Shown: in pieces, positions 1 to 56,781 of the stretch
How positions within the stretch are numbered: position 1 is the stretch's first letter
Layout of the letters: each line of letters opens with the position of its first letter
Assembly: GCA_001781915.1 (NCBI GenBank)
Contig: MFMU01000003.1
Location: forward strand, 1,188-57,968
Source: Candidatus Kaiserbacteria bacterium RIFOXYD1_FULL_47_14
GTDB lineage: Bacteria; Patescibacteriota; Minisyncoccia; Phycocordibacterales; Phycocordibacteraceae
Length of the DNA stretch: 56,781 nucleotides
Reading direction: 5' to 3'
Made by a program: the position numbers and the translations under genes
The notes under the pieces: model-generated
Databases searched by the model: none
The model's input: only the letters and a program-made list of their open reading frames with translations
What the model was told of the DNA's origin: nothing

Positions 1-103
1 CATCCTTTTTAATTAACCTATTTGCAAATACGCCACGACCATACTTAGATGTTTTCCTGACTTCGAGGCGTGGATCTATCCATGAAAAACCGCGTTTATT
101 CAT
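1..103 (-). CDS. SET-domain-like protein, N-terminal fragment (continues beyond window)
   Basis: Minus-strand ATG at 101-103. Translation MNKRGFSWIDPRLEVRKTSKYGRGVFANRLIKKD resembles the N-termini of bacterial SET-domain proteins (VRKS..GRGVFA). Only 34 aa are visible. Confidence 0.35.
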   Translation of the reverse strand, partial: MNKRGFSWIDPRLEVRKTSKYGRGVFANRLIKKD

Positions 104-124
104 ACATATATAATACTACAATAA

Positions 125-176
125 GCATAGACATTTACCTGCATTCATACCGCTGATTTTACCACAAACCGGTATT
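125..176. repeat. ~52-bp motif, copy A (shared with 5055..5109)
   Basis: gcataga...tcataccgctgatttta(c/t)cac... has a 17-nt identical core (tcataccgctgatttta) with 5055..5109. It lies next to an HExxH gene in both loci. Confidence 0.6.
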
Positions 177-843
177 AATAATCCTTTGGGCTAGTGAGGT
201 CGTTGAACGCGTCGTATGTTGGTTCAAATCCGTATACCTCTTTGAACAAATCATCAAACTTACCCTTTGTCATGTTTCCACTGGTTTCTTTAATTTTTTG
301 TAGAAGCTCAAGAATTTTCTCCTTGCCGAAGGCGTCGATGAGGACTTTTATTGCAAAAGCGGATTCATCATAAACTTCGGCGCCATCTTTATTGAAAAAC
401 TCAAGGAAGGAAGAAAAGGATTTTGGTTTCTCTTTAAACTGAATATCTCCAGAGACATAACCACTTAACCCTTCATTCAGCCATATGGGAGTACGCACGC
501 CATTTGTACTCGAGTTGAAGAATAGATGACAAAGTTCATGTGCGAGAAGTGCATTATATTCATCGATGGAATATTCCCTCGCAGATTCTGTCTTCATCTT
601 TTCCCTTGAAAGAAGAAATACTTTGCGGCGATCAGACCATCCAACTACCCACGGTTCAGTTTTTTCATTTCGCAGACAATCTATCGTTGTGCGATCTTCA
701 ACAACAAAAACAGAAGGAAGATTATGAATCCAACCGATATTAAAGAAGTTATTGAGTCGCTCCATTGCCGCTTTATATGATTCTTCCAACTCACCTTCAA
801 TTAGCTTGAGAGTTAAGTTAAATAGGTAGGACATAAAATACAT
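175..843 (-). CDS. HExxH zinc-metallopeptidase-like protein (candidate leader peptidase)
   Basis: 222-aa ORF with LAHELCHLFF followed by WLNEGLSGY (gluzincin-like HExxH...E). No signal peptide. TGATATAAT extended -10 just upstream (minus strand, ~850-860). Confidence 0.6.
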   Translation of the reverse strand: MYFMSYLFNLTLKLIEGELEESYKAAMERLNNFFNIGWIHNLPSVFVVEDRTTIDCLRNEKTEPWVVGWSDRRKVFLLSREKMKTESAREYSIDEYNALLAHELCHLFFNSSTNGVRTPIWLNEGLSGYVSGDIQFKEKPKSFSSFLEFFNKDGAEVYDESAFAIKVLIDAFGKEKILELLQKIKETSGNMTKGKFDDLFKEVYGFEPTYDAFNDLTSPKDY

Positions 844-871
844 AAGACATTATATCAAGATTTATAAAAAA

Positions 872-903
872 AGCCCGATGATTAAGATAATAATCACCGG
901 GCT
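872..903 (-). terminator. intrinsic terminator after precursor peptide 1
   Basis: Minus strand AGCCCGGTGATTA-ttatct-TAATCATCGGGCT (13-bp stem, one mismatch) followed by TTTTTTTAT. Confidence 0.6.
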
Positions 904-919
904 CGCACAACAGTCATCT

Positions 920-1084
920 TTAGGTGCTATGACAATGACAGTTGCAACTCGTACCGTCGCAGTTTTGGCACGATTCGCAGTCGCATTGGTCACTCACCAT
1001 GTTTCTATCCTGGTCATGGTAGTGTAGCGACAGGAAACCGTTGCCGGAACCTGACTTCTTTACAGGTGCTTTGTTAGGATCCAA
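920..1084 (-). CDS. Cys-rich RiPP precursor candidate 1 (54 aa from TTG; ORF track gives 920..1117)
   Basis: C-terminus CDCESCQNCDGTSCNCHCHST. AAGGAGGTGA lies 5 nt upstream of TTG(1084), inside the last codons of the rSAM gene. The leader motif NGFLSL matches DGFVSF of peptide 2. Confidence 0.6.
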   Translation of the reverse strand: MDPNKAPVKKSGSGNGFLSLHYHDQDRNMVSDQCDCESCQNCDGTSCNCHCHST

Positions 1085-2429
1085 TTTCTTCACCTCCTTC
1101 CTCCTGTGTGATGGCACCGCCCCTCTTGATTAGAGCCGTGCAGAATCCTTCAACATCCTCAATACCACTCCAATCTATCCTTGGATCATGTGGAACATAT
1201 GTGCATTCCTGATGGAATTGCTCAAGAACACTCAGTCCGGCATGATCAAGGAAGAAACTACCGATACGACCGTTGGTTTCAAGAACAGTGACCGATGCCC
1301 CAAAAGATTCTTTCCGTATCCGATATTTCCTCAACCTGAAGCGATTTCCGTTTCTTTCCTCGCTCAATGGTTTTGTTTGGCTCACTTTCATTTTATGAAT
1401 TCTCATTGCTGCCTCAACACCACCTGCCGTCATGTAAGGATCGGCAGCAGAAAGATCGCCATCGGAATGCATTTTTGATTCCATTCGACAGCCGCCACCG
1501 CACATACTTACCATTTTACAGCTACTGCAAAACTGCGGTACATAGGCGGTGCGTCTCCAATCATCCATGCGTTGCCACACATCGATGATGCTCTCAACTA
1601 AGAGATTTCCATACTGGATATCAAGATGAGAACATGGGCGAACATCTCCGCCACTAGATATTGTACAGGTTGTTACCCCAGCTGGACACCGACGAGATTC
1701 CAGGTCTGAAGCGCCGTCTACGCTCGCCAATGTGCACAATGGATACGGTTCCAGATGCCCACACTTTAGACCAGTTTCTTTGCTCACTGCAACCAATTCA
1801 GTCATGTACTGAATGAACTGCTTTTTAGTGAGAGACATATCAGAAAAGTCAGAGCAATTACCGGGACACCCTACCTTCGTCGCATTGAAGCTTTTCATTC
1901 CGAGAGAAACAACGAGCATAGCAGTGTCCTTGATAACATTCAGATTCATCTGCGATACGACCATGTTTGCGGAAACTCGAATTCCCGCATCTTGCGCAAT
2001 CCCAATACCTGCGAGTGTTCTTTTGAATGCCCCTTTTCGCTGAGCGATAGCATCGTGAACCTCAGCGTTTGGGCCCATCACAGATGTCAGCACACTGTTG
2101 ATGCCGAGATTCTTCAAGGTCATTGCCTTCTGCTTGGTGAGTGTTACAAGATTTGAATTGAGATACGGTTTTATCCCCGACTCATTCGCAAGCTCCAGAC
2201 ACGCAACAAGCACATTGAAGTTTAATAACGGTTCACCACCAGTGAATGTTATTTCGTGAACACCCGCATCTGCAATCATGTGCATGATTTTCCGTCCGTT
2301 TGCCAATGTGAGTGGCACTTCTGTTTTTGATGAAGCGCGCCAGTAGTTGTAACAATGCAGACATTTGTTATTGCATGCAGTTGTCACCTCAAGCTGGCAA
2401 TTAAGCGGTCCTGATAGCGTTCTGTACAT
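1074..2429 (-). CDS. radical SAM/SPASM-domain peptide-modifying enzyme, copy 1
   Basis: N-terminal CNNKCLHC (CxxxCxxC). C-terminal SPASM-type cysteines (CPAGVTTC, RPCSHL, CSSCKMVSMCGGGC). ~100-aa C-terminal extension. Confidence 0.9.
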   Translation of the reverse strand: MYRTLSGPLNCQLEVTTACNNKCLHCYNYWRASSKTEVPLTLANGRKIMHMIADAGVHEITFTGGEPLLNFNVLVACLELANESGIKPYLNSNLVTLTKQKAMTLKNLGINSVLTSVMGPNAEVHDAIAQRKGAFKRTLAGIGIAQDAGIRVSANMVVSQMNLNVIKDTAMLVVSLGMKSFNATKVGCPGNCSDFSDMSLTKKQFIQYMTELVAVSKETGLKCGHLEPYPLCTLASVDGASDLESRRCPAGVTTCTISSGGDVRPCSHLDIQYGNLLVESIIDVWQRMDDWRRTAYVPQFCSSCKMVSMCGGGCRMESKMHSDGDLSAADPYMTAGGVEAAMRIHKMKVSQTKPLSEERNGNRFRLRKYRIRKESFGASVTVLETNGRIGSFFLDHAGLSVLEQFHQECTYVPHDPRIDWSGIEDVEGFCTALIKRGGAITQEEGGEEIGS

Positions 2430-2593
2430 TTCACACCATCCTTTCTATTAGACATTAAAAGATCAAGATATTCGACTCCGAATACCGCCCGTGTGCACTA
2501 TGGCACATCGATGCGAAAAACGCAAATATTTATATCAAAATATATTTCTTTGTTTTGCGTGGATAGGAGTCAAAAAAATAGAAATTATAAAAA

Positions 2594-2615
2594 GCGCCAC
2601 CCTTTCGAGTAGCGC
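2594..2615 (-). terminator. terminator retained from the truncated membrane-protein paralog
   Basis: Minus strand GCGCTAC-tcgaaagg-GTGGCGC + TTTTTAT. The sequence is identical at 7734..7755. Confidence 0.5.
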
Positions 2616-2616
2616 T

Positions 2617-2705
2617 TTATTTCATCAACCAAACCGCCCATTTGTATCCTTGAAACCCAGCCCAGTAAATCCCTAGCCAAACTACTATGCTTATTAGGAC
2701 GGACA
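2617..2705 (-). pseudogene. 3' remnant of a paralog of membrane protein 7757..8284, truncated by IS insertion
   Basis: Nucleotide homology to 7757..7844 (encoding ...WLGIYWAGFQGYKWAVW.MK*) stops abruptly at 2705, where the IS3 terminal TGGACCCC begins. Confidence 0.6.
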
Positions 2706-2763
2706 TGGACCCCAAAATTTGCATACCAACCTTGTATGATTAACCGCGCTAACATACAAGCAT

Positions 2764-3018
2764 ATGAAAAAGCACCGTACCGCTCCCGATGTGAAGGAGC
2801 AGATTATCAACCGCATTAAAAACGATGGCATTTCTGTTGTTGATGCAGCCAAGGACCATGGCATCTCCGAGAACACCATCTATGGCTGGATTGCCAAGAA
2901 GACCGATGGACAGCCGACTCTCTCAGAGATCATCAAACTGAAGCGAGAGAACGCACAGTTGTTTCAGTTGGTCGGCGAGATGACGCTCAAGCTGTCTGAC
3001 ACCCAAAAAAAGAAGTGA
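2764..3018 (+). CDS. IS3-family transposase OrfA (HTH + leucine-zipper-like)
   Basis: 84 aa. HTH segment ISVVDAAKDHGISENTIYGW. Ends at the slippery run. Confidence 0.85.
   Translation: MKKHRTAPDVKEQIINRIKNDGISVVDAAKDHGISENTIYGWIAKKTDGQPTLSEIIKLKRENAQLFQLVGEMTLKLSDTQKKK
3006..3012 (+). promoter_or_regulatory. programmed -1 frameshift heptamer A AAA AAG
   Basis: A_AAA_AAG lies in the orfA frame immediately before the orfA stop, and orfB is open in the -1 frame. This is the canonical IS3 arrangement. Confidence 0.6.
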
Positions 3019-3839
3019 GAGAAGAAACGGCTGTCACCAAAACACTCCTCACCCAAAAGCTCGGTATCTCGCTCCGTTCACTCTGGTACAAACCGAAGAA
3101 GCCAGACAGGGACTGGAAACTCAAATGTCGCATCGAGGAGGTGTTGCGAGAACATCCGTCATACGGATCTCGGAGAATCGCTCTGCATCTGAAAATGAAT
3201 CGGAAGCCGATCAAGCGAGTGATGAACCTGTTCGGCATCAAGGCGTATCGGAGACGAGGCCAGAAGTGGAAGAAAACCAAGAATATCAAGGTGATTTATC
3301 CGAATCTGCTCATGACGGAATGTCCACTGTATGAGAATCACATCTGGGTATCCGACTTCACCCGCCTGCCGTTTCAGGGCAAGGTGGTGTATGTCGCAAC
3401 GGTTGAGGATTTGTTCACTAGAAAGATTGTCGGTCTCTCGGTGTATACCAACCATGCGGTTGGTCTGGTGTTGTCGGCATTCATGAATGCCATTCATGAC
3501 CATGCTCGACCAGTCATCTTCCATTCTGACAACGGCAGTGAATACAATGCCAAGGTATTCATTGAAGCACTCGAGACCGTTGGCGTTATGATCTCTCGCT
3601 CAGCTCCAGGATGCCCGTGGGAGAATGGGTATCAAGAGAGCTTCTATGACAAATTCAAAGTGGATCTTGGTGATCCTGCTAGATTCAAAACGCTCGGCGA
3701 ACTCGTGCTCGCCATCTATCAGACAATCTGGCAGTACAACCACACTAGAATCCACTCGGCATTGAAAATACCGCCTGTGCAATTTGCGCTTCAGGCGGCA
3801 CAGATATATCATTTAGCTAACAAGGAAGGCGTGCAATGA
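3015..3839 (+). CDS. IS3-family transposase OrfB (DDE/rve integrase core)
   Basis: WVSDFT...HSDNGSEY...PWENGYQESF, the typical DDE spacing of rve-type transposases. Confidence 0.85.
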   Translation: MREETAVTKTLLTQKLGISLRSLWYKPKKPDRDWKLKCRIEEVLREHPSYGSRRIALHLKMNRKPIKRVMNLFGIKAYRRRGQKWKKTKNIKVIYPNLLMTECPLYENHIWVSDFTRLPFQGKVVYVATVEDLFTRKIVGLSVYTNHAVGLVLSAFMNAIHDHARPVIFHSDNGSEYNAKVFIEALETVGVMISRSAPGCPWENGYQESFYDKFKVDLGDPARFKTLGELVLAIYQTIWQYNHTRIHSALKIPPVQFALQAAQIYHLANKEGVQ

Positions 3840-3854
3840 AATGGGTCCACGCGC

Positions 3855-4872
3855 ATTCCGTACTCAGTTAGGACACTCGTTAATATGCGATCATGCACAT
3901 CAAAGGAGATCTGACGCGCGCCGAGCGTCTTGAAATCGGCATTTTGTTGTTGGAGAAGGGGTATTCGGGGCGTTCAGTCGCTCGCGCTCTCAATCGCAGC
4001 CCGAACACCATCTCATATGAGATACGGAAGAACAGTACGCTCGGTGCGTATGATCCGCTGAAAGCAGACGCTAAAGCGCGGGTGCGCAAGCACTATCGAA
4101 AATTAGAGTGGTCCAAAATTGAAGCTGATCCAGATCTGAAAAAGTTTGTGGTCAGAAAGCTCAAGAAACACTGGAATCCTGACGAGATAGCCGGATACCT
4201 GAAGCGCACGAAGGCACCGGCGTATGTATCTAAAACTGCCATATACATCTGGTTGTGCACTTCACGCGTGGAAAGATACTGCGAACTCTTGTATTCAAAA
4301 CGAAAACGAGTGAAGAAACAAAAACCAAAAATTAAGAAGACCTTAATCCCAAACCGCATTGGTATTGCAGAGCGTTTCGCAGGTGCCGACAACCGTACGA
4401 GAGGCGGACACTGGGAACGAGATACCATCACCGGGCGCAGAGGAACGACTTGCGGACTTGCCACGGCACAAGAAAGAAAGAGCCGCCTTGTTGTGGCATG
4501 CAAGGTGGAGAGTATGCGATCGATCGAACATCTGGCGGCAGACCGAACGATGTTCGAGGATATGAAAACGCTCTCGGTATCGCGTGACAATGGTATTGAG
4601 AATCGAGAACACGAAGCGCTTGGTATTCCGTCTTTCTTCTGCGATCCATACTCGTCCTGGCAGAAAGGCGGCATCGAAAATGCGAACAAGATGTTGCGTC
4701 GGTACTTCCCGAAAGGCACTGACTTCAGCGAAGTGTCGCAAGGCGAAGTTGATCGGGCTGTTCGCTTGATTAACGAAAAGCCGAGGAGAATCCTCGGCTA
4801 TCGTTCCTCGCTTGCAGAAGCAATGCGATTGGATATTATTAAAAAATCGAGTGTCCTAATTCTGGGGTGAAT
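3855..4872 (+). mobile_element. IS30-family insertion sequence (borders approximate)
   Basis: Perfect 12-bp IR core TTAGGACACTCG (3868..3879) / CGAGTGTCCTAA (4848..4859), with weaker flanking matches. It lies only ~5 bp from the IS3 right end. Confidence 0.7.
3893..4870 (+). CDS. IS30-family transposase
   Basis: N-terminal HTH (RAERLEIGILLEKGYSGRSVARALNRSPNTISYEIRKN). DDE core (WERDTI...SRDNGIEN...SWQKGGIENANKMLRRYFPKG). Confidence 0.85.
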   Translation: MHIKGDLTRAERLEIGILLLEKGYSGRSVARALNRSPNTISYEIRKNSTLGAYDPLKADAKARVRKHYRKLEWSKIEADPDLKKFVVRKLKKHWNPDEIAGYLKRTKAPAYVSKTAIYIWLCTSRVERYCELLYSKRKRVKKQKPKIKKTLIPNRIGIAERFAGADNRTRGGHWERDTITGRRGTTCGLATAQERKSRLVVACKVESMRSIEHLAADRTMFEDMKTLSVSRDNGIENREHEALGIPSFFCDPYSSWQKGGIENANKMLRRYFPKGTDFSEVSQGEVDRAVRLINEKPRRILGYRSSLAEAMRLDIIKKSSVLILG

Positions 4873-5054
4873 TTAGCATTCTTCCGAAGAAGATATCGTA
4901 CTGTATGTGCATGGAAATGCAAGGCGTTGTTGAGTTAACAATATTCAAGAGTGATTACTTCGCCACTCCCTCAATGGCTTTTGGATAATAAATTCATCGG
5001 AAAAAAGGTCAACATTATGAATCGGGCTTGGTTTTACAGAAGCTAAAACTGTGA

Positions 5055-5109
5055 GCATAGATAGTTCCCTACTCTCATACCGCTGATTTTATCACAGAAA
5101 CTGGTGATT
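5055..5109. repeat. ~52-bp motif, copy B (shared with 125..176)
   Basis: Same core tcataccgctgatttta as 125..176. Sits 27 nt upstream of the HExxH gene 5136..6020. Confidence 0.6.
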
Positions 5110-5135
5110 GTGTTATAGTAAGAGACACGGAAGTT

Positions 5136-6020
5136 ATGTATATACCTGATATAAATCTAAAAATTGACTTGGACAAAGAGAGCGATATGTTCGTGAAATT
5201 TCTACACCACGAGAAATTTACGCAGAATAGAGATTCTATTTTACATTGCTATCCCGACTTAAGAATATTGCTAGAAACAGACAATACTGACGAGAGTAAA
5301 ACTATTCGCGCATTTCTTGAAAAAAAATACTCTGAATATAATACCGTTATAAAATCAATAATATCCGATTCCGAAGAAAAGATAGACAAATATGGGAAAA
5401 TTATTTTGGAACAATTATCTTCACTAATGGATTATACTTGGCCGAAGGAACATTCTGGATATTTAGTTATACCTACTATTCTTCCATTTTCCCCGTTTAA
5501 TGAAAACACTCTATATTTTTCAATGGCGAGAAAAATCAAAATGAGCGACAAAAAAGAAGATTTGAATCATGGATTCTTGCCTGTTCTTGCTCACGAAATT
5601 TCCCATTTTATGTTAAGGGATATTTTGGAGCAGGACGGAAAAATAAAATACAGTGATTATGGGTGGACTACTAAACATTTTTTACAGGAAATCCTAGCCC
5701 CTATTCTGATGAACCAAAAGCCACTCAAGAAGATTCTTGACATTGAAGATTATCTAGGGAATCCATATCTAAAACACTTGAATGTTGAAAAGGATTCTGT
5801 TTCAGAAAATATCGTCAATCATTATAATAGGATGTATGCATCCATGAAGTATGACGGCAAAAGATCGTTTGCAGAAATCATAAAAATAATAGCAGGTGAA
5901 TTAGAGAGTGTCAGCACCACGCTAGATGAGAAATTTAAGATGTGGAATACCTATGGGCACAATATTTCCTCAAATGACCTTCTTCTTCAAAAATACAAAA
6001 CTCCTATTCCTATAAAGTAA
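5136..6020 (+). CDS. HExxH-motif protein 2 (putative metallopeptidase)
   Basis: 294-aa AT-rich ORF with LPVLAHEISHFML. Converges on precursor 2. No other family recognised. Confidence 0.5.
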   Translation: MYIPDINLKIDLDKESDMFVKFLHHEKFTQNRDSILHCYPDLRILLETDNTDESKTIRAFLEKKYSEYNTVIKSIISDSEEKIDKYGKIILEQLSSLMDYTWPKEHSGYLVIPTILPFSPFNENTLYFSMARKIKMSDKKEDLNHGFLPVLAHEISHFMLRDILEQDGKIKYSDYGWTTKHFLQEILAPILMNQKPLKKILDIEDYLGNPYLKHLNVEKDSVSENIVNHYNRMYASMKYDGKRSFAEIIKIIAGELESVSTTLDEKFKMWNTYGHNISSNDLLLQKYKTPIPIK

Positions 6021-6021
6021 A

Positions 6022-6045
6022 AGCGCCACGATGAATTGTGGCGCT
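6022..6045. terminator. bidirectional terminator between 5136..6020 and precursor 2
   Basis: AGCGCCAC-gatgaatt-GTGGCGCT. T-tract on the minus strand (TTTTACTTTAT). Confidence 0.55.
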
Positions 6046-6063
6046 CGGCGACGGATATGGTAG

Positions 6064-6201
6064 TCAATTGTTATCGCATTCTTCGCAATTGACATTGCAG
6101 TCATGACAACTGTTATCGCATTCTGATGCAGCGACAAAAGTCCCTGTCTGACTCGCTTCCGCCTGTACGAAGGAAACAAAACCATCATTCGATTTTTGCA
6201 T
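6064..6201 (-). CDS. Cys-rich RiPP precursor candidate 2 (45 aa, not in ORF track)
   Basis: My translation: MQKSNDGFVSFVQAEASQTGTFVAASECDNSCHDCNVNCEECDNN*. AAAGGGGGTGAT Shine-Dalgarno lies 4 nt before the ATG. Sits 43 nt downstream of the rSAM-2 stop, with a terminator after it. Confidence 0.65.
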   Translation of the reverse strand: MQKSNDGFVSFVQAEASQTGTFVAASECDNSCHDCNVNCEECDNN

Positions 6202-6244
6202 AATATCACCCCCTTTCTAGAGAAGAAGTTTAGCATGCAGTTCG

Positions 6245-7546
6245 CTATTTCGCAATAGCGATTCCTCGTCGAACAATACCATCGACAAAACTGTCTGAGT
6301 CAATGGTGCCCCATTGAATCCGTTTGTCTCCTGGTGAATATCGAATTCCTACTTCGAGTTGCTTTAAGAGTTCGAAACCAGCATCGTTCAAGAATGCCCG
6401 AGATTTCCCTGCGAGGACTGTAATCCCGAAAGGTTCACGCCGGTAGCGATAAGATTTTATTTCAAAATCTTTTATCGGTTTTTTGCTAGGCATTTTTTCG
6501 CGGTGCTTTTGAAGCGAAGAGAAACTTCTTTCAGCATCTTCGGGCGAGCTGTAAGGATCCGCACTGGAAAGATCTCCATTGCGCATTTTCGCTTCCATAC
6601 GACAACCACCGCCACACACTTGTGAAAGTGTACAACTCTTACAGATTACTGGTAGAAAAGCTCCATTTCTCCAAGTTTCCATGCGAACCCAGATCTTTTT
6701 CAGGTCTTCCATGAACAAGTTCCCGTATGACTCATCGAGATGAGAACAGGGTCTGACTTCACCGTCACTGGCGATAGTCATCGTGGTCACACCGGCATAG
6801 CATCTCCTGCCAATAAACGAATAGTGATAATCCAGATCACCAATTCCACACAGCGGATATCCCTCAAGGGCATCAATTGCAAGATCGAATTCTTCACCGC
6901 TTTCTCGTAAATCTCGTAGATATTGCCGGAATTCACTTTTGGACAGAGAAAATTGTGAAAAATCGGAGCAATTTCCTGGACATCCAGCCTTAGTGGCTGA
7001 AAACATCTTTACGCCAATAGAGGATACAATTCTTGCTGTTTCCTTGATATTGGAAAGATTCATTTTCGAAACCACCATATTAACTGCGACGCGAATTCCT
7101 TCCTCCTGAGCTATCTGACTGTTTTCCACGACTTTCTTGAATGATCCTTTTGATTGAGCAATCTTGTCGTGTATCTCCGGCAAGGAACCCATTAATGAAG
7201 TCAGGATTTGTTTTACCCCTAGGGAACGCAGTTCACGAGCACGAGTTCTGGTTAATAGAACCAGATTTGAGTTCAGGGAGACACCCAAATTCGCATTTTG
7301 TGCCTCCTTGAGGCAATGGAGTAGAGCATCGTACTTTATCAATGGTTCGCCACCAGTGATTATGATGTCGAACACCTTTGCATCAGCCATCTTCTCTACA
7401 ATTTCGCTAACAGTGGATTTATTGAGGGAAGTGTTGACTCGCTTGAGATCCTTTCGCCAAAAATTGTAACAGTGAGAACAATTATGGTTACAGGAAGTCG
7501 TGAGTTCTACTTGATAGTTTATTGGCGCCGAAAGCGTTTGATACAT
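6245..7546 (-). CDS. radical SAM/SPASM-domain peptide-modifying enzyme, copy 2
   Basis: CNHNCSHC (CxxxCxxC). SPASM cysteines (CYAGVTTM..RPCSHL..CKSCTLSQVCGGGC). Roughly half the residues are identical to copy 1 by eye. Confidence 0.9.
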   Translation of the reverse strand: MYQTLSAPINYQVELTTSCNHNCSHCYNFWRKDLKRVNTSLNKSTVSEIVEKMADAKVFDIIITGGEPLIKYDALLHCLKEAQNANLGVSLNSNLVLLTRTRARELRSLGVKQILTSLMGSLPEIHDKIAQSKGSFKKVVENSQIAQEEGIRVAVNMVVSKMNLSNIKETARIVSSIGVKMFSATKAGCPGNCSDFSQFSLSKSEFRQYLRDLRESGEEFDLAIDALEGYPLCGIGDLDYHYSFIGRRCYAGVTTMTIASDGEVRPCSHLDESYGNLFMEDLKKIWVRMETWRNGAFLPVICKSCTLSQVCGGGCRMEAKMRNGDLSSADPYSSPEDAERSFSSLQKHREKMPSKKPIKDFEIKSYRYRREPFGITVLAGKSRAFLNDAGFELLKQLEVGIRYSPGDKRIQWGTIDSDSFVDGIVRRGIAIAK

Positions 7547-7733
7547 GATACACCTCCTTTCCTATTTGACATTAAAAGATCAAGATATTCGACTTTGAAT
7601 ACCTCCAAGTGGGATTATGGCACATCAATACAAAGAATACAAGTTCTAGCGCAGTACGCCCAACTTGTTTATATCGAAATATATTTCTTCGTTTTGCGCG
7701 GATAGGAATCCCAAAAAATAGAAATTATAAAAA

Positions 7734-7755
7734 GCGCCACCCTTTCGAGTAGCGC
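7734..7755 (-). terminator. intrinsic terminator of 7757..8284
   Basis: Same hairpin plus T-tract as 2594..2615. Confidence 0.5.
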
Positions 7756-7756
7756 T

Positions 7757-8284
7757 TTATTTCATCATCCAAACCGCCCATTTATATCCCTGGAACCCAG
7801 CCCAGTAAATCCCGAGCCAAACTACCATGCTTATCAGGACTGACGGCAAGGTAATCCGGAGGAATGTTACCAGGTATCCTTCTTCTTTCTTACGAATGAG
7901 CAGTGTTACATAATCCGGATCGATGTAGAACCAGCTACCAATCCAGAAGATGAGTCGCTTGCTCATAAGAATTCGCCGTACCAACCGCTTGAACCACTGA
8001 TTTTTCAGAAGCACTGCATGTTCAAGTTGGCGGAATCCTTCTATTCCAATTGGATCCCACCCTTTCTTGATAGCTATATCATTACCAAGAACGACGAGGA
8101 TACAAGCGGCCAGATAGATTGGTGTAACAATGACAAACGCTTTTGTAATGCCATTGATTCCATGTTCTGGGTCCATTGTCAAGAACCAGATAATGAGAGC
8201 ATCGACAAAACGAGTCAAAATAGTAATAACTCTCTCCGAAAGAATGGCGTGTAGGAGAGAGGTGCTCGGCGCACGCTTTTCCAC
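7757..8284 (-). CDS. multi-pass membrane protein, unknown family
   Basis: 175 aa with several hydrophobic segments (ITILTRFVDALIIWFL, FVIVTPIYLAACILVVL, VLISMVVWLGIYWAGF). Lies upstream of rSAM-2 on the same strand. Confidence 0.6.
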   Translation of the reverse strand: MEKRAPSTSLLHAILSERVITILTRFVDALIIWFLTMDPEHGINGITKAFVIVTPIYLAACILVVLGNDIAIKKGWDPIGIEGFRQLEHAVLLKNQWFKRLVRRILMSKRLIFWIGSWFYIDPDYVTLLIRKKEEGYLVTFLRITLPSVLISMVVWLGIYWAGFQGYKWAVWMMK

Positions 8285-8417
8285 GAGGAAACCCTCCTAT
8301 AAACTGTGTTTACAAGGACACTTCTAAACCTAGAATTAACTAGGAGTTGAAAGAACTTTTAACCCGTTTACTATGCTAGCATATTGATGACAGTATGTCA
8401 ATACTCCAGTACAAGGT

Positions 8418-9506
8418 CTAATTACTGGCCCAAATGAAGGAATTTTTCTCTCCGAAGCTCGGTACGAGTACATCGTTTCTGTTGAAGTTCCCGAATATTT
8501 TTTTGAACTTATTCTCGATTATTTTCGCGGCGTCTATATATTTCGGGATTACGGCAGCAGCTCCTGCCTGCGCACTTATCCACCCATTCGGTTTTAATAT
8601 CTCCTTTGACAATCTGAAAATCTCTTCATAAAACTCGCCCATCTTGTTTTTAGCTCCTCGACTACCCATCGGATTATCGGTCAAATCGGAAATAATCCCA
8701 TCCACCTTTTCTCCATTTTTATTTGCATACATCTTTAGATAATTCATAGCATCTCCTATATTGAGAGTTACATTTGGATGAGAGAATACTTTTTGATTTA
8801 GATATTTTTTTGCGAAAAATACTACCTCGGCATCGAGATCAATTATGGTGATTTTCAAATCTGGATTTATTTTCAGCGCCATTTCTGCCACATATCCATC
8901 TCCCCCGCCGAGTATGATGATATTTCTGTCTGTTGGTTTGAGCGGAGCTAGAATTGCTTTGTCATATCGTTCATGATCAAATTCGGAAGTTTGTACTAAT
9001 CCGTCTATAACCAAGCTTTTCCCGAACTTCTTTAGGTCTGCGACAACAATATCTTGAAAAGCAGAATGTATCTCTGCCAATTTTTTTATGACTCTAGTTC
9101 GACTCGTCTCCCCTGTTCTATATATAGGGGATTCTAGATACTCTAGAATATTATATCCGCGTTTAATTTTCTGAATTTGCTTTTTTGTGGACTCAACCGC
9201 TTTCACCAGAAAGTCAGCAGCTTTAAGTGTATTCTCATCATCTGAACAACTGAAAACATCGCAAGCGACATAATTATATTCAGGCCAACTATGAATTGAT
9301 ATGTGAGAAGTTGAAAGAAGTAAAAATCCTGTTATGCCCTGCGGTTTAAATTCATGGAAATGAGTGTGGAGTATCTCCATACTGGCGGCTTGAGCCGCTC
9401 CGATTAAAGTATCATTCCAAAACTTTTTTGAGTTTATCTGATGAGGATCGCAACCTGACAAATCAATTAAAATATGCAATCCTTTTGTCTTTCTTAAATG
9501 ACTCAT
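8418..9506 (-). CDS. fusion of S-adenosylmethionine decarboxylase (SpeH/SpeD-type, pyruvoyl) and spermidine synthase (SpeE-like)
   Basis: N-terminal HEFKPQGITGFLLLSTSHISIHSWPE..CDVFSC matches the small bacterial AdoMetDC processing region. C-terminal IILGGGDGYVAEMALK, IIDLDAEVV and ISDLTD match the aminopropyltransferase fold. Confidence 0.8.
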   Translation of the reverse strand: MSHLRKTKGLHILIDLSGCDPHQINSKKFWNDTLIGAAQAASMEILHTHFHEFKPQGITGFLLLSTSHISIHSWPEYNYVACDVFSCSDDENTLKAADFLVKAVESTKKQIQKIKRGYNILEYLESPIYRTGETSRTRVIKKLAEIHSAFQDIVVADLKKFGKSLVIDGLVQTSEFDHERYDKAILAPLKPTDRNIIILGGGDGYVAEMALKINPDLKITIIDLDAEVVFFAKKYLNQKVFSHPNVTLNIGDAMNYLKMYANKNGEKVDGIISDLTDNPMGSRGAKNKMGEFYEEIFRLSKEILKPNGWISAQAGAAAVIPKYIDAAKIIENKFKKIFGNFNRNDVLVPSFGEKNSFIWASN

Positions 9507-9931
9507 AAAATGGGCTTGGTGCTGGTAGCTATTGGTTTTATTACTTCTACTTGAAAATCTTTAGGATTTGTACAGGACTCATTATCTTGTATCGTATCTT
9601 CTGAACAAAATATAATTTTGCATCCTTTTTCATCAGAGTTGCAAATGAGCGGTTTGCATTCTTCTAGAGCTCCGTTACAAACTGAGATGTTAGAGGCCTT
9701 TTTTATTATTTTTGCATAATAATCTGTTCCGCATTCCCCCGCATCGCAGGATACAAAACAACTTTCCGTCTGAGGGTCGCATTCAGTAGTGCTATTTACG
9801 ATAAAATCACGCTCTATAAAAAAGACCTGATAGTCCCAATATGCCGCAACAGCAAAGATACCTATAAAACCAAAAATAAGATATTTAGATTTCTTGTCCA
9901 TATGCATATTATAACCTATTTGTGAAGACAC
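9503..9931 (-). CDS. membrane-anchored Cys-rich protein, unknown function
   Basis: N-terminal TM (YLIFGFIGIFAVAAYW) followed by ~13 Cys. Its stop overlaps the start of 8418..9506 (ATGA). The true start may be an internal Met. Confidence 0.5.
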   Translation of the reverse strand: MSSQIGYNMHMDKKSKYLIFGFIGIFAVAAYWDYQVFFIERDFIVNSTTECDPQTESCFVSCDAGECGTDYYAKIIKKASNISVCNGALEECKPLICNSDEKGCKIIFCSEDTIQDNESCTNPKDFQVEVIKPIATSTKPIL

Positions 9932-10044
9932 TAACTTAAACTAAGTTTTGATCCTGTATTCGACCCTTCATACCACCTGTATCTACTATAGCACACCTCT
10001 CCAAAAATTGCAAGCCCTACGCGAAATGCCTTTGGGTTTGATTC

Positions 10045-10120
10045 TGGAGCCGTCGGACAGGATTGAACTGTCGACCTCGTGCTTACCATGCACGTGCTCT
10101 ACCAACTGAGCTACAACGGC
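10045..10120 (-). tRNA. tRNA-Thr (anticodon GGT), CCA encoded
   Basis: The reverse complement GCCGTTGTAGCTCAGTTGGTAGAGCACGTGCATGGTAAGCACGAGGTCGACAGTTCAATCCTGTCCGACGGCTCCA folds as a cloverleaf. Anticodon loop is A-T-GGT-A-A. Confidence 0.9.
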
Positions 10121-10171
10121 AATTTCTTATCGCACTTCTGCATACTAGCGAACTTTCTCCTTTCTTTCAAT

Positions 10172-10504
10172 TTACGAATACAACAAAATACCGACGACAA
10201 CGACACTGTTAAAGAGAATCATAAACGCATTTGCGAATAATATATGGATGTCTTTATGGAGTAAGCCATATATCGTCCACAGTATGTTGAGCAGAATAAA
10301 GAGAGACCAAGTAAGCAGCGAGAGGCCTGCGCTATTTTTTGTTGTATAGATTTCCAGAATCTGCGGCAGGAGTACGATCGGAGCGAAGATGCCGACGCCA
10401 TACATAAGATAATCAAAATAGCGCTTCCAGATGCCAACAGCAGGAAAGGGCTCGAGACCTTTCATAATACGCGCACGCTTGCGCAGATGATGAAAACCAA
10501 GCAT
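10172..10504 (-). CDS. PQ-loop / SemiSWEET-like 3-TM transporter
   Basis: 110 aa with three hydrophobic helices and a PQ motif (VLLPQILEIYTTKNSAGLSLLTW). Confidence 0.6.
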   Translation of the reverse strand: MLGFHHLRKRARIMKGLEPFPAVGIWKRYFDYLMYGVGIFAPIVLLPQILEIYTTKNSAGLSLLTWSLFILLNILWTIYGLLHKDIHILFANAFMILFNSVVVVGILLYS

Positions 10505-10518
10505 GCTATAGTTATAGC

Positions 10519-10872
10519 ATGGAAGGTCTCACTAATTATGAAAATGAGGAGCGTCCGTGGGGAAAATTCGAACGCTTTACGCTGAATGAACAGACGACGG
10601 TAAAAATAATGACGCTTACTGCCGGCGAAGAATTAAGTTTGCAGACCCACGAGCATCGCGACGAATTCGGGCGCGTTCTTAAGGGTTTCGGCACAGTCAG
10701 CATCGGAGATAAGGAAACTGAAGTGCGCGATGGCGACGCGTTTTTCATTCCACGGAATACTGCGCATCGCGCGATCGCTGATTCCGCAGGGCTCGTCTAT
10801 CTCGAAATAGCATTCGGCGACTTTGACGAAAATGACATAACGCGTCTCGAGGATAAGTACGAGCGCGTGTAA
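10519..10872 (+). CDS. cupin-domain protein (mannose-6-phosphate isomerase type II-like)
   Basis: RPWGKFERF...LSLQTHEHRDEFGRVLKG...FIPRNTAHR, the cupin His/Glu metal motifs. Confidence 0.7.
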   Translation: MEGLTNYENEERPWGKFERFTLNEQTTVKIMTLTAGEELSLQTHEHRDEFGRVLKGFGTVSIGDKETEVRDGDAFFIPRNTAHRAIADSAGLVYLEIAFGDFDENDITRLEDKYERV

Positions 10873-10896
10873 GAAATAAATAGGAAATAAAAAAAC

Positions 10897-10918
10897 CCCG
10901 CGCTTATGAAAGCGCGGG
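10897..10918. terminator. bidirectional terminator
   Basis: CCCGCGCTT-atga-AAGCGCGGG with an A-run before it, between convergent genes. Confidence 0.7.
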
Positions 10919-10942
10919 ATCATCGAAAAGAGGACAGAAAAT

Positions 10943-11443
10943 TCAGACCTCGCGAACGGCGAGAAAATCTGTGAAAACAGCCCATTCGCGTTCCCATGAT
11001 GAGATGCCGAGATTCCAGAAGGAAACGCATTCGCCCATACAGGGAACAAAGCGTTCCCATCCGATAACGGCGATCGACCCGAGGCTGACCACACAGCGTT
11101 TGCTGTGGCATCCTTCCGGTTTGAAAGTTCCGAGAGCGAACATATGCTCGACCTCGGCAGGTCGCCACGGCACTCCCCCATTCACACGCTCAATTCCTTT
11201 GAGCGCTATGGTTGACGACATTGGGAAACGCCATTTAAAATACCTACCCTCGAAACAAATGATCCCGTTCCTTCCCTTTCTGTTGATCGGGAAATGTTCC
11301 TCCGTAATACGCTCGTTCTGAAACAGAACATACTGACTGGAGGATTTCATCATCTCGAACGACTTACTGTAGTCGACCGAGAAATGGAAAATTTCGGGAG
11401 CAGCAACTTTCCTGACCTGCGGCATTTCCGTTGTCTCTCTCAT
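10943..11443 (-). CDS. hypothetical protein
   Basis: The 166-aa ORF is the only one here that does not overlap the cupin gene. No recognised motif. Confidence 0.45.
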   Translation of the reverse strand: MRETTEMPQVRKVAAPEIFHFSVDYSKSFEMMKSSSQYVLFQNERITEEHFPINRKGRNGIICFEGRYFKWRFPMSSTIALKGIERVNGGVPWRPAEVEHMFALGTFKPEGCHSKRCVVSLGSIAVIGWERFVPCMGECVSFWNLGISSWEREWAVFTDFLAVREV

Positions 11444-11550
11444 CCGAGACCTCTCTTCTTTTGTTTTTTCAATAACCGCACATAACTTTTATGCGCGGGG
11501 TACAAATTTTCTGATTTCTATCATACACGACACACTTTATTTGTCAAATG

Positions 11551-11625
11551 CGCGGTCGATGGGATTTGAACCCACGTTCTTCGCCGTGACAGGGCGACGC
11601 TTTTGACCAGCTAAGCTACGACCGC
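11551..11625 (-). tRNA. tRNA-Asp (anticodon GTC)
   Basis: GCGGTCGTAGCTTAGCTGGTCAAAAGCGTCGCCCTGTCACGGCGAAGAACGTGGGTTCAAATCCCATCGACCGCG. Anticodon loop C-T-GTC-A-C. No CCA encoded. Confidence 0.9.
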
Positions 11626-12296
11626 ATTTTCGCAAATTCTCTAAATCTCTTCCTCTTCTTTTCAAGAAAAAGACCTTCGGGAACAGGAACCTTATGATTA
11701 TACATAAAATCACCAAGTTTCAAAGAATTATTGACGCTGTAGGTGAGACGATAATAGTTCCCTTTTCCTTTTGAGAGAACTCCTTTGTGTATATTAAACA
11801 TCTCCAATTGTTCTCGTATCGCACTTAAAAATTCATAAGAACATGAGGTGAATACCGTTCGAATGGTGAACAATCTTGATTTTCTATCTTTGTGCACATA
11901 CCCGAGCCAAACATTCCCATCTCCATCAAAATAACCCCTTACAAAATGCGAAAAATACTTTTTTGGAACATGAGGAATTACAAGACTCTTCGTTTTATTG
12001 GGCGTAAATCCTAAGTGGAGAAGATCATTGCACATTTCTTTGCTTCCTATTTGCAAACGATACATTGTTTGTTCATTTATTTTTCTTCTGCTCCTCACAC
12101 TTATTTTGTGCTCGGACTGGATAGCTTTTTTGATTCCTTCAAGAATATTTTTATCCGTTATTTGAATGTTCCAAAAATGGGCGCCTCTTTTATTGAGAGT
12201 CATATACCCATCTGCTGCAAAAAATCCAAGAATATAGGCCATTTCAGAAGTCCATTTCTTGAAGAAATCTTTATTTATCGCGCGATACATCGGCAT
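11616..12296 (-). CDS. LAGLIDADG homing endonuclease (two-motif, free-standing)
   Basis: Two LAGLIDADG motifs: YILGFFAADGY and FVRGYFDGDGNV. Its last 10 nt overlap the 5' end of tRNA-Asp. Confidence 0.85.
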   Translation of the reverse strand: MPMYRAINKDFFKKWTSEMAYILGFFAADGYMTLNKRGAHFWNIQITDKNILEGIKKAIQSEHKISVRSRRKINEQTMYRLQIGSKEMCNDLLHLGFTPNKTKSLVIPHVPKKYFSHFVRGYFDGDGNVWLGYVHKDRKSRLFTIRTVFTSCSYEFLSAIREQLEMFNIHKGVLSKGKGNYYRLTYSVNNSLKLGDFMYNHKVPVPEGLFLEKKRKRFREFAKMRS

Positions 12297-12372
12297 ACTA
12301 ATAGTATACCTCGTGACAGTGCATTATATTAACCAACTTATACACAGAAAAAAGTTGGAAGAAAGTGAGTTG

Positions 12373-12446
12373 TGCTGGCGGAAGGACTTGCACCTTCGAC
12401 CTTGGGTTTATGAGTCCCATGCTCTAACTACCTGAGCTACGCCAGC
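12373..12446 (-). tRNA. tRNA with CAT anticodon (Met, or Ile2 if lysidinylated); atypical T-loop
   Basis: GCTGGCGTAGCTCAGGTAGTTAGAGCATGGGACTCATAAACCCAAGGTCGAAGGTGCAAGTCCTTCCGCCAGCA. G1-C72, so it is not an initiator. The T-loop reads TGCAAGT (G at position 55). Confidence 0.75.
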
Positions 12447-12449
12447 AGT

Positions 12450-12478
12450 GCCCTTCGAAGCTTTACGCGAAGTAGGGC
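12450..12478 (-). repeat. conserved hairpin immediately 5' of tRNA-CAT (paralog at 27464..27492)
   Basis: Minus strand GCCCTACTTCGCGTAAAGCTTCGAAGGGC. Near-identical to GCCCTTCTGCGCGTAAAGCTTCGAAGGGC, which lies 3 nt upstream of tRNA-Leu(TAG). Confidence 0.7.
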
Positions 12479-12504
12479 AATACAAAAACACTACCACAAA
12501 CGCG

Positions 12505-14289
12505 CTAATTCGTGCGAATAAATCCGCCTGCCTGAATCTCCCAGAGTTTCTTATAGAGATTGCTCTCGTGCGCGAGCAGTTCCTCGTGCGTACCCGAGAG
12601 AACGACCGAACCCTTCTCCATCACAATGAGTCGGTCCATATGCATCACCGTCGAGAGACGGTGTGCAATAGCGATGACCGTCTTCCCTTCCATAAGTCGC
12701 GCGAGCGATTCCTGGATGAATTGTTCAGATTCAGAATCAAGCGAGGAGGTCGCTTCGTCCAAGACGAGTATCGGTGCATCTTTTAGAATGGCGCGCGCAA
12801 TCGCCACCCTCTGGCGTTCGCCACCCGAGAGCTTCACTCCGCGTTCGCCGACCATTGTAGAGAATCCCTCTGGATACTTACTGATGAATTCATAGCAGTG
12901 CGCCTGTTTCGCCGCTTCGATAACTTCTTCATCAGTCGCATCGTTCTTGCCGTAACGGATATTATCGAGGAGCGAACGATGGAAGAGCATCGGCTCTTGC
13001 GAGACGAATGCAATCGAAGCACGCAAGCTCTCCTGGGTTACTTGAGCGATATTCTGACCGTCAATCGTAATGGCGCCTCCAGTAACATCATAAAGACGGA
13101 GCAAGAGCTTCGCTATGGTCGTCTTTCCTGCTCCTGAAGAGCCGATGAGCGCCACTTTCTCGTGCGGTGCGACCGCGAGCGTGAAGTTATTGAGAACTGC
13201 TTGGCTGTCGTGATATTCGAATCGTACATTCTCGAAAATAATCGCGCCTTCGGTTACGCGAAGTTTTTTTGCATCTGGCGCGTCTTGAATCGCCTGCGGT
13301 AATTCGAGAATATCGAGCATCTCGGTCGCATCGGCAAAGGCGTCATAGAGCTGGCGCATATTACGGCCGATGCCCCAAATGCGGTCCATAAGGCCGAGAA
13401 TATAGACCTGAATAAGCACGAAATCACCAACCGTCACGAGACCGCGTTGCCAGAGCAGTACCGCGCCAGCGAGAAGCGCCAGTTCTATACCAAGAGCAAA
13501 AAGCCCTTGTACGCCATAGATCCATATTTCAACATCCCATACGCGCCGCGTTGCATCGTACCAACGAGTGATTGTTTCTTTAAATCGAGAATTCTCATAT
13601 TGAACGGCAGCGAAGGTGGTTATCGCTGAATGATTCAGCACGGTATCAGAAAGATATCCGGTTACATTGCTGTCTTCTTCGGTACGCGTTGCGCGCAATG
13701 GCTGAAGCGCATGCATCATCCTGAATTGCAGATAGACAAACGCCACCGTCCATACGAGAAGTCCTGCACCGAGCAGTATGCTGCGCGTCGACAAAACGCC
13801 GATAATACCGATGGCGAAGAGGAATGCTGAAAAGAAATTGAAAAGAATGTTATCAAACACCTGTTCAAAGGAGCGCGCGTAGCGCGTCACACGGCGCGTG
13901 AGCGTGCCGGTAAAATTGGAAATGAAAAATTCGTGTGCGTGGCCGAGCAGATAGGTAAAAGCATTCTGATACAGATCAGTCATCACTCTTGATTCAAGCC
14001 GAAGCACGCCGAACATCATGACTCGACGGCCAATCCAAGCCACGAAATGTATCACCGCATACATCGCGAGAACAAAAAAGAGCGCCTGCACGACAACAGA
14101 AGTTGGCGTGCCTCCCGAAAGAATATTGATGAACTGACGCAAGTAGAGCGGCGAAATAACTCCCGCCACTTCAATAAGTATTCCTGCGGCAATTGAACTG
14201 CCCAAGAGCCATGGATACGCGAAAGCCGCCGTGCCATACGCACGGAGCACCGGTAACACCCGCGTTGGTTTCTTCTGAATCGGAGGCAT
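12505..14289 (-). CDS. ABC transporter, fused permease/ATPase (MsbA-like exporter)
   Basis: Six-TM N-terminal half. Walker A GSSGAGKTT, signature LSGGERQR, Walker B ILVLDEATS. Confidence 0.9.
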   Translation of the reverse strand: MPPIQKKPTRVLPVLRAYGTAAFAYPWLLGSSIAAGILIEVAGVISPLYLRQFINILSGGTPTSVVVQALFFVLAMYAVIHFVAWIGRRVMMFGVLRLESRVMTDLYQNAFTYLLGHAHEFFISNFTGTLTRRVTRYARSFEQVFDNILFNFFSAFLFAIGIIGVLSTRSILLGAGLLVWTVAFVYLQFRMMHALQPLRATRTEEDSNVTGYLSDTVLNHSAITTFAAVQYENSRFKETITRWYDATRRVWDVEIWIYGVQGLFALGIELALLAGAVLLWQRGLVTVGDFVLIQVYILGLMDRIWGIGRNMRQLYDAFADATEMLDILELPQAIQDAPDAKKLRVTEGAIIFENVRFEYHDSQAVLNNFTLAVAPHEKVALIGSSGAGKTTIAKLLLRLYDVTGGAITIDGQNIAQVTQESLRASIAFVSQEPMLFHRSLLDNIRYGKNDATDEEVIEAAKQAHCYEFISKYPEGFSTMVGERGVKLSGGERQRVAIARAILKDAPILVLDEATSSLDSESEQFIQESLARLMEGKTVIAIAHRLSTVMHMDRLIVMEKGSVVLSGTHEELLAHESNLYKKLWEIQAGGFIRTN

Positions 14290-14307
14290 GCGAATTATTA
14301 TACCACT

Positions 14308-14619
14308 TTATGCTGTCTGCGACAATTGGAGAATACTATTAAAATCGTCATCTTTCGAGGTTTTGTTTTTCCTCTCAAAACCGCACGCGACACAGCGATG
14401 GAGGATGGTATATTCCCCGCCGTCGAATTCAACGCCGACTGGTTCCATCGCGCCGCCGCAGACGGCGGCGCGATCGCCCGGATTCACATCAACATGCTTG
14501 CTCCAGAGGCATTTCGGGCAATGGTTAGTGTAGCCATTCCCCAGCACGAAGAACCCGCACCGCTCGCAGGTAAAGTCCTCGCTCGTTCTTTGGAATTTCT
14601 TTGTCGGGGCCATATCCAC
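14308..14619 (-). CDS. RNHCP-domain zinc-ribbon protein
   Basis: FTCERCG...YTNHCPKCLWSKHVD...CGG.MEP...HRCVACG matches the RNHCP-domain pattern as I recall it. Confidence 0.6.
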   Translation of the reverse strand: MDMAPTKKFQRTSEDFTCERCGFFVLGNGYTNHCPKCLWSKHVDVNPGDRAAVCGGAMEPVGVEFDGGEYTILHRCVACGFERKNKTSKDDDFNSILQLSQTA

Positions 14620-14674
14620 AGTGTCTCATTATGTTGACTTTCTAGTCATGGGGGTATAAGATTCATCTGTATTT

Positions 14675-15208
14675 CTATCGAAGAGTACCTCCGTGGGTTC
14701 CGTCCCTCGGCGGTGCTTTTCTTTTATACTCAAGCTTTGTTCGCAAATTGTCCATAAAACGGATCTTCTCCCGTGATGTTTGTCGCAAAAGGAACGAGCA
14801 ATTTTCGTAATCTGGACTCAACACTGTTTCTAGTTTTCCACTGTTATAGAGATGCTGTGCCAGGGAATAGAAATCCCCATCGCTTGAAACGATAATTGCG
14901 CGGTCGTATTCACTTATTTCAAGAACGGCGCGTAGAACGAGATCGGCATCAACATTCCCTTTTATCTTGCCATCACCATCAGGAATCACTGACTTGAAGA
15001 CGAGAACAAATCCTGCTTCTTGCAGGTTGTCGTATAATTTCTGGTTCAACGGCGAGAAGCCGATAAACATATATGCCTTTTGAACGCCATACTTCTCCGC
15101 GAGATAGACGCGGAATTTCCTGTAGTCCAACTTCCAACCCAGCTTCTGGATGCCGAGATTTAGGTTTTGACTGTCTATAAACGCGTAATTATTTTCTTTC
15201 TTTTTCAT
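14675..15208 (-). CDS. NYN-domain (LabA/DUF88-like) protein
   Basis: AFIDSQNL...NVDADLVL...IVSSDGDF, the acidic residues typical of NYN/PIN-like nucleases. Confidence 0.65.
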   Translation of the reverse strand: MKKKENNYAFIDSQNLNLGIQKLGWKLDYRKFRVYLAEKYGVQKAYMFIGFSPLNQKLYDNLQEAGFVLVFKSVIPDGDGKIKGNVDADLVLRAVLEISEYDRAIIVSSDGDFYSLAQHLYNSGKLETVLSPDYENCSFLLRQTSREKIRFMDNLRTKLEYKRKAPPRDGTHGGTLR

Positions 15209-15300
15209 ACTTTTTCATACTTTCTTCGATGTCTATTCTACCTTAAAATCTTCATTGAATTTTTTGTTGAGGCCATCTCTTTAGCTAGTATACAAAACAA

Positions 15301-15349
15301 CCCCGCACACTGAAGTGCGGGGCGTTCCGTAAGATGACATCTTACGGAA
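15301..15349 (-). terminator. twin hairpins downstream of 15355..15696
   Basis: TTCCGTAAGATG-a-CATCTTACGGAA (12-bp arms), then CCCCGCAC-actgaa-GTGCGGGG followed on the minus strand by TTGTTTTGT. Confidence 0.6.
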
Positions 15350-15354
15350 AATAA

Positions 15355-15696
15355 TTAGCTGCAATAAACAGCACCCAGAGTACCGACCTTCCCGCCATGC
15401 GCGGGATAAGCTTCAATGTGCCAGCCGTCGCAATCAGCGTACCGGGTCGCCTGCACGATCCAGCGGAAACCCTCTTTGTCGGGAATAACCTGGGAAACTC
15501 GCATTCTGAAAGCTTCTGTTCGCCATGTGCGGGCAAGCAATTGAAAAAAGTTACCGAGTTCGAGTTCAACTCTTGGTTCACCTTCTCCGATTTCATCGAA
15601 AAAGTTCTTTTTGAAAAAGTCACCCAGATACTCGATGGGTACATCGAACTTTTCCTTAAGGAACAGCAAGAACTTTTTCTCTTGTTCTTTGTTCAT
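15355..15696 (-). CDS. hypothetical protein
   Basis: 113-aa ORF with a terminator downstream. No recognised motif. Confidence 0.5.
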   Translation of the reverse strand: MNKEQEKKFLLFLKEKFDVPIEYLGDFFKKNFFDEIGEGEPRVELELGNFFQLLARTWRTEAFRMRVSQVIPDKEGFRWIVQATRYADCDGWHIEAYPAHGGKVGTLGAVYCS

Positions 15697-15803
15697 GACT
15701 GACTTCCTTCAAATTAAAGATCATGTTAGACAGTTTTCTTTTTCTAATATACCAAATGATACTGTCCTGTCAACCGCTGAAATTTCTTTGATATACTGAA
15801 TCT

Positions 15804-17189
15804 ATGGTACATAGCATACAGAATTTTGAGGCGCTTGCTTGCCCCGAGCCAGTCGATGGGGCGGAGAATGACTTGCGGCGGGATGCGCTCGAGATAGCCG
15901 AGGCAGGATATGCAGCAATAAATGTCGGCTCTGCTATCGAAAGAAAAATGAGTATTAAAAATGATGTCTTGCAGATTATGGACGGAACTTCTAAGGCGAC
16001 GCCTCAGACGAAAACCTACCACCTTGCGGGGCGGCGTGTATTTTTTGTCGGCATCGGCAAGTGCGCTCTGACGGCGGCAAGCGCGATAGAAAAACTCTTC
16101 GGCGATACGCTCACCGGCGGAATTGCCTTCGATGTCTCTGCCGAATTTTTGAGAAAGTCAGACATCCACCGCAACGGTGGATGTCTGACTTCCTCTTCAA
16201 AAATCGAGGTCTTCATCGGCACCCATCCTCTGCCGAGCGAAGTAAACGAACAGGCAACGAAGCGCATTATCGAATTTCTTTCTGATTGTCGCGAAGATGA
16301 TTTAGTCATCTTTCTTATTTCGGGCGGCGGTTCTACCCTACTCTGCTCGCCCGAAGCACCGATGACCCCTGCCGACGAGAGTGCACTTTTTAAAGAACTC
16401 ACCGCGCACGGAGCGACGATACAAGACATTAATACGGTGCGAAAGCATATCTCCAGCGCGCGCGGCGGCGGCCTTGCGCGCGCGGCCTATCCCGCTGAAA
16501 TTCTCTCACTCATTGTGTCTGATGTACCCGGAAACGATATCGCTTTCATTTCTTCCGGCCCAACCGTGCAGGATTCGTCAACGATTACTGATGCAAAAGA
16601 AGTTCTCGCACGCTATAACATCACTATCTCAAACATCACATTCATAGAAACGCCGAAAGAAGAAAAGTATTTTGAACGAGTAACCAACCTGCTCTTTCTT
16701 ACGAGTAAAGATGCGCTCGATGCAATGAAAGATGAGGCGGCGAAACGCGGATATGAAACCGAAATAGTGGACGATCATTTTTCTGGCGAAGCCAGAGAAG
16801 TTGGCCGCGCCGTTGTAGAAAAATTGCATGATGCATCACAAAAAACCGCATTGCTTTACGCCGGCGAAAGCACGGTAACCTTGAGGGAGGTCAGACCTCC
16901 CTCACAGGCAGGCGGACGCAATCAAGAAATAGCGCTTGCCTCGCTCGAAACCATTCTTGACGACGAAATTATTCTGCCCTTCGCTTCTGATGGCCACGAT
17001 AATACTGATTATGCCGGAGCAATTGGCGACAGTATCTCGCGAGCGCACGCGAGCGAGCACAATCTTTCAATCGCCGAATATATTGTTGCGCATCGTTCGT
17101 ATGAATTCTTTTCCATAACCGGCGACGCACTCAGCACTGGCTATACTGGATCAAACATATCTGACCTTATCATCGCGCTTAAAAAATAA
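15804..17189 (+). CDS. glycerate 2-kinase (MOFRL/DUF4147 family, GckA/TtuD-like)
   Basis: LISGGGSTLL, VSDVPGNDIAFISSGPT and GGRNQEIALA are motifs of MOFRL glycerate kinases. Confidence 0.8.
   Translation: MVHSIQNFEALACPEPVDGAENDLRRDALEIAEAGYAAINVGSAIERKMSIKNDVLQIMDGTSKATPQTKTYHLAGRRVFFVGIGKCALTAASAIEKLFGDTLTGGIAFDVSAEFLRKSDIHRNGGCLTSSSKIEVFIGTHPLPSEVNEQATKRIIEFLSDCREDDLVIFLISGGGSTLLCSPEAPMTPADESALFKELTAHGATIQDINTVRKHISSARGGGLARAAYPAEILSLIVSDVPGNDIAFISSGPTVQDSSTITDAKEVLARYNITISNITFIETPKEEKYFERVTNLLFLTSKDALDAMKDEAAKRGYETEIVDDHFSGEAREVGRAVVEKLHDASQKTALLYAGESTVTLREVRPPSQAGGRNQEIALASLETILDDEIILPFASDGHDNTDYAGAIGDSISRAHASEHNLSIAEYIVAHRSYEFFSITGDALSTGYTGSNISDLIIALKK
16155..16191. repeat. perfect 17-bp-arm palindrome with CAA loop inside the glycerate kinase CDS
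   Basis: AAGTCAGACATCCACCG-CAA-CGGTGGATGTCTGACTT. Encodes ..RKSDIHRNGGCLTS.. Confidence 0.9.
16882..16904. repeat. 11-bp-arm palindrome inside the glycerate kinase CDS
   Basis: TGAGGGAGGTC-a-GACCTCCCTCA. Encodes LREVRPPS just before the conserved GGRNQE. Confidence 0.85.
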
Positions 17190-17197
17190 TTTATTTT

Positions 17198-19585
17198 ATG
17201 AAAAACACGCACATACTTTGGATGAATAAAATCGGTATGGAAGATGTCCCTCAAGTCGGCGGAAAAAATGCCGCACTTGGAGAACTCATCCGTTCGGTGG
17301 TGCCGAAGGGCGTGCGCGTTCCGAAGGGTTTCTGCGTTACTGCTGACGCGTATTATTATTTTCTCAAACAGACCGGTCTCGATAATTTCATTGCAAAAAC
17401 GCTTGCTGGTCTCAACACTAAAAATTTCAAAGAACTATCGCGGTGCGGGAAGCTGGTGCGCGACGCCATACGCTCAACGCCACTTCCTGCAGATCTTGAA
17501 AAAGAAATTGCCATATCATACGCGCAGATGGAAAAAGAATATGGGAAGAATGTCGATGTGGCTGTGCGTTCGAGCGCGACCGCCGAGGATTTGCCGGGCG
17601 CGTCATTCGCCGGCGAGCATGAGACCTATCTGAATATTCGCGGAGCGGAGGATGTGGTGCGAGCCACTGTCTGGGCAATGTCTTCACTCTTTACCGACCG
17701 AGCTATTTCCTATCGTACTGACAAGGGCTTCGCGAACACAAAAGTAGCGCTCTCGGTTGGCGTACAGAAAATGGTTCGCTCTGACCTCGGCGCTTCTGGC
17801 GTTATGTTTACGGTGGATACTGAAAGCGGCTTCCGCGACCTTGTGCTTATCAACGCGGTGTGGGGCCTCGGCGAACTTATTGTGCAGGGTCATGTGACGC
17901 CTGACGAATATCTAGTGATGAAATCAAAACTCGGTAAAGCGAAGAATCCGATTATCGGCAAAACGCTGGGTGTGAAAAATAAAAAGATGCTCTACGCACA
18001 AAGAAAAACCGGCGTCATACAAACGAAGATTGTGGACACAAGCACGGCAGAACAGAATACCTTCGTCCTTTCTGAATCAGAAATCGATGAGCTCGCCCGC
18101 TGGGGAACGCTTATAGAAGAACATTACAGCAAACGCGCCGGGAAATGGACGCCGATGGATATGGAATGGGCGCGCGATGGAAAAACGAACGAACTCTACA
18201 TCGTGCAGGCGCGGCCCGAGACAGTACAGGCCGAACGGGATTTCTCGAAACTCATTGAATATACAGTGAGCGGTCAAGGAAAGGCACTGGCGCAAGGCAT
18301 TTCGGTCGGTTCGAAGGTCGCCGTCGGCACGACACGCGTTATTCTAGATCCAAAACAAATAAAACAATTTAAAAAGGGAGAGATACTCGTCACGACGATG
18401 ACCGACCCTGATTGGGAACCGATTATGAAGATGGCGTCGGCTATCGTTACCGACCGCGGCGGGCGCACGAGCCATGCCGCCATCGTCTCGCGAGAGCTCG
18501 GCCTTCCGGCAATCGTGGGCGCAGGCAACGCGACGCGCGTATTGAAGACGGGAATTATCGTCACAGTCGACACGACCGGCAGTGTAGGTATGATTACTGC
18601 TGGAAAAGCGAAAGTAACGACGCGCGAACATGATATCGGCACTCTGCCGGATACGAAGACGAAAATTATGGTGAATATCGCGTCGCCGGATATCGCTTTC
18701 GAGGACTCATTCTTGCCCGTGCAGGGCGTCGGGCTCGCGCGAGAAGAATTTATCATCGCTTCCAATATTGGCATTCATCCGCTCGCCATTCTTAATTTCA
18801 AAAAGCTCTCCCCGAAGTTGCGCACCGCTATTTCAAAGAAAATCACCGGATGGAAAAATCCGATTGACTTCTATGTCGACAATCTCGCGTACGGCATCGC
18901 AAAAATCGGCGCGGCATTTAGCCCGCGACCTGTCATCGTTCGGTTCTCTGATTTTAAGACCAATGAATACTCTACACTGCTCGGCGGCGAAGCGTACGAA
19001 CCGAAAGAAGAGAATCCGATGCTCGGCTGGCGCGGCGCCTCTCGTTATTATGATCCGAAATTCAAAGATGCGTTCGTACTGGAATGTCGCGCACTTGTGA
19101 AAGTGCGCGAGGAAATGGGTCTTTCCAATGTGATTCCTATGATTCCCTTCTGTCGCACAACTGTAGAAGCGGAGCAGGTACTCGGTATTATGAAGAAGAA
19201 CGGTATCAAGAAGCCGATCTATATGATGTGCGAGATTCCTTCAAACATTATTCTCGCCGAAGAATTTCTTGATCTCTTTGACGGCATGTCCATCGGCAGC
19301 AATGATCTCACTCAGCTCACACTCGGACTCGACCGCGATTCTGGCATCGTGACGCATATAGGGAATGAGAATGATGAATCGGTACGCGCGCTGATTAGTA
19401 TGATTATTCGTAAATGCGCGGCACGCGGAAAGTATCTCGGCATATGCGGACAAGGACCATCCGACCTCCCTGACTTCGCTGAGTTCTTGGTGAAAGAAGG
19501 CATTCCAAGTATGTCGCTCAATCCTGACTCGGTAGTGAAGACACTGGAACAAGTCGCAGAGATTGAAGAAAAACTCGCACAATAA
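17198..19585 (+). CDS. ppsA: phosphoenolpyruvate synthase (pyruvate, water dikinase)
   Basis: 795 aa. Phosphohistidine swivel motif GGRTSHAAIVSRELGLPAIVG. PEP-utilising C-terminal domain. Confidence 0.9.
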   Translation: MKNTHILWMNKIGMEDVPQVGGKNAALGELIRSVVPKGVRVPKGFCVTADAYYYFLKQTGLDNFIAKTLAGLNTKNFKELSRCGKLVRDAIRSTPLPADLEKEIAISYAQMEKEYGKNVDVAVRSSATAEDLPGASFAGEHETYLNIRGAEDVVRATVWAMSSLFTDRAISYRTDKGFANTKVALSVGVQKMVRSDLGASGVMFTVDTESGFRDLVLINAVWGLGELIVQGHVTPDEYLVMKSKLGKAKNPIIGKTLGVKNKKMLYAQRKTGVIQTKIVDTSTAEQNTFVLSESEIDELARWGTLIEEHYSKRAGKWTPMDMEWARDGKTNELYIVQARPETVQAERDFSKLIEYTVSGQGKALAQGISVGSKVAVGTTRVILDPKQIKQFKKGEILVTTMTDPDWEPIMKMASAIVTDRGGRTSHAAIVSRELGLPAIVGAGNATRVLKTGIIVTVDTTGSVGMITAGKAKVTTREHDIGTLPDTKTKIMVNIASPDIAFEDSFLPVQGVGLAREEFIIASNIGIHPLAILNFKKLSPKLRTAISKKITGWKNPIDFYVDNLAYGIAKIGAAFSPRPVIVRFSDFKTNEYSTLLGGEAYEPKEENPMLGWRGASRYYDPKFKDAFVLECRALVKVREEMGLSNVIPMIPFCRTTVEAEQVLGIMKKNGIKKPIYMMCEIPSNIILAEEFLDLFDGMSIGSNDLTQLTLGLDRDSGIVTHIGNENDESVRALISMIIRKCAARGKYLGICGQGPSDLPDFAEFLVKEGIPSMSLNPDSVVKTLEQVAEIEEKLAQ

Positions 19586-19587
19586 AT

Positions 19588-20859
19588 ATGCACATTGACC
19601 GCATTGAAGCCAAATCGATTCTCGACACGCGCGGGCGGCCGACGATAGAGACGACACTCTTTTCTGGAACGCTTGAAGCAACAGCGTCGGTACCTTCGGG
19701 GAAAAGCACCGGGAAACACGAAGCACTCGAGCTGCGCGACGCTGATGACAGCGTCGCGCAAGCCATAAAGAATGTAAATGGAGAAATTGCGACGGCGATT
19801 ACCGAGCGTGATTTCAATTCGCTCGATGAGCTTGATAATTTCTTGATCTCGCTCGACGGCACGCCGAATAAATCACGACTCGGTGCGAACGCGATTCTCT
19901 CGGTCTCGATTGCCGCGATGCGGCTTTCTGCACTGCAAGAAAATATGCCACTCTGGCAAGCAATCGCGAAGCGTGCAGGAACTACTCCTTCGACTCCTCG
20001 GCTTTTTGTTAATGTCATGAACGGCGGCGCGCACGCTGGCTTTCCCTCAAACAAGTTCGGAACAGGTAAACTTCCCTTCCAAGAATATCTCTTGGTTGTT
20101 GAAGGAAAAACGAGTGAGACATTCCCTATCGCACAAGAACTATTCGCGAAACTCGGCGAACTTCTGTGGAAGCCAGGCGTCCACAACAATTGTGGACGCC
20201 TGGCTTCCACAACATCGATGGGCGATGAAGGCGGTTATGCGCCGACCTTCGACACGCTCGAAAAACCATTCGAGCTTCTCGCCGAACTCGTTAAAGAATT
20301 CCCGAATACTTCAATCGCGATTGATGCGGCAGCGAGTGAGCTATTCCATGACGGCGTGTACCAGCTCCTCGGGAAATCGTATTCTCCCGACGAGCTCGCG
20401 GCAATTTATCGTGAGCTTGTCGAACGATTTTCTCTTCATAGCATTGAAGACCCGTTTGCCGAGAATGCAGGAACTGATTTTGCAAAGCTTACGGCCACAT
20501 TGAACAGCCCCTCGACTCCGCTCGGGGCAACGACACTAGTCGTTGGCGACGATTTAACTGTCACCAATCCCGCACGCATTATTGAAGCAGCAAAAAATAA
20601 AGAAATAAATGCAGTGCTAATTAAACCGAATCAAATCGGCACGGTCAAAGAAGCGCTCGAAGCAGTGAGAGAAACCTATAACGCCGGATGGGAGGTTGTC
20701 GCCTCGCATCGTTCGGGAGAGACGAGCGATACCTTCATCGCGGACTTCGCGTACGGTATCGGCGCACATGGTTTGAAAGCTGGTGGCTTCGCTCAGCCCG
20801 AGCGTCTTGTGAAATACGAGCGATTACTCGCCATAGAACACGAAGCAGAAACAAGATAA
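19588..20859 (+). CDS. eno: enolase, carrying a 15-codon palindromic insertion
   Basis: ILDTRGRPTIE, MGDEGGYAP, IKPNQIGT and SHRSGET motifs. Confidence 0.95.
   Translation: MHIDRIEAKSILDTRGRPTIETTLFSGTLEATASVPSGKSTGKHEALELRDADDSVAQAIKNVNGEIATAITERDFNSLDELDNFLISLDGTPNKSRLGANAILSVSIAAMRLSALQENMPLWQAIAKRAGTTPSTPRLFVNVMNGGAHAGFPSNKFGTGKLPFQEYLLVVEGKTSETFPIAQELFAKLGELLWKPGVHNNCGRLASTTSMGDEGGYAPTFDTLEKPFELLAELVKEFPNTSIAIDAAASELFHDGVYQLLGKSYSPDELAAIYRELVERFSLHSIEDPFAENAGTDFAKLTATLNSPSTPLGATTLVVGDDLTVTNPARIIEAAKNKEINAVLIKPNQIGTVKEALEAVRETYNAGWEVVASHRSGETSDTFIADFAYGIGAHGLKAGGFAQPERLVKYERLLAIEHEAETR
20166..20210. repeat. perfect 21-bp-arm palindrome with CAA loop (45 nt) in-frame in enolase
   Basis: GTGGAAGCCAGGCGTCCACAA-CAA-TTGTGGACGCCTGGCTTCCAC. 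The arms contain TGTGGACGCCTGGC, which is identical to the REP flanking 42741..43451. Confidence 0.95.
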
Positions 20860-20868
20860 TATAGAGAT

Positions 20869-21870
20869 ATGAAAATACATTATTTTTCGGGCGAGGCGTG
20901 GGAAGAGGAATTCGTGCGCACAAAACTTCCAAATGAAGAAATTATTTTCCACGAGGGTTCTATTGCTGCGTCTCCCGATTTTACTGACCCCGATGCGACT
21001 GTTCTTTGCCCATTTATAGAATCGCACATCGGCGAAGCCGAGCTCGCGCGATTCCCTGCACTGAAATTCATCGCGACTCGTTCGACTGGATTCGATCACA
21101 TCGATCTCGCAGCGACAAAAGCGCACAACATCATTGTTTCGAATGTTCCTTTTTATGGAGAGAACACCGTCGCCGAGTTTGCTTTCGGACTGCTTCTCGC
21201 GCTCTCGCGCCGCATTATCGAAGCTGATGAAAGTGTCCGCCAAGGTCTCTTTTCACCCGTAGGGTTTCGTGGATTCGATCTCGCCGACAAGACCATCGGC
21301 GTTGTCGGCACCGGACACATCGGCGCACACATTATCCGTATGGCAAATGGTTTTGGTATGAAAGTCATCGGATTCGACGCGTATCCGAACACCGAACTCG
21401 CTCAGAAACTTGGATTCTCGTATGTCTCTCTCGAAGAATTGCTCGCTTCGTCTGACATCGTCACCATTCATGTCCCGTACAACAAAGACACCCACCACCT
21501 CATCAATAAAGAAAATATCGGAAATTTGAAAAAAGGTGCGTATCTTATTAACACCGCGCGCGGCGCGATCGTCGAGACCGAAGCGCTTATTGAAGCGCTG
21601 AAAAGCGGCATTCTCGCCGGCGCAGGACTCGATGTACTCGAAGAAGAAGGAGATATGGCGGATGAAATCGCACTTCTCACTAATCCGCATCCGAAGGAAG
21701 CAGAATTAAAAATCGCGCTCGAGAATCATTATCTTATCGATCATCCGCGCGTCATCGTCACGCCACATCTCGCATTCAACACAACAGAAGCCGTCGAACG
21801 CATCCTCGACACCACCATCGAAAACATCCGCGCCTTCTCTGCCGGCTCGCCCACCAACCTCGTCTCCTAA
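20869..21870 (+). CDS. D-isomer-specific 2-hydroxyacid dehydrogenase (glycerate/lactate dehydrogenase-like)
   Basis: NAD fold GVVGTGHIGAHIIRMANGFGMKVIGFD. Catalytic region INTARG...TPHLAF. Confidence 0.85.
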   Translation: MKIHYFSGEAWEEEFVRTKLPNEEIIFHEGSIAASPDFTDPDATVLCPFIESHIGEAELARFPALKFIATRSTGFDHIDLAATKAHNIIVSNVPFYGENTVAEFAFGLLLALSRRIIEADESVRQGLFSPVGFRGFDLADKTIGVVGTGHIGAHIIRMANGFGMKVIGFDAYPNTELAQKLGFSYVSLEELLASSDIVTIHVPYNKDTHHLINKENIGNLKKGAYLINTARGAIVETEALIEALKSGILAGAGLDVLEEEGDMADEIALLTNPHPKEAELKIALENHYLIDHPRVIVTPHLAFNTTEAVERILDTTIENIRAFSAGSPTNLVS

Positions 21871-21962
21871 ATATTTGACAACAAAACAGAGCCATGTATA
21901 CTAGCGACAGATAATAGATCCTTGGCAGTAGTGGATAATCTAAGGTCGGAAAGGAGACGGTT

Positions 21963-22721
21963 ATGAACAAGGAATTTTCTTTTTCTGTGATTAGAAAAGC
22001 ATTGCTGACTTCTGATTTTGTCATAGCCGCCAGAATGTATGGTTCGTGGCTCTATGATGAAATGTCGGTAGACTGTGATATCGCTGTCTTGATTCCCAGT
22101 GTTTCAGGGTTGGTAGACAGCAATACCTATAGGCTTTTGTTGATTTTGCGAGATTATCTGGTCGCGGAAACTGGTAATGACATTGATCTTGTTCCTCACA
22201 CCACGGATGAACTGGACGATGTGCGTTCTCCTTTGTGGTATCCGCGTTATAACCCTTCCTTAGTTTCGGGGAAAGTGGTCAAGGGAGAATTTGCAATATC
22301 TCCTATAACAAAGAGTGAGCAGAAATTTTCGTTTGCTGATCTGACGGCCTATGTTATTCACGACAATAGAACAATTTGCAGACGACAATTAGTTCGCTCC
22401 TTGCAGGGGGAAAGCGGAAGAATTTTTGTCAGCAAGTCATTGCATGGCGCGGGGAATGCTTTGACATTCCATGCCTGTCAAAAAAAGACAGAATATTTAT
22501 GCTCGCCTTCTGACATCAATCAGAGCTTCGAAATATTGGACAGTGTGTATGGTGTTGATTCCAATCCTGCTCGCGCCTTTCTTCAAAGCTGTAAATACTC
22601 ATTCGACTTTGAAAAGGGTCTTCTTTTGATGTCTTGGTACGAAAGTCTTGTTGCGATGGTCTTTGACAAGGCGAATACTCACTTATACCAGATGACTTGT
22701 CGCAGATTGCAACTTTCTTGA
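21963..22721 (+). CDS. nucleotidyltransferase-fold protein (Pol-beta/KNTase-like) with helical C-terminal domain
   Basis: MYGSWLYDEMSVDCDIAVLI fits the GS...DxD minimal NTase motif. Confidence 0.5.
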   Translation: MNKEFSFSVIRKALLTSDFVIAARMYGSWLYDEMSVDCDIAVLIPSVSGLVDSNTYRLLLILRDYLVAETGNDIDLVPHTTDELDDVRSPLWYPRYNPSLVSGKVVKGEFAISPITKSEQKFSFADLTAYVIHDNRTICRRQLVRSLQGESGRIFVSKSLHGAGNALTFHACQKKTEYLCSPSDINQSFEILDSVYGVDSNPARAFLQSCKYSFDFEKGLLLMSWYESLVAMVFDKANTHLYQMTCRRLQLS

Positions 22722-22729
22722 TATTTCTT

Positions 22730-22765
22730 GTCCCCGCTGTTATTTTAATAGCGGGGACATTTTTT
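22730..22765 (+). terminator. intrinsic terminator
   Basis: GTCCCCGCT-gttattttaat-AGCGGGGAC + TTTTTT. Confidence 0.75.
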
Positions 22766-22786
22766 GAGAATTTATTAAATTAAATT

Positions 22787-23641
22787 ATGCCTTTAATTGA
22801 TCTGCATTTACATTCATATTATTCCGATGGAGAAGATGGACCAAATAAGTTGTTACGCTTAGCTATCGAAAAAAAAATATCCATTTTTTCTATAACGGAT
22901 CATAACTTTATAGTACCAAAAGATGAAAAGTTTTTCAAAGAGGCCGAACTGAATGGAATAAAATTTGTACAAGGGATCGAAATATCATCTTTTGATGATA
23001 AAACAAAATCGTCTTTTCATATTTTAGGATATTCTAAAAATTTTGATACTTATAAAATGAATGCCGAACTTAAAAAAACAGTTGCAGGTTATAATGATCG
23101 GGCTAAAAAGATTATTCAAAAGTTGAATAAAAAATATCCAGGTCTGAATCTTAATTTTTACGATCTAAAAAAGAAAAATCCAGAAATTTATGTTAGTCGA
23201 AATACTATAGCAATTGAATTAAAAAGATTTCTTAAATCAGATGCTACAATCAAGGAACTATCAAAAGAAGTATTCGTCGAGGAAAAATCGGGCTGGATGC
23301 TTTCTCCAGAAGAAGCGATTCATTTAATCGTTCGTTTGGGAGGTACCCCTGTGTTAGCACATTCTGGTAGACTTTTTTCAAAAGATAAAAAAAAATTCGC
23401 GTCTATTCTAAGAAAATTTAAAGAGTATGGTTTACGAGGAATTGAAGTACGCTGTCCTAAACATTCAAAAGAAGAGATGTCAGGTCTTCTGAATTTGAGC
23501 CGCGAGTTTAAATTATTAGTAACCGCCGGTAGTGATTGGCATGGTCAAAATCGCTCATACTGTAAAATGCCAGGATTAAGGTGCCCTAAACGAGAATTAA
23601 TAACGATAATAGATACTTTTGTACAAAAAAATAACCGCTAA
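22787..23641 (+). CDS. PHP-domain phosphoesterase
   Basis: IDLHLHSYYSDGE...SITDHN...LAHSG, the PHP metal-binding histidines. AT-rich gene. Confidence 0.75.
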   Translation: MPLIDLHLHSYYSDGEDGPNKLLRLAIEKKISIFSITDHNFIVPKDEKFFKEAELNGIKFVQGIEISSFDDKTKSSFHILGYSKNFDTYKMNAELKKTVAGYNDRAKKIIQKLNKKYPGLNLNFYDLKKKNPEIYVSRNTIAIELKRFLKSDATIKELSKEVFVEEKSGWMLSPEEAIHLIVRLGGTPVLAHSGRLFSKDKKKFASILRKFKEYGLRGIEVRCPKHSKEEMSGLLNLSREFKLLVTAGSDWHGQNRSYCKMPGLRCPKRELITIIDTFVQKNNR

Positions 23642-23662
23642 CCTAATTGCTTAGTTAGCGGT
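23634..23662. terminator. bidirectional hairpin between the PHP gene and murA
   Basis: ACCGCTAAC-ctaattgctta-GTTAGCGGT. Confidence 0.5.
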
Positions 23663-23672
23663 CATAGTATTT

Positions 23673-24977
23673 TCATTGTTCCTCGATTTTTGCCCCCAAC
23701 AATTTGAGTTTCTCTACAACCTTGGCATACCCTCTTTCAAGATATTTGATGCCACTGATCTCACTCTCGCCGTTCGCGATAAGTGCGGCTACTACATAAG
23801 CAAATCCTGCTCGCAAATCAGGTATTTGCATCTTCCTACCGGAAAGAATTGTCAGTCCATGTACTATACAACTGTGTTGATAACCTCTACCAAGAAAGCG
23901 ACACGACTTACTGCCGAGACAGTCTTTTGATAGAGATATGTTTGCTCCCATATCTCTTAGCATCTGTGTATACCCAAACCTATTCTCGTATACCGTTTCG
24001 TGGATTACAGACACCCCTTCGGATTGAGTTAACAGACTTACCAACATTGGCTGCCAGTCGGTAGAAAACCCAGGGAAGACATCCGTTTCTACATGGACGC
24101 AAGATAGGTGGGATTTAGATCTGAAAAATGTAATTCCCTGTTCTCCGACATCGAATCCTCCACCCACCTTTCTCACTACATTGAGCAGGGAAATCATGTC
24201 GCTCTGTCTCGCGTTCTGTATTTCCAGATGTCCATTTGTAACGATGGCAGCAATGGCGAAGGACGCTGCTTCTATCCTGTCAGGGATAATGTTATGGTTT
24301 GCCCCGGCGAGCTTTTCAACACCTTCAATAATAATCTTTCTGTCGGTATCAATGTGAACCAATGCTCCCATTTTTTGAAGAAGAAGGATCGTGTCGATGA
24401 TTTCCGGCTCAACAGCAGCGTTTTTGATCACAGTAGTTCCCGTTGCGAGAACTGCAGTTAGCAGTATATTCTCTGTTGCACCGACACTAGGATAAGGTAA
24501 CTCTATTACACATCCCTGAATTCTTGAAGACTTTGCATGATAACCATCCTCATTTTCTGTTATCTCGGCACCGAATGCTCTCAAGGCATTTACATGAAAA
24601 TCAACTGGGCGTGAACCTATGTTACACCCGCCGGCCATGGGAACGAATGCTTCCTGTGCTCTGTAGAGAAGTGGGCCGATGACTAGAATAGGAATTCTGT
24701 TTGTTCCAGAATACTCGCTCTTAATTGCGATGTTTTTTATCTCCTTGGTTTGGACCAGAAGTGAATCCTCTCCTAACCATGTAGATTCCATCCCTAATTC
24801 TGATAGCATTTCCAGCACAGAAAATACTTCTTGATTTTTAGGAACATTATGCAGAGTACACGGTTCGTCAGTGAGGAGAGATGCTACCAATTGTTTAGTA
24901 ACTGCGTTTTTTGCACCATCAAGTCTCACTACTCCTGACAGAGGTCTTCCTCCGTTAATGAGGTATTTCGTTGGCAT
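23673..24977 (-). CDS. murA: UDP-N-acetylglucosamine 1-carboxyvinyltransferase
   Basis: 434 aa. INGGRPLSGVVRLDGAKNA N-terminus and overall EPSP-synthase-like repeat pattern. Confidence 0.9.
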   Translation of the reverse strand: MPTKYLINGGRPLSGVVRLDGAKNAVTKQLVASLLTDEPCTLHNVPKNQEVFSVLEMLSELGMESTWLGEDSLLVQTKEIKNIAIKSEYSGTNRIPILVIGPLLYRAQEAFVPMAGGCNIGSRPVDFHVNALRAFGAEITENEDGYHAKSSRIQGCVIELPYPSVGATENILLTAVLATGTTVIKNAAVEPEIIDTILLLQKMGALVHIDTDRKIIIEGVEKLAGANHNIIPDRIEAASFAIAAIVTNGHLEIQNARQSDMISLLNVVRKVGGGFDVGEQGITFFRSKSHLSCVHVETDVFPGFSTDWQPMLVSLLTQSEGVSVIHETVYENRFGYTQMLRDMGANISLSKDCLGSKSCRFLGRGYQHSCIVHGLTILSGRKMQIPDLRAGFAYVVAALIANGESEISGIKYLERGYAKVVEKLKLLGAKIEEQ

Positions 24978-25117
24978 TTGTTTGATTCTCCTTTCATTGG
25001 GTCATTTTCAAGGTTCAAAAGTCTAAAAAATAGAATAACATAACATCATAAATATCGCAAATTTATATTTTCTGAAAAATTGCAATTAATGTAATCTTGT
25101 GATGAAATAGAGATACT

Positions 25118-26584
25118 ATGGCGCGGGAATCACGACCGCCCATCATCGCGGTGATGGGCCATATAGATCACGGCAAGTCGTCGCTCTTGGACTACATTCG
25201 GAAATCGAATGTTGTCGCGGGCGAGGCAGGCGGAATTACACAGCATGTTTCTGCGTATATCGCGTTGCATAATGACCGCCCAGTCACCTTTCTTGATACG
25301 CCCGGCCACGAGGCCTTCGAGGCGATCCGCGCGCGCGGCGCAGCCGCCGCGGATATCGCCATTCTCGTTGTTGCGGCAGATGAAGGTGTGATGCCGCAGA
25401 CCACCGAGGCGCTCACAGCGATTAAAGATGCTGGCATCCCATTTGTTATTGCGATTACAAAGATAGACAAAAATAACGCAAACATCGAAAGAACGAAGAC
25501 CTCGCTCCTCGAACATGAAATCTTCCTCGAAGATATGGGCGGCGACATTTCCTATATGCCCGTGTCGTCGAAGACCGGCGAGGGAGTGTCCGAACTTCTT
25601 GATCTAGTATTACTCACCGCAGATCTCGCTGAGATTACTGCCGACCATTCGGCGAGTGCGACCGGCTTCGTCCTCGAATCAACACAAGATCCAAAGCGTG
25701 GTTCTTCTGCCACCCTTATCGTGAAGGACGGCACGCTCACGCTCGATGGATTCGTCGTCGCAGGCGACGCGTATGCTCCTATACGATTCATCGAGGATTT
25801 CCGCGGGAAGAGAGTCGAGCGCGCACTGCCATCAGAGCCGGCGCGCATCTCGGGATTCTCTTCCCTCCCGCCTTCTGGGGCGCTTTTCAGTATTGTAAAA
25901 AATAAAAAAGAAGCAGAGGTGCTCGCTATAGAACATAAAGCATTCTCTTGTGCGTCAGAAACTATCGCGACAGCTGAAGGCATTACCGAACTTCCGCTCG
26001 TCGTGAAGGCGGATGTCGCCGGCTCGGTTGACGCCGTCATTCATGAACTCGCTAAGATTACCCACGAACGCGCTGCGGTGCGTATCGTTTCTTCGGGCGT
26101 TGGTAGCGTATCAGAAAGCGATATTAAAACCGCCCACGCATCGCACGGCACTATCATCTCGTTTAATGTCGGGACTGATGCTATCGCTCGCGAACTTGCC
26201 GACCGCGATGCAGTCAGCATTCTATCTTTCTCGATTATCTACGAACTATCGGCGAAAGTAAAAGAACTCCTCGAAAAATGTGTGCCTGCTCTCGCAATCG
26301 AAAAAGAACTTGGCCGTGCGAAGGTATTGAAAACCTTTTCTTCAGACGCGAAGAAACAGGTTCTCGGTTTGCGCTATATGTCGGGAATTCTCACTGTCGG
26401 AAATCAAATAAAGATACTTCGACACGACACCCAGATAGCGTGCGGTTCTATAACTAATCTTCAGCAGGCGCGCGCCGATGTAAAAGAAATAAAAGTTGAA
26501 GGCGATTTCGGCGCTGAAGTTGAAGCAAAAGAAAACGCAACCTATGGCGATGAGCTCGTCGCATTCATCGTGACCGAAGTATGA
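25118..26584 (+). CDS. infB: translation initiation factor IF-2 (short form that starts at the G domain)
   Basis: RPPIIAVMGHIDHGKSSLLD, DTPGHEAF and TKID GTPase motifs. Followed by rbfA. Confidence 0.9.
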   Translation: MARESRPPIIAVMGHIDHGKSSLLDYIRKSNVVAGEAGGITQHVSAYIALHNDRPVTFLDTPGHEAFEAIRARGAAAADIAILVVAADEGVMPQTTEALTAIKDAGIPFVIAITKIDKNNANIERTKTSLLEHEIFLEDMGGDISYMPVSSKTGEGVSELLDLVLLTADLAEITADHSASATGFVLESTQDPKRGSSATLIVKDGTLTLDGFVVAGDAYAPIRFIEDFRGKRVERALPSEPARISGFSSLPPSGALFSIVKNKKEAEVLAIEHKAFSCASETIATAEGITELPLVVKADVAGSVDAVIHELAKITHERAAVRIVSSGVGSVSESDIKTAHASHGTIISFNVGTDAIARELADRDAVSILSFSIIYELSAKVKELLEKCVPALAIEKELGRAKVLKTFSSDAKKQVLGLRYMSGILTVGNQIKILRHDTQIACGSITNLQQARADVKEIKVEGDFGAEVEAKENATYGDELVAFIVTEV

Positions 26585-26937
26585 TACCTCCTACTCGAAA
26601 GCCGGAACTGCGCAAACAAAGCAATCGTGCCGCCGAGATTGTCGCGCATGAAGCGGCGCAATTCATCGCACGCGAAGCAAGCAACGAATCACTTATCACC
26701 GTCATCCGCGCACAAAGCGTCGCCCACGGAGATCGTATGATGGTTTTCGTCAGCGTCTTCCCGGTCGAGAAAACGCGCGCCGCGCTCGCCTTCCTCGAGC
26801 ACCAGCGCGAAGCATTCTCGGATTATTTAAAAGTGCATGCGCGCCTTCGCCTTCCGCGCATCGACTTCCTTCCTGACAACGGCGAAGAGAGCGGCCAATT
26901 AGTAAACGAACTATCGAGAGGCCAGGGCGGGAATTGA
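26581..26937 (+). CDS. rbfA: ribosome-binding factor A
   Basis: Small basic protein overlapping the infB stop (ATGA). RbfA-like N-terminal segment. Its 3' end overlaps the antisense tRNA-Cys by 19 nt. Confidence 0.65.
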   Translation: MIPPTRKPELRKQSNRAAEIVAHEAAQFIAREASNESLITVIRAQSVAHGDRMMVFVSVFPVEKTRAALAFLEHQREAFSDYLKVHARLRLPRIDFLPDNGEESGQLVNELSRGQGGN

Positions 26938-26990
26938 ACCCGCGCATAGCGCTTTTGCAGAGCGCCGTGTTACCACTTCACCACCTGGCC
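26919..26990 (-). tRNA. tRNA-Cys (anticodon GCA)
   Basis: GGCCAGGTGGTGAAGTGGTAACACGGCGCTCTGCAAAAGCGCTATGCGCGGGTTCAATTCCCGCCCTGGCCT. Discriminator U. Confidence 0.85.
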
Positions 26991-27032
26991 CATAGTTAGA
27001 GAATAACAGAAATGTTACTATCATCAAAAGAT

Positions 27033-27122
27033 GCCGAGGTGGCGGAATAGGTAGACGCACAGGACTTAAAATCCTGAGAGGGCCTAAAAACCTTCATGTG
27101 GGTTCGATTCCCACCCTCGGTA
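27033..27122 (+). tRNA. tRNA-Leu (anticodon TAA), long variable arm
   Basis: GCCGAGGTGGCGGAATAGGTAGACGCACAGGACTTAAAATCCTG...GTGGGTTCGATTCCCACCCTCGGTA. Confidence 0.9.
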
Positions 27123-27130
27123 CTAGAAAA

Positions 27131-27257
27131 ATTTGTGGTCACAAATAATTCACTTGCCGTCGCAAGTGAATTTTCGCGACCCCGGCTCGCGGTTTTGCCT
27201 GCTGGCAAAACATCGCTGCGCCTCGCACAAGTAAAGAAACAGCATACTCTGTTTCTT
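27131..27257. other. hairpin-dense spacer between convergent tRNA genes
   Basis: Consecutive perfect stems: ATTTGT/ACAAAT, AATTCACTTGC/GCAAGTGAATT, CGCGA/TCGCG, GTTTTGCC/GGCAAAAC, AAGAAACAG/CTGTTTCTT. Confidence 0.7.
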
Positions 27258-27262
27258 TCATG

Positions 27263-27335
27263 TGCGCCCAGCAGGGCTCGGACCTGCGACCTTATCCTTA
27301 AGAGGGATCTGCTCTACCAACTGAGCTATGGGCGC
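27263..27335 (-). tRNA. tRNA-Lys (anticodon CTT); atypical T-loop
   Basis: GCGCCCATAGCTCAGTTGGTAGAGCAGATCCCTCTTAAGGATAAGGTCGCAGGTCCGAGCCCTGCTGGGCGCA. The T-loop reads TCCGAGC (C at position 55). Confidence 0.75.
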
Positions 27336-27463
27336 TGAAGCGAGGATAAACAAATGTGAGTCCTATTACATTTGTTTACTCCGAGTGAAGCGCTCATATC
27401 GAGTCATCGAAGATATGGGCGCCTAAAGAAAAATATAGCAGAACATAGTATGATTTGAAAGTC

Positions 27464-27492
27464 GCCCTTCTGCGCGTAAAGCTTCGAAGGGC
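27464..27492 (+). repeat. conserved hairpin immediately 5' of tRNA-Leu(TAG) (paralog of 12450..12478)
   Basis: GCCCTTCTGCGCGTAAAGCTTCGAAGGGC, 3 nt upstream of the tRNA 5' end. Confidence 0.7.
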
Positions 27493-27495
27493 ACG

Positions 27496-27577
27496 GCTGG
27501 GATGGCGAAATTGGTAGACGCACGAGCCCTAGGAGCTCGCGGGGCAACCCATGGAGGTTCGAGTCCTCTTCCCAGCA
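27496..27577 (+). tRNA. tRNA-Leu (anticodon TAG), long variable arm
   Basis: GCTGGGATGGCGAAATTGGTAGACGCACGAGCCCTAGGAGCTCG...GGAGGTTCGAGTCCTCTTCCCAGCA. The anticodon loop reads CCTAGGA (C at position 33). Confidence 0.8.
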
Positions 27578-27689
27578 CATCTTGACTTTATTATCGTTTC
27601 GTGCATTATAGGCACTAGATAAATAGGTGTTTGAAATCGTCAATAAATCAATCGAAACGCGCGAAAGCGCATAAAAAAGGAGCAAGGAA

Positions 27690-28793
27690 ATGGTAAAAAA
27701 ACCGTCTTTCTGGAAATTGGGGGCTGCTGTCTTTGGGATTCTTCTGGTTGTGATTGTGTTCTTGAACTTATTCACGGACTCAGTCGATATCTTCGGAGAG
27801 AAGCATGGTTTGGGAACGATAATGCTCTGCACTCTCTTGCTCTACACAGCGGCGAGTTTGCGCATTGTCGGTCCGAAAGAGCTGGGGTGTGTTCTGATCT
27901 TCGGCAGACCACTGAAGAATGTTTCTTCTGGTCTGGCCATTGTTCCGCTATGGATCTGCACACTGGTAACCGAAACGCGGCTCGTCATACAGGACGAACT
28001 TCCCGCGGAACCGGAAAAAATCTACCGTGGTAGCGAGGGGGATACTGAGGGTAGTACCGTGCCGCCGGAATTGCAAGCGCTCGGTATGAGACCGCCAATC
28101 AGGGTTACTTTCGCCGGTAGAAATGAGGCAAAAAATACAGCTCTTGGTCTGAACATCGATAAAGATGATCCATACGATAATCGCATGACCGAAGAAGTCG
28201 TGCCGGTGATTCGTTGGAAAATTGGTGACTTCAAAACTTTCTTGACAGTTATCGGTTCAGTCGATGAAGCAAGGAAACAGATGGAGGACACCTGCGTGAA
28301 GATGTTCACCGAAGAACTAACAAAGGTAAGCCCAGCAGTTGCTCTCCTCCGCATCAGCGAGTACAGCACCATTCTCCAGAATGCAATCGAAAAACTGGTG
28401 CGTGGCGACAATATCAATCCTGGTTGGGGTATTCATCTTGAGAGCGCCCAAATCAAGGCGATCAGATTTTCAAAGACGCTCAATGTCGCAGTTCAGAATG
28501 TTGTGGTACAAGAACGCCAAAAGAAAGCAAAAATCCTTGAAGGCCAAGGTCTCGGCGGGAGAGAACAAGCAATAATTGATGGTCGCACTGCGGGTCTACA
28601 AAAAATGATGACTGACCTGAAAGTGGAAGGTGAAGTTGTCCTTGGCGCTGAAACTGCTCGCGCTATTGCGGGAGAAGGCGACAAATCAAGTCAACGGACG
28701 ATCATTGCTGGTTCTGGCGGTTTCTCCGATCTGATCGGTGCGGCCGTAGCCATTGGTGAAAGTTTGAAAGCTAAAAAAGGAGGCGAGAAATGA
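27690..28793 (+). CDS. SPFH/Band-7 (stomatin/prohibitin-like) domain protein, module 1
   Basis: N-terminal TM, then RIVGPKELGCVLIFGRPL..GLAIVPLWI, typical of the start of the SPFH domain. Coiled-coil-like C-terminal half. Confidence 0.7.
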   Translation: MVKKPSFWKLGAAVFGILLVVIVFLNLFTDSVDIFGEKHGLGTIMLCTLLLYTAASLRIVGPKELGCVLIFGRPLKNVSSGLAIVPLWICTLVTETRLVIQDELPAEPEKIYRGSEGDTEGSTVPPELQALGMRPPIRVTFAGRNEAKNTALGLNIDKDDPYDNRMTEEVVPVIRWKIGDFKTFLTVIGSVDEARKQMEDTCVKMFTEELTKVSPAVALLRISEYSTILQNAIEKLVRGDNINPGWGIHLESAQIKAIRFSKTLNVAVQNVVVQERQKKAKILEGQGLGGREQAIIDGRTAGLQKMMTDLKVEGEVVLGAETARAIAGEGDKSSQRTIIAGSGGFSDLIGAAVAIGESLKAKKGGEK

Positions 28794-29524
28794 TCTTGTC
28801 ATGCATTTTTCTTGCCTTTCTAGTTGGCATCATTGTTTGGCGGATCATTCTGCCAAACATGAATCTCGCGCCAAAAGTCAAAGCTGGCAACGGAGTTTCT
28901 TCACCAACTGGTTCAACACTTCGTTCGATTATGGAAATAACGAAGGGAAATCTGTGGACCATTTTGTTTGCCATCGCCGCAGCGATTGTACTCTTCTTCG
29001 GTGTCTTCGGTTCTGCGCTAAAGACACCGAGCTTCTCAGAAGTTGGGGGCCTAGGCCATGCTAAATGGCTCTGGATCCTTATCCTCTGGGGGCTCGGTTA
29101 TGGGCTCATCGCGTTCAATACTAAAGGAACGGCAGCGAAAACGCTGCAGAACATTCTGACGACTGTGGCAATTTCGCTCTTGGTGCTTGGATTGTTCACG
29201 AGCCAATGTTCTGGCCCGCGCACGGTTCCCCCTCCCCCGCAAGCGAATACAACTACTATTCCGCTCGCGTATGAATCACGATTGTCCTGGCAATTGATTT
29301 TGCCGCCTGGCGGAAAATCGGAACTCATTCGAGTTTCGCCTGACATGCGCCTTACGGTAAATGGGCGTGGAGCCGACCTTCATACCGTCTACGAGGATGG
29401 CCACGAAAGTGTCATCCCCGTGGAATCAAATGGTTCAAACCCTGCGGGAAAGAAAGTCGGTTCCTATGTAACAAACCGGCTGCAGAAAACAAATGTCGTT
29501 TACTGCAGCATTACCCCAAATTGA
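28790..29524 (+). CDS. multi-TM protein with C-terminal beta-rich domain (partner of SPFH, module 1)
   Basis: ATGA overlap with the upstream gene. ~4 TM segments. Paralog of 30621..31337. Confidence 0.6.
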   Translation: MILSCIFLAFLVGIIVWRIILPNMNLAPKVKAGNGVSSPTGSTLRSIMEITKGNLWTILFAIAAAIVLFFGVFGSALKTPSFSEVGGLGHAKWLWILILWGLGYGLIAFNTKGTAAKTLQNILTTVAISLLVLGLFTSQCSGPRTVPPPPQANTTTIPLAYESRLSWQLILPPGGKSELIRVSPDMRLTVNGRGADLHTVYEDGHESVIPVESNGSNPAGKKVGSYVTNRLQKTNVVYCSITPN

Positions 29525-29548
29525 AGTTCTTTCTGTACAAAAAAGAAA

Positions 29549-29580
29549 AAGACCGCCCGGTTTACTTGGCGGTCTTTTTA
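29549..29580 (+). terminator. intrinsic terminator
   Basis: AAGACCGCC-cggtttactt-GGCGGTCTT + TTTTA. Confidence 0.75.
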
Positions 29581-29665
29581 TTTGACTTTTCTATAGTCTC
29601 CTGTACTGTCTCTACTAGAAAACAGTTCTTTCAATCAGACAGAAACTCAAAAAAGGAGAAGTGAA

Positions 29666-30619
29666 ATGAAAAAGATGTCACCAGAGATTGCTCGCATTAT
29701 TGGGATTGTTTCCGCAGTTGCACCACTACTGATTATTTCCGTGATTGGATGGATGCTCGGTTCATTTTTGGCAGGTTTCTATGCCAGTGCTGTGTGGATC
29801 GGTGTCTATCTCGCATGGAACATCGGCATCATCGGGCAACAGGACTGGCAAGTCATCGAACGCTTCGGGCAATTCTACGAAGTGAAACTTCATGGATTTC
29901 GGCTCTATTGTATGCTCGGTCTTGTCGACAAAATAAAAGCAAGAGGCAATCTTCTCGAACGCAAAAGAGCGCTCTTCGAAGGTCTCTCGACGAACAATAA
30001 ACCGAAAGAAATCGACTTCACCAATGGGTCGGCGCCGATCGAGGCCTATATGTGGTATAAGAACGGTCGCCCGAACGCGAACAACGACGAAGAAGTGAAG
30101 GAGGATATCATTGCCTACACTTACACGAACAAGGACCCAGAAGTTCGGGCTGTTCAGATCACCGAAGATCGGCTTCGACCGAAATTCCAAGAGATGGATA
30201 TCGACACGGCTTCAAAAATGCGCGCAGTCATCGTCAACGGAGCGAAAGACGATATCGCGAGAGAGTTAAAACCGTATGGTCTGTATTTCTCTAAAGAACC
30301 GCCGATTGTCATCACTGACATCGGACTTACCGAAGATGCGAAGAAATTCCGGCAGGAACGGTTTCGCGGTCAAACAACAGCGGACGAAATCGCGAACGAA
30401 GCCGATGGATATCGCAGAGCAGTTGAAGCGATTATGCGACGCAAGAATCCTGACGGAACAGAAACCGAGGTATGCGACTTCGAAACCGCGGCAAGAATTT
30501 GGCGAGAACAACAGACCCGAAAGATGTTCGAGAAAACAAGGTCGAATATCACCGTCATTGCTGAGTCCGCAACAGGCGTCGTCAAGACATTCGACATCAA
30601 TACGAAGAAAGGAGAATGA
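29666..30619 (+). CDS. SPFH/Band-7 domain protein, module 2
   Basis: AAAGGAGAAG SD. TM helices, then QQDWQVIERFGQFYEVKLHGFRLY (SPFH start). Confidence 0.65.
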   Translation: MKKMSPEIARIIGIVSAVAPLLIISVIGWMLGSFLAGFYASAVWIGVYLAWNIGIIGQQDWQVIERFGQFYEVKLHGFRLYCMLGLVDKIKARGNLLERKRALFEGLSTNNKPKEIDFTNGSAPIEAYMWYKNGRPNANNDEEVKEDIIAYTYTNKDPEVRAVQITEDRLRPKFQEMDIDTASKMRAVIVNGAKDDIARELKPYGLYFSKEPPIVITDIGLTEDAKKFRQERFRGQTTADEIANEADGYRRAVEAIMRRKNPDGTETEVCDFETAARIWREQQTRKMFEKTRSNITVIAESATGVVKTFDINTKKGE

Positions 30620-30620
30620 A

Positions 30621-31337
30621 ATGCCCTTCATCTATGCAGTACTCATACTTCTCGCGGCCTTCTTTCTCATCATCGGCATCCGTATCTTTAACAGCACGAA
30701 GTTTGTAGGAACAGATGCTGGCATCGGAAAGATAATTTCATCGTTCACTCTGAAAGGAGTGTTCACGGTACTGTTCATCATCTCTGGCATAACGATCTTT
30801 TTCTGGAAACTCTATACTCCGGGACTGCAATCTTCACAAGTTGGAAGTTGGAGCTGGAACCGCTGGCCATGGATCCTCGTCTTATGGGGAATCGGATACG
30901 GACTCATCGCATTCAACGCGAAGACACTGGGGAAAGCGACTGGAACGCTGCAGAACATTCTGACGACTGTGGCAATTTCGCTCTTGGTGCTTGGATTGTT
31001 CACGAGCCAATGTTCTGGCCCGCGCACGGTTCCTGCCACACAAGCGAACACTACGAGCACAACTATTCCGCTCGCGAGTGCTCCGATTGCCGAATGGCCG
31101 ACATTGACCATACCGGCAGCTGGAAAGTTAGAACTCATTGCACCACCGCACGGAATGCATGTTATGGTATACGGGCATAATGCCAACTTGCATACTGTGT
31201 ACGCAGATGGGCATGAAAGCGTAATCCCTATTGAATCTGACGGATCAAATCCCGATGGTCCAGTAGTCAAAGAATATCTGACGAACAGGGTGAATGAGAT
31301 AAATATTGTCTCAGTCGCTTACTCAACAAAAAAATGA
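30621..31337 (+). CDS. multi-TM protein, partner of SPFH module 2 (start reassigned from 30276)
   Basis: ATG at 30621 lies 1 nt after the SPFH stop, preceded by AAAGGAGAA. Product MPFIYAVLILLAAFF... is a paralog of 28790..29524. Confidence 0.65.
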   Translation: MPFIYAVLILLAAFFLIIGIRIFNSTKFVGTDAGIGKIISSFTLKGVFTVLFIISGITIFFWKLYTPGLQSSQVGSWSWNRWPWILVLWGIGYGLIAFNAKTLGKATGTLQNILTTVAISLLVLGLFTSQCSGPRTVPATQANTTSTTIPLASAPIAEWPTLTIPAAGKLELIAPPHGMHVMVYGHNANLHTVYADGHESVIPIESDGSNPDGPVVKEYLTNRVNEINIVSVAYSTKK

Positions 31338-31360
31338 AGTTCTTTTTGTTCTTAAAGTAA

Positions 31361-31392
31361 AAGACCGCCTAGTAAACTAGGAGGTCTTTTTT
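31361..31392 (+). terminator. intrinsic terminator
   Basis: AAGACCGCCTAG-taaa-CTAGGAGGTCTT + TTTT. Confidence 0.7.
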
Positions 31393-31405
31393 CTTTTTCT
31401 ATTCC

Positions 31406-31681
31406 CTATGATGGCGACAATATCTTCTGGATTGTCCCTAAATCGAACGCGCCCATTGCGACATTAATGATGCCGTATGCGCCGAAGATGATGACAAGAC
31501 CTATAAGACCCCAGAAGATTGCCATGCGGCCTTCCTCGCGTTTTGTTTTATCCCCTGCATTTGCAACAAACTCAAATACGCCCCATAGAAACACGACGAA
31601 TGCTACCGCAGACAAAAGCAAGATCAATGGATTGATAATCTGCGCGGTAACCTTTGCAACGAATGAGTAGAGAGCGGGCAT
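31406..31681 (-). CDS. TrbC/VirB2-like two-TM small protein (T4SS-pilin-like), paralog 1
   Basis: Helix, charged loop (GDKTKREEGR), then WGLIGLVIIFGAYGIINV. Confidence 0.6.
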   Translation of the reverse strand: MPALYSFVAKVTAQIINPLILLLSAVAFVVFLWGVFEFVANAGDKTKREEGRMAIFWGLIGLVIIFGAYGIINVAMGAFDLGTIQKILSPS

Positions 31682-31697
31682 TACTGATTACTAAGCG

Positions 31698-32066
31698 TTA
31701 TATGGTCTTTGCTGCCGGTGGAGTAACGGTGGCGTTGTTGAAGCTGACGGTGCCCGTAAGGACATTCACCAGACCCCAGACCGATACCATCACGAAGAAG
31801 CCGATAAGACCCCAGAGCATAAGGTTCTTGCTTTTTTCTTTCACCTCTTCATTATTGGCGCCAATGATAAAGGTCTCGAATGCGCCGTAGATGAAGACGA
31901 TGAATGCGAGAGAGAAGATAACCGGAACGATAATGTTGTTAATAGTATTGATAATGAACGAGCCGGCATCAGAAATATTATTGACCGAAGTAGCGGCAGC
32001 GAGAGAAACAAGCGGTAAAGCGAACACAGCAAGTGCTAAAGAAGTTTGGATAAAAGTTTTTTTCAT
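31698..32066 (-). CDS. T4SS-pilin-like protein, paralog 2
   Basis: Signal peptide (ALPLVSLAAA). FIVFIYGAFETF-(NNEEVKEKSK)-LMLWGLIGFFVMVSVWGLVNV. Confidence 0.65.
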   Translation of the reverse strand: MKKTFIQTSLALAVFALPLVSLAAATSVNNISDAGSFIINTINNIIVPVIFSLAFIVFIYGAFETFIIGANNEEVKEKSKNLMLWGLIGFFVMVSVWGLVNVLTGTVSFNNATVTPPAAKTI

Positions 32067-32157
32067 AGGGCAAATAAGCGATTAATGTAGTAATTGTAGC
32101 TTTTCTGTCGCGATGGTCAATGCGCTTTTAAGCAGCGTGTGGATAATCTTGCCAAAG

Positions 32158-32631
32158 CTACCAATTAGCTTTACAAACCCCAGTGAGGTGACCACCCCCT
32201 AGTCCGTAACAAACACCAGAATTACACTGAGAGAGTTCCGTGCATTCGGCACCATTAGGCAAGTTTGTAAGTCCGGAAGCACCCGGTCGAGTAATGGAGG
32301 TGCTGCTGAAGCCAATCGTACCAGTCAGGACATTCACGAGTCCCCAGACCGATGCCATCACGAAGAAACCGATAAGACCCCAAAGCATAAGATTCTTGCC
32401 TTTTGTCTTCACCTCGTCCGAAGTAGCTCCAACGATGAAGGTCTCGAATGCGCCGTAGACGAAGACGATGAACGCAACCGCGAAGAGAATCGGAACGACG
32501 AGATTGTTAATAATACCGATAATGAATGAGCCGGCATCAAAAACATTACCGATCGTGGTGGCAGCAAAAGAAACCAGCGGCAGGGCGAGTGCAGCGAGCG
32601 TTAAAGAAGTAAGAGCAAGGGTCTTTTTCAT
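32158..32631 (-). CDS. T4SS-pilin-like protein, paralog 3, with Cys-rich C-terminal tail (start reassigned to MKKTLAL)
   Basis: The core is ~90% identical at nucleotide level to paralog 2, including the 5' leader. Tail is CTELSQCNSGVCYGLGGGHLTGVCKANW. Confidence 0.65.
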   Translation of the reverse strand: MKKTLALTSLTLAALALPLVSFAATTIGNVFDAGSFIIGIINNLVVPILFAVAFIVFVYGAFETFIVGATSDEVKTKGKNLMLWGLIGFFVMASVWGLVNVLTGTIGFSSTSITRPGASGLTNLPNGAECTELSQCNSGVCYGLGGGHLTGVCKANW

Positions 32632-32722
32632 AAGGCAAATAAACGAATAATGTGGTAATTGTATTCCTTCTGCTGTATCGGTCAATACCCTTCTAGAAGG
32701 CGTGTGGATAGTCCTTTCATAA

Positions 32723-33505
32723 TCAATTAATCTGGACGCACTTACCTCCGTCGGTGTTGTCTGTGCAATAAGAATTGCATGTGTACTCAGCTAACTTAGA
32801 TGGATTATTGGCACTGTAATAATCAGATGCCTTGTAATCGCCACCATAAGATCCTGAACCTTCTTGGCAAACCCAGATATCGCCAGCACTACCATTATCT
32901 ACAACGCAAAAACCAGTCGCCGAACATTTGAGGACATCAGAATCGCAATGCTTACCCCAATTTAAAAAGGAAGCTGGACAACACTTGGCCCCTACTGAGT
33001 CACATGATGTATCAGGTTTTGCCGCGTCGCCAGTACCACCCACGCCACTACTGTCATTGTCAGTATTGCCACCAACATTGCCACCCGACATAGGAGATGG
33101 TCCTGAACTACCTCCCCCCCTGCCGATGGTTGGAGGCGTCGGCGCATTCGCGGCGCCAAGGCCGAGCGTACTCGTAAATATACTGACAATTCCCCAGATG
33201 GAAAAGATGATAACAAGGCCAATGATGCCGTAGAGCGCGAATGTCTTCCCTTTTTCGCGTTCTGTTTCATTATCGGCATCTCGAATGAAATATTTATAAA
33301 TGCCCCAGAGAAAGGTGGCGAATGCAAGCGCAATGAGCAAGGGAACGAGATACGAGTTGATGATATCGCTAATGCTCGTGTAGTAGCCCTCAATATATTT
33401 CGTGTCGATGCCAGTCGGAAAAACCTCAGCCGCGAATACCAAAAGCGGCGCGCTGAAAGATGCAAAAAGAACGAGAGGTGTGGCGAGGCGAAAGATTTTT
33501 TTCAT
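32723..33505 (-). CDS. T4SS-pilin-like protein, paralog 4, with Gly/Ser linker and large Cys-rich C-terminal domain
   Basis: Core FLWGIYKYF-(DADNETEREKGK)-FALYGIIGLVIIFSIWGIV. This is followed by GGGSSGPS...GG and then ~12 Cys. Confidence 0.65.
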   Translation of the reverse strand: MKKIFRLATPLVLFASFSAPLLVFAAEVFPTGIDTKYIEGYYTSISDIINSYLVPLLIALAFATFLWGIYKYFIRDADNETEREKGKTFALYGIIGLVIIFSIWGIVSIFTSTLGLGAANAPTPPTIGRGGGSSGPSPMSGGNVGGNTDNDSSGVGGTGDAAKPDTSCDSVGAKCCPASFLNWGKHCDSDVLKCSATGFCVVDNGSAGDIWVCQEGSGSYGGDYKASDYYSANNPSKLAEYTCNSYCTDNTDGGKCVQIN

Positions 33506-33514
33506 AATATTTTA

Positions 33515-33970
33515 TTAGTCAGTTGGGTATGACACTGGCGAATACGGTGCAGAATAGCCCCAGAGGTCAAGGGTGTTCACGACAATATTCACCAGCCCCC
33601 AGACCGAAATCATAACCGCAAACCCTATAAGCCCCCAGAGCATAAGCTGGTGACCCTTGGTCACTGCTCCCTCATCGCCTTTCGAGAAGATATATGCTTG
33701 AGCTATGCCGTATAAGAAGACAATAAAAGCAACAGCGAAGAGTACCGGCACCAAGACGCCGTTGATGAGATAGATGACATACATACCCAAGCACTCGATG
33801 TATGTATATCCATCTTGTAAACAAGCGCCAAAAGTGCCCCCAGAATCACCCGAACCAAAGTTGACTAATACTTTTATTGCGGCGTCGGCAGACGCAAAAG
33901 CAGGCGTGAGAAATGCGACGAGAGCGAGAGCGGTGCGAGTGATTGATTTCATATACGGTAAGTATGACAC
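33515..33970 (-). CDS. T4SS-pilin-like protein, paralog 5 (start uncertain: GTG 33970 or ATG 33952)
   Basis: Signal peptide (FLTPAFASADA). FIVFLYGIAQAYIF-(SKGDEGAVTKGH)-LMLWGLIGFAVMISVWGLVNI. Confidence 0.6.
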   Translation of the reverse strand: MSYLPYMKSITRTALALVAFLTPAFASADAAIKVLVNFGSGDSGGTFGACLQDGYTYIECLGMYVIYLINGVLVPVLFAVAFIVFLYGIAQAYIFSKGDEGAVTKGHQLMLWGLIGFAVMISVWGLVNIVVNTLDLWGYSAPYSPVSYPTD

Positions 33971-33971
33971 A

Positions 33972-34244
33972 TCACGCGGCGGGCGCGATGCCGAGCGTGG
34001 ATAACAATAAGTTTACGAACCCCCAGATCGAGAAGTATACGACCATGCCGAGAATGCCCCAGAAGATAAAATCACGGCCTTCTTTCAGTTTCTCTGTGTC
34101 CCCCTCGTTATTGATGAAGAAGTACTTCACAACGCCCCAGATGAAAACAAGAAATATAAGCGAACCGATGAGCGGTACGACAACGGTGTTGATAACACCG
34201 ATGATGCCTTCGGAACCACTGCCGACAAATTGGGCGAATGTCAT
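33972..34244 (-). CDS. T4SS-pilin-like protein, paralog 6 (start reassigned to MTFAQF)
   Basis: GGAGGA SD lies 5 nt before the ATG at 34244, 1 nt after the stop of paralog 7. Core FLVFIWGVVKYF-(NNEGDTEKLKEGR)-FIFWGILGMVVYFSIWGFVNL. Confidence 0.6.
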   Translation of the reverse strand: MTFAQFVGSGSEGIIGVINTVVVPLIGSLIFLVFIWGVVKYFFINNEGDTEKLKEGRDFIFWGILGMVVYFSIWGFVNLLLSTLGIAPAA

Positions 34245-34245
34245 A

Positions 34246-34635
34246 TCATCCTCCAGTAGAGAGCGCCGCCACAGTCGCTTGAATGCCGAGCGATATTGCC
34301 TGCGCGCCAAGCAGTATTAATGCTCCGACGACGGTCCAGAGGAGCGCATCTTTCGCTTTAGTAATTTCACCCGGCACGCCACGCGCAACGACGAAGAGAT
34401 ACCCGACATAAATGAGCATAAATATAACAACGATTGAGCCGATATAGACGACGAATTGCAGAATACTGGCGAGGAATGCAGATAGGCAATTGCCGTCGCC
34501 ACTACTGCAATCAACGCCCTTGAGCGGATTGATGAGAAAGATAGGGTCTGAAGAAGGAGTATCACTTGCTGCGAACACTATACCAGCAGGCAGACAAGCG
34601 AAGATAAAAAACAAAACGATGACGAGATAACGCAT
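34246..34635 (-). CDS. T4SS-pilin-like protein, paralog 7 (most divergent)
   Basis: Signal peptide. IFMLIYVGYLFVV-(ARGVPGEITKAKD)-LLWTVVGALILLGAQAI. Confidence 0.55.
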   Translation of the reverse strand: MRYLVIVLFFIFACLPAGIVFAASDTPSSDPIFLINPLKGVDCSSGDGNCLSAFLASILQFVVYIGSIVVIFMLIYVGYLFVVARGVPGEITKAKDALLWTVVGALILLGAQAISLGIQATVAALSTGG

Positions 34636-34662
34636 ATTATTTATGGTGAGCTTGTCGAATCA

Positions 34663-35961
34663 TTATTGCAAGAGCGCGGTCAAAGAACGCTCGGCAGAAA
34701 CGAGCGCAACAGAAAGCGATGAGCGACCGCTTATCACATCAGTAATCATACCCGAAAAGACAGCATCAGTATCGGCAGGCGTTGGGGATAGCCATCCTTT
34801 AGAATAGAGCGCCTCGGCATACGCGACCGCGGAAGCCGAGTCGGCTGGTACTGTCGCGAGTTCGTTTAAGACCACAGGTGCGAGCCCCGTCGCAGATACT
34901 GCGGCATTTTGTTCAGCCACATTCGTGAGAAGCACAGCGGTCTGATAGGCGCCCGATGAGTTATTCGCTCCGCGCGGAATCATAAATGCGTAGACGAGGC
35001 CGAAGGCGCTCTTTATAGTTGCGGTAGCTGGCTGTGGCAGAGGAGTAACGCTGAAGTTCAGATTCGGATTTGCCGTTTTGAAGAATTTTGCTTCAGAAGC
35101 GTAGCCAAGATAGAGCGCGAGGTCGCCATTCTGGAACATCTGCTGTGAATCCTGCAACGATGCGTTCCATGTATACGAGACCTTCGAAGGGTCGGCGAAT
35201 TGCGTATAGAAGCCGAGCACTGACTCCCCCGATGGCACTCCGCTAGAAGTATTTGTACCGAGATTAGCAGTGAGCGTCCCGACGGAAGAATGCGAGGAAA
35301 TCGGAACGCCTGCTTGTATAAAGAGCGCAGAGAGGATTCCTCGCGCATTATGCACATTGTCATAAGTACCGAGTGCGATAAGACCGCGCGTGATCTGTCG
35401 CGATGGCGAAAGGATTGCTACGCTCGGCACAAGACCCATCAAGGCCTCCCATGTAGTTGGCGGTTTCGCGATACCGCTCGAAGCGAGGATGGCGCGATTC
35501 GAGAAGAGGACGAGCGGATCAACAAGAAACGGTATTCCGTAATAGCCGCTAGGAGCAGCAAAAATACTCGCTTCTTCAATAAAGGTGTTCGCAAAGGCGG
35601 ATGTCGAAAGCGATCCTGACGGTATCGGAGCGATGAACTTCGCAATTGAACGCAGTTCCTCTTGCGAAGCGAGAACGAGATCAGGAGCGAAGCCGGTAGC
35701 TATCGCAGAAGCGAGATCGCTCGCAAGCGTCGCGGAGTTCTTTCGCACATACGAAACATTCTTGAGAAGCGGTTCGGATTGTGCTGCAGCAGTTAAGGCG
35801 GACTGCATCTCTTCTGTCGGCAAGATGCCCCAAATAACAACTGTACCGACAGCATTCCTGCTGTTTCCGCTATTAGAATAGGTTGCGAAGACGAAAAGAC
35901 CGACAAGAGCCGCAAAAATGAACACGCCGAACAAAATACCTTGGAATAAAGAAATTTTCAT
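34663..35961 (-). CDS. membrane-anchored extracellular solute-binding-protein-like protein
   Basis: N-terminal TM anchor. VVIWGILP...GFAPDLVLASQEEL resembles family-1 ABC solute-binding proteins. Assignment is tentative. Confidence 0.45.
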   Translation of the reverse strand: MKISLFQGILFGVFIFAALVGLFVFATYSNSGNSRNAVGTVVIWGILPTEEMQSALTAAAQSEPLLKNVSYVRKNSATLASDLASAIATGFAPDLVLASQEELRSIAKFIAPIPSGSLSTSAFANTFIEEASIFAAPSGYYGIPFLVDPLVLFSNRAILASSGIAKPPTTWEALMGLVPSVAILSPSRQITRGLIALGTYDNVHNARGILSALFIQAGVPISSHSSVGTLTANLGTNTSSGVPSGESVLGFYTQFADPSKVSYTWNASLQDSQQMFQNGDLALYLGYASEAKFFKTANPNLNFSVTPLPQPATATIKSAFGLVYAFMIPRGANNSSGAYQTAVLLTNVAEQNAAVSATGLAPVVLNELATVPADSASAVAYAEALYSKGWLSPTPADTDAVFSGMITDVISGRSSLSVALVSAERSLTALLQ

Positions 35962-35963
35962 AA

Positions 35964-36500
35964 TTATGGTGCAGTAAAAATAATGCCGTAATGATGCGGT
36001 CCAGCACGGAATGATTTCACTTTATGGAATCCGCCATTGATAAAGAGCTCCTCGGCGCTATGCTCGGTCACAACTTGTTCTGGCGCAGGACCCATACCGC
36101 CGTAACTGCCTGCCCAATCGATAACCATCAGCTTGCCGCCCAATTTCAGCACGCGCCGTATCTCTCCGATAAGCCCATCGCGATTCTCGATTTGGAAAAG
36201 CACATTGGCGAGGATGGCCGCGTCTAGCGAAGCATCGCGCAAATGCGTACCACCCAATTTCTCAATGTCGCCCCAGACCGTATCAATAATACTGTGATGC
36301 GAGAAATGCGTGTTGAGTTTCAAATGTTTGAGGATGTTTTCCTGCACATCAATCGCATATACCTTTCCGTCATAGCCGACGATAGCCGCTGCCGCGCGCG
36401 CATAATGACCAGAGCCCGCGCCGAAATCGCCGACTTTCATTCCCTCGCGCAGACCCAAATGCAGCACATTCTCTCTTGGAGAACTGAAAGAAGCATTCAT
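35964..36500 (-). CDS. class I SAM-dependent methyltransferase (start reassigned from 36548)
   Basis: VGDFGAGSGHYA (motif I), VYAIDVQ, GGKLMVIDW. The longer ORF would read through a GC-rich palindrome. Confidence 0.7.
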   Translation of the reverse strand: MNASFSSPRENVLHLGLREGMKVGDFGAGSGHYARAAAAIVGYDGKVYAIDVQENILKHLKLNTHFSHHSIIDTVWGDIEKLGGTHLRDASLDAAILANVLFQIENRDGLIGEIRRVLKLGGKLMVIDWAGSYGGMGPAPEQVVTEHSAEELFINGGFHKVKSFRAGPHHYGIIFTAP

Positions 36501-36516
36501 ACCTATAAAATACCAT

Positions 36517-36539
36517 GCGCGGCCCGCTGCGGGCCGCGC
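36517..36539. repeat. GC-rich 11-bp-arm palindrome
   Basis: GCGCGGCCCGC-t-GCGGGCCGCGC, followed by the tandem decamer ATCAACACCC x2 (36541..36560). Confidence 0.8.
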
Positions 36540-36594
36540 AATCAACACCCATCAACACCCTTATAAAAATACCTTGATCTCCTATACCCACAAC

Positions 36595-36615
36595 TGTGGA
36601 CACTAAGTGTCTACA
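36595..36615. repeat. REP-like 21-nt palindrome, upstream flank of RAYT-like gene 1
   Basis: TGTGGACACT-a-AGTGTCTACA. Confidence 0.85.
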
Positions 36616-36641
36616 AGATTAGTTGGAGCTATAATAATTAT

Positions 36642-37334
36642 ATGGGGTACCGCGAAACAGGACTCGGCGCATATGTGCATGTTTGTAATCGCGGAGTAAA
36701 GAAGATGCCTATTTATCGTCACGAGACTGATTTGCGGCGTTTACATTCCCTCTTGTTCTATCTTAATCATAAAGAACCGATGCCGGATAATTGGACTAGA
36801 GATATTGAGGGAGGACTTAGTTCTCTGTCTTGGCCATCGTCATGGCAACCGCGCGAACCGATAGTGTCGATTCTTGCTTTTACACTTATGCCGAATCATT
36901 TTCATCTTTTTCTAAAAGAAATTACTGAAGGAGGGATCGCAAAATTCATGCATCGCGTTTCAATGGCGTATTCAAAGTTTATTAATCAAAAATACGGCGA
37001 AAGCGGACGTCTCTTTGAGGGTACATATAAATCACGAATTATTGAAGAAGAAACGGATTTCAAAAATCTTGCGGCGTATATTATGGTTAAAAATACTTTT
37101 GAATTATATCCTGGAGGATTAATGACCGCCTGCAGAGAATTTGAACCGGCATACGCGAGTGCGTTACATTATCCGTTTACCAGCTTAAAAGATTATGAAC
37201 ACTCTGAACACATATCGCCTATTTTAGACCGCGAACTTCTTGGTGAGCTCTTTGACAATTCTCACTCTTTTAAGAGTTTTGCTCAGGAATGTATGCTCCA
37301 TCGACTTGACGAACTCACCGAGCATCATTTGTAG
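36642..37334 (+). CDS. IS200/RAYT-like HUH (Y1) transposase, copy 1
   Basis: HUH motif LMPNHFHLFL. Tyr-helix AAYIMVKN. Flanked by inverted palindromes. Confidence 0.7.
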   Translation: MGYRETGLGAYVHVCNRGVKKMPIYRHETDLRRLHSLLFYLNHKEPMPDNWTRDIEGGLSSLSWPSSWQPREPIVSILAFTLMPNHFHLFLKEITEGGIAKFMHRVSMAYSKFINQKYGESGRLFEGTYKSRIIEEETDFKNLAAYIMVKNTFELYPGGLMTACREFEPAYASALHYPFTSLKDYEHSEHISPILDRELLGELFDNSHSFKSFAQECMLHRLDELTEHHL

Positions 37335-37350
37335 ACACTAAGTGTCCACA
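37330..37350. repeat. REP-like 21-nt palindrome, downstream flank of RAYT-like gene 1 (contains the stop codon)
   Basis: TGTAGACACT-a-AGTGTCCACA. Reverse complement of 36595..36615 except for the central base. Confidence 0.85.
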
Positions 37351-37541
37351 ATACTACAATAGGAAAATAAAAAAACCGCGAGGAATTAGGTTTTGTCTCT
37401 AGAGCTAGCGTTTCTGCTACTCCCAACCCAACACATCTCGCGGTTAACCGATATCAGCGTCCGCCAAGGTCTTTTCTCCAAATAATTTCCTTGGTAAGAG
37501 TTAGGGGTGGTCAATTCCCAACTCTGATAGAAACCAGAGTA

Positions 37542-40028
37542 TCACAGCGCCACCAGCGATGCAATAGAGTCGCCCTCACGCATTTTCATAATGCGGACGC
37601 CCTGCGTCGCGCGGGAAAGGAGTGAAATCTCGGCAGCTGAAGTGCGAATCACCTGCCCTTTTTTAGAAACGACGACAATTTCTTCTTCTTTTAAATCGCC
37701 CACGATAACGCGCGCGCCGATAATCTCGCCGGTCTTCGGCGTTACCTCTGCGGTCTTGATGCCAGAGCCGCCGCGGCCCTGTACTTTATATTCAGAAATC
37801 TTAGTGCGCTTGCCGTACCCCTTGCTCATAATGACGAGAAGCGAGGCATCACGGACCGCGGCGGAAATCACTTCAGCAGAGACGACTCTGTCGCCTTTCT
37901 TTACCGCCATACCGCGCACCCCGCCGGCAGTGCGGCCCATCTCGCGCACTTCTTCTGCTTCAAATCGAATCGACTGTCCTTTCGCAGTCACGATAGAGAC
38001 CGTATCGCCCTCGCCAGAGTGATGCGCGGAAACAAGTTTGTCGCCTTTCTTTAGATTAATCGCGATGATGCCTGAACGGCGAACATCAGAGAATGAACGC
38101 GCCGCTACACGCTTAACCGAGCCCTCTTCAGTTACGAAAACAATCGACGAAGCATCGAGCGCTGCGCCCTTCGGCACCGGCAAAATGGAAGTCACCTTCT
38201 CATCGCCTGCGAGCGCGAGGAAGTTCATTATGCTCTTACCTTTCGTGGCACGACGACCTTCAGGAATTTCATACATCTTGAGCTGATATGCTTTGCCGAA
38301 ATCAGTGAAGAAAAGCAAATCGTTGTGTGCATTCGTCACGAGGAAATGCGTCACAATGTCTTCTTCCTTCGTAGCGATGTCCACCACGCCAACGCCGCCA
38401 CGCTTCTGGCTCTTGTATTCGTTCGGATTCGTCCGCTTCACATACCCGCCTTGAGTTAAGAGAAGCATCGATTCTTCATCGGGCACAAGATCTTCAACAG
38501 AAATATTCTGTACGCCACCCTTCACGACGCGCGTACGGCGGTCATCGCCGTATTTCTCGGCAAGTTCACTGAGCTCTTGTTTTACCACAGCGAGAATCTT
38601 CGCCAGTGACGAAAGAATATCTTTCAATTTTTTTATAATCGCCTGTACTTCAGCGAGTTCGTCTTCAAGCTTTTTGCGTTCGAGGCCGGCGAGCTTCGAA
38701 AGACGCATCTCGAGAATCGCCGCCGACTGCAATACCGAAAAGCTAAACTTCTTCTGGAGCGCGAGCGATGCTGAAGGAATGTCCGCTGCCTTCTTGATTA
38801 TCGCGATAACCTCATCAATATGATCGAGTGCTTTGCAGAGACCGAAGAGAATATGCTCGCGCGCCTCTGCTTGTCGCAGATCATATTCGGTACGACGCTT
38901 CACGACTTCCTGACGGTGCTTCACAAAATGCCCGAGCATACCGACGAGCGAGAGCATCTCCGGCACACCGTCCACGAGTGCGAGCATATTATAGTGGAAG
39001 GTGCTTTCGAGCTCTGTATGTTTGTACAATGCGTTCAAGACCGCTTGTGGATGTGCTGTACTCTTCAACTCCACGACCACACGAATGTCCGAAGTTGATT
39101 CATCGCGCAAGTCGCGAATGCCTTCTAGTTTCTTCTCTTGTACCAAGTCTGCGATGCGCGCAATAAGCTCGCTTTTATTCACGCGATATGGAATCGAAGT
39201 AATGATGATGCTCGAGTCCTTCTTCCCATCGTCAATAATCTCCGCTTCACCGCGCACCACCACCGGTCCCTTCCCTGAGCCATAAGCATGCTTAATATCC
39301 GCATTATTAAAAGCGACACCCCCAAGCGGAAAATCAGGACCTTTTACGAATTGGAGCAAGTCATCAGTAGTCGCATCAGGATTCTCGATGAGATGAATGG
39401 TGGCAGCGACTACTTCGCGGAGATTGTGCGGCGGAATGTTAGTAGCCATGCCTACGGCGATGCCTAGCGTGCCATTGAGGAGAAGATTGGGCAATGCAGA
39501 CGGAAGTACATGCGGCTCCTCGCGCGTTGCATCATAGTTCGGATTCCATCTGACGGTCTCCTTCTCGAGATCTAAGAGAAGCGCTTCGCCAATGCGCGAC
39601 ATCTTCGCTTCGGTATAACGCATCGCGGCCGGCGAATCGCCGTCGATAGAACCAAAGTTGCCCTGCCCCAACACGAGCGGGTAGCGATAAGAAAATGTCT
39701 GCGCCATTTTAGCCATCGAGTCATACACTGCGACATCGCCATGCGGGTGATATTTACCAAGTACTTCGCCGACTACCGTTGCGCTCTTACGAAACTTCCC
39801 GCCGGGCATAAGCCCCATATCCTTCATCGCATAAAGAATGCGTCGATGTACCGGTTTCAATCCGTCGCGCACATCGGGCAAAGCGCGGGCGGTGATAACC
39901 GTCATCGCATAGTCGATGTAAGATTGTCGCATCTCGGCGACAATCGGCTGATCGATGACATTCGCGGCTCCGCCAGCTGGCGGATATGCCGCCGCGTCAT
40001 CTCCTTTTTCCTGCTTACCGCGCGCCAT
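37542..40028 (-). CDS. gyrA: DNA gyrase subunit A
   Basis: 828 aa. [29 protein letters not shown], the active-site Tyr region ([10 protein letters not shown]) and C-terminal beta-pinwheel repeats. Confidence 0.95.
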
Positions 40029-40061
40029 AATTGAAAATTTAAAAGTTTAAATATTTAAATA

Positions 40062-40418
40062 TCAGAACGGTATCGTCGTCTGTTCTGCCTTCCTCACTGG
40101 ACGCGTTGAAGACGCAGTGTCGACAATTTCGATGTGCGCCGACGCATTTTTATTCTGAAGCGCTGCAGCGGCGCCAGCAATCCCGCTACTAGCGGAATCA
40201 TAACCGCTCCCGCCACTAGTGGTCTCAATACCTCCTTGTACACCTGCATCTGCAAACGAGGTTCCGCGAACCGCGAAGGATCCTGTCGCAAGAGAGCCCG
40301 CAAACCACACAAAAGCGATGAGTGCGCTCACGCCCGCAGCGCTCGCGAAAGCAATGCGCTTCCGAATATGGTGCGGTTTCTGTTTTGCGTTTTCGATATG
40401 TTCAAAGATGGTTCTCAT
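40062..40418 (-). CDS. hypothetical membrane-anchored protein
   Basis: 118 aa. One TM (AAGVSALIAFVWFAGSLA). Gly/Ser/Ala-rich remainder. Confidence 0.45.
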   Translation of the reverse strand: MRTIFEHIENAKQKPHHIRKRIAFASAAGVSALIAFVWFAGSLATGSFAVRGTSFADAGVQGGIETTSGGSGYDSASSGIAGAAAALQNKNASAHIEIVDTASSTRPVRKAEQTTIPF

Positions 40419-40423
40419 ATCTG

Positions 40424-41104
40424 TTAAGGCGTTAATACCAGTATACTCCCATCGCGACCGATAAGATCTTTCTTCTTTAAGGTGAGTTTGTCTACTTTCT
40501 CGCTACCGTTCCCTGCTTCTTTCAAGAATGCTTCAAGCGCTTTTGACTGTCCGATACCACTCCAATGCATCGGTATGATAATCTTCGGCTCGAGCGAGAC
40601 CGCGAGCTCGTGCGCCTTTGCAGGAGAGAGAACGCCATCGTCCCCAATCGGCACGAAGAGCACATCTATTTCATCGATATTCTCTCGCGCTTCTTTCGAT
40701 AATTCTGCATCAGAAAGTGCTCCAAGATGTACGAGCGTCATATCTTCAAGTTCGACACTATATATTGTATTGACAAAACTTGGGGGTGAAACCCCCAAGT
40801 GATCTTTCGTAAGACCATAGTTGCTCTTAGAAAGGAATCCTTGGATAACAACGCCGGCGCGCTCGTATTCGCCGGGACCGGTAATAGCAAACGGTTTTTT
40901 GCCTGGCCTGAGTTTATTCGAAGGGTCGCCATACGCCACTTCTTCTACGCCATTCATATCCGGATGATCACGCGAAACGAGTGCAATATCCGCACCGAAG
41001 CGCACGGCGGGCATTGCCGACTTCTTGCTAATAGGGTCGAAAACAAGCGTTAAATCACCGAAAGTAATCTTGAAACATTGCCCGCCGTGATGCGTGATAA
41101 CCAT
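40424..41104 (-). CDS. MBL-fold metallo-hydrolase (UlaG/Lactamase_B_3-like)
   Basis: MVITHHGGQCFKI..LVFDP...SRDHPDMNG...IIPMHW. Confidence 0.65.
   Translation of the reverse strand: MVITHHGGQCFKITFGDLTLVFDPISKKSAMPAVRFGADIALVSRDHPDMNGVEEVAYGDPSNKLRPGKKPFAITGPGEYERAGVVIQGFLSKSNYGLTKDHLGVSPPSFVNTIYSVELEDMTLVHLGALSDAELSKEARENIDEIDVLFVPIGDDGVLSPAKAHELAVSLEPKIIIPMHWSGIGQSKALEAFLKEAGNGSEKVDKLTLKKKDLIGRDGSILVLTP
40778..40800. repeat. 10-bp-arm palindrome inside the MBL-fold CDS
   Basis: ACTTGGGGGT-gaa-ACCCCCAAGT. Shares GGTGAAACCCCCAAG with the trxB palindrome. Confidence 0.85.
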
Positions 41105-41164
41105 AGGTATATTCTAGCATAAAACGCGCCCGCGCGCTGGCTATTGCAAATAAAACTGACCTCT

Positions 41165-41372
41165 GATATATTCATAGGCAGACCATCTGTTCTCATTGAG
41201 GAAGGGTGCTCAAAACACAACGCGTAACATGCGCGCCAAACTGGTAAATGAGCTCACCCCTCAATCAAGAACCGATGTCTGATAGATCTTCGGCGTAATC
41301 GGGGAAGGAATTCATCCTCGACAACCGCTCACGCGCAAAAGGCCCGCCGAAAGGAGGGCCTTCGTTTTTTTA
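41165..41372 (+). ncRNA. candidate structured small RNA ending in an intrinsic terminator (family unknown)
   Basis: No ORF. Long-range pairing ATTGAGG..GGTGCTCA / TGAGCTCACC..CCTCAAT and CAGACCATCTGTTCT / AGAACCGATGTCTG around a GCGCG apical hairpin. Terminator at 41339..41371. Confidence 0.3.
41339..41371 (+). terminator. intrinsic terminator
   Basis: AAGGCCC-gccgaaagga-GGGCCTT, then cg + TTTTTTT. Confidence 0.75.
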
Positions 41373-41514
41373 TATACTATGCTATAGTCCACTCGTTGCG
41401 TGCAGAGAACTAGATGTTGGCTAACACTGTATTAAAGGTTCGACCTTTGGCCCAAATTTCTTAAGGTCGAACCTTAACAGCACCATCTTCGAAAATCCGC
41501 ACCGCTTTATATAT

Positions 41515-42630
41515 ATGTCTGAAGGTAAGAAGTCCGTTCCGTTGCCGACCATTCATCTCGCTGAAAGCCACCCGATGGCCAGTTTTATTGATGCTATCCC
41601 GATGCCGCCTATAACAAGCGACCTCGTTGAAGGCACTATTATTGCGATTAGCCGTGGTCGTGTGTATGTCGATTTGCCGCCCTTTGGCACCGGCATTATT
41701 TACGGACGCGAATACCTCAACGCCGCTGATGTATTGCGCAAAGCGAACCCGGGCGACACGATTAGTGCAAAGGTCATTGATCCAGCTGGTCGTGATGGGT
41801 ATATAGAGCTTTCTCTTAAAGAGGCGCGCCAGGCAGCTATCTGGGGCGAGGCCGAAACCGCTATCCTCTCGCAGACGCCCTACTCGCTCATTGTTGAAGA
41901 AGCGAACAAAGGCGGACTTATTCTCTCATGGCAAGGTATTCAGGGATTCCTTCCTGCATCACAGCTCGCGAAGGAACATTATCCTCGCGTACCAGAAGGC
42001 GATAAAGACAAGATCCTCGGCGAACTGATACAATTGGTTGGCCACCCACTTTCCGTACGCATCATCACTGCCGATGCAAAAGAAGGAAAACTTATCTTCT
42101 CAGAACGCACTGAAAACGAGGATGAGGAGAAAGCATCGATTATCGACAAATACCAAGTAGGCGATATCGCTGATGGCGAAGTAACGGGTGTTGTTGATTT
42201 CGGCGTCTTCGTGAAGCTCGAACAAGGTCTCGAAGGTCTCGCACACATCAGCGAACTCGATTGGGGTCTCGTCGAGAATCCTCACACGCTCTTCGCGGTC
42301 GGCGACGCGGTGAAGGTCAAGATAATTGAAATCAAAGACGGAAAGATTTCTCTCTCTATTAAGGCATTGAAGGAAAATCCGTGGCACACTGCTGCTGATC
42401 GCTACAAGAAGGATATGGTAGTGCCGGGCGTTGTTATTAAATACAACAAACACGGCGCGCTCGCTTCTATTGAAGAAGGGGTTGCCGGATTGGTGCATGT
42501 GAGCGAATTCGAATCGCCGGCAGCACTGCGCGAGACGCTTGAACTTGGGAAAACCTATCCCTTCACGATTGCTCTATTCGAACCAAAAGAACAGCGCATG
42601 ACACTGACTTACACGGCGAAGAAAAAATAA
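41515..42630 (+). CDS. rpsA: 30S ribosomal protein S1 (four S1 domains)
   Basis: Repeated S1/OB motifs (G.V..I....V.VDL..G..G..H.SE), e.g. GEVTGVVDFGVFVKLEQGLEGLAHISEL. Confidence 0.85.
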   Translation: MSEGKKSVPLPTIHLAESHPMASFIDAIPMPPITSDLVEGTIIAISRGRVYVDLPPFGTGIIYGREYLNAADVLRKANPGDTISAKVIDPAGRDGYIELSLKEARQAAIWGEAETAILSQTPYSLIVEEANKGGLILSWQGIQGFLPASQLAKEHYPRVPEGDKDKILGELIQLVGHPLSVRIITADAKEGKLIFSERTENEDEEKASIIDKYQVGDIADGEVTGVVDFGVFVKLEQGLEGLAHISELDWGLVENPHTLFAVGDAVKVKIIEIKDGKISLSIKALKENPWHTAADRYKKDMVVPGVVIKYNKHGALASIEEGVAGLVHVSEFESPAALRETLELGKTYPFTIALFEPKEQRMTLTYTAKKK

Positions 42631-42693
42631 AAGAACAATCGGAGGCCTGATTTCTTTGTACCGCACTTGTATCTGTTTGTCTGCACTAAAATC

Positions 42694-42714
42694 TGTGGAC
42701 GCCTGGCGTCCACA
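42694..42714. repeat. REP-like 21-nt palindrome, upstream flank of RAYT-like gene 2
   Basis: TGTGGACGCC-t-GGCGTCCACA. Confidence 0.9.
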
Positions 42715-42740
42715 AAGCGAAGCAATGTTAGGATGAAAAT

Positions 42741-43451
42741 ATGCGAAAAGAGGAATTTGCAACTGGTTCATATGTACATATAGTGAAGCGTGGAATACGC
42801 GGGTTGCCGATTGTTCGTGACGAAATTGACCGATTTCGGTTTTTGCTCATGCTCGCCCATTTCAATGATCAATTCATGTCTCTGAATTGGTATCGTGATT
42901 TAAAAGATGAGAATTTGCATAATTCTCTGCTGCGTCCGTCACACTGGCCGGCGCAAGAACGCCTTGTAAACATTATTGCGTTTTGTCTTGTTGAAAATCA
43001 TTTCCATTTAATTCTACAGGAACTTGCTGAAGGCAACATTGCTCGATTTATGCATCGACTTGGTACTGGAATGGCTAAACGGTTCAATGAACGATACGGC
43101 GAGCATGGTGCGTTATTTCAGGGACCTTATCGTGCAATAACAATTGACGACGACCGTTATTTTCGTTATGTAAGTGCCTATGTGCAAGTAAAAAATGCCA
43201 TTGATATGTATCCCGGCGGAAAGGATATCATTAAAAATGATTTTAATCGCACATACAATTGGATATGTTCTTATCCGTACTCAAGTATTGGGGACTATAC
43301 TGGCGATTTCAATAGAACGATTGTAGATACAACATTTCTTTCCTCATTGTTTACACCTGGCGAATATCGAGAATTTGCAAAAGATGTAATTCTCGGACGC
43401 TATCAACCTGACGACATAGACAAGAAACATCAATCAAAATTCTTTGATTAA
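42741..43451 (+). CDS. IS200/RAYT-like HUH (Y1) transposase, copy 2
   Basis: HUH motif LVENHFHLIL. Tyr-helix SAYVQVKN. Paralog of 36642..37334 (shared ..ARFMHR....K.FN..YGE.G.LF.G.Y.. and MYPGG). Confidence 0.7.
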   Translation: MRKEEFATGSYVHIVKRGIRGLPIVRDEIDRFRFLLMLAHFNDQFMSLNWYRDLKDENLHNSLLRPSHWPAQERLVNIIAFCLVENHFHLILQELAEGNIARFMHRLGTGMAKRFNERYGEHGALFQGPYRAITIDDDRYFRYVSAYVQVKNAIDMYPGGKDIIKNDFNRTYNWICSYPYSSIGDYTGDFNRTIVDTTFLSSLFTPGEYREFAKDVILGRYQPDDIDKKHQSKFFD

Positions 43452-43454
43452 TCC

Positions 43455-43475
43455 TGTGGACGCCAGGCGTCCACA
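43455..43475. repeat. REP-like 21-nt palindrome, downstream flank of RAYT-like gene 2
   Basis: TGTGGACGCC-a-GGCGTCCACA, the exact reverse complement of 42694..42714. Confidence 0.9.
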
Positions 43476-43487
43476 ATTATGATTACA

Positions 43488-44084
43488 TTATTTTGTGTTC
43501 GCAAACTGCGTGGCAAATTCGATACCTTCTACAATGAAAAGGCGCGCGGATTCGACAGCTTTTTTTAGAACTTTTTTAAAAGCGACTTCTTCGCTCGGTT
43601 TCCATTTACCAATAACGAGTTTAATAACTCTTTCTTCACCGATTACTTTCTTCGCTTGATTCTTCTTCCCTATTGCCGAGATGCCGACACGCAAACGCGC
43701 GAAATCCTTCGTTTTTATCGCGCGCATAATGCTCTCCACGCCTTTGTGTCCGCCACTCCCGCGGCCGAATACTATTTTTATAGTACCGAGCGGTAAGTCC
43801 AAGTCATCATGAATAACGAGAAGACCTTTTGCCGCCTTCGACGATTTTACAAACGCACTGACGGCCCTGCCGGAGTTATTCATCATCGTCTCTGGAAGAA
43901 CGAGAGTTACATTTTCCTTTCCTATCGCGCCCTTGCTCACGAGTGCATTGCTTGTTTTATTAAAAACAAACTCATCAAGGCCTTCTTGTTTCGCGAGAAG
44001 CTCGACCACATTCCTGCCAGCATTATGCCGCGTCTTTTCATACTCTTTCAACGGATTCCCCAACCCAACAATAACGAGTGCCAT
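43488..44084 (-). CDS. pth: peptidyl-tRNA hydrolase (start reassigned to MALVIVGLGNP)
   Basis: VGLGNP..Y..TRHNAG N-terminal signature and HDDLDLPLG. Confidence 0.85.
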   Translation of the reverse strand: MALVIVGLGNPLKEYEKTRHNAGRNVVELLAKQEGLDEFVFNKTSNALVSKGAIGKENVTLVLPETMMNNSGRAVSAFVKSSKAAKGLLVIHDDLDLPLGTIKIVFGRGSGGHKGVESIMRAIKTKDFARLRVGISAIGKKNQAKKVIGEERVIKLVIGKWKPSEEVAFKKVLKKAVESARLFIVEGIEFATQFANTK

Positions 44085-44131
44085 ACGCGTATGATAGCAG
44101 AAAACTTGCATCGCGAAAACGCGCGCGTACA

Positions 44132-44728
44132 ATGCACGATATGAAAGATATTGGAAAAGGTTTTCTGAAAGATCTTTTCACGCTCGCGCTCCTTATTGTT
44201 CTCGTGGTCATCCCGATTCGCGTTTTTATTATCTCGCCGTTTGTTGTTGATGGAGAATCGATGCATCCGACATTCGAAAATCTCGATTACCTTATTGTCG
44301 ACGAACTTCTATATCGTTTCAGCGCACCCGCACGCGGTGATGTGATTGTCTTCCGTTATCCGGACAATCCTTCTATCTTCTACATTAAACGCATTATCGG
44401 TCTTCCTGGCGAAACCATCTCCATTAATCATGGTGCGATTACCGTTACAACTACCGCTGGGGAAAATCTCACGCTTACTGAACCATACATAGTGAACGAA
44501 GACGCAACTTACACTAAGAATGTGTCTCTCAACCCAGAAGAATATTTCGTTATGGGCGACAACCGCCCAAAAAGTTCCGATTCGCGCGTCTGGGGTCCTT
44601 TGCCTAAAAAAGACATTATTGGCCGTGTTGATCTGCGGCTTCTGCCGATTTCTCATGGCGGTTTATTCCCAGGTATCGCAACTTATTCGTCAGCAACCTC
44701 AAGTCAAACGACGCCTACAGCACTATGA
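44132..44728 (+). CDS. lepB: signal peptidase I (start uncertain: 44078 or 44132)
   Basis: GESMHPTF (catalytic Ser), GDVIVF, YIKRIIGLPGE (catalytic Lys), GDNRPKSSDSR. Confidence 0.85.
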   Translation: MHDMKDIGKGFLKDLFTLALLIVLVVIPIRVFIISPFVVDGESMHPTFENLDYLIVDELLYRFSAPARGDVIVFRYPDNPSIFYIKRIIGLPGETISINHGAITVTTTAGENLTLTEPYIVNEDATYTKNVSLNPEEYFVMGDNRPKSSDSRVWGPLPKKDIIGRVDLRLLPISHGGLFPGIATYSSATSSQTTPTAL

Positions 44729-45897
44729 TGCGCGGAACCATTCCGGCAGAAGAACTTTTCACGAAATCGTATGCCATAGGCCAGTATTACGGCTTTACGC
44801 CATTATCAACGCTTACTGCTCGGAAACGCGGTACGGCCCGCCAGCCGGCAGATGTAAAATCAAATGTACAAACAGTGTTCAACAATCTCGTACACGACCC
44901 TGTTGCTGATACGGTCATACACTTCTTGAAGCAGTGCCAGAACATCGAATGCGCGCCGACTCCGCAGCAGCCGCTATTTATCTGGCACACCAATATGGCG
45001 CCGGGCCGCCCTGCACAGAAAAAAGTAACCCTGCAATTCCACGCATTTGGTACTGATCGCGCTATTGCAGACACAGTCGTCATTCGTGCAATTCTCGCGC
45101 TCTCTCACGATCTCTTCCATGAAGATCCGATTGTTCGTGTTAATTCTATGGGCGATAAAGAAACTCGCGCGCGCTACGCGCGCGAACTCGGCGTCTTTTT
45201 CAAAAAACGCGCGAACATACTCCCTGAAGAATGTCTGAACTGTGCCAGACGCGATGTACTCGAAGCCGCTGAATTCGCTCTCGCGAACGGATGTGCAGAT
45301 GATTTGCCCGCGCCAACCGAGCATCTCTCGGACGCAAGCCGAAAGCGTTTTGAAGATCTTCTTGAATATCTCGAAATGACAGAAACGCCCTACGAACTTG
45401 CGCGCCATCTTATCAATCGCGGACCGGTCTGGGGCGATATTTGTTTTGAGTTTATAGCCGGCGGACAGCGCGTCGCCTGGGGTTCGCGTTATAGCGACCT
45501 CACGCGCCACTTCTTTCCTAGTGCGCCTTTCAGCGCAACTGGCGCCATGCTTCAGATAGGAAGTGAAGGAGCAATAGTGAATCCTGTTCGGCCAAGGAAA
45601 GCAACTAATACACGACCGCGATTCTCTTTCGTCCATATTGGTAATGAGGCGAAACGGCTCTCGATACGCCTCGCCGAGGATTTCAAACGAGCTCGCATTT
45701 CTCTCACACAGGATATCGGTATAGAATCACTCACCGAACAGCTCCATCTCGCCGAGCGGCGAGAGAGTCCGTATCTCCTTATTATGGGACGCAAAGAAGC
45801 GCTTGAGGGTTCGGCAATTCTGCGCAATCGCCAAACGCAAGAAGAAACCGTCCTCCCGCTCATCGGTCTTATTGATCGCCTCAAAACATTCGTATAG
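44725..45897 (+). CDS. histidyl-tRNA synthetase-like protein with degenerate catalytic motifs (HisS/HisZ family)
   Basis: HisRS-like landmarks: YYGFTPLST, QFHAFGTD, RGPVWGDICFEF, GSRYSDL, and a C-terminal anticodon-binding-like YLLIMGRKEALEGSAILRNRQTQEE. The motif-2 fRYE and RGLDYY consensus residues are not conserved. Confidence 0.55.
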   Translation: MMRGTIPAEELFTKSYAIGQYYGFTPLSTLTARKRGTARQPADVKSNVQTVFNNLVHDPVADTVIHFLKQCQNIECAPTPQQPLFIWHTNMAPGRPAQKKVTLQFHAFGTDRAIADTVVIRAILALSHDLFHEDPIVRVNSMGDKETRARYARELGVFFKKRANILPEECLNCARRDVLEAAEFALANGCADDLPAPTEHLSDASRKRFEDLLEYLEMTETPYELARHLINRGPVWGDICFEFIAGGQRVAWGSRYSDLTRHFFPSAPFSATGAMLQIGSEGAIVNPVRPRKATNTRPRFSFVHIGNEAKRLSIRLAEDFKRARISLTQDIGIESLTEQLHLAERRESPYLLIMGRKEALEGSAILRNRQTQEETVLPLIGLIDRLKTFV

Positions 45898-45933
45898 ACA
45901 ACTATAACCTCAATGTGCTAGAGTTCTTCTACT

Positions 45934-46203
45934 ATGACAGCCGGAACACGAGTTGAAGTCCAAGTCGGAAAGAACGAAAGTTCGACCGCGCTTATTCGCC
46001 GTTTTACGCGCCGCGCGCAGGGGCTCGGACTCGTACGCGAAATACGCGACAACCGCTACTGGCATCGCACGAAGTCGAAGAATGTCGGCCACAAGCGCGC
46101 GCTCATTAATAAGGTTCGCCGCGAGAATTACAACGAGCTCGTAAAGCTTGGGAAGATTGATCCGGCAGCGAAGAAGACGCGCGGGAAGGGCGGCAAGAAA
46201 TAA
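45934..46203 (+). CDS. rpsU: 30S ribosomal protein S21
   Basis: Small, very basic. ALIRRFTRRAQGLGLVREIRDNRYWHRTKS resembles S21. Confidence 0.75.
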   Translation: MTAGTRVEVQVGKNESSTALIRRFTRRAQGLGLVREIRDNRYWHRTKSKNVGHKRALINKVRRENYNELVKLGKIDPAAKKTRGKGGKK

Positions 46204-46664
46204 TGAGTGTCGACATAAAGAACAACACGCGGCGCCGTCTGACGGCGCCGCGAAACGCATTTTCAATACTCGCGAAAGAAGTGCTTCCCCAGTGGGACAT
46301 CTCGCTCGTTTTTGTCGGACCAAAAAAAGCAAAAACACTCAACGAAACATTACGCAACAAGACATACATTCCGAATGTTCTTTCGTATGCAGTTGGCGAC
46401 AAAAACGGCGAAATTTTTATTTGTCTCCACGAAGCCGCGAAACAAGCTCCTGCTTACAATTTGAACCTTACATCTTACACCTTGCTTTTATTTATCCACG
46501 GTTTATTACATCTCAAAGGGTGGGCACATGGTGTTAAGATGGAGAGATGCGAACAAAAACTGTTGGCGCGATTTGTTTGTTCTTATGTCGCGACGAGTAG
46601 CAACCGGAATCGATATCGGCACCTACCAGATAAAAATGGTCGTGGTCGAGGAACTCACAGATAA
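46203..46664 (+). CDS. ybeY: rRNA maturation endoribonuclease YbeY
   Basis: Zinc motif HGLLHLKGWAH. TAATG overlap with rpsU. The 3' tail overlaps ftsA. Confidence 0.75.
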   Translation: MSVDIKNNTRRRLTAPRNAFSILAKEVLPQWDISLVFVGPKKAKTLNETLRNKTYIPNVLSYAVGDKNGEIFICLHEAAKQAPAYNLNLTSYTLLLFIHGLLHLKGWAHGVKMERCEQKLLARFVCSYVATSSNRNRYRHLPDKNGRGRGTHR

Positions 46665-47745
46665 ACGCAGCGGTGCGCGGCAATTGCATATTATTGGTAC
46701 CGGTCTTGCTGAATCAAAGGGCTTGCGGCACGGGTATATCGTCAATAAAGAAGAGGTTTCCATTTGCATTGCAAAAGCGAAGCAGCAAGCAGAGGCGTCT
46801 GCTCGTTTACCGATACGATCCGGATTCCTCGCTATCGGCGGTATCTCGCTCGACGAGGCGCACGCGACCGGCTCGGCGATTATCTCGCGCGCCGACCAAG
46901 AGATAACAGCGCTTGATATTGAGAAAGCTGGAAAGGCGGCGCGCGAAGCGGCGGCGCCTGGTTTTCTTAATCGACATGTGCTCCACAGCATCCCGCTTGA
47001 ATATCGCGTTGATAATACCAAAGTGCTCGGCGATCCGCTCGGTATGAAAGGTGTTCGGCTTGAAGTTGATTATCTTTTCGTTACCTGTCTCGCCCAACAC
47101 GAAGATGCGCTCGCAAAAGCAGTCGAAGACACCAACATTGAAATCATTGACCAAATGGCTTCCCCACTCGCTGGTTCTTATGTCCTCCTTGAGGGCGATC
47201 AAAAGATGAAAGGATGTGTGCTCGCGAATATCGGCTCGGAGACCGTCTCTATCGTTGTTTACGACGAAGGCATTCCCGTATCAGTAAAAGTATTTCCTAT
47301 GGGGTCTGGGCACATTACCGATGATATCGCACTTGGATTCCGTATCTCGCTTGAAGAGGCCGAGCGCGTTAAGCTCGGACGATTGTCAGGACAAATGTAT
47401 CCGCGTAAAAAAGTTGATGACATTATTGCGAGCCGTCTCGCTACGATGTTCGCGCTCATCGATAAACATCTGAAATCGCTCAACCGTCGTGGCCCATTAC
47501 CGGCCGGCATTATTATTTCGGGCGGCGGTGCGGGCATTGGTTCTATCAGCGATATTGCGAAGGGCTCGTTGAAACTGCCTGCGCGCCTCGCCGAGTTCCG
47601 CATTTCTATTGATACAAAAATCCGCGATGCAACATGGGCGGTTGCGTACGGACTCGCACTCTGGGGACTCACAGGCGACACGATTGCCCCGAAAAAAAGT
47701 ATCGCCGCGACATTCGTGAAGTTTTTTCGCCAATTCTTGCCTTGA
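46585..47745 (+). CDS. ftsA: cell division protein FtsA (start reassigned to MSRRVATGIDIG)
   Basis: Actin-fold phosphate-1 motif GIDIGTYQIKMVVVE. GGGAGIGSI near the C-terminus. Confidence 0.85.
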   Translation: MSRRVATGIDIGTYQIKMVVVEELTDKRSGARQLHIIGTGLAESKGLRHGYIVNKEEVSICIAKAKQQAEASARLPIRSGFLAIGGISLDEAHATGSAIISRADQEITALDIEKAGKAAREAAAPGFLNRHVLHSIPLEYRVDNTKVLGDPLGMKGVRLEVDYLFVTCLAQHEDALAKAVEDTNIEIIDQMASPLAGSYVLLEGDQKMKGCVLANIGSETVSIVVYDEGIPVSVKVFPMGSGHITDDIALGFRISLEEAERVKLGRLSGQMYPRKKVDDIIASRLATMFALIDKHLKSLNRRGPLPAGIIISGGGAGIGSISDIAKGSLKLPARLAEFRISIDTKIRDATWAVAYGLALWGLTGDTIAPKKSIAATFVKFFRQFLP

Positions 47746-47849
47746 ACGGTTCAAATACCGACACATGAGCCGTTTAGTAGCTAAATGGCGAATGTCTCTA
47801 TTTCCCGCCATTCTCACAAAATGTGGAATTTATGAGGTAGAATACACGC

Positions 47850-48701
47850 ATGAACCCCTACAAGGATTTTAAGGAAAGATTTAAATTACTGGCGAGTAAA
47901 CATCGACATCTAGTAGTGAATACCTTGTCTAATATCTTTACGATGAGACTAATCGGCAATAAAACTCATGGTGATTTGGCAGAAATAGGCATTGCTGAAT
48001 TTATTAATCAGTTTATGTATGACTTTAAAAGCATACATGTCGGGAAAGATCTCTTCAGAGCGAAAGAACACGAAGAGGATATTGTGATTATTAACGAGGT
48101 CACGAAGTCAGAATTTCCAGTGAGCTTAAAAGCCTATGGAGATGGACCTTTACAACTTTCTACAGATAGCGACCAAAAAATGTTCCCCTACCTTGAAAAA
48201 CAAGGGAAAAATATCACAAGCAAAAAGAAGATGGCAGAAATTTTTGCATCGTCAGCATTTTCTGAATTTAACAACATAAATGTTATGCCGCTTATTTACA
48301 ATGAGAAAAAGAAACAATGCAACATAATGATTTTTGATCACGAGAAAACAATTAAACAAACTGCACGGATTTTGTATATCGGAAATGGAGAAAGTTTCGG
48401 AGGTAAGAAGACTGGCAAATCCAGAATGCACCCAATTTTCATGTTTTTGGATGATAAAAACAACTATATTTGTGAAGTTCGTTATGGTGGAGCATCAGCA
48501 AACGCCCTTCAAAGAGGACTCTGGACACACACAAGAAATGCGATTTCATTTTTTGACAGTCTGACAAATGGTTGGATCGATTATTCTCATAATCACACTT
48601 TAGTAAAGTTATTCAGTCTTGCGTTGAACAGCACTGAAGAGGGTCATAAAGAAGCAAATATAATTTTGCAAAAAGATATCGATAGGTTGAAAAAATTATA
48701 A
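47850..48701 (+). CDS. putative type II restriction endonuclease (partner of adjacent methyltransferase)
   Basis: AT-rich 283-aa ORF ending 1 nt before the MTase start. No family recognised. The call rests on context only. Confidence 0.4.
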   Translation: MNPYKDFKERFKLLASKHRHLVVNTLSNIFTMRLIGNKTHGDLAEIGIAEFINQFMYDFKSIHVGKDLFRAKEHEEDIVIINEVTKSEFPVSLKAYGDGPLQLSTDSDQKMFPYLEKQGKNITSKKKMAEIFASSAFSEFNNINVMPLIYNEKKKQCNIMIFDHEKTIKQTARILYIGNGESFGGKKTGKSRMHPIFMFLDDKNNYICEVRYGGASANALQRGLWTHTRNAISFFDSLTNGWIDYSHNHTLVKLFSLALNSTEEGHKEANIILQKDIDRLKKL

Positions 48702-48702
48702 C

Positions 48703-49887
48703 ATGCAGAAGACACTATTCAATGAAAAAGATTTTTCTGATGTAAAAACTCAAGGCATTAAATATGCTGGCTCCAAACTCAAAATAATTCCTTATATTTT
48801 AGAAAGCATTAAAGATCTAGAAATCAAAACGATACTAGACGGATTTAGCGGTTCAACCAGAGTAAGCCAAGCTTTTGCTCAAGCTGGTTACAATGTTGTC
48901 TCTAACGATATTTCCCATTGGTCTGAAGTATGCGCAAAGTGTTTCTTGTTGCATAATAAAGATAAAAAATACTATCAAGATATAATTAATGATCTTAACT
49001 ACCTCAAGGGTCACGATGGATGGTTTACAACTCATTATGGAGGAAACGAGGTGATGGATGAAAAAAGACCATTCCAGATTAAAAATACAAGAAAGCTGGA
49101 CGCAATAAGAGATCGAATTGAGGAATTGAAACTAAATGATATCGATAAATCCGTTATTTTGACGAGCTTGCTTTTTGCACTAGACGCAGTAGATAGCACA
49201 CTAGGACATTTTGTATCATACCTTTCCGAATGGTCTAATCGATCTTACAACAATCTTTTTCTAAAGCTCCCTGAGCTTAAAGAAACAATCGGCAACCATA
49301 AAGTATTCAGAAAAGATATTTTTAAGGTCATCGAGAATAACTCTTTTGATCTTGCTTATTTTGACCCTCCTTATGGCTCCAATAACGAAAAAATGCCGCC
49401 AAGTAGAGTTAGATATTCGTCCTATTATCATATATGGACATCAGTAATTAAGCACGATAAACCAGCACTTTTTGGTAAAGTGAACAGAAGAGAAGATACT
49501 AGAGATTTAGTTTCAGCTTCCATATTTGAGGAGTTCAGAAAAAATAATGATGGAAATTTTATTGCTATGGAAGCAATTAGAACGCTTATTAAAAATACCA
49601 AAGCAAAATACATATTGCTTTCTTATAGTTCCGGAGGAAGGGCAACAAAAAAAGAGCTTGAGACAATCCTTAATGAAACTGGGAAAATTCTAAAAATAAT
49701 TGAAATAGATTATAAGAAAAACATTATGGCTAGTATGTGTTGGACAAATGAGTGGTTAAATTCAAATGATGCACACAAAGAATATCTTTTCTTGATGGAA
49801 AAACTTCCTCAAAGTAATGTCTTTTTCATAGAAAGCACTCTGCAAGGAGAGTTTATTAATAAAGCACTACCAATTCTTACTTCATGA
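48703..49887 (+). CDS. N6-adenine DNA methyltransferase (D12/Dam-like class)
   Basis: N-terminal IKYAGSKLKIIPYI (the xxGxK AdoMet-region motif of D12 MTases) and catalytic FDPPYGS. Confidence 0.75.
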   Translation: MQKTLFNEKDFSDVKTQGIKYAGSKLKIIPYILESIKDLEIKTILDGFSGSTRVSQAFAQAGYNVVSNDISHWSEVCAKCFLLHNKDKKYYQDIINDLNYLKGHDGWFTTHYGGNEVMDEKRPFQIKNTRKLDAIRDRIEELKLNDIDKSVILTSLLFALDAVDSTLGHFVSYLSEWSNRSYNNLFLKLPELKETIGNHKVFRKDIFKVIENNSFDLAYFDPPYGSNNEKMPPSRVRYSSYYHIWTSVIKHDKPALFGKVNRREDTRDLVSASIFEEFRKNNDGNFIAMEAIRTLIKNTKAKYILLSYSSGGRATKKELETILNETGKILKIIEIDYKKNIMASMCWTNEWLNSNDAHKEYLFLMEKLPQSNVFFIESTLQGEFINKALPILTS

Positions 49888-50007
49888 GTGACTTTTTGTT
49901 TTAGCAAGGCATTGAGTAACAGTTTGTATCCTTAGATTGTCAATATTTGCATCTAACCTGCTTCTGTTATCATAGCTGAAGTTCACTATTTATATCTTCT
50001 ATATTTT

Positions 50008-51270
50008 ATGTCAAAACGCATTGAACCAGAGATTGAGACATTCGCACGAATTCGCGTAGTCGGCGTGGGCGGCTCTGGGAAAAATGCGGTCAATCACATG
50101 ATTGATTCTAAGGTCCGCGGCGTTGAGTTCATCGCCGTTAACTCCGATGCGCAGGACCTCCATCGCTCGCTCGCCAAGAGGAAGATACACATCGGCAAGA
50201 ATCTCACGCGCGGACTCGGTACCGGTATGAATCCCGAACTCGGCAGGCGCGCCGCAGAAGAAACACGACAGGAGATTCAAGAAGCTCTCTCTGGAAGCGA
50301 TATGGTGTTCATCACCTGCGGTATGGGCGGAGGAACCGGCACAGGAGCCGCCGGCGTCATCGCGAAGATAGCGAAAGAAGTCGGCGCGCTCGTTATCGCC
50401 GTCGTAACAAAACCATTTTCTTTTGAAGGAGCACAACGAAAAGATATCGCAGAGAATGGCCTCGCCGAATTGAAAAAAGAAGTCGATGCCTACATCGTCA
50501 TTCCGAATGACAAACTACTCGCTATTGTTGATAAAAACACTTCGGCAAAGAACGCTTTCGCTCTCTGCGATGAAATCTTGCGCCAAGCAGTCGAAGGCGT
50601 TTCCGATATCATTACGACACCTGGCGATATCAATACCGATTTCAATGATATTAAAGCGATTATGGAAGGCGCCGGCCCAGCACTTATGGGTATCGGCATC
50701 GCTGATGGTGATGACCGAGCGCGAGAGGCGGCTAATCAGGCAGTCAATTCCCCACTTCTTGATGTCTCGATCAGTGGTGCTAAAGGCATTCTCTTCGTCG
50801 TTGCTGGTTCTGACGATCTCGGCATTATGGAGGTGCAGGAGGCCGCGAAGGTCATTAGCGAATCCGTCGACAAGAGCGCGAAGATTATCTTCGGTATTAT
50901 GCATGACGATAAGCTTAAAAAAGGACAAATTCGTATTATTGTCATAGCGACCGGCTTCCCTGAGAGCCCCGCGAGTGTGTCGCATTCCGCACTCGAACGC
51001 TCGCTTTTCTCACTACCTGCAGAACGGCACGAAGAAGAACGCGGCCGCATTTATCATGAAATCCTAAAACGCGAAGAAAAAAAAGATGGAAAGATGGAAA
51101 ATACGCAAAAAAAAGCTGACCTTGATCTTAGCGAATCCGTCATAGATGGAAAGGATAATGAGCCAATCGTGACTGCATTGCCCCATAAACACGAAGATAT
51201 TCCAATTGTTCCTGAAGACGATAATGCATGGGGTGCAATTCCCTCATTCTTGCGCAGACACAAGAAATAA
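50008..51270 (+). CDS. ftsZ: cell division protein FtsZ
   Basis: GVGGSGKNAVNHM, tubulin signature GMGGGTGTGAAGVIA and a C-terminal conserved tail (IPSFLRR). Confidence 0.95.
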   Translation: MSKRIEPEIETFARIRVVGVGGSGKNAVNHMIDSKVRGVEFIAVNSDAQDLHRSLAKRKIHIGKNLTRGLGTGMNPELGRRAAEETRQEIQEALSGSDMVFITCGMGGGTGTGAAGVIAKIAKEVGALVIAVVTKPFSFEGAQRKDIAENGLAELKKEVDAYIVIPNDKLLAIVDKNTSAKNAFALCDEILRQAVEGVSDIITTPGDINTDFNDIKAIMEGAGPALMGIGIADGDDRAREAANQAVNSPLLDVSISGAKGILFVVAGSDDLGIMEVQEAAKVISESVDKSAKIIFGIMHDDKLKKGQIRIIVIATGFPESPASVSHSALERSLFSLPAERHEEERGRIYHEILKREEKKDGKMENTQKKADLDLSESVIDGKDNEPIVTALPHKHEDIPIVPEDDNAWGAIPSFLRRHKK

Positions 51271-51288
51271 AGTGATAAGATAGAGGTT

Positions 51289-52233
51289 ATGAATGACCTC
51301 ATTATTATTGGCGGCGGGCCTGCGGGTATCGCTGCGGGCGTGTATGCAGCGCGGAAACATCTGAAGACGATTCTTATCTCGGGAGAGATTGGCGGACAAT
51401 CGATTGTATCAGATGATATAGAAAATTGGATCGGCACGCCGAAAGTGAGCGGTGCTGACCTCGCGAAATCGCTACGCGCGCATCTTGATGCAGTGAAATG
51501 CGATATCGTAAAGTTAGCGCTTGGCGAGCGAGTTGTCTCGCTAGAATCACTTGGCGGTGAAACCCACAAGTTGCTTGGGGGTTTCACCGCCAAAACGAAA
51601 TCGGGGAAAGACTTCTCTGCGAAAGCTATACTCATCGCCTCGGGCGCGCGCCGCCGGAAGCTTGATGTCCCCGGTGCCGATAAGTTTGAAAATAAAGGCG
51701 TAACCTACTGCGCTTCCTGCGATGGTCTTCTCTTCGCAGACAAAGATGTCGCGGTCATCGGAGGCGGTAATGCCGGCTTCGAGACCGCGCTCCAGCTCCT
51801 CGCCTATGCAAAGTCAGTAACGCTTATCCATCGACATCAGGAGTTTAAGGCCGATCCTGTCTCTGTTGAAAAAGCTCTCGCCCACTCGGCTATGAGCGTG
51901 ATTCGGAATGCCGAACCGGTTGAAGTGATGGGCAAACAATTTGTGACTGGTCTGAAATATAAAGATGTCATTTCAGAAGAAGTGAAAGAACTCGCGGTCT
52001 CTGGCATCTTCGTCGAAGCGGGCGTGATGCCGAACACTGATTTTGCCGAAGGACTTGTCGAGTTCGATTCGGTGAAGCGCGTAAAGACCGACCCGCGCAC
52101 CCAGCGCACGAGCGTCGAGGGCATCTGGGCAGCTGGCGACTGCACCGACGAACTCTACCATCAGAACAACATCGCCGCCGGCGACGGCGTTAAAGCGGCA
52201 GAAGATATCTATCTTTGGATAAAGAAACACTAA
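51289..52233 (+). CDS. trxB: thioredoxin-disulfide reductase carrying a palindromic insertion
   Basis: IIIGGGPAGIAAGVYAAR, redox CASCDG, GGGNAGFETA and AAGDCTD. Confidence 0.9.
   Translation: MNDLIIIGGGPAGIAAGVYAARKHLKTILISGEIGGQSIVSDDIENWIGTPKVSGADLAKSLRAHLDAVKCDIVKLALGERVVSLESLGGETHKLLGGFTAKTKSGKDFSAKAILIASGARRRKLDVPGADKFENKGVTYCASCDGLLFADKDVAVIGGGNAGFETALQLLAYAKSVTLIHRHQEFKADPVSVEKALAHSAMSVIRNAEPVEVMGKQFVTGLKYKDVISEEVKELAVSGIFVEAGVMPNTDFAEGLVEFDSVKRVKTDPRTQRTSVEGIWAAGDCTDELYHQNNIAAGDGVKAAEDIYLWIKKH
51550..51593. repeat. 44-nt palindrome in-frame region of trxB
   Basis: TTGGCGGTGAAACCC-aCAAG-ttg-CTTGg-GGGTTTCACCGCCAA. Encodes LGGETHKLLGGFTAK. Confidence 0.9.
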
Positions 52234-52298
52234 AAGTGACAAATGTGACACAAGAATGAGATACTCGTGTATCGCTTTATTACAGATCAATTAATTTT

Positions 52299-53513
52299 TT
52301 ATCCAAACATCAGAAATTCTGGTTTGAATATAAGCAAAATCCCAATCATTAACATTACGAGTCCGCCAATAAGTCGTGCAATTCTTGCATATTTGGTCGT
52401 GATTCCTGTCATTTCTAATGTAATCATAGCAACAAAGAAGACAAACAAATCATCTAGCATGAAGAAGAAAATATATATCGCTATATAAAGGTAATACTGC
52501 AAACCATTCATTTGGTTCAACGATAAAACTTGCGTATATATCGCTGGTAATCCAGCAGAACAAATAAGTTCAACTAAATTAACGACAAAAGCTAAAACAA
52601 TTATTCCTCCAATTGCAAGCCATAAACTATTCTGTTGAACTATCAACCTAATCTTTTCGAAAGTTTTTTGTCTTTTCTCGTCACCGACCACTTTACATCC
52701 ACTAATTTTGTTAAATAAAAATTCTTTTATGCTGTAGCCACCACCTAAAAGAGCTAAGATGCCAATTGATATTCTGAACCAGATAACAAATCCTAAAAAT
52801 AATATCAAGTTGAGCCAAGCTGCCATAAATAGGAAGTAAACGGAAGCCGAAGCAGTAATGAATATTGTCCCCAAAATCCACATTCTTTTCCTATTGTTCA
52901 TTCCCAATAACAAACTAATTAAAAATAAAAGCGTCCACATCGCACATGGATTAAATCCGTCTAATAGACCCATGACTATAGTCAGTATAGGTAACGAAAA
53001 ACTTACAGCATCAATTTCACCAATGATAGGCAGTTTTATTATTTTTTCTGTAAAAACATTTCCAGTATTTTCATTTTTTAATTCTTGTACGATTTCTTTT
53101 TCTTTAATCCCAACAATAGAAGCGATTGGATCCGAACATTTATGAATGGAACATTCAGCAACTTTTTGTTTAATTTCTTTTGAAGTAATTCCATCAGCAT
53201 AACCAACAAAATGGTGACCGCCTATAATTAAAAACGGCACACCATCCACGCCAACTCCTAATTCGTTCGATACTTGTTGTAAAAGAAGAATATTATTTCT
53301 ATTATTATAAATTTCATACTCATAAATTTCTAAATTCGAATATTCACTTTTTAAGTCATTAAACAGGAATTGTCTTTCTTGGGCACAATGTGGACAGCCG
53401 TCACCATAAAAAAGATATGCATTGACTGGAAGATTGCCAGCAGAAACTGTTTGGGGCAATAAAATTAAACAAAATAAAGAAGCTATAATTATATTTTTGG
53501 CAGTTAATTTCAT
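52299..53513 (-). CDS. secreted thioredoxin-fold domain fused to a DsbD/CcdA-like membrane domain
   Basis: Signal peptide. YGDGCPHCAQE (CxxC). Membrane part has GLLDGFNPCAMWTLLFL. Confidence 0.65.
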   Translation of the reverse strand: MKLTAKNIIIASLFCLILLPQTVSAGNLPVNAYLFYGDGCPHCAQERQFLFNDLKSEYSNLEIYEYEIYNNRNNILLLQQVSNELGVGVDGVPFLIIGGHHFVGYADGITSKEIKQKVAECSIHKCSDPIASIVGIKEKEIVQELKNENTGNVFTEKIIKLPIIGEIDAVSFSLPILTIVMGLLDGFNPCAMWTLLFLISLLLGMNNRKRMWILGTIFITASASVYFLFMAAWLNLILFLGFVIWFRISIGILALLGGGYSIKEFLFNKISGCKVVGDEKRQKTFEKIRLIVQQNSLWLAIGGIIVLAFVVNLVELICSAGLPAIYTQVLSLNQMNGLQYYLYIAIYIFFFMLDDLFVFFVAMITLEMTGITTKYARIARLIGGLVMLMIGILLIFKPEFLMFG

Positions 53514-53516
53514 AAA

Positions 53517-53792
53517 TTATGATTCTTTGTTTTGACTAATGATTTCAATCAATTTGTTTTTCTCTATTTCCCCATTTAACCGCAAAAACTCATTTCCATT
53601 CTTGTCTAAAAAGATAAAAACAGGTAAGACATTAGCAATGTGATATTTATCCACGAATTCTTTATCCTGATCAAAGTCATAATATTCTGTCTGAAGCCAT
53701 GGATTTTCTGTTTCTATTTCTTGCCACCTCGGTTTCATAATGAGACATCCCGGACACCAGATTGCACCAAATTTTAGTACTTTCATAGTCAA
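53517..53792 (-). CDS. thioredoxin
   Basis: FGAIWCPGCLIMKP (WCPGC active site). 91 aa. Confidence 0.8.
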   Translation of the reverse strand: MTMKVLKFGAIWCPGCLIMKPRWQEIETENPWLQTEYYDFDQDKEFVDKYHIANVLPVFIFLDKNGNEFLRLNGEIEKNKLIEIISQNKES

Positions 53793-53812
53793 TGATTATA
53801 TTAATAATAAGA

Positions 53813-54088
53813 TTACTCGTTAATTTTTATCGCTTTCCCTTCCACAAGGGCCACCGCTATTTTCTTATATGCAGAAGTCAAAATGCGTTGGAATGTGCTT
53901 TGCGATGTTTTCATTTTGAGTGCGGCTTCGGTTTGTTCCAACCCTTGAACATTTTTGAGACGAATTGCTTCCATCTCTTCAAGGGATAACTCAACCTCTT
54001 TAAGAAAGCGCAGCGGTATGCCTTGAGGTTTGAAATACCTTGCTGTGTGATTAAAACCTATTCGTCTGCATAATTTTGGTCGTGGCAT
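53813..54088 (-). CDS. DUF134 (UPF0251) DNA-binding protein
   Basis: MPRPK.CRRI....ARYFKPQGIP....EV.L.LEEMEAIRL...GL.Q.EAA..M..SQSTFQRIL..A.KKIA.ALV.GKAI.I, the canonical DUF134 pattern. Confidence 0.75.
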   Translation of the reverse strand: MPRPKLCRRIGFNHTARYFKPQGIPLRFLKEVELSLEEMEAIRLKNVQGLEQTEAALKMKTSQSTFQRILTSAYKKIAVALVEGKAIKINE

Positions 54089-54159
54089 TTTTGTATTACT
54101 AAGTATACCAATACAAACGAAGCCACCTTTCAGATAGCATCGTTTGCTTTTATGAAACC

Positions 54160-54333
54160 TTACTTCTCTAGAGACGCTATTTCCTCTTCAATCATTTTTT
54201 TATCTTCTTTGAGAAGCGTCAATCTTTCTTCTTTGGACATCCCCTGTCTTTGATACAGGAAAGGGCATCTGCCCATTCCTCTTCCAGTTCTTGGTCCTAA
54301 TCCCATAGGGCCTGTTCCATCCAGTCGTGGCAT
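54160..54333 (-). CDS. DUF5320-like small protein (57 aa, not in ORF track)
   Basis: My translation: MPRLDGTGPMGLGPRTGRGMGRCPFLYQRQGMSKEERLTLLKEDKKMIEEEIASLEK*. The MPR.DGTGP.G.GP.TGRG..C start plus a coiled-coil tail matches DUF5320 as I recall it. Confidence 0.55.
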   Translation of the reverse strand: MPRLDGTGPMGLGPRTGRGMGRCPFLYQRQGMSKEERLTLLKEDKKMIEEEIASLEK

Positions 54334-54579
54334 ATAATTTCAATGGTTAAGTTCTGATAATATCGACCTTATTACGAGTATATACCCATAACTAATATTA
54401 TGCAAATTGGCGGTGTTTGTTGGACAAAGTTCGAAACTATTTCGAGCAAAATCCAAACGATTAAAACTAATAAAAAGGACTCGGCAGGGCGAAACAATTT
54501 GTCTGGGGGAATGGATTCGCCCTGCCTCGGCTGATTTCCCGCCCGCAGGAGGGGTCTGGGGAGGAATGCGGGCGGGTTT

Positions 54580-54611
54580 CGGACTGGGGGTTTTCGGAAA
54601 TTCGGCGGCTA
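54580..54611. repeat. left copy of a perfect inverted repeat of at least 32 bp
   Basis: CGGACTGGGGGTTTTCGGAAATTCGGCGGCTA is the reverse complement of 56750..56781. Confidence 0.95.
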
Positions 54612-55202
54612 TTACAATAATGATTCTATCTCGGACTTCATCTGATTAAAAATCTTGATATGTCCTTTAGTGTTCGGATGAAGTCCGTCAATAAGGTCGT
54701 CGTTTCCAACGACGCTTTCCATTGGGATGAATTTCAGCTTGTTGTCCTCGCAAAATTTCTTTATTGCATTATCTAGTCGTTTAATGTTTTCGTTGGTATA
54801 GGATTTATCGGGTTTCCACGGACAAGGAGTAGTTTTTGATTCATCCACTTTTGTTAAACCAACAAAAACAACTTTGTCGGTAAACTTCTCGGCGATAGAA
54901 AAAAGTTTTGCGAGATTTTGCTGAAATTCATCAAGCGAAACGCGCAAGCCGTTTGTAGAGTGGATAAATTGAGCGTCATTGATTCCGATAGCGAAAATTA
55001 TCAAATTCGGCTCGCGCGATTTCGCTTCAACTTCGATTCTGTTGAGTAAGTCGGCTGTGGTATCTCCGGAAATACCAAGATTGTAAACGTCTGTGTCATT
55101 ATCTTTTTCCTCAAAATAATTTCGTAGACGAGTAGCCCAGCCACCTTGCTCTGGATCGTATGCACCCCAAGTTATGCTGTCGCCAAAAATTAAAATATTC
55201 AT
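54612..55202 (-). CDS. SGNH/GDSL hydrolase
   Basis: ILIFGDSITWG (block I), GINDA and DGLHPN (block V). Confidence 0.8.
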   Translation of the reverse strand: MNILIFGDSITWGAYDPEQGGWATRLRNYFEEKDNDTDVYNLGISGDTTADLLNRIEVEAKSREPNLIIFAIGINDAQFIHSTNGLRVSLDEFQQNLAKLFSIAEKFTDKVVFVGLTKVDESKTTPCPWKPDKSYTNENIKRLDNAIKKFCEDNKLKFIPMESVVGNDDLIDGLHPNTKGHIKIFNQMKSEIESLL

Positions 55203-55205
55203 AAA

Positions 55206-55595
55206 TTATCTTTCCCAAATTTTATCATCGGGGGCAAAATCGACCTGATATTCGGGTATGCCAAGCGAAATGCCATAGCGTTTCGCTTCATCGTATTGTT
55301 CTTTACTTTTTCGGTCTATGTAAAAAACTTTGTCGCGGAAAATGATGTAATGATGAGTGTCGTTTTTGAAATCGGCATACCAGTTATGCTTGGAATCTAG
55401 TGCCTTACTGATTTTTTCCGCGACACCAGTAACTTGATTTTCTGGAATTTCAACAGTGTGAAGAGTCCATTGTTTTATCCACGGAGTTTTATGTTCTTCC
55501 ACAACTTCCTCAACTTTCGTCTCCAAAATTTTGACATCTTTGAGAATGTCTTTGTTCTCTAAACTTTCTTCAATGATTACGCCTTGATAGTTCAT
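55206..55595 (-). CDS. hypothetical protein
   Basis: 129-aa AT-rich ORF, tightly packed in the operon. Confidence 0.5.
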   Translation of the reverse strand: MNYQGVIIEESLENKDILKDVKILETKVEEVVEEHKTPWIKQWTLHTVEIPENQVTGVAEKISKALDSKHNWYADFKNDTHHYIIFRDKVFYIDRKSKEQYDEAKRYGISLGIPEYQVDFAPDDKIWER

Positions 55596-55599
55596 AATT

Positions 55600-56127
55600 T
55601 TATTGCTTAACTCTTACTTTTTCCGTCATTGCTCTCGTGCTTATATAAGCAAGAGCATCACAATCTGGGTCAGATAGCTCAATCATATCTAAATCAGGGC
55701 GATCAAATATTTTCGCTCCATTGATTTGCGAACCACTTTGCAAAGATTTTTTAAGCTCAATATATTTTTCGTCATCGAGAACAAAATCAACATCACCAAC
55801 TTGCGCTCTATATTGGTCTGGTCTGCGAATGTAAAGATATGTGTATGTAGTTTCCGGAACATCTTCGTGAGCAGGAATAGTTATGGGATTATGGAGACGA
55901 AAATATTTTTGATTAAAATTATCAGATTGCTCTGTTAATTCTTCACGCAATTTTGTGAGTAATATGTATTCCTCATCATAATGACAAAATATTCCCATAT
56001 TTCCTGCAACTGGAAGATATTTTCCAAATGCTTTTTTACACAATTCAAAACAAGCAAAGTGCGTATGCTTTATTGCTTCTAGTAATTCTTTCTCATTTTT
56101 TATTGGGCTGAATCTGTATAATTTCAT
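55600..56127 (-). CDS. hypothetical protein
   Basis: 175-aa AT-rich ORF, tightly packed in the operon. Confidence 0.5.
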   Translation of the reverse strand: MKLYRFSPIKNEKELLEAIKHTHFACFELCKKAFGKYLPVAGNMGIFCHYDEEYILLTKLREELTEQSDNFNQKYFRLHNPITIPAHEDVPETTYTYLYIRRPDQYRAQVGDVDFVLDDEKYIELKKSLQSGSQINGAKIFDRPDLDMIELSDPDCDALAYISTRAMTEKVRVKQ

Positions 56128-56148
56128 ATTTTTATACTAAACAAAAAA

Positions 56149-56454
56149 CTAACCTTTTTGTCCTTTAAGAATTATCTTTCCATCAAAAGCTCCTCTCTCT
56201 TCAGATTTTTTCTTCCGTAATTCTTCCACATTTACATAATCAGGTAATTTTTTTAATGCTTCAATTACTTCTATTACATCAGCTAATTCTTCTGGACTAC
56301 CTGCTTCGGAAAATTCCCTTGTTTCTTCTTCAAGCTTTTTAATCAACTCCACCTTATATTCTTCTGGTGTGGCAACCCTCTTTTCATAAGAAACCCCTTG
56401 TTTGTCCAAAATATCTGGGATTTTGTCTCTAACTAATTTGTTGTAATTTTCCAT
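56149..56454 (-). CDS. MazG-like nucleoside triphosphate pyrophosphohydrolase (small all-alpha NTP-PPase)
   Basis: KLVRDKIPDI...KLEEETREF...EELADVIEVIEAL, an EExxE-type acidic motif. Confidence 0.65.
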   Translation of the reverse strand: MENYNKLVRDKIPDILDKQGVSYEKRVATPEEYKVELIKKLEEETREFSEAGSPEELADVIEVIEALKKLPDYVNVEELRKKKSEERGAFDGKIILKGQKG

Positions 56455-56458
56455 AAAT

Positions 56459-56671
56459 TTATTTTATCAAATTATCAATACTTATTCCCAATCCCACAGC
56501 AATCTTGGTAACGGTTTGGATTGACGGTTTCGTTATCACATTTGATTCAATCTTGGTCAGTGTTGTATAGGGAATATCGCACTTTCTCGCAAGCGCGTCC
56601 TGTGTCAGTCCTTGCTTTGCTCGAAAGACTTTTATTTTATCCCCAATTTGTTTATTTTGTTTGCTTTCCAT
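56459..56671 (-). CDS. XRE-family helix-turn-helix regulator
   Basis: IKVFRAKQGLTQDALARKCDIPYTTLTKIESN, a classic HTH_3 pattern. Confidence 0.8.
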   Translation of the reverse strand: MESKQNKQIGDKIKVFRAKQGLTQDALARKCDIPYTTLTKIESNVITKPSIQTVTKIAVGLGISIDNLIK

Positions 56672-56749
56672 AGTATGATAGTATAAGTATGAGCGTTGAA
56701 ACTAACCCTCACAACTATACTAACATGAATTTAATTTTTTCTCAATTTG

Positions 56750-56781
56750 TAGCCGCCGAATTTCCGAAAACCCCCAGTCCG
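56750..56781. repeat. right copy of the inverted repeat of at least 32 bp (cut by window end)
   Basis: TAGCCGCCGAATTTCCGAAAACCCCCAGTCCG. The match runs to the last base of the window. Confidence 0.95.

Follow-up and report, generated by a model that had tools for sequence, protein, structure and literature searches.

Why should the non-coding DNA upstream of two radical SAM (rSAM) genes be much more alike than the genes themselves? The window, the whole 56,781 bp stretch of Candidatus Kaiserbacteria DNA analysed here, contains two loci, A and B, in which this is the case. A sequence-only reading had remarked on the contrast and suggested either that a common 5′ regulatory leader is under strong constraint or that gene conversion, limited to the upstream region, took place recently. 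Alignment of the two loci bears the contrast out. In a blastn comparison of locus A with locus B, bp 2413–2704 and 7530–7844 are 81.4% identical over 317 columns (E 5e-83), with local identity of up to 94–96%, and the three near-identical blocks that had been quoted all lie where they were placed. In the rSAM genes, on the other hand, merely short patches of 65–77% align; these genes are 52.7% identical in DNA and, as had been estimated at about half, 46% identical in protein. Their third codon positions are 29.6% identical and their four-fold degenerate sites 21% (26% is expected by chance), so that synonymous sites between them are saturated and lie far below the upstream identity. The conserved tract is present in exactly two copies in the 628-kb genome, ∼5 kb apart. 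We think it likely (probability about 0.7) that this 290-nt tract is a composite with two unrelated causes, the joining of two alleles through insertion sequences and the presence of a promoter-leader module that is found genus-wide.

The order of genes in each locus is membrane gene, terminator, promoter-leader, rSAM, precursor peptide, HExxH protein, SET promoter, and SET gene. In locus A rSAM-1 (bp 1074–2429), which has Pfam Radical_SAM and SPASM domains, is followed by precursor peptide 1 (bp 920–1117; leader motif NGFLSLHY and Cys/Asp-rich core CDCESCQNCDGTSCNCHCHST) and HExxH-1, a Peptidase_MA_2-like metallopeptidase (bp 175–843; Pfam PF13485, E 3e-9), all on the minus strand. In locus B rSAM-2 (bp 6245–7546), also a radical SAM/SPASM peptide maturase, and precursor peptide 2 (bp 6064–6201; leader motif DGFVSFVQ, core ECDNSCHDCNVNCEECDNN) lie on the minus strand, and HExxH-2 (bp 5136–6020) is on the plus strand, inverted relative to rSAM-2. 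HExxH-2 has no detectable homology to HExxH-1 (blastp E 0.22), in agreement with the earlier view that these two oppositely oriented genes are not evidently homologous. The rSAM cassettes are old lineages in separate, well-supported clades: rSAM-1 groups with P0055, P0050, and P0046 at 83–88% identity (support 100/100) and rSAM-2 with P0002–P0006 at 69–73% (support 100/99), and each has closer relatives in other organisms than it has in the other. The precursors are conserved at orthologous loci of both cassettes, the first downstream of rSAM-1 orthologs and the second in L011, L012, L013, and L036. HExxH-1 orthologs come after rSAM-1 orthologs in L031, L033, and L035, and HExxH-2 orthologs occupy the same place and orientation in L011–L013.

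The distal ∼175 nt of the tract, which consists of the 3′ end of the membrane gene, its terminator, and a spacer, is 90–96% identical in the two copies. Only the last 29 codons of the membrane gene remain in locus A (bp 2617–2705, minus strand); they are 90% identical (80/89) to bp 7757–7845, with two non-synonymous differences, all others being synonymous, and a tblastn-type comparison also picks up this remnant. Locus B carries the intact gene (bp 7757–8284, minus strand; 175 aa, “type 1” family in blastp clustering). Spacer and intrinsic terminator together (bp 2531–2616 and 7671–7756, both minus strand) are 90–96% identical; the terminator with its T-tract matches at 44 of 46 positions (96%) and the distal spacer at 37 of 41 (90%). 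The terminator hairpins are at bp 2591–2618, where the terminator scan called it, and 7731–7758. A repeat search likewise gave 94% over 132 nt for bp 2573–2704 versus 7713–7844 and 88% for bp 2529–2578 versus 7668–7717. None of the orthologous loci L011–L013, L031, and L034, nor the syntenic relative G130, has this distal tract, and upstream of the −35 nothing is conserved in the rSAM-1 orthologs (in spite of 83–88% protein identity), the rSAM-2 orthologs, or G130. The A/B homology stops at bp 2704 and an IS3-family element starts at bp 2706, 1–2 nt away. We read the distal tract as the probable result of recent shared ancestry through recombination or duplication; such ancestry of the flank would explain both the 90–96% identity of remnant, terminator, and spacer and its halt at the IS3 end. 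The idea that functional constraint maintains the entire 290 nt as a single long regulatory region could appeal to its position directly upstream of both promoters and to the near-perfect terminator match, but a tract that includes the coding end of a gene destroyed in locus A, differs there mostly synonymously, is not kept beyond the −35 in orthologs or G130, and loses its identity at an IS end makes this very improbable, and it is already largely refuted.

At their opposite ends the two loci are collinear over another, shorter block: block L (bp 124–177, minus strand), which is intergenic and separates the HExxH-1 stop from the start of the SET gene (bp 103), is ∼80% identical to block L′ (bp 5054–5110, minus strand). 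The proposal of two copies of the same locus is thus right and stronger than it was stated, since both retain membrane-gene and SET-gene remnants, and these features show that the window contains two complete alleles of one variable locus, arranged head to tail. At the junction an IS3-family element cuts the membrane gene of allele A, and an IS30-family element lies in or beside the SET start of allele B. The former (bp 2706–3849, plus strand; orfA 2764–3018, orfB 3015–3839, TG...CA ends) scores 194 bits with NF033516 (cut-off 160), and its ends were placed from the inverted repeats and the limit of homology with an IS3 relative in L011. The latter (bp 3850–4915, plus strand; transposase 3893–4870, NF033563 at 192 bits) has weak inverted repeats and so approximate ends. 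The triplets that flank IS3, ACA and CGC, show no target-site duplication, which fits a rearranged junction with IS30 abutting. Beyond IS30 lies the decayed start of a second SET gene (bp 4945–5058, minus strand; MLTVLASVKPS...), which agrees at 10 of 11 residues with the N-terminus of a SET-domain protein of a same-genus genome (G126; E 4e-5). Locus B retains a SET start of its own, which is of a different allele type, together with block L′; the 138 nt between IS30 and block L′ are explained in part only.

The simplest route to this arrangement would be recombination between two related strains or chromosomes that carried different cassettes at the same site, possibly by Campbell-type integration of an IS-bounded circle via the shared flank or by unequal crossing-over. 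G130 has the same neighborhood without a cassette (speDE, leader, membrane gene, histidine kinase), and the B-type L013 and the A-type L031 have a common 279-aa upstream neighbor. Since none of the public contigs searched showed a single-cassette haplotype, we infer rather than observe the two-allele origin. Bacteriocin and capsule loci are variable cassette loci with conserved flanks, and IS26-type translocatable units undergo IS-mediated tandem duplication or Campbell-type integration of IS-bounded circles. Diverged cassettes between conserved flanks, a breakpoint exactly at an IS end, and a shared flank duplicated on both sides of the inserted block are all features of such systems; unlike IS26-type units, however, the junction here is built from two different elements, IS30 and IS3, with no target duplication, and unlike known cassette loci neither a donor nor a single-cassette haplotype was observed. 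Metagenome assemblies with insertion elements at a junction might bring together two co-existing strains as a chimera, but the same tandem order recurs in 20+8 contigs from independent assemblies of many samples by different assemblers (ENA megahit and SPAdes, ANAN16 scaffolds, JGI), and an artefact is extremely improbable. Gene conversion between paralogs was also considered and set aside, as the distal edge of the tract is the IS3 end rather than diverged homologous DNA and the proximal edge is close to the start codon; duplication or recombination is the better fit. Of the earlier gene-conversion alternative, then, recent shared ancestry stands for the distal part and strict gene conversion is not required. 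This part of the history is ordinary genome dynamics, and it accounts for how non-coding DNA can look far more conserved than the adjacent genes and yet have no function.

The proximal ∼115 nt behave differently from the distal part: they are 74–85% identical between A and B, about the same as A is to the leaders of its own orthologs (62–81%). The promoter segments are ∼74% identical with a 22-nt indel, and the 5′ UTRs 77–85%. Promoter A (bp 2497–2527, minus strand) has a −35-like TTGCGT (bp 2520–2525), a 17-nt spacer, and an extended −10 TGcCATAGT (bp 2497–2505), and it was not called by a strict consensus promoter scan; promoter B (bp 7614–7644, minus strand) has TTGTAT (bp 7637–7642), 17 nt, and TGcCATAAT. 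Leader A (bp 2427–2496, minus strand; covariance-model match of 77–87 bits) is made up of a hairpin, P1 (bp 2467–2486), the motif UUGAUCUUUUAA (bp 2455–2466), a Shine-Dalgarno sequence AAAGGATGGTG (bp 2434–2444), and the start codon (bp 2427–2429). In leader B (bp 7544–7613, minus strand; 66–78 bits) the same parts are at bp 7584–7603, 7572–7583, 7551–7561, and 7544–7546. A covariance search of the kind that had been proposed found 31 leader copies (E ≤ 1e-3) in 22 of 150 same-genus genomes; all strong copies lie within this one genus, and shared descent inflates such counts. The module consists of a weak −35 (TTGCRT), a 17-nt spacer, an extended −10 (TGnTATAGT), ∼10 nt, P1 (GGUAUUCGG...CCGAAUACC), the U-rich motif UUGRUCUUUUAAC, and a long Shine-Dalgarno sequence, and the same promoter layout is conserved upstream of 30 or more leaders in the genus. 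Neither leader had an Rfam match at E ≤ 1, nor did any of 16 further leader loci at E ≤ 5.

The genes downstream of the leader fall into ten distinct families, including at least four small membrane protein families, rSAM maturases, SAM synthetase, a SpeD/E operon, a NUDIX gene, and a Cys-rich peptide; most are uncharacterised membrane proteins and some are SAM-related. No housekeeping gene carried the leader among the covariance-model matches in the 150 genomes. The “type 1” membrane family carries it in related genomes, and the G130 ortholog is preceded by it. Homology between leader loci does not extend past the start codon, a pattern suggesting that recombination exchanges the module or the genes that follow it. 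These comparisons show the proximal part to be a real module of putative promoter and leader that heads accessory operons, and it is to this proximal promoter and 5′ UTR, which recur in 22 of 150 genomes with a covarying hairpin, that the constraint alternative applies. Copies A and B share 31 of 32 nt over the end of the hairpin and the motif and are near neighbors, as they would be if the whole tract were a recent duplication or conversion and the leader had no conserved function. This is improbable, however, as 21 other genomes of the genus, and metagenome contigs as well, contain the same promoter-leader and show compensatory changes in P1, and promoter B is at least as near to the promoter of the L011 rSAM-2 ortholog (77%) as it is to promoter A. 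In the 45-nt UTR core A and B (85%) are slightly closer than A and its orthologs (67–79%), and some local conversion may have occurred there.

Across the leader copies 96% of P1 cells are paired in an alignment that was fitted to the covariance model, which favors pairing; 0 of 500 shuffles reached this value and slid controls gave 40–54%. Sixteen cells are doubly changed, and five of the eight pairs have double changes. The pairs comprise 194 Watson-Crick, 47 G·U, and 1 A·C, an asymmetry that argues for RNA rather than a DNA operator and points to P1 being a structured RNA hairpin, not a DNA palindrome. An inverted repeat just downstream of a −10, with a histidine kinase further downstream in most contexts examined, could be pictured as the operator of a dimeric transcription factor such as the kinase's partner, but a DNA palindrome should lack this strand asymmetry, and the half-site spacing, formed by the apical part of P1, varies from 1 to 36 nt; we regard an operator as highly unlikely. 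P1 is the only helix supported by RNAalifold and a pair screen, neither of which found a pseudoknot or alternative pairing in the leader, and the unpaired flanks of P1 are conserved in sequence. An anti-Shine-Dalgarno pairing that was also considered proved inconsistent across the leader copies.

The leader would thus act at the RNA level. The modelled leader starts directly behind the −10 and has 9–12 nt ahead of P1, and the hairpin begins ∼3–4 nt from the inferred 5′ end. Stem-loops at the 5′ end that stabilize mRNA and U-rich translational enhancers are known from the ompA, aprE, and ermC leaders and the T7 gene 10 epsilon. At somewhat under even odds, P1 may be such a 5′-terminal stabilizing hairpin, followed by a U-rich site that binds a factor or the ribosome. 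Like those stabilizers it lies few nucleotides from the inferred 5′ end, with a U/A-rich stretch and then a long Shine-Dalgarno sequence after it; unlike them, it keeps its stem sequence, its two flanks, and the spacer of the promoter before ten unrelated accessory families. The other mode that deserves weight, though it seems unlikely, is a conditional terminator-like attenuator or riboswitch in which P1 and the U-rich tract end or release transcription on a ligand or protein signal, so that accessory envelope genes and SAM-related enzymes would form a regulon. Its attractions are that the terminator scan classed P1 with UUGAUCUUUU as terminator-like in copy A, that the unpaired flanks are kept, that so many unrelated families, none of them housekeeping, have the leader in common, that these include SAM synthetase, the SpeD/E operon, and radical SAM enzymes, and that the genome of the window has no detectable SAM synthetase. 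Yet copy B was not called terminator-like, the U-tract is interrupted, only 1 of ∼5 SAM synthetase genes in the genus has the leader, and a single supported hairpin so near the 5′ end leaves no space for an upstream aptamer or antiterminator. Over the leader copies, the 10 nt after P1 contain a mean of 5.9 U. No alternative helix that could serve as a mutually exclusive antiterminator was found in the leader, and covariation backs P1 only, leaving a multi-helix or pseudoknotted aptamer unsupported. Small leader riboswitches and attenuators such as SAM-III/SMK, preQ1-I, and leader terminators resemble it in being short 5′ UTR elements directly upstream of the ribosome-binding site, with some SAM-related genes behind them and a hairpin that, here, is terminator-like in copy A, but the present leader has no Rfam match, one helix with neither pseudoknot nor alternative pairing, and downstream genes of doubtful metabolic coherence. 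Some other mode of action takes the rest of the probability.

A promoter and RNA-hairpin leader of accessory genes in this genus is undescribed, and to our knowledge almost nothing is known of gene regulation in the candidate phyla radiation. It is tentative, and rather doubtful, that the leader is a new class of RNA regulator of this lineage, whose hairpin and UUGRUCUUUUAAC motif would answer a ligand or dedicated protein; a SAM-related signal is conceivable because the genome appears to be without SAM synthetase. If so, accessory membrane proteins, peptide-modifying radical SAM enzymes, SAM synthetase, and a polyamine operon would form one regulon, and the leader would also be a portable stretch of homology for shuffling those cassettes. 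If real, the module offers a defined cis-element with ∼30 natural variants with compensatory changes, ready for reporter assays, a guilt-by-association tie of uncharacterised small membrane protein families to peptide-modifying enzymes, and RiPP cassettes swapped behind a constant promoter-leader in genomes of ∼0.6 Mb. The host is a tiny groundwater bacterium with a genome of only about that size, and none of the organisms discussed is in culture.

Both maturases combine Pfam PF04055 and PF13186 with an adjoining Cys-rich precursor, the combination that defines a radical SAM/SPASM RiPP maturase. Neither reached an NCBIfam equivalog cut-off; with the curated PapB model NF047865 they score 59 and 73.5 bits (cut-off 340). 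The precursor here lies downstream of the enzyme, unlike the PapB type of ranthipeptide/SCIFF cluster. The cassettes resemble such clusters (e.g., PapB; PMC9413430) in having a CxxxCxxC radical SAM and SPASM enzyme beside a short Cys/Asp-rich precursor with a peptidase close by. At the far end of locus A, block L contains an extended −10-like sequence, TGGTAAAAT, on the minus strand, which by eye reads as a possible promoter.

Read along the minus strand, the part of this 628 kb genome (94% complete) that carries the two cassettes begins with a SpeD/SpeE fusion gene (8418–9506) and an intact membrane gene (7757–8284). Locus B then comprises a terminator and a promoter-leader between that membrane gene and the radical SAM/SPASM maturase gene rSAM-2 (6245–7546), precursor 2 (6064–6201), and the inverted HExxH-2 gene (5136–6020). 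Next come a left conserved block, L′ (5054–5110), a decayed SET gene start (4945–5058), an IS30 element (about 3850–4915), and an IS3 element (2706–3849). Locus A opens with what is left of a second membrane gene, its final 29 codons (2617–2705), and continues through a terminator and promoter-leader, which lie between this remnant and rSAM-1, to rSAM-1 itself (1074–2429), precursor 1 (920–1117), HExxH-1 (175–843), and block L (124–177), beyond which lie a SET gene and then a histidine kinase gene. This SET gene extends beyond the left edge of the window on contig C3, and its translation has a run of X; some bases just outside that edge are masked. The rSAM homologs carry the names of Patescibacteria and Paceibacterota. 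By blastp, HExxH-1 and HExxH-2 show no relationship to each other, in keeping with the sequence-only reading, which had found them not obviously homologous.

That reading had also proposed that the DNA upstream of the rSAM genes is far better conserved than the genes themselves, and this is borne out. Positions 2413–2704 and 7530–7844 align at 81% identity (blastn, 317 columns, E = 5e-83), with a best sub-tract of 94% over 132 nt, whereas rSAM-1 and rSAM-2 are 46% identical in protein and 52.7% in DNA, are 29.6% identical at third codon positions, and at four-fold degenerate sites reach 21%, against a chance expectation of 26%. The conserved tract has just two occurrences in the whole genome. 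Its distal ∼175 nt are 90% identical in the membrane-gene remnant, 96% in the terminator and 90% in the spacer; in its proximal ∼115 nt the promoter is about 74% identical, plus a 22-nt indel, and the 5′ UTR 77–85%. Upstream identity (74–96%) is thus clearly above that of synonymous sites (21% at four-fold sites). Two explanations had been offered, a constrained leader and recent gene conversion confined to the upstream region, and both are right, the former for the proximal segment and the latter, in the wider sense of recent shared ancestry, for the distal one.

Nothing similar to the distal 175 nt was found upstream of the rSAM-1 orthologs L031 and L034 (proteins 83–88% identical), upstream of the rSAM-2 orthologs (L011–L013 and L036), or downstream of the orthologous membrane gene in the syntenic genome G130. 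The distal tract also includes the coding end of a gene destroyed in locus A, where the A/B differences are mostly synonymous, and constraint therefore cannot explain this part. The flanks thus appear young; the cassettes are old. The relatives of rSAM-1 are 75–88% identical to it and those of rSAM-2 65–73%, and in a maximum-likelihood tree the two fall in separate clades (support 100/100 and 100/99). Precursor type is clade-specific as well, with ...NGFLSLHY...CDQCDCESCQNCD... in the A type (rSAM-1 clade) and ...DGFVSFVQ...ECENCDCYDCNVNCEECD... in the B type (rSAM-2 clade). Precursor 1 (minus strand) has Leu where its orthologs have the start Met, so its start codon is probably TTG; it also carries Gly and Ser in place of two Cys residues of L031, L034 and L035 (KSCSG to KSGSG and VCDQC to VSDQC). 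The 90–96% identical stretch is best read as a recombination scar bounded by the IS3, a product of ordinary genome dynamics.

The A/B homology ends at 2704 and the IS3 starts at 2706; its ends are TGGACCC at 2706 and GGGTCCA at 3849, and homology to an IS3 relative in contig L011 stops at the same place. At the opposite end, a block of about 55 nt is common to both loci. To the left of this block, locus B encodes MLTVLASVKPS, the N-terminus of a SET-domain protein from G126, a genome of the same genus (10 of 11 residues, E = 4e-5); the genome's own SET protein was tried as the match and gave a 9-residue patch only. Locus A runs on into the intact SET gene, whose N-terminus differs from that of locus B. 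With the shared block and a SET start in each, both loci are therefore full alleles that span everything between the membrane gene and the SET gene, these included. They are joined through the IS30 and IS3; the route may have been the Campbell-type integration of a circle bounded by IS elements, by way of the shared flank, or, alternatively, unequal crossing-over between strains. The same tandem arrangement of cassettes is present in 28 public contigs, which derive from many samples and several assemblers, so an assembly artefact can be discounted; none of the public contigs showed a single-cassette haplotype. G130 has the same neighborhood without any cassette (a Cys-rich protein, SpeD/E, leader, membrane gene, and histidine kinase). 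That one cassette type can take the place of another at a single site is shown by L013 (B-type) and L031 (A-type), which have the same 279-aa upstream neighbor. The L011 element (7466–8529, minus strand) directly adjoins the HExxH-2 homolog of a B-type cassette in the order and orientation seen in the window, a weak hint that cassette B may travel with an IS3; we did not take it as evidence of such travel, since it is only 74–80% identical in DNA to the window's IS3 and the exact site is different. In several samples of the same population (L017, L019, L022, and L023) orfB of the IS3 is broken into two pieces of 150 aa and 69 aa, so that in this population the element is either decaying or polymorphic.

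The first sign that the proximal segment belongs to a wider element came from the leaders of two rSAM-1 orthologs (L034 and L035) and of a different gene (L126). These share with A and B a −35-like TTGCRT, a 17-nt spacer and an extended −10 TGnTATAGT, then a hairpin GGUAUUC...GAAUAYC and the motif UUGAUCUUUU. Scanning JGI metagenome contigs for the exact hairpin and motif pattern gave 7 matches where, by our own estimate, about 6 are expected by chance, and L126 was the only true relative among them. A covariance model built from six leader UTRs found the element in same-genus genomes, and a second, built from 21 copies, carried out the search that the sequence-only reading had suggested, with 31 matches at E ≤ 1e-3 spread over 22 of the 150 genus genomes searched; its matches in 149 genomes drawn from the order's other families were all weak and partial. 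Rfam scans of both leaders and 16 related loci returned zero matches, and our literature searches brought up no account of a motif of this kind from these bacteria.

In 32 aligned copies of the hairpin (P1), pairing is seen in 96% of cells, and changes on both sides occur in 5 of the 8 pairs (16 doubly changed cells), in an alignment that is itself fitted to the covariance model; 0 of 500 shuffles reached the observed values, and slid controls gave 40–54% pairing. The apical part varies from 1 to 36 nt. Across P1, 194 Watson-Crick pairs are accompanied by 47 G·U and only 1 A·C, a pattern consistent with a sense-strand RNA hairpin; it argues against an operator bound by a protein on duplex DNA, which we consider very improbable. 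A and B are 74–85% identical in the proximal part, in the same range as A and orthologous leaders (62–81%), so ordinary purifying selection on the leader is explanation enough. The proximal stretch thus appears to be a promoter-leader that is genus-wide and so far undescribed, and whose RNA hairpin covaries. In many other lineages of Patescibacteria, leaders of the same rSAM family (L036–L075) have a hairpin and, 3′ of it, about 25–60 nt before the start codon, a motif of the kind GCACCUUAACAA or UGUUCUUUGAAA, and in cross-validation 30–50% of held-out rSAM-family leaders exceeded the 90th percentile of a small set of control leaders.

P1 begins about 10 nt past the −10 of the conserved promoter-like layout, and we infer that the mRNA has this hairpin at its extreme 5′ end. 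The conserved U-rich motif follows directly 3′ of it, and a long Shine-Dalgarno sequence lies 29–52 nt further on; helix support in the leader is confined to this one helix. Our leading reading, at roughly 40%, is a 5′ stabilizer hairpin combined with a site to which a factor or the ribosome binds. Somewhat less likely is a conditional attenuator or riboswitch, for which P1 and its tail in copy A pass a simple terminator scan, but those of copy B do not. Pairing of UCUUU with AAAGG to mask the Shine-Dalgarno sequence has support in A, L031 and L034, with a modest trend across the family (Mann-Whitney p = 0.006, the sequences not being independent); it was dropped as the main mechanism because it is inconsistent in 21 genus leaders, with a mean pairing probability of 0.22. 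Also rejected were the motif as the −35 of a second promoter (by eye, no −10 at the right spacing) and a pseudoknot between it and the P1 loop, whose sequence and length are not conserved.

The leader heads accessory membrane-protein and peptide-maturase operons, and none of the covariance-model matches lies on a housekeeping gene. Behind it are a type 1 small membrane protein family that includes the window's own membrane gene (13 copies), rSAM maturases (5 copies), a type 2 membrane family (5 copies), a third membrane family (3 copies), a Cys-rich membrane protein followed by SpeD/E, an archaeal-type SAM synthetase (Pfam E = 9e-101), a NUDIX protein, a 45-aa Cys-rich peptide, and two further single genes. 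The 45-aa ORF (...MTNNDMKCCYTDCSYCPR), behind leader L196/L144 (G070:C1:92244–92323, minus strand), may be another RiPP precursor. A SAM regulon was considered and set aside; the leader is on the G105 synthetase gene and absent from those of G072, G075, and G023, and the SAM link is weak because only one of about five such genes carries it. In the window's own genome (G000, an assembly 94% complete) no SAM synthetase was detected, whether by the C-terminal domain of bacterial MetK (PF02773) or as the archaeal type (PF01941), and three radical SAM/SPASM-like enzymes, an AdoMet decarboxylase/spermidine synthase, and a SET methyltransferase are encoded, which suggests that SAM may be imported.

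The type 1 family is unnamed and without a match in Pfam or to a known fold; an AlphaFold model (pLDDT 74) gave no PDB match better than E = 1.2. Before the window's intact member, 8285–8417 (minus strand) holds a promoter-like TTGACA-17-TAGCAT and a GUUCUUUCAAC motif; it has no P1 hairpin and the covariance model makes no call there, and the ortholog in G130 has a full leader in front. In most contexts examined, a histidine kinase gene follows a few genes downstream of the leader and reads in the same direction, encoding a multi-pass HATPase_c protein of 530–590 aa (L154, L155, L156, L159, L202, L031, and L014). Variable genes sit between leader and kinase, and the genes behind the leader appear to have been exchanged at the start codon.

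Follow-up and report, generated by a model that had tools for sequence, protein, structure and literature searches.

Two paralogous cassettes in a Kaiserbacteria genome

The window analysed here is a stretch of 56,781 nucleotides from Candidatus Kaiserbacteria bacterium RIFOXYD1_FULL_47_14, a groundwater member of the Candidate Phyla Radiation (CPR) with a tiny genome (~1-Mb class), and the initial annotation had already judged the DNA to be CPR-like from its letters. This one genome holds two paralogous copies of a cassette made up of a radical SAM (rSAM) enzyme, an acidic Cys-rich peptide and a zinc-protease-like protein (Table 1), with the second enzyme and precursor at 6064..7546(-). Enzyme and precursor together take up about 1.5 kb, or about 2.3 kb when the peptidase candidate is included (175..2429). 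The locus had been described as a two-gene unit; this holds for the co-oriented enzyme and peptide, but it is incomplete, as a conserved HExxH protein is the third gene.

Table 1. Genes and features of the two cassettes, with positions in the window
Feature	Position	Strand	Description
rSAM/SPASM peptide-maturase candidate 1	1074..2429	-	451 aa; ORF, motif, Pfam domains
Enzyme 1 C-terminal ~90-aa domain (aa 358-451), candidate RRE	1077..1358	-	invariant R-x-E-x-F-G
Precursor peptide 1, 54 aa, TTG start	920..1084	-	leader with NGFLSL motif; core CDCESCQNCDGTSCNCHCHST
Intrinsic-terminator-like hairpin after precursor 1	871..904	-	14-pair stem, 6 GC pairs, T-run
HExxH (HELCH) Peptidase_MA_2-type zinc-protease-like protein, 222 aa	175..843	-	Pfam PF13485
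Paralogous rSAM/SPASM maturase candidate 2, 433 aa	6245..7546	-	46% identical to enzyme 1, domain layout alike
Precursor peptide 2, 45 aa, MQKSNDGFVSFVQAEASQTGTFVAASECDNSCHDCNVNCEECDNN	6064..6201	-	RBS AAAGGGGGTGA upstream; family HMM
Terminator-like hairpin after precursor 2	6021..6046	-	hairpin search
Unnamed HExxH protein, 294 aa	5136..6020	+	convergent with cassette 2; invariant H153-E-I-S-H157 plus E185
Region upstream of cassette 1	2430..2700	-	truncated 3' end of membrane-protein gene; terminator (2618..2591); promoter/5'UTR

The 5' region of cassette 1 is ~90% identical to that of cassette 2 (7547..7830). A shared regulatory RNA was considered and rejected (no Rfam match, a fold z-score of -1.6, and a sequence absent from the orthologous loci), and we treat the similarity as a recent intragenomic duplication, with no conserved riboswitch. 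An ABC transporter at 12505..14289 was also discarded as the exporter, being 5 kb away and not conserved at related loci. In the neighbourhoods of the related loci, no transporter or immunity gene is conserved beside the cassette, and neither is a cofactor-dependent dehydrogenase or any other tailoring gene.

The small Cys-rich reading frame and its family

The initial annotation had pointed to a ribosome-binding site in the last codons of the enzyme gene with a TTG 5 nt beyond it, to seven Cys within 18 residues of the peptide tail, and to an intrinsic terminator behind the stop codon, and each of these can be read from the sequence. The ribosome-binding site AAGGAGGTGA (1099..1090) is followed, after a gap of 5 nt, by the TTG at 1084..1082; the stop codon of enzyme 1 lies at 1076..1074, and the peptide start thus overlaps the enzyme end. 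The peptide closes with ...SDQCDCESCQNCDGTSCNCHCHST, which carries the seven Cys, before its stop at 922..920, and the 14-pair hairpin with its T-run follows at 904..871(-). The ORF listing also holds a longer version of 65 aa from a GTG at 1117; the TTG is preferred, since at the homologous position the orthologous locus L036 (87% identical) has an ATG.

A short frame that starts with TTG might be a chance opening in the 3' untranslated region of the enzyme gene. Both peptides are missing from the NCBI annotation of the source MAG, in which both enzyme genes are also truncated at the 5' end, and peptide 1 is called in none of five public contig copies examined, some of which have an antisense 49-aa ORF instead. 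Against a chance origin stand the strong ribosome-binding site, its ideal spacing, the ATG of the orthologue, the conservation across the family and the way in which the sequence has diverged. Orthologues at four loci (L036, L037, L038 and L039) retain NGFLS[LM] and the Cys pattern. Of the codon differences between L036 and the window peptide, 12 are synonymous and 9 non-synonymous; third positions are in excess (15 against 8 and 5), and every Cys is kept through swaps between TGC and TGT. Judged by this codon pattern, peptide 1 is under purifying selection, and these comparisons effectively refute the chance reading.

In a survey of homologous loci for a small Cys-rich ORF, as the initial annotation had proposed, 27 related genome loci could be evaluated, and 26 of them, almost all from Patescibacteria, encode such a peptide after the enzyme. 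The lineages with the cassette include Nomurabacteria, Paceibacterota, Woesebacteria, Levyibacteriota, Saccharibacteria and Minisyncoccia. When a family HMM was run on 2813 small ORFs from the window and the loci, 25 matched, all directly 3' of an rSAM homologue and on its strand. Peptide 1 matches with an E value of 1.5e-6; peptide 2 (6e-14), whose close relatives are P0145, P0151 and L001, is representative of the main family. A database of 5.8 billion proteins holds 80 called members, every one unnamed, and searches of NCBIfam and Pfam with the two window peptides gave no match at E <= 0.01.

The members share a leader motif, GF-x-S/T-hydrophobic-hydrophobic, placed about 17-39 residues ahead of the first core Cys. 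The core itself is Cys-rich, and its length, composition and number of Cys (1-8) vary greatly. Its commonest form is C-x-D-C-Y-D-C-D-x-N-C-E-E-C-D, and on the whole cores consist of 28% Cys, 35% Asp+Glu and 10% Asn, with almost no Lys or Arg and a median of 5 Cys per 19 residues. The acidic-Cys type is joined by variants with PPPPC repeats or CDKTDVCY, and the leader motif persists throughout. Such constancy of the leader beside a changing core is typical of RiPP precursors, and three generic features of a RiPP cassette (an adjacent co-oriented precursor, a conserved leader, a variable core) are present. Cys is the only feature kept across all core variants, the acidic, PPPPC and CDKTDVCY forms and both window peptides included, an indication that Cys is the residue that reacts. 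The forms of enzyme and peptide also travel together: the clade of enzyme 1 co-occurs with the NGFLSL leader, a CxCHCH tail and an MA-type peptidase, and that of enzyme 2 with a GFVSFVQ or GFETIL leader, the NCEECD core and the 294-aa HExxH protein. These sequence comparisons establish the small Cys-rich frame as a genuine gene, conserved, co-oriented and with a classic precursor signature.

The radical SAM/SPASM enzymes

Enzyme 1 carries the rSAM motif C19-N-N-K-C23-L-H-C26 (C19-x3-C23-x2-C26). Both enzymes exceed the Pfam cut-offs for radical SAM (PF04055, 87.7 bits for enzyme 1 and 81.8 for enzyme 2 against 29.5) and for SPASM (PF13186, 28.1 and 28.9 bits against 21.5), and Fer4_12 is also above its cut-off in enzyme 1. 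The canonical CxxxCxxC and the SPASM-type Cys pattern that had been noted in 1074..2429(-) are thus confirmed by both the ORF and Pfam. An AF2 model of enzyme 1 (pLDDT 87) has a core of alternating strands and helices. The full SPASM motif has seven Cys for two auxiliary clusters (C-x9-15-G-x4-C ... C-x2-C-x5-C-x3-C ... C). Here C248-x12-G-x4-C266 and C301-x2-C304-x5-C310-x3-C314 do not vary among 28 homologues. The canonical Cys nearest the C-terminus, the seventh, is absent, leaving one canonical ligand unaccounted for, and the upstream C192 and C232 are invariant instead. The auxiliary-cluster Cys of enzyme 1 are accordingly listed as C232, C248, C266, C301, C304, C310 and C314. C192 belongs to an invariant loop, CPGNC192SDF, which is as unusual as the missing seventh Cys.

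Which family the enzymes belong to is a separate matter. Each matches 80-87 NCBIfam profiles, none near its cut-off, and for that reason no family name can be assigned to either. The scores given here come from the 25 families listed per enzyme, and among these matches SkfB, AlbA, PapB, PqqE, MftC, NirJ and AhbD all stay below their cut-offs. For the sactipeptide maturases, the models for SkfB (TIGR04403, 75 bits against 300), StsB (77-82 against 625) and AlbA (73 against 850 for enzyme 1, and not among the 25 families listed for enzyme 2) do not support membership. The SCIFF/ranthipeptide maturase and peptide models do not support it either: the 25 families listed per enzyme do not include the SCIFF maturase, and the PapB model (NF047865) gives 59-73 bits for the two enzymes against 340. 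PqqE reaches 94-103 bits (cut-off 381) and MftC 79-89 (cut-off 265). The highest score of enzyme 1 is to NirJ2, at 140 bits (116-140 for the two enzymes, cut-off 500), and that of enzyme 2 to the GeoRSP rSAM protein (126 against 400); AhbD gives 120-128 bits across both (cut-off 500). Membership of the non-RiPP SPASM families (NirJ/NirJ2, AhbC/AhbD, anSME) finds no support.

Among solved structures, SkfB is the closest by sequence (phmmer against the PDB, 3.6e-15) and is also first by fold (Foldseek 5e-17, 24% identity). The top Foldseek matches of the enzyme 1 model are SkfB, SuiB, anSME, TigE, ChlB and PqqE; anSME does not occur among the PDB phmmer matches at E <= 1e-3, and its similarity is one of fold only, on a par with other SPASM enzymes. 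By sequence and fold, then, the solved structures closest to the enzyme are those of the peptide maturases SkfB, SuiB, PqqE, TigE and ChlB, alongside anSME. The initial annotation had spoken of an rSAM-SPASM enzyme of the sactipeptide/ranthipeptide type, SCIFF-like. The rSAM/SPASM assignment and the kinship to maturases hold, and the family label falls back to a resemblance, since every curated maturase model among the matches listed scores far below its cut-off and the peptides match none. A robust grouping with anSME or another non-RiPP family, which would have spoken against a peptide maturase, was not found.

The conserved C-terminal domain of the enzyme had escaped the earlier note. It is present in both paralogues and in every homologue, with an invariant R-x-E-x-F-G, and AF2 models it with a pLDDT of 87.7 as four strands followed by helices. 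Seven of 23 members are matched by an MftB HMM, at E 3.3e-4 in the best case; each match stays under the cut-off and is confined to the strand region (positions 5-32 of 85), where the R-x-E-x-F-G strand aligns with the start of the model. Against PqqD, hhalign returns a colinear alignment with P 0.013, yet a probability of 3%, and the Pfam PqqD model (PF05402) has no match in the domain. Foldseek gives E >= 0.08 throughout; the best TM scores are to McbB of the McbBCD complex (0.51-0.54, E 0.3-0.9) and to SuiB, both non-significant, and a PDB profile search with the domain gave chance-level matches only. The three similarities to RRE proteins, from sequence and model, are weak but agree with one another, and are suggestive only: the last ~90 residues may form a PqqD/MftB-like leader-recognition (RRE) domain, each single test being below significance. 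In PapB-type enzymes the recognition domain is N-terminal, as is the RRE of SkfB and AlbA, whereas the candidate domain of the CPR enzymes is C-terminal.

The NirJ2 and AhbD scores raise the question of whether the peptide is modified at all. It could be a Cys-rich peptide that binds metal or Fe-S clusters as it is and is merely co-transcribed, with the enzyme acting on another substrate, for example a tetrapyrrole-like compound or a different small molecule, in the manner of NirJ and AhbD; the C-x2-C-x2-C-x3-C spacing of 33 of the 80 cores, which resembles a ferredoxin-type metal-binding motif, would fit. The two scores are only about a quarter of their cut-offs, though, and to our knowledge CPR genomes generally lack heme biosynthesis. 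A tight leader, a variable Cys region, strict adjacency and the co-variation of enzyme and peptide over phylum-level distances would also be hard to explain, and we hold this possibility to be highly improbable.

A proposed maturation pathway and its alternatives

Based on the gene anatomy and its conservation, we think it fairly probable that the region and its paralogous counterpart are cassettes of an rSAM-dependent modified-peptide (RiPP-type) system widespread in Patescibacteria/CPR. The cassette looks like an undescribed family of enzyme-modified peptides that recurs across the radiation and, by analogy with characterised enzymes, would most likely make thioethers from Cys to Asp, Glu or Asn. 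As the sequence shows, the precursor is translated off the enzyme's own transcript, with its start codon overlapping the end of the enzyme gene. The PqqD/MftB-like C-terminal domain of the enzyme would bind the GF-x-S/T-hydrophobic-hydrophobic leader, and the [4Fe-4S] cluster at C19/C23/C26 would split SAM to give a 5'-deoxyadenosyl radical, which would take a hydrogen from an acceptor residue of the acidic core. A core Cys held at a SPASM auxiliary cluster would then form a thioether with the radical-bearing carbon, the likeliest links being to side-chain carbons of Asp, Glu or Asn (compare PapB and QhpD) or to an alpha-carbon (compare SkfB). Repetition of these steps would yield a compact, multiply bridged and strongly anionic peptide, from which the neighbouring HExxH protein (MA-type in cassette 1, the 294-aa type in cassette 2) would cut off the leader, and which may then be exported. 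Several observations count against this scheme, namely the lack of a curated maturase family among the matches listed, the missing seventh SPASM Cys, the absence of a conserved transporter or immunity gene, the ferredoxin-like core spacing, and the scores to NirJ2 and AhbD, which are non-RiPP heme enzymes.

The two HExxH proteins are candidate leader peptidases of cassettes 1 and 2, a role suggested by their sequence motifs and position. The 222-aa protein passes the Peptidase_MA_2 model (37.3 bits against 32.4), and its gene has a TTGATATAAT box of its own past the terminator. This type was counted in six of the compared sources, the window included, and homologues stand behind the rSAM gene or the precursor, on the same strand, at L017, L018, L019, L021 and L024, and also at L036, L037 and L039. 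The 294-aa protein, whose family keeps HEISH...E invariant, has no convincing match among Pfam, NCBIfam or PDB sequences; it occurs in 16 sources (15 related loci and the window), in 14 of them convergent and directly after the precursor. In some relatives the gene order is enzyme, HExxH protein, precursor, and the stop and start codons overlap.

Among known systems, PapB/PapA (freyrasin, a ranthipeptide of Paenibacillus polymyxa) likewise combines an rSAM/SPASM enzyme with a short precursor in which Cys alternates with Asp/Glu. PapB joins Cys to Asp or Glu through thioethers and accepts Cys-Xn-Asp spacings of n = 0-6 (PMC9413430), and so could in principle handle cores like the commonest CPR form. 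The CPR leader motif, however, is different, the Cys spacing is much tighter, the HExxH partner differs, and the PapB model scores low, as given above. The SCIFF system of Clostridia (CteB/CteA, Tte1186) shares a precursor of ~45-55 aa with 5-7 Cys near the C-terminus and a single adjacent rSAM/SPASM enzyme. SCIFF cores are rich in Gly, Ser, Thr and Lys, whereas the CPR core is extremely acidic; the taxonomic range also differs, the two window peptides match no NCBIfam or Pfam model, and CteB (PDB 5wgg) is a weak match (E 7.8e-6) confined to the N-terminal rSAM part. SkfB, the best solved-structure match, forms a Cys-to-carbon thioether, but the substrates of SkfB and AlbA carry few, widely spaced Cys. 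QhpD, from the maturation of the gamma subunit (QhpC) of quinohemoprotein amine dehydrogenase, is an rSAM/SPASM enzyme that puts several Cys-to-Asp/Glu thioethers into one small polypeptide, and it is QhpD-type thioethers that we propose for the CPR peptides, although QhpD is not among the 25 NCBIfam families listed per enzyme, QhpC is an enzyme subunit of fixed sequence, and the CPR cassette has no dehydrogenase genes.

The enzyme and peptide may form the proposed pair and yet perform other radical chemistry, such as C-C or C-O cross-links (at Tyr/Phe or Asp/Asn), epimerisation, oxidation of Cys to formylglycine-like species, or an undescribed reaction. No curated thioether-maturase model was matched (among the NCBIfam matches listed), the fold neighbours include SuiB (a Lys-Trp C-C cross-link), anSME (Cys/Ser oxidation) and PqqE (PQQ synthesis), and the unusual features of the SPASM region and the CPGNC192SDF loop would suit a different reaction. 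An aromatic residue is also common in the main core, DC[YFHIV]DC being found in 75 of the 80 database peptides. Neither window peptide, however, has Tyr, Phe or Trp in its core, Cys is the sole constant across the core variants, and SkfB itself makes thioethers; we therefore regard such chemistry as unlikely, and thioether formation as the better account.

Mycofactocin (MftB/MftC) and PQQ (PqqD/PqqE) synthesis also join an rSAM/SPASM enzyme to a PqqD-type peptide-binding module, for which the C-terminal domain is here the candidate. The peptide could give rise to a small redox cofactor, as the PQQ and mycofactocin precursors do, or to a metal-binding molecule such as a metallophore, for the cell's own use and not for secretion as a natural product. 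MftB and PqqD give the only family-level similarity of that domain, PqqE and MftC are among the scoring models, the cassette has no exporter or immunity gene, and cores so rich in Cys, Asp and Glu could bind metals by chelation. The endings ...DVCY and ...CYGG of some variant cores recall the C-terminal Tyr of MftA, the mycofactocin precursor. In the known cofactor precursors PqqA and MftA, however, the reacting residues are invariant, whereas the CPR cores are hypervariable, with two divergent copies in this genome. The candidate CPR module is fused at the C-terminus instead of being a separate protein, and the conserved neighbourhood holds neither a cofactor-dependent dehydrogenase nor another tailoring gene. 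On balance a cofactor precursor appears improbable.

Taken jointly, the C-terminally fused candidate recognition domain, the SPASM region without its last Cys, the CPGNCSDF loop and the hyper-acidic Cys-rich core would also allow a bolder and rather doubtful reading, a CPR-wide RiPP class of its own, with either an undescribed modification or a poly-thioether 'knot' of unprecedented density, whose product serves episymbiosis. If it were true, the product could act in host attachment or killing, in the capture of host metal or in signalling, and would belong to a very small set of specialised metabolites that the radiation has conserved throughout.

The genomes of CPR/Patescibacteria are minimal, and the usual report is of few or no biosynthetic gene clusters in them. 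A study of deadwood found none in its Patescibacteria MAGs (PMC11613949). Our literature search on ranthipeptides, SPASM, sactipeptides or RiPPs in Patescibacteria/CPR, and on the motif NCEECD, found no description of this peptide family (subscription journals were mostly outside its coverage), and the one paper it found that predicts RiPP clusters in CPR concerns graspetide loci, some of which also contain a SPASM maturase plus peptidases of the zincin type (Makarova et al. 2022, PMC8939145). What defines those loci is an ATP-grasp ligase together with Thr/Ser-Asp/Glu cores, whereas the present cassette has no ATP-grasp gene and belongs to another peptide family. Gene callers routinely miss the peptides, as the NCBI record illustrates, and the family is for this reason near invisible in databases. 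That the cassette is kept in many CPR lineages, and has been duplicated and has diverged within one ~1-Mb-class genome, implies a function that repays its cost, and contact with hosts or competitors is a plausible setting for it. As a compact catalyst, the enzyme could be used to make densely cross-linked acidic peptides, and the small size of the system makes it directly accessible to heterologous co-expression.

Anatomy of the two cassettes

This DNA belongs to a Parcubacteria/CPR MAG, Candidatus Kaiserbacteria bacterium RIFOXYD1_FULL_47_14, and groundwater metagenomes have yielded copies of the contig. The initial annotation described one radical SAM (rSAM)/SPASM enzyme with a Cys-rich peptide, and its sequence statements were all correct (enzyme ORF, CxxxCxxC, RBS/TTG spacing, peptide tail, hairpin and T-run). 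AAGGAGGTGA lies at 1099..1090, inside the final codons of enzyme 1; the TTG of peptide 1 starts 5 nt further on, and its frame overlaps the enzyme stop codon (1076..1074) and ends in ...NGFLSLHYHDQDRNMVSDQCDCESCQNCDGTSCNCHCHST. A second, paralogous cassette is found 5 kb away. The NCBI record has both rSAM genes in 5'-truncated form (401 and 315 aa; the ORFs here have 451 and 433 aa) and lacks both precursors; peptide 1 is never called by other gene callers, which sometimes place an antisense 49-aa ORF (878..1027, +) over it.

Features of the window and of related loci (L numbers)
Feature	Position	Strand	Remarks
MA-type peptidase	175..843	-	222 aa
TTGATATAA[AT]T box before MA-type peptidase gene	843..870		
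Hairpin after peptide 1	904..871	-	14 pairs, then T-run
Peptide 1	1084..920	-	54 aa; TTG start 1084..1082, stop 922..920
Enzyme 1	1074..2429	-	451 aa; N-terminus MYRTLSGPLNCQLEVTTACNNKCLHCYNYW; contains C19-x3-C23-x2-C26
Upstream stretch, enzyme 1	2430..2700	-	hairpin 2618..2591; TTGATATAA[AT]T box noted at 2520..2545
IS3-family transposase	2764..3839		
IS30-like transposase	3893..4870		
HExxH protein	5136..6020	+	294 aa
Terminator after peptide 2	6046..6021	-	hairpin
Peptide 2	6201..6064	-	45 aa; MQKSNDGFVSFVQAEASQTGTFVAASECDNSCHDCNVNCEECDNN; preceded by strong RBS
Enzyme 2	6245..7546	-	433 aa; 46% full-length identity to enzyme 1
Upstream stretch, enzyme 2	7547..7830	-	hairpin 7758..7731
Membrane-protein gene	7757..8284		
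Decarboxylase/synthase fusion	8418..9506	-	362 aa, single ORF
tRNA gene	11551..11625		
LAGLIDADG-like ORF	11616..12296	-	
tRNA gene	12373..12446		
Variant precursor, L018	6071..6310		PPPPC repeats
Variant precursor, L019	6071..6355		PPPPC repeats
Variant precursor, L021	6053..6346		PPPPC repeats
Variant precursor, L024	2746..3027		
Variant precursor, L022	2567..2773		...PCDKTDVCY end
Variant precursor, L026	~850..998		...PCDKTDVCY end
Variant core, L030			Gly-rich forms
Shorter rSAM/HExxH pair, L001	907..2671		
Shorter rSAM/HExxH pair, L003	1799..3518		
Shorter rSAM/HExxH pair, L007	2180..3937		
Shorter rSAM/HExxH pair, L016	7019..9063		
HExxH protein alone, L029	4761..5387		after the single rSAM fragment of that locus

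The enzyme family and its C-terminal domain

Enzyme 1 scores above the Pfam gathering thresholds for Radical_SAM (87.7 bits), SPASM (28.1 bits) and Fer4_12. More than 300 homologues (E <= 1e-20) emerged from a database of 5.8 billion proteins; the best 120 all have E <= 1e-93, are mostly 430-455 aa with near-full query coverage and, where the organism is named, are nearly all from Patescibacteria, Paceibacterota or Niyogibacteria. Across 28 aligned members, the rSAM cysteines, the SPASM elements C248-x12-G-x4-C266 and C301-x2-C304-x5-C310-x3-C314, C232, the loop G-C-P-G-N-C192-S-D-F and a C-terminal R-x-E-x-F-G are invariant or nearly so. The canonical 7-Cys SPASM motif lacks its final Cys.

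For both enzymes, no NCBIfam model reached its curated cut-off (best scores against cut-offs, in bits: NirJ2 140/500, AhbD 128/500, GeoRSP 120-126/400, PqqE 94-103/381, MftC 79-89/265, StsB 77-82/625, SkfB 75/300, PapB 59-73/340 and, for enzyme 1, AlbA 73/850). The closest solved structure by sequence is SkfB, a thioether-forming RiPP maturase (3.6e-15); BlsE (cytosylglucuronate decarboxylase), PqqE, SuiB and CteB come next. A Foldseek comparison of the AlphaFold model of enzyme 1 (pLDDT 87) ranked SkfB first (5e-17), then SuiB, anSME, TigE, a viperin-like enzyme and BlsE (both non-SPASM enzymes), and ChlB, with PqqE at rank 22. Based on these matches and on the scores below cut-off, this is a bona fide SPASM enzyme close to the peptide-modifying ones, outside every named family.

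Residues ~358-451 are conserved in all members and, modelled alone, form four beta-strands followed by helices (pLDDT 87.7). The NCBIfam model for MftB, the mycofactocin RRE chaperone, matches 7 of 23 members, always below cut-off (best E 3.3e-4) and only in the R-x-E-x-F-G strand region (model positions 5-32 of 85). Pfam PqqD gives no match in this domain; hhalign against a small PqqD alignment made from PDB sequences 5sxy and 3g2b is colinear over 70 columns (P 0.013, probability 3%). The best Foldseek TM-scores fall on SuiB and on McbB of the microcin B17 synthetase (for McbB, TM 0.51-0.54, probability up to 0.8, E 0.3-0.9), both of which bear leader-binding domains in their own systems. 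The MftB, hhalign and Foldseek comparisons agree, weakly, and a role in leader recognition is likely; homology to RREs is unproven. If the RRE-like role holds, the fusion here is C-terminal, unlike in SkfB, AlbA, CteB, SuiB and PapB, where the recognition element is N-terminal.

Precursors, peptidase partners and a proposed pathway

Scanning one genome per species (GTDB), we collected 30 loci. Nearly all come from CPR (Nomurabacteria, Paceibacterota, Parcubacteria, Woesebacteria, Levyibacteriota, Saccharibacteria, Minisyncoccia, Tyrphobacter), and two high-GC bins among them bear the label Desulfovibrionaceae. Among the 27 that retain the enzyme 3' end and flanking DNA, 26 carry a small ORF downstream of the enzyme and in its orientation, in four cases 3' of an intervening peptidase gene; L016 is the sole exception. 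Common to the peptides is a leader element, G-F-[EVTL]-[ST]-[ILF]-[LVF] (for example GFETILD, GFESLL, GFVSFVQ, and NGFLSL in the enzyme-1 clade), then a spacer and a Cys-rich core, most commonly C-[PD]-D-C-Y-D-C-D-x-N-C-E-E-C-D (alignment A2). Cores have a median of 5 Cys in 19 residues; Cys makes up 28% of them, Asp+Glu 35%, Asn 10% and Tyr 7%, and Lys/Arg are nearly absent. A family HMM run on the pooled small ORFs matched only those directly downstream of the enzyme, a test that is partly circular for the sequences that built it (L012, L036 and L039 were not among them). A profile search yielded 80 called peptides, all "hypothetical" wherever the source names them and none with a Pfam domain; at least 17 lie on contigs equal in size to enzyme-match contigs, a proxy only. 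NGFLS[LM] and the Cys pattern are retained in the peptide 1 orthologues, whose enzymes are 87%, 76%, 75% and 53% identical, and the closest of them has ATG at the TTG position of the window. Between the window and L036, peptide 1 differs by 12 synonymous and 9 non-synonymous codons, with all Cys kept.

Variant cores keep the leader and alter everything but the Cys. Leader versions in the variant precursors include PQFVSILN, PRFESVFN and TGFTDLMD, with quite different cores, one type being PPPPC-[VYI]-G repeats. The type ending in PCDKTDVCY occurs in the two Desulfovibrionaceae-labelled bins; therefore either the enzyme family extends beyond CPR or these contigs are mis-binned.

All-against-all clustering of ORFs from the related loci identified two neighbour families. 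Homologues of the 294-aa protein occur in 16 of the compared sources (15 related loci and the window), convergent and directly after the precursor in 14. Nothing convincing was found for it in Pfam, NCBIfam or PDB, and its invariant H153-E-I-S-H157 and E185 resemble a gluzincin signature. The 222-aa protein has a HELCH motif (Pfam Peptidase_MA_2, 37.3 bits against 32.4) and same-strand homologues in six of the compared sources (five loci and the window), and further homologues occur in L036, L037 and L039, the three nearest orthologous loci; in L018, L019, L021 and L024 the MA-type peptidase gene lies between enzyme and precursor, with stop/start overlaps. Given the conservation of these HExxH families, the system is a three-gene unit, of subtype A (enzyme, peptide, convergent 294-aa HExxH protein) or subtype B (enzyme, peptide, MA-type peptidase), and each subtype occurs once in the window. 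Beside the cassette, the compared loci share no conserved transporter or immunity gene.

The initial annotation is partly supported: comparative genomics strongly favours its RiPP cassette and does not establish its thioether/SCIFF class or "two-gene unit". We hold with high confidence that enzyme and peptide form an enzyme-precursor pair; a rival reading takes the peptide for a metal-binding bystander. A RiPP pathway is the most economical reading. The leader would be bound by the C-terminal domain, SAM would be reductively cleaved at the C19/C23/C26 cluster, and a core residue would lose hydrogen by abstraction; a Cys thiolate held at an auxiliary cluster would capture the radical to give a thioether, repeatedly for several Cys, before an HExxH peptidase cuts off the leader. 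Cys is the sole invariant core feature, nearly every core Cys is flanked by Asp/Glu/Asn (Asp or Glu stands after Cys 287 times and before it 240 times), and PapB forms Cys-Asp/Glu thioethers at Cys-Xn-Asp, n = 0-6 (PMC9413430); for these reasons we favour Cys-to-Asp/Glu/Asn links, by analogy. The full mechanism, thioethers included, is moderately probable, its rivals being a different chemistry and a cofactor or metallophore role.

The cassette would work in the manner of sacti/ranthipeptide systems; membership tests placed it in none of the families tested (SCIFF, PapB, SkfB, AlbA, StsB, PqqE, MftC, NirJ, AhbD). In the full-text literature searched, which covers few subscription-journal papers, we found no description of the peptide family, and graspetides were the only CPR RiPP prediction (PMC8939145). 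Loci of this kind may already be picked up, under a generic label, by automated tools like antiSMASH. We regard the cassette as an unnamed, largely CPR-restricted rSAM/SPASM peptide-maturation system, distinctive in its precursor family, domain order and peptidase partners.

Surroundings of the cassettes

In several related loci the main cassette is accompanied by another rSAM homologue, shorter (~340 aa) and paired with a different HExxH protein (~210 aa; HESLH, HEIIH or HEILH). This pair is absent from the window and may be a further peptide-maturation module.

Within the window, the two rSAM genes share ~90% identity over the ~300 nt upstream of them (the enzymes only 46%). Identical terminator hairpins and a truncated copy of the membrane-protein gene's 3' end are part of this stretch; it has no Rfam match and a fold z-score of -1.6, and orthologous loci lack it. 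The two cassettes are separated by the transposase genes (2764..4870), and the arrangement suggests that the promoter region recently underwent gene conversion or an IS-associated rearrangement. The TTGATATAA[AT]T box, like an extended -10 element, recurs upstream of both rSAM genes and may be a local promoter consensus; sites from a generic sigma-70 scan were no more numerous than in shuffled sequence.

Further along, a LAGLIDADG homing-endonuclease-like ORF lies between two tRNA genes, its 3' end overlapping one of them (11551..11625) by 10 nt. Just upstream of cassette 2, an S-adenosylmethionine decarboxylase domain is fused to a spermidine-synthase domain, which would make polyamine synthesis possible from one polypeptide.

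Follow-up and report, generated by a model that had tools for sequence, protein, structure and literature searches.

A Cys- and Asp-rich 45-residue peptide encoded beside a radical SAM/SPASM enzyme of Candidatus Kaiserbacteria is very probably a RiPP precursor

In the 56,781-nucleotide stretch of DNA from Candidatus Kaiserbacteria bacterium RIFOXYD1_FULL_47_14 that was analyzed as a whole (the window), a 45-aa peptide encoded on the minus strand at 6064..6201 (peptide 2) is very probably a RiPP precursor that is modified by the neighboring radical SAM enzyme. This reading is supported because the peptide frame is under selection, the peptide gene is linked to the enzyme gene in homologous loci, the enzyme is of the radical SAM/SPASM class with a predicted RRE fold, and a HExxH protein accompanies the pair. 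The cassette belongs to a three-gene system, so far without a name, that recurs widely across the ultra-small CPR/Patescibacteria bacteria. For the scheme as a whole, in which a leader-guided enzyme would form thioethers and a protease would remove the leader, we estimate a probability of about 0.65.

The initial annotation had read the gene by hand from the minus strand, and its 45-aa ORF, with the translation MQKSNDGFVSFVQAEASQTGTFVAASECDNSCHDCNVNCEECDNN, is present at 6064..6201, also in the mechanical ORF list of the window. It had been called hidden, which holds only for the ORF track available at the time: gene callers have already annotated the exact 45-aa protein on 15 public contigs. 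The ribosome-binding site GGGGGTGA lies ahead of the ORF, and the Shine-Dalgarno sequence described earlier was recovered as AAAGGGGGTGAT (6216..6205), whose G-run is separated by 7 nt from the ATG at 6201. The putative leader (approximately residues 1-26) includes DGFVSF, and the core (approximately residues 27-45, ECDNSCHDCNVNCEECDNN) contains five cysteines with the spacing C-x3-C-x2-C-x3-C-x2-C, for which the translation agrees with the earlier reading. Two potential acceptor motifs occur in the peptide, one CX3D (C39..D43) and one CX3N. The enzyme-peptide 2 unit ends in an intrinsic-terminator-like hairpin at 6046..6021 on the minus strand, as had been proposed, with a 9-bp stem that includes six GC pairs and an interrupted T-rich tail (TTTTACTTTATA); it was flagged by a terminator scan and folds with -17.4 kcal/mol (z = -2.95).

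The gene ahead of peptide 2 (6245..7546, minus strand) encodes a 433-aa radical SAM/SPASM enzyme, maturase 2, with Pfam matches to PF04055 (8.6e-23) and to the SPASM domain PF13186 (28.9 bits, cutoff 21.5). Its CxxxCxxC motif (C19/C23/C26) is invariant in 32 sequences. The SPASM cysteines are C233, C249, C267, C302, C305, C311 and C315, and when read against the auxiliary-cluster motif CX9-15GX4C ... CX2CX5CX3C ... C, the spacings C249-x12-G-x4-C267 and C302-x2-C305-x5-C311-x3-C315 are invariant, with C233 as an extra invariant cysteine. The canonical final SPASM cysteine is absent, the sequence being DPY/S where PqqE has DPAC. The AF2 model of maturase 2 (pLDDT 91.7) resembles the solved structures of the peptide-modifying SPASM enzymes SuiB, anSME, SkfB, TigE, PqqE and ChlB in predicted fold and cluster-binding motifs and shares with the PqqE/PqqD system a predicted PqqD-like RRE that would hold the peptide; it differs from these maturases in its low sequence identity (13-23%), the C-terminal fusion of the RRE, the replaced final cysteine and the unrelated substrates.

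The C-terminal domain of maturase 2 (residues 356-433, 6248..6481, minus strand) is a RiPP recognition element by predicted fold only. In the AF2 model this domain has a pLDDT of 97, and its top Foldseek matches were McbB, the MccB peptide clamp, the PbtF RRE, PqqD, ThcOx and TbiB1, with TM scores of 0.56-0.68 and modest E-values of 8e-3 to 0.5. A Pfam scan of ten such C-terminal domains at E<=10 returned no PqqD or RRE match. R369, E371, F373, G374 and F420 are the invariant residues of the domain.

We next considered the homologous loci. A Cys-rich small ORF directly follows the enzyme gene (within -60 to +400 nt of its stop codon, same strand) in 50 of 75 loci, compared with 5 of 75 on the opposite strand and 43 of 1158 control windows (3.7%). 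Most of the seeming exceptions have a precursor elsewhere in the locus; such displaced precursors were found at L016, L024, L030, L033, L035, L042, L044 and L053. The initial annotation had noticed a leader motif common to peptide 2 and a second peptide of the window, peptide 1 (DGFVSF and NGFLSL), and this likeness proved to be family-wide: G[FIYL]x[ST][LIFM] is present in 24 of 45 precursors and in 0.9% of control segments, at a median distance of 21 residues from the first core cysteine. The likeness drawn between the leader-core junctions of the two peptides (S-E-C-D and D-Q-C-D) did not hold up, as the junction is no conserved feature of the family alignment. The cores consist of 25% Cys and 19% Asp, with a median of six cysteines each, and they vary strongly between genomes and between paralogues; the core Cys columns are nearly invariant in the alignment. 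The small ORF lies next to the enzyme gene, combines a conserved leader with a variable core and is co-inherited with the enzyme, and the proposal that such a combination marks a RiPP precursor very probably applies here, given the family-wide leader motif and the hypervariable cores.

Enzyme homologues were found in at least 231 species-level genomes. They are widespread in CPR/Patescibacteria, with copies also labelled as DPANN archaea, Bdellovibrionota and Omnitrophota, and genomes often hold two paralogous cassettes with different cores. A profile built from the 45-sequence peptide alignment returned the query cluster alone when searched against 5.8 billion proteins; a short Cys-rich profile is uninformative at this scale, and the family size was therefore estimated from enzyme-anchored loci.

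The third component of the system is a HExxH protein, encoded within 700 nt downstream in 52 of 82 loci. Among ORFs of that size, the motif occurs in 52 of 74 at the downstream position and in 26 of 228 elsewhere, and the window has one such protein per cassette. That of cassette 2 is a 294-aa protein (LAHEISHFML; 5136..6020, plus strand) encoded convergently with the cassette. Read against the gluzincin-type signature of HExxH with a downstream Glu ligand, H153, E154, H157 and E185 (HExxH...E) are invariant in its family, and profile searches against Pfam and PDB sequences gave nothing significant. Its neighbor cluster (cluster 1) is homologous to clusters 2-4 with hhalign probabilities of 96-99%, and we regard the protein as a candidate leader peptidase of an uncharacterized zincin-like family. 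Downstream of cassette 1, a 222-aa protein (LAHELCHLFF; 175..843, minus strand) matches PF13485, Peptidase_MA_2 (3.1e-9; 37.3 bits, cutoff 32.4); it belongs to the largest neighbor cluster, which comprises 31 loci and is mostly found directly downstream on the same strand, and it is likewise a candidate leader peptidase.

These components suggest the following scheme. Peptide 2 would be co-transcribed with maturase 2 from a promoter in a duplicated upstream region (see below), with the transcript ending at the hairpin 6046..6021. The N-terminal ~26 residues would serve as a leader whose G-F-x-S/T-(L/F) motif may be bound by the C-terminal RRE of the enzyme. Using a 5'-deoxyadenosyl radical and its auxiliary Fe-S clusters, maturase 2 would then crosslink the C-terminal core of ~19 residues, which is rich in Cys, Asp, Asn and Glu. 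The likeliest products would be thioethers between a Cys sulfur and a side-chain carbon, formed with the loss of 2 Da each; by analogy with ranthipeptides, these may connect Cys to Asp, Glu or Asn. Removal of the leader would presumably fall to the neighboring HExxH protein, which is metalloprotease-like (5136..6020 for cassette 2, 175..843 for cassette 1), and the end product would be a small, highly acidic, polycyclic peptide.

Several known systems bear on the predicted thioethers. In CX3D motifs, PapB links the Cys sulfur by a thioether to C-beta of Asp or C-gamma of Glu, and it also accepts spacings from CX0D to CX6D (PMC9413430). Like the freyrasin precursor PapA (ranthipeptide, maturase model NF047865), the family studied here has a Cys- and Asp-rich core, and three of the peptide 2 orthologues (L087-L089) have three CX3D motifs (CENCDCYDCNVNCEECD). 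The adjacent C-D dipeptide dominates here, however, together with a Cys spacing of 1-3 residues and a different leader motif: across the family, the residue after a core Cys is D, E or N in 65% of cases, and Asp is found at +1 in 45% and at +4 in 24% against a background of 19%, so that C-D is a strong signal and Asp at +4 is barely enriched. Another radical SAM/SPASM enzyme, QhpD, forms several Cys-to-Asp/Glu thioethers in one small, cell-associated polypeptide rich in Cys and acidic residues; that polypeptide, QhpC, is the gamma subunit of quinohemoprotein amine dehydrogenase, carries a tryptophylquinone cofactor and is encoded in a qhp operon. In contrast, qhp genes are absent here, and the QhpD model is outside the top NCBIfam matches.

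The size of peptide 2 had also been called reminiscent of SCIFF peptides. This likeness stands for size and Cys count (five in 45 aa, beside about six in about 45 for SCIFF), and does not extend to any precursor match in NCBIfam or Pfam, SCIFF included; peptide 2 is not a SCIFF peptide. None of 45 family peptides matches the SCIFF precursor model TIGR03973 at E<=1, peptide 2 itself gave no match to it, and the 25 best NCBIfam families of either window enzyme do not include the SCIFF maturase model TIGR03974. Similar to the SCIFF system (CteA/CteB, thermocellin), a precursor of ~45 aa with five to six C-terminal cysteines lies beside a radical SAM/SPASM gene and is widely conserved inside one lineage, without a dedicated exporter. 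Unlike in SCIFF, the gene order here is enzyme followed by peptide, a HExxH partner is present, the predicted RRE is C-terminal in maturase 2 and not N-terminal as in the SCIFF maturase, and the lineage is CPR and not Clostridia.

The alternative that survives best, although we consider it unlikely, is that peptide 2 is a RiPP precursor with a modification other than Cys-to-side-chain thioethers. Candidates are sactionine (alpha-carbon) thioethers, C-C crosslinks, epimerization and oxidative decarboxylation of acidic side chains, or the formation of an intracellular redox or metal-binding cofactor, as with PQQ and mycofactocin. Neither window maturase attains the cutoff of any curated NCBIfam family. 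Maturase 2 scored 75.6 for SkfB (cutoff 300) and 76.6 for StsB (625), the AlbA model gave 72.8 (850), and the PapB model gave 73.5 bits for maturase 2 and 59.1 for maturase 1 (cutoff 340). Since these values are far below the cutoffs of all thioether-forming families, the chemistry of maturase 2 could be something else. The top sub-threshold profiles are indeed of the GeoRSP, AhbD, NirJ2, PqqE and MftC types, which are not thioether formers (best 88-140 bits, cutoffs 265-500), and PqqE is the best single-sequence PDB match. For both maturases the highest curated profiles are GeoRSP (TIGR04303), AhbD and NirJ2 at 116-140 bits, far from their cutoffs of 400-500; these families differ from the enzymes studied here in having neither an RRE-like extension at the C-terminus nor Cys/Asp-rich partner peptides of this kind. 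Also in line with a different modification, no conserved exporter was found among the recurrent neighbors of the homologous loci, both HExxH proteins are by inspection without obvious signal peptides, and wide retention in tiny genomes would fit a housekeeping role. On the other hand, cysteine is dominant and position-conserved in the core, which is a hallmark of thioether-forming SPASM systems. The conserved Glu/Tyr or Val-Tyr termini of PQQ and mycofactocin precursors are absent, and core variation between genomes and paralogues is atypical of a cofactor.

Far less probable is a role of peptide 2 as a non-substrate, that is, as a Cys/Asp-rich metal- or Fe-S-binding partner of the metallothionein or chaperone type that is co-expressed with the enzyme. 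The closely spaced cysteines (CxC/CxxC) and the abundance of acidic residues do resemble metal-binding peptides; however, a leader motif apart from the Cys cluster, an RRE-fold domain and a HExxH gene are features of leader-guided modification and do not mark a stoichiometric subunit that binds metal, and the core sequences are hypervariable.

Peptide 2 is a genuine coding gene under selection. In the four orthologous loci (L007, L087, L088 and L089; enzyme identity 65-73%) the frame is intact, a ribosome-binding site precedes it and the NCEECD tail is invariant, whereas the 88-aa ORF that the initial annotation had reported in another frame, and which exists at 5970..6236 (minus strand), has acquired stops in L007, L087 and L088. 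This comparison had been named beforehand as the one that could overturn the gene, and the gene withstood it. In the orthologues, the ribosome-binding site is AAAGGAGGTGAT or AAAGGAGGTAAT at the equivalent place. Substitutions at the three codon positions number 108/121/211, an excess at the third position, and 101 codon changes in the frame are synonymous. A chance origin of the 45-aa frame, with the 88-aa ORF or no gene being real, can be dismissed: short ORFs commonly arise by chance and the earlier ORF track showed the 88-aa frame only, but that frame reads through the terminator, has no ribosome-binding site and is interrupted in orthologues, while 45-aa-type precursors, with the conservation just described, are found again in some 50-58 of the 75 loci.

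CPR/Patescibacteria genomes are tiny, and genome-mining surveys often give few or no biosynthetic gene clusters for them. For example, a long-read MAG study reported no biosynthetic gene clusters in its Patescibacteria MAGs (PMC11613949), and graspetides are the only CPR RiPPs that we found discussed in the searchable literature (PMC8939145). Literature searches with the core motifs NCEECD and CDCYDC, and with CPR, Patescibacteria or Parcubacteria combined with radical SAM, SPASM, ranthipeptide or precursor peptide, returned no description of the system; matches to 'CYDCD' were cydCD gene names and not the core motif. The presence of the cassette in at least 231 species-level genomes suggests that these cell-attached organisms have widely kept a peptide product that has received no study. 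The cassette could yield radical SAM chemistry of a new kind, acting on cores rich in Cys and Asp, as well as a new pair of leader and C-terminal RRE and a new family of leader peptidases. More speculatively, and in our view doubtful, the SPASM enzyme with C-terminal RRE, the 'GFxSL'-leader precursor and the HExxH peptidase may together define an undescribed three-part RiPP class typical of lineages of very small episymbionts or predators. Its crosslinks would then differ from those known in ranthi- and sactipeptides; they might join vicinal Cys and Asp residues, or yield an acidic polycyclic scaffold for metal or host binding, and the product may have a role in symbiont-host or symbiont-symbiont interaction.

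The window contains a second cassette of the same layout, and a third was looked for in the window and not found. Maturase 1 (451 aa; 1074..2429, minus strand) is a paralogue of maturase 2 with 46% identity. The 54-aa peptide 1 (MDPNKAPVKKSGSGNGFLSLHYHDQDRNMVSDQCDCESCQNCDGTSCNCHCHST; 920..1084, minus strand) starts with a TTG at 1084..1082, shares 11 nt (1084..1074) with the end of the maturase 1 gene, stop codon included, and contains NGFLSL and DQCD. Its frame is kept in the orthologues L090 and L091, the latter having an ATG in place of the TTG behind the same GGAGGTGA. A terminator-like hairpin follows at 871..904 (minus strand), with a 14-bp stem and then TTTTTAT. Another 45-aa ORF at 8336..8473 (minus strand) was considered as peptide 1 and rejected, as its translation is unrelated.

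The block upstream of maturase 2 (7547..7844, minus strand) has a second copy ahead of cassette 1 (2413..2704); it comprises a 5' leader/promoter region, an upstream terminator (7758..7731) and the tail of a gene for a 175-aa membrane protein. Rfam searches gave tRNAs only, both over 1..12000 at E<=1, where the duplicated 5' region showed no riboswitch or known leader RNA, and over the whole window at the gathering threshold. The 175-aa membrane protein itself (7757..8284) was rejected as a cassette part, since it is non-recurrent in homologous loci; only the last 28 codons of its gene are duplicated upstream of cassette 1. Peptide 1 is missing from the public annotations of contigs where peptide 2 is called, and public annotations overlook or miscall precursors of its type, with a TTG start and an overlap with the enzyme stop codon. 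The system is compact, at about 2.5 kb, with clear boundaries between its parts.

The 45-aa Cys-rich ORF (peptide 2) is located at 6064..6201 on the minus strand of the window (56,781 bp, 45.6% GC), where it was recovered in a mechanical ORF list with a threshold of 30 aa. Its re-translation yielded MQKSNDGFVSFVQAEASQTGTFVAASECDNSCHDCNVNCEECDNN*, exactly the product read in the initial annotation, with the Cys spacing C-x3-C-x2-C-x3-C-x2-C described there. The proposed Shine-Dalgarno sequence is present on the same strand (AAAGGGGGTGAT, 6216..6205), its G-run being 7 nt from the ATG start codon (6201..6199). A terminator scan also flagged the expected hairpin (6046..6021, minus strand), which lies 17 nt past the stop codon and consists of a 9-bp GC-rich stem followed by an interrupted T-rich tail; its folding z-score was -2.95, and only 1 of 200 shuffled sequences folded as well or better. 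The 88-aa ORF listed as an alternative (5970..6236, minus strand) exists in a different frame, is devoid of a ribosome-binding site and runs through this hairpin.

Peptide 2 had been described as hidden. This applies only to the ORF track then in use, since public annotations of 15 groundwater-metagenome contigs already include a gene call for the identical 45-aa protein. Four orthologous loci with an enzyme identity of 65-73% were compared, namely L007 from the species-wide scan and L087, L088, and L089. All four keep the frame, the ATG, a ribosome-binding site of the GGAGG type and the same NCEECD tail (peptides MPKDDGFVSFVQIEKNQTENLTAVQNCDCYDCDYNCEECDSK, MSADNDFVSLVQTEAGHVEVPAAVQECENCDCYDCNVNCEECDSK, MQDDGFVSFVQTGASQTEIFSIAQECENCDCYDCDTNCEECDNR, and METMKSDDGFVSFVRLVTAPEVVIATAQDSCENCDCYDCNVNCEECDST). 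Pairwise, codon positions 1, 2, and 3 differ 108, 121, and 211 times, and 101 codon changes are synonymous. Stop codons interrupt the 88-aa frame in L007, L087, and L088. Loss of the 45-aa frame together with conservation of the longer one had been named as the pattern that would speak against the peptide; with the 45-aa frame kept and the 88-aa frame carrying stops, the pattern found is therefore a different one. Judged from these sequences, peptide 2 is a gene under selection.

Relatives were sought by a pattern scan with one genome per species, which gave 231 loci. The best 80 of these 231 were retained and belong mostly to Patescibacteria (CPR; Paceibacterota, Parcubacteria, Microgenomates, WWE3, and others), some being labelled Bdellovibrionota, Omnitrophica, or DPANN archaea. 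In 75 loci with a full-length enzyme gene and sufficient downstream sequence, a precursor was scored as a small ORF whose last 30 residues include 4 or more Cys and whose start lies between -60 and +400 nt from the enzyme stop. Such an ORF followed the enzyme on the same strand in 50 of 75 loci, compared with 5 of 75 on the opposite strand and 43 of 1158 windows (3.7%) elsewhere in the same loci. The association of peptide and enzyme is far beyond chance. When the apparent exceptions were re-examined, displaced precursors were found 5' of the enzyme (L024, L030), ~440 nt downstream (L016), or beyond the HExxH gene (L033, L035, L042, L044, L053), and only the remotest relatives, with 30-36% identity and largely non-CPR, had no precursor. 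Paralogous cassettes, each a radical SAM/SPASM gene with its small precursor, are frequent in single genomes (this window, L025/L026, L058/L066, L054/L076). By contig label only, copies are assigned to Bdellovibrionota (L047, L050, L054, L076) and Omnitrophica (L062). In the MAG contigs L063 and L071 (labelled archaeon or Nanoarchaeota) the enzyme is followed by similar peptides with ..EDIPKEE... and the core DNCDCDCNCDCDATCDFYD, and the GFxSL leader motif is missing.

An alignment of 45 precursors gave the consensus M-x4-GFxSL-x(~15)-CDCxDCDxxCxxxCD. The leader motif G[FIYL]x[ST][LIFM] occurs in 24 of the 45, as against 0.9% of 6,544 control segments, at a median of 21 residues to the first core Cys. 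The cores comprise ~23 residues with 25% Cys and 19% Asp (median 6 Cys, mean net charge -5.4); gaps between Cys are mostly 1-3 residues, and 65% of Cys are directly followed by Asp, Glu, or Asn. Precursor models in Pfam and NCBIfam, that for SCIFF among them, matched none of the family peptides; the suggested likeness to SCIFF is one of size and Cys count.

Peptide 1, with which peptide 2 had been compared, was located at 920..1084 on the minus strand (MDPNKAPVKKSGSGNGFLSLHYHDQDRNMVSDQCDCESCQNCDGTSCNCHCHST), immediately 3' of the paralogous enzyme gene (1074..2429), whose stop codon is overlapped by the TTG start of the peptide. Orthologous peptides in L090 and L091 share its frame, leader, and core, the TTG being an ATG in L091. 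Public annotation of the same contigs (L001-L005) has no call for peptide 1, and in L091 an opposite-strand 57-aa ORF (2903..3076) was called in place of the orthologue of peptide 1. Therefore, precursors of this type, with a TTG start and overlap with the enzyme stop, are systematically missed by annotation. In Levybacteria-type loci the precursor follows the HExxH gene (L033 5032..5346, L035 5026..5310, L042 5032..5355, L053 5032..5313), keeps the leader motif as PQFVSIL and has a Pro/Cys-rich, not Cys/Asp-rich, core (e.g., CISPVPPLPPSCVDRPPPPPPGPCYGSPPPCYGGR). Judging from these loci, one enzyme family seems to serve very different core chemistry.

The two enzymes, maturase 2 beside peptide 2 (6245..7546, minus strand, 433 aa) and maturase 1 beside peptide 1 (451 aa), are radical SAM/SPASM proteins with 46% identity. 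At curated cutoffs neither reached any NCBIfam family: the best scores were to GeoRSP, AhbD, and NirJ2 (116-140 bits versus cutoffs of 400-500), and models of thioether formers scored lower (PapB 73.5 versus 340, SkfB 75.6 versus 300). Invariant in 32 family members are C19/C23/C26 of the radical SAM cluster as well as C233, C249, C267, C302, C305, C311, and C315. Aligned residue by residue with PqqE, the family retains an intact CX2CX5CX3C block, but its last canonical SPASM Cys is replaced: in the stretch of residues 315-333 of maturase 2, an invariant D330-P331 and a Tyr or Ser stand opposite the DPAC of PqqE. Because of this replacement, one site of an auxiliary cluster may be open or ligated by a group other than Cys; Asp330 and a substrate thiolate are candidates for completing this cluster. 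The AlphaFold2 model of maturase 2 (pLDDT 91.7) has the peptide-modifying SPASM enzymes SuiB, anSME, SkfB, TigE, PqqE, and ChlB as nearest solved structures. The C-terminal extension of ~80 residues (invariant R369, E371, F373, G374, F420) had no match in a Pfam scan. Modelled by itself (pLDDT 97), this domain gave best structural matches that are almost all RiPP recognition elements (RREs): McbB, the MccB peptide clamp, PbtF RRE, PqqD, ThcOx, and TbiB1 (TM 0.56-0.68, probability 0.94-1.0, E 8e-3 to 0.5). From these models we conclude that the enzyme carries a C-terminal RRE fold, which would bind the leader.

Clustering of flanking ORFs identified HExxH proteins as the sole recurrent neighbours of the enzyme; no exporter was conserved in the flanks of homologous loci. 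Among ORFs of 150-330 aa, the HExxH motif is found in 52 of the 74 that lie ≤700 nt past the enzyme gene and in 26 of the 228 at other positions; 52 of 82 loci have such an ORF in the downstream range. The partners split into a Peptidase_MA_2-like group, represented by the gene after cassette 1 (175..843), and an uncharacterised family, represented by the convergent 294-aa gene at 5136..6020. The latter family, four BLAST clusters joined by hhalign at 96-99%, has invariant H153, E154, H157, and E185 and no relative in sequence searches of Pfam and PDB. It is natural to regard the HExxH partners as candidate leader peptidases.

Peptide 2 is very probably translated and either the precursor for the enzyme or a partner of it. 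In the full model, to which we assign a probability of about 0.65, the radical SAM enzyme would be guided by the leader to crosslink the Cys/acidic core, and the leader would then be cut off. By analogy, ranthipeptide-like thioethers from Cys-S to a side-chain carbon of Asp, Glu, or Asn are the favoured chemistry, because what is conserved in the core is the placement of Cys, its usual companions are D/E/N, and the thioether links formed by PapB tolerate spacings from CX0D to CX6D (PMC9413430). Close orthologues have three CX3D motifs, peptide 2 one CX3D and one CX3N. Two findings count against this chemistry: known thioether formers do not resemble the enzyme more closely than the PqqE/AhbD type does, and the family-wide enrichment is in adjacent C-D, not CX3D. 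The enzyme may instead install a different modification, or the product may be cofactor-like. A further rival to leader-guided crosslinking is that the peptide is a metal-binding partner of the enzyme and not its substrate. The reading of peptide 2 as a spurious ORF was refuted.

The three-gene system would work like SCIFF, ranthipeptide, and other SPASM-RiPP systems. However, it differs from these in its own leader motif, a predicted RRE at the C-terminus, a SPASM motif that lacks its last Cys, the presence of an HExxH partner, the order enzyme to peptide with start and stop often overlapping, a distribution centred on CPR and the frequency of paralogous cassettes per genome. Membership tests placed it outside every curated family tested, and a literature search, in which subscription journals were incompletely covered, found no description of it. 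A SPASM enzyme with a Cys-rich peptide is a familiar paradigm, which limits surprise; breadth across CPR genomes and a directly testable three-gene unit add interest.

Between the two cassettes lie an IS3-family element (2764..3839, plus strand; 84-aa HTH ORF 2764..3018 and 274-aa transposase 3015..3839), an IS30-family element (transposase 3893..4870, plus strand) and the 294-aa HExxH gene. The IS3 transposase is intact (274 aa) in L005 and the window; several public contigs from this population (L001-L004) have it called as split ORFs (150 and 69 aa). Both enzyme genes are preceded by a duplicated stretch of ~315 bp (7530..7844 versus 2413..2704), which matches at 82% over 318 nt and at 94% over a core of 132 nt. 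It takes in the 3'-terminal 28 codons of the gene for a 175-aa membrane protein, the 5' leader, and terminator hairpins (2618..2591 and 7758..7731) that are identical between the two copies. This block, which no Rfam family matches, ends adjoining the IS3 element. As the enzymes share only 46% identity, the duplication suggests that a regulatory region was recently copied onto an older paralogue beside IS elements.

Elsewhere, an S-adenosylmethionine decarboxylase domain (residues 7-117) and a spermidine-synthase domain (residues 135-362) are joined in one 362-aa ORF (8418..9506, minus strand), and tblastn revealed a tandem array of ~6 paralogous small hydrophobic proteins (31460..34245, minus strand), 39-60% identical to the 175-aa ORF at 32158..32685. 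Four tRNA genes on both strands are clustered within ~660 bp (26919..27577), and three more lie near the cassettes (10048..10120, 11551..11625, 12373..12446). The second of these touches or runs into the 3' end of a 226-aa ORF (11616..12296); public annotation gives the product of this ORF a weak LAGLIDADG_3 match.

What the first reader, a model, noticed from the sequence alone, without database searches (positions are those of the whole stretch)
20166..20210. 45-nt perfect palindrome inserted in-frame in enolase, built from the REP of a RAYT-like transposase 22 kb away
GTGGAAGCCAGGCGTCCACAA-CAA-TTGTGGACGCCTGGCTTCCAC has 21-bp perfect arms. It spans exactly 15 codons and encodes (L)WKPGVHNNCGRLAS(T), just upstream of the invariant MGDEGGYAP motif. 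Enolases I know have only a short loop there.

Each arm contains TGTGGACGCCTGGC, identical to the first 14 nt of the 21-nt palindromes that bracket the HUH-transposase gene at 42741..43451. So this looks like a REPIN-like doublet mobilised by that enzyme and tolerated inside an essential glycolytic gene.

This is analogous to Rickettsia palindromic elements, but here the candidate mobilising enzyme is identifiable in cis.
Basis: partly seen in the sequence, partly recalled or inferred. Interest (0 to 1): 0.8.

Follow-up and report, generated by a model that had tools for sequence, protein, structure and literature searches.

The report
REP hairpin doublet inside enolase gene
A perfect 47-base DNA palindrome lying in frame inside the enolase gene of a Kaiserbacteria (candidate phyla radiation) genome is a back-to-back pair of the small hairpin repeat that flanks a nearby transposase-like gene. 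Related species carry other versions of such repeats at exactly the same spot, so this is a long-lived landing site for mobile repeats inside an essential enzyme.

Summary
Positions 20165-20211 form a perfect palindrome (22-nt arms, CAA loop) inside enolase (19588..20859). It adds about 15 residues that most orthologs lack, in a loop the structure model leaves as low-confidence coil.

Each arm is itself a 21-nt hairpin. It is 20/21 identical to the two REPs flanking the Y1/HUH (RAYT-like) gene at 42741..43451, and 21/21 identical to the REP flanking that gene's ortholog in a relative.

It is not a one-off:
- The same codon boundary of enolase carries doublets of different REP types in 13 scattered lineages, and shorter pieces in others. 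About 100 orthologs are empty.
- One lineage carries the REP type of a second RAYT-like gene in this window (36642..37334).
- Similar doublets sit in glycerate kinase (16150-16196) and thioredoxin reductase (51551-51593).
- Both levels of palindromy covary, with almost no G:T pairs.
- Copy number looks very low: 1-2 doublets per genome.

The best reading is an anciently colonised intragenic REP site that the RAYTs keep turning over. In-frame intragenic REPs and Rickettsia palindromic elements are already known, so this is a new variant of a known kind, not a new category.

The parts
20165..20211 (+). 47-nt perfect palindrome: an inverted doublet of two 21-nt REP hairpins joined by a 5-nt linker (ACAAT). 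Net +45 nt, in frame in enolase.
20165..20185 (+). Left REP unit TGTGGAAGCCAGGCGTCCACA (9/10 stem pairs, 1-nt loop). 20/21 identical to the REP at 43455-43475.
20191..20211 (+). Right REP unit TGTGGACGCCTGGCTTCCACA. 20/21 identical to the REP at 42694-42714 and 21/21 to the REP 3' of the RAYT ortholog in L047.
19588..20859 (+). Enolase CDS (423 aa) hosting the insert. The insert codes residues about 194-208, between helix 175-194 and the MGDEGG strand.
42741..43451 (+). RAYT-like Y1/HUH gene (RAYT-1, 236 aa), lying between the S1 and Pth genes here and in four relatives.
42694..42714 (.). 5' flanking REP1, TGTGGACGCC T GGCGTCCACA (perfect 10-bp stem).
43455..43475 (.). 3' flanking REP1, TGTGGACGCC A GGCGTCCACA (inverted relative to the 5' copy).
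16150..16196 (+). Second in-frame REP doublet (diverged type, CAA centre) in glycerate 2-kinase. Codes LRKSDIHRNGGCLTSS, in the same frame relative to the element as in enolase.
15804..17189 (+). Glycerate 2-kinase CDS (DUF4147 + MOFRL) hosting the second doublet.
51551..51593 (+). Third in-frame nested palindrome: a doublet of the hairpin TTGGCGGT-GAA-ACCGCCAA (REP3-like) in thioredoxin reductase. Adds about 6-7 residues. Also present in L135, absent in L047 and L137.
51289..52233 (+). Thioredoxin-reductase-like CDS hosting the third doublet.
36642..37334 (+). Second RAYT-like Y1/HUH gene (RAYT-2, 230 aa, about 37% identical to RAYT-1).
36595..36615 (.). REP2 5' of RAYT-2, TGTGGACAC TAA GTGTCTACA.
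37330..37350 (.). REP2 3' of RAYT-2, TGTAGACAC TAA GTGTCCACA (overlaps the stop codon). A REP2-type doublet occupies the enolase site in L132.

Best explanation
The palindrome is a non-autonomous REP element: two copies of a 21-nt REP hairpin, head to head with a 5-nt linker. This is a miniature BIME/REPIN. It belongs to the REP family whose founder copies flank a vertically inherited, RAYT-like Y1/HUH gene 22 kb away.

It sits in a permissive surface loop of enolase. It adds 45 nt net and is read in the one frame of the element that never contains a stop codon, so the enzyme gains 15 loop residues and survives.

Shown here: the site was colonised long ago in this Kaiserbacteria clade, and its occupant differs between lineages.

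Inferred mechanism: the RAYT binds REP hairpins extruded in single-stranded DNA, cleaves beside them and rejoins strands. A resident REP is therefore itself the preferred target. The occupant can then be replaced by the lineage's current REP type, halved, eroded or lost. The exact complementarity of the arms reflects DNA-level copying, by the element's own replication and/or quasipalindrome correction, rather than selection on an RNA fold.
For: Identity with the RAYT REPs:
- The arms are 20/21 identical to this genome's RAYT-1 REPs and 21/21 to the REP flanking the RAYT-1 ortholog in L047.

The RAYT-like gene:
- Pfam Y1_Tnp scores 34.2 bits against a cut-off of 23.
- H87, H89 and Y147 are invariant in 19 homologs.
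- The gene is about 236 aa and conserved at 60-80% identity. It lies between S1 and Pth in L047-L050, L135 and L137, and REPs flank it in all six species examined.

It is an insertion:
- About 100 orthologs read L-G[ND]VP-MGDEGG. Thirteen carry 17-22 residues and 15 carry 8-12.
- For 11 of the 13 filled enolases the closest ortholog in the set is an empty one.

Turnover at one site:
- Ten filled sites read at DNA level are all nested palindromes at the same codon boundary, but with different REP sequences.
- L132 carries a REP2 doublet 20/21 identical to the REP flanking RAYT-2 in this window.
- The L134 type equals an intergenic singlet in L137. The L069 remnant matches the REPs around the L137 RAYT.
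- In genome C the enolase and glycerate-kinase doublets share a lineage-specific type.

Element ends:
- The Leu codon before the insert is YTG or TTA in 10/10 filled sites and CTY in 7/7 empty sites examined. The outermost TG..CA (TA..TA in L133) covary.

Covariation in 12 elements:
- Long hairpin: 95.5% of cells paired, 18/22 pairs changed on both sides, 0/500 shuffles as high, and only 1 G:U-type cell.
- REP-level hairpins: 87% paired, 15/18 pairs changed on both sides.

Frame and structure:
- The frame used is stop-free in 13/13 elements. Frame +0 has stops in 11/13.
- pLDDT is below 50 at residues 199-207, predicted as coil.

Literature:
- E. coli TnpA-REP cleaves and recombines REP/BIME single strands. 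Its authors propose that integration is recombination with a target that already carries a REP/BIME (PMC3333891).
- TnpA-REPs co-evolve with their cognate REPs (PMC8266576).
Against: - No transposition event or filled/empty polymorphism within a population was observed. Mobilisation is inference.
- Copy number looks tiny. A strict doublet pattern scanned over 185,579 species genomes hit only three related species, 1-2 sites each. Classical REPIN populations have tens to hundreds of copies. The pattern was narrow, however, and MAGs lose repeats: 15 of 19 contigs carrying one RAYT are under 2 kb.
- The rest of this genome could not be searched.
- The protein scores only 26 bits against NCBIfam's RAYT model (cut-off 80).
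- In genome B the enolase arms are only about 84% like that genome's RAYT REPs.
- No RAYT could be paired with the L001, L003 or L061 types.
- Recurrence at one codon in operon-linked glycolytic genes could instead reflect a host function.
Confidence: 0.7

Rival explanations
1. The site is hit repeatedly and independently because of its sequence. Each lineage's REP doublet inserted afresh into an empty enolase site recognised by the transposase, as IS200/IS605 elements insert next to a specific tetranucleotide. No resident REP is needed.
For: - Different REP families, including REP2, occupy exactly the same boundary.
- The filled state is scattered on the tree.
- A C|T step lies at the 5' edge of most REPs. 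This resembles the C|T cleavage requirement of E. coli TnpA-REP (PMC3333891).
Against: - A 4-5-nt target would occur thousands of times per genome, yet the census finds 1-2 doublets per MAG.
- No distinctive motif is shared by the enolase, glycerate-kinase, thioredoxin-reductase and L027 flanks beyond a pyrimidine.
- L132 keeps ACATCCACG, the 3' half of a REP1-type hairpin, directly after its REP2 doublet. That suggests insertion into an occupied site.
Confidence: 0.15
2. The palindromes are host-selected functional elements rather than selfish passengers. They could be a DNA or RNA hairpin regulating the glycerate kinase-PPDK-enolase gene cluster, or a useful protein loop. The RAYT-flanking copies would then be incidental.
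For: - The position is conserved across lineages as divergent as 65-83% identity to the window enolase, and there is a parallel insert in the neighbouring glycerate kinase.
- Structure is kept through compensatory change.
- Insert peptides are more conserved than their hosts in two pairs: hosts 71-73% identical, inserts 13/15.
Against: - About 100 close orthologs do without it, and decayed remnants are common.
- Peptide sequences differ widely between types (WKPGVHNNCGRLAS, RRLNLPNHEGGLTS, PKLNFGSCYRSLTS).
- The near absence of G:T pairs argues against selection on RNA pairing.
- The same element types occur beside RAYT genes, in intergenic DNA and in an unrelated giant ORF in another frame (L027).
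Confidence: 0.1
3. The palindromes arise locally, without a transposase, by template switching during replication (inverted duplication and quasipalindrome correction).
For: - Complementarity is exact and free of wobble pairs.
- In thioredoxin reductase the left arm aligns with native residues and only the right arm is extra.
- A native LRD..VAQ stretch of enolase has been sharpened into a 12-bp palindrome (19733-19760) in this genome and L001 only.
Against: - It cannot explain 20-21/21 identity to REPs 22 kb away or in other species.
- It cannot explain a REP2-type doublet at the same site, or one lineage-specific type shared by two genes.
- In enolase both arms are absent from empty orthologs.
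Confidence: 0.04
4. The palindrome is an assembly or amplification artefact, such as a fold-back chimera.
For: Perfect palindromes can be produced by MDA or by assembly errors. Reads were not available.
Against: - An independent JGI assembly has the identical insert (P0034).
- Nine other enolase loci from separate assemblies carry palindromes at the same site, with intact enolase on both sides and the frame preserved.
- The inserted sequence is not a copy of the adjacent native sequence.
Confidence: 0.01

Closest known systems
REP/BIME-TnpA-REP (RAYT) 'REPtrons' and REPINs of Proteobacteria (Nunvar 2010; Bertels & Rainey 2011; Ton-Hoang 2012, PMC3333891; Corneloup 2021, PMC8266576)
   Same: - A Y1/HUH gene flanked by short REP hairpins that begin with a GT(A/G)G-like tag.
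- The same REPs found elsewhere as inverted doublets.
- A gene at fixed loci that is vertically inherited.
- REP sequence diverging together with the gene between lineages.
   Different: - The doublets here are 47 nt with a 5-nt linker and lie inside coding sequence, not between genes.
- Apparent copy number is a handful, not tens to hundreds.
- The host is a CPR bacterium.
- The protein does not reach the NCBIfam RAYT cut-off.
Intragenic GTAG/CGTC REPs (Di Nocera et al. 2013, PMC3733652)
   Same: REP singlets and dimers inserted in frame in known genes, adding about 20-30 residues, in genomes that also have RAYTs.
   Different: - There they are a minority of large extragenic families and hit different sites.
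- Here intragenic copies are the main non-RAYT copies seen.
- One orthologous site shows replacement by different REP types across a clade. That behaviour was not found in the parts of that paper read here.
Rickettsia palindromic elements (RPE; Ogata et al. 2000, cited in PMC3733652)
   Same: Palindromic selfish DNA inserted in frame in protein-coding genes, including housekeeping genes, and tolerated as extra peptide segments.
   Different: - RPE-1 is about 100-150 bp (from memory), with no identified transposase, and occurs in an alphaproteobacterial lineage.
- Here the element is 45-47 nt with a candidate enzyme and founder copies in the same contig.
IS200/IS605 elements and their non-autonomous derivatives (PATEs); IS elements that target REPs
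   Same: - Single-strand hairpin recognition by a Y1 HUH enzyme.
- No terminal inverted repeats and no target duplication.
- REPs acting as insertion targets (PMC3733652).
   Different: The element carries no gene and no distinct left and right ends. It is a symmetric doublet of one hairpin.
Quasipalindrome correction / template-switch mutagenesis
   Same: It would keep the arms exactly complementary and spread a change to both arms. That matches the wobble-free covariation.
   Different: It is a local process and cannot account for identity with distant RAYT-flanking REPs. It is at most a maintenance mechanism here.

Membership tests
RAYT / TnpA-REP (REP-associated Y1 transposase) | Y1 HUH fold with an HUH motif and a catalytic tyrosine. 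| tested here: met
   - Pfam PF01797: 34.2 bits for RAYT-1 and 33.1 bits for RAYT-2, against a cut-off of 23.
- NHFHL and Y..Y....KN are invariant in 19 homologs.
- A weak profile match to IS200/IS605-family transposase chains 2xm3/2xma, E = 0.07, aligned over the HUH motif.
RAYT / TnpA-REP | Reaches the curated RAYT model (NCBIfam NF047646). | tested here: not met
   26.1 bits against a cut-off of 80. It is a distant relative, not an equivalog of the proteobacterial RAYTs.
RAYT / TnpA-REP | Gene flanked by REP hairpins (REPtron). | tested here: met
   - RAYT-1: 42694-42714 and 43455-43475. RAYT-2: 36595-36615 and 37330-37350.
- The same arrangement is seen in L005, L047, L135, L136 and L137.
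RAYT / TnpA-REP | Single or low copy and vertically inherited, unlike IS transposases. | tested here: met
   - S1-RAYT-Pth synteny in the window, L047-L050, L135 and L137.
- L005 and L136 have a different context.
- The window holds two paralogs only 37% identical to each other.
REP / REPIN / BIME | Short imperfect or perfect hairpin with a conserved 5' GTAG-like tag. | tested here: met
   - T-GTGG-A or T-GTAG-A begins REP1 and REP2. A GTAG variant occurs in the L006 arm and in the 3' REP2.
- There are 36 such 21-23-nt hairpins in 436 kb, against 0-2 in shuffles.
REP / REPIN / BIME | Two REPs in inverted orientation separated by a short spacer. | tested here: met
   21 + 5 + 21 nt in 9 enolase sites, 21 + 6 + 21 nt in L062, plus glycerate kinase and L027.
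REP / REPIN / BIME | Many copies per genome (tens to hundreds), extragenic. | tested here: not met
   - 1-2 doublets per MAG under a strict pattern.
- In about 555 kb of related loci the non-terminator long palindromes are intragenic.
- REP singlets are seen mostly beside RAYT genes.
- Caveats: the pattern was narrow, the MAGs are incomplete, and this genome was not searchable.
REP / REPIN / BIME | Mobilised by the cognate RAYT. | not testable with these tools
   Only indirect support:
- REP types at the enolase site match RAYT-flanking REP types.
- The two doublets of genome C share a lineage-specific type.
Rickettsia palindromic elements (RPE) | In-frame insertion in ORFs that stay intact. 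| tested here: met
   Enolase, glycerate kinase and thioredoxin reductase remain full-length with catalytic motifs intact.
Rickettsia palindromic elements (RPE) | Sequence or size class of the RPE families, in Rickettsia. | not tested
   Different size (45-47 nt) and a different phylum. No RPE sequence was compared, so this is an analogy only.

The most novel reading that the evidence does not exclude
The enolase, glycerate-kinase and thioredoxin-reductase sites are resident 'landing pads' at which the RAYTs carry out cassette exchange. This would be a natural, site-directed single-strand DNA recombination acting inside essential genes. It would keep a tiny, almost wholly intragenic REP population alive for the whole history of a CPR class. 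The hairpins may also have been co-opted, for example to couple expression of the glycolytic genes to DNA or RNA hairpin formation.
Probability: 0.2. Interest if true: 0.75.

Novelty: new variant of a known kind. Interest (0 to 1): 0.6.

Why it matters
- It extends REP/RAYT systems to the candidate phyla radiation. There genomes are tiny and intergenic space is scarce, and the repeats seem to persist mainly inside genes.
- The enolase site is a natural time series. Across one clade the same codon boundary is empty, holds a doublet of at least ten sequence types from two or more REP families, holds a singlet, or holds a relic. That makes a long-standing open question testable: how REPs disseminate, and whether a resident REP is the integration target, as proposed from in vitro work on E. 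coli TnpA-REP.
- It explains at least some of the lineage-specific short insertions that make CPR proteins look odd.
- It warns annotators and structure modellers that such segments are repeat-derived.
- The flanking REPs also appear to fragment assemblies around the RAYT genes.

Tried and rejected
- Rfam at gathering thresholds on the whole window: only seven tRNAs, nothing at the palindromes.
- blastn of the insert region against plasmids: no match.
- phmmer of RAYT-1 against PDB sequences: only noise. A profile of 19 homologs gave just a weak IS200/IS605 transposase match.
- Scan of genome contigs with CAGNNNTCNACNNCAANNGTNGANNNCTG: 40 stretches, of which only L027, L032 and L036 are real family members. 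The rest are unrelated hairpins or chance hits. This contig was not returned, so a whole-genome census of this organism was impossible.
- L027 first looked non-coding because the ORF listing omits ORFs that run off the locus. The doublet lies in an open frame of at least 1,624 codons, in another frame of the element.
- Pairing the RAYT REPs and the intragenic doublets of one genome succeeded only for this window and for genome B (L005/L006).
- I asked whether L001 and L047 come from one organism. This could not be decided.
- I asked whether the PSNKFGTG and NSPSTPLGA inserts of the same enolase are palindromic elements. Only weak hairpins were found, so they are not claimed.
- Assembly artefact and purely local template switching were considered and rejected for the enolase insert. 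Reasons are given under the rival explanations.
Full report
**Observation**

The perfect palindrome is slightly longer: arms 20165-20186 and 20190-20211, 22 nt each, 100% complementary, with a 3-nt CAA loop.

It lies in a 423-aa ORF, 19588..20859 (+), that is clearly enolase (Pfam Enolase_N and Enolase_C; TIGR01060 323 bits against a cut-off of 300). The local reading is GELL-WKPGVHNNCGRLAS-TTS-MGDEGGYAP.

As a single strand it folds at -31.5 kcal/mol as DNA (z = -10.7) and -48.9 kcal/mol as RNA (z = -10.0).

The window holds 16 hairpins with stems of at least 12 bp and at most one mismatch, against 0-3 in ten Markov shuffles.

The contig is from Candidatus Kaiserbacteria bacterium RIFOXYD1_FULL_47_14 (P0001, 100% identical). 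An independent JGI contig encodes the identical insert (P0034).

**It is an insertion**

- Against yeast enolase the segment falls in a gap just before the GDEGG strand.
- In an alignment of 28 close orthologs, and in a survey of about 150 distinct sequences, the usual reading is KLGExL-G[ND]VP-MGDEGG, with 4-5 residues where this protein has 17.
- An AlphaFold2 model built on that alignment (mean pLDDT 82.6) puts the insert in coil between helix 175-194 and the next strand. pLDDT is below 50 at residues 199-207.

**What it is made of**

Each arm is itself a 21-nt hairpin with a 9-10-bp stem and a 1-nt loop: TGTGGAAGCC-A-GGCGTCCACA and TGTGGACGCC-T-GGCTTCCACA. They are joined by ACAAT.

- The arms are 20/21 identical to the two palindromes at 42694-42714 and 43455-43475. 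The 14-mer search finds 8 hits against 0.22 expected.
- Those two palindromes bracket ORF 42741..43451.
- In a related species (L047, protein 81% identical) the REP 3' of the orthologous gene is TGTGGACGCCTGGCTTCCACA. That is the enolase arm, 21/21.

The bracketed gene looks like a RAYT:

- It is a Y1/HUH protein (Pfam Y1_Tnp 34.2 bits, cut-off 23).
- NHFHL and the Y..Y....KN tyrosine motif are invariant in 19 homologs.
- It lies between the S1 and Pth genes in L047-L050, L135 and L137, and REPs flank it in all six species examined.
- JGI names homologs 'REP element-mobilizing transposase RayT'.
- It reaches only 26 bits on NCBIfam's RAYT model, whose cut-off is 80. It therefore works like a RAYT but is not an equivalog of the proteobacterial ones.

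A second paralog lies at 36642..37334 (37% identical, Y1_Tnp 33.1 bits). It is flanked by its own REP2: TGTGGACAC-TAA-GTGTCTACA and TGTAGACAC-TAA-GTGTCCACA.

**Not a one-off: other genes**

Two more nested palindromes lie in frame in housekeeping genes of this window.

- 16150-16196 in glycerate 2-kinase codes LRKSDIHRNGGCLTSS. It uses the same frame of the element as in enolase and adds about 12-13 residues relative to relatives and to PDB homologs.
- 51551-51593 in a thioredoxin-reductase-like gene is a doublet of the hairpin TTGGCGGT-GAA-ACCGCCAA. It is also present in L135 and absent in L047 and L137.

**Not a one-off: the same enolase site in relatives**

Among about 150 orthologs, 13 carry a 17-22-residue segment at exactly this boundary. 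Fifteen carry 8-12 residues, and some of those read like a single REP or a relic (RKSDFRQDMP, KSDFNNGNIP, APEGRLTSLT). About 100 are empty. Filled sequences are scattered on the tree, and for 11 of the 13 the closest ortholog in the set is an empty one.

The DNA of ten filled sites shows a nested palindrome every time, but with different REP sequences:

| Locus | REP unit of the doublet |
|---|---|
| window | TGTGGAAGCC.. |
| L001 | TGAGGAAGTCTGACTTCCTCA |
| L003 | TGTCGAAATCAGATGTCGACA |
| L006 | TGAGGATGTCAGACATCCACG |
| L061 | TGAGGAAGCC.. |
| L062 | TGCGGAGGTTAAACCTCCCTA |
| L131 | TGCGGAAGTCAAACTTCCGCA |
| L132 | TGTGGACACTAAGTGTCCACA (REP2 type) |
| L133 | TACCGAAGTTAAACTTCGGTA |
| L134 | TGTGTAAGTCTGACTTACACA |

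- The L132 doublet is 20/21 identical to the REP2 that flanks RAYT-2 in this window.
- Several of these types are found elsewhere as bona fide REPs. The L134 type is an intergenic singlet in L137. The L069 relic matches the REPs clustered around the L137 RAYT. The GTGGATGTC/GACATCCAC type flanks the RAYT in L135 and L136.
- In genome C (L003/L036) the enolase and glycerate-kinase doublets share a lineage-specific type.
- The Leu codon before the insert is YTG or TTA in 10/10 filled sites and CTY in 7/7 empty sites examined. The outermost TG..CA (TA..TA in L133) covary. The element is therefore a 47-nt palindrome that nets +45 nt.

**Constraints on the element**

In a 12-element alignment:

- The long hairpin is paired in 95.5% of cells. 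Eighteen of 22 pairs show changes on both sides, and 0 of 500 shuffles score as high.
- The REP-level hairpins are 87% paired, with 15 of 18 pairs changed on both sides.
- Only one G:U-type cell occurs among 264. The complementarity is exact, as expected from DNA-level copying rather than from selection on an RNA fold. This last step is inference.

The frame used in enolase and glycerate kinase is stop-free in all 13 elements examined. Frame +0 has stops in 11 of 13. L027 uses the third frame, inside an open frame of at least 1,624 codons.

**Abundance**

- A strict doublet pattern scanned over one genome for each of 185,579 species returned 40 stretches. Only three related species are true hits, with 1-2 sites each, at enolase, glycerate kinase and the L027 ORF.
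- In about 555 kb of related loci, the long palindromes that are not terminators are intragenic.
- REP-like 21-23-nt hairpins number 36 in 436 kb against 0-2 in shuffles. Nearly all are at these sites or beside RAYT genes.
- The census is a lower bound. The pattern was narrow, this genome was not in the collection, and repeats break MAG assemblies: 15 of 19 contigs carrying one RAYT are under 2 kb, and one contig ends inside a REP.

**Mechanism**

Shown:
- The insert is an inverted doublet of a RAYT-associated REP.
- It is in frame, in a loop.
- The site is occupied by different REP types in different lineages.

Inferred:
- The RAYTs act on REP hairpins extruded in single-stranded DNA.
- Because a resident REP is itself a substrate, an anciently colonised site is repeatedly overwritten, halved, eroded or lost.

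This inference follows in vitro work on E. coli TnpA-REP, which cleaves and recombines BIMEs. [quoted passage not shown] Later work showed that TnpA-REPs co-evolve with their REPs (PMC8266576).

Two small observations fit this reading:
- A C|T step lies at the 5' edge of most REPs here. E. coli TnpA-REP needs a C|T for cleavage.
- L132 retains ACATCCACG, the 3' half of a REP1-type hairpin, just after its REP2 doublet.

**Rivals**

- Fresh, sequence-targeted insertion into empty sites (0.15).
- A host-selected regulatory hairpin or useful protein loop (0.10).
- Purely local template switching (0.04). This may still help keep the arms perfect.
- An assembly or amplification artefact (0.01).

**Comparison with what is known**

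- In-frame palindromic elements are known from Rickettsia (RPE).
- In-frame REP singlets and dimers, coding 20-30 residues, are known in genomes with RAYTs (Di Nocera 2013, PMC3733652).
- No paper combining Kaiserbacteria with palindromes was found, and no CPR-specific REP/RAYT paper was found.

What differs here:
- the CPR host;
- the compact 47-nt nested form;
- the apparently tiny and mainly intragenic population;
- the turnover of REP types, from at least two families, at one orthologous codon boundary.

**Verdict**

It is best classed as a new variant of a known kind, of moderate to good interest.

Noticed in passing
window 36642-37334, with 36595-36615 and 37330-37350: A second RAYT-like Y1/HUH gene (37% identical to the first), flanked by its own REP2 hairpins (TGTGGACAC TAA GTGTCTACA). 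The same REP2 forms the enolase-site doublet in a distant relative (L132).
   Followed up: yes
window 16150-16196 (glycerate 2-kinase 15804..17189): A diverged REP doublet in frame, coding LRKSDIHRNGGCLTSS. Present in L001 and L003, absent in L006, L062 and others. The palindrome extends weakly into the flanks (GAATTTTTGA / TCAAAAATC).
   Followed up: yes
window 51551-51593 (thioredoxin-reductase-like 51289..52233): A nested palindrome of a third hairpin type. The left arm aligns with native residues and the right arm is the extra 6-7 residues. It is shared with L135 (17670-17712). No associated RAYT was identified.
   Followed up: partly
window 20044-20067 (enolase) and about 40900-40924 (MBL-fold ORF 40427..41104, minus strand): An 8-residue insert, PSNKFGTG, sits right after the HAG of enolase's catalytic loop L2 (pLDDT below 50). 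A similar peptide, PSNKLRPGK, is inserted in an unrelated protein. The resemblance is at peptide level and only weak at DNA level.
   Followed up: partly
window about 20494-20520, and relatives in alignment A1: These enolases carry several other patchy short inserts: NSPSTPLGA (with a GCCCC..GGGGC hairpin), HVHPAVA..AKGDGF, QQGSTLNPNSQGRT, KEFFESAPSAAQRNALEKFF and GRPSTKSDLVL. Their origin is unknown.
   Followed up: partly
window 19733-19760: A 12-bp perfect palindrome, TGCGCGACGCTG-ATGA-CAGCGTCGCGCA, within native enolase codons (ELRDADDSVAQ). Relatives have only the 8-bp core. It may be a quasipalindrome sharpened by template switching.
   Followed up: partly
window 36516-36540, 46228-46252, 14445-14476: GC-rich 25-32-nt palindromes in a genome of roughly 47% GC. 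The first (TGCGCGGCCCGC T GCGGGCCGCGCA, at the 5' end of a methyltransferase ORF) is conserved in L135 at 3509-3533. The third lies in an RNHCP-domain gene and is conserved in L001.
   Followed up: no
L060 enolase site and L047 about 1983 (MBL-fold gene): A mini-palindrome, TCCGCCAGCTGGCGGA, coding (G)PPAGG, appears as a 4-aa insert in two unrelated genes of different genomes.
   Followed up: no
L003 6390-6426 and 7273-7299 (glycerate kinase of genome C); L131 3204-3226, 4248-4270 and 5773-5795: Further REP2-like hairpins (GGACAC NNN GTGTCC; TGTCGAACAC CGA GTGTTCGACA), inside a CDS in genome C and in intergenic DNA in L131.
   Followed up: no
L049 end; contig-size summary for P0140: Contigs often end at, or are very short around, the RAYT gene: 15 of 19 contigs are under 2 kb, and one ends inside the REP. 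The REPs apparently break metagenome assemblies, so copy numbers taken from MAGs are underestimates.
   Followed up: partly
L001 14295-18212; L003 14406-15578; window 26919-27577: Downstream of IF-2, relatives carry an integrase (plus Prim-Pol in L001). This window has a cluster of four tRNA genes there, likely an integration hot spot.
   Followed up: no
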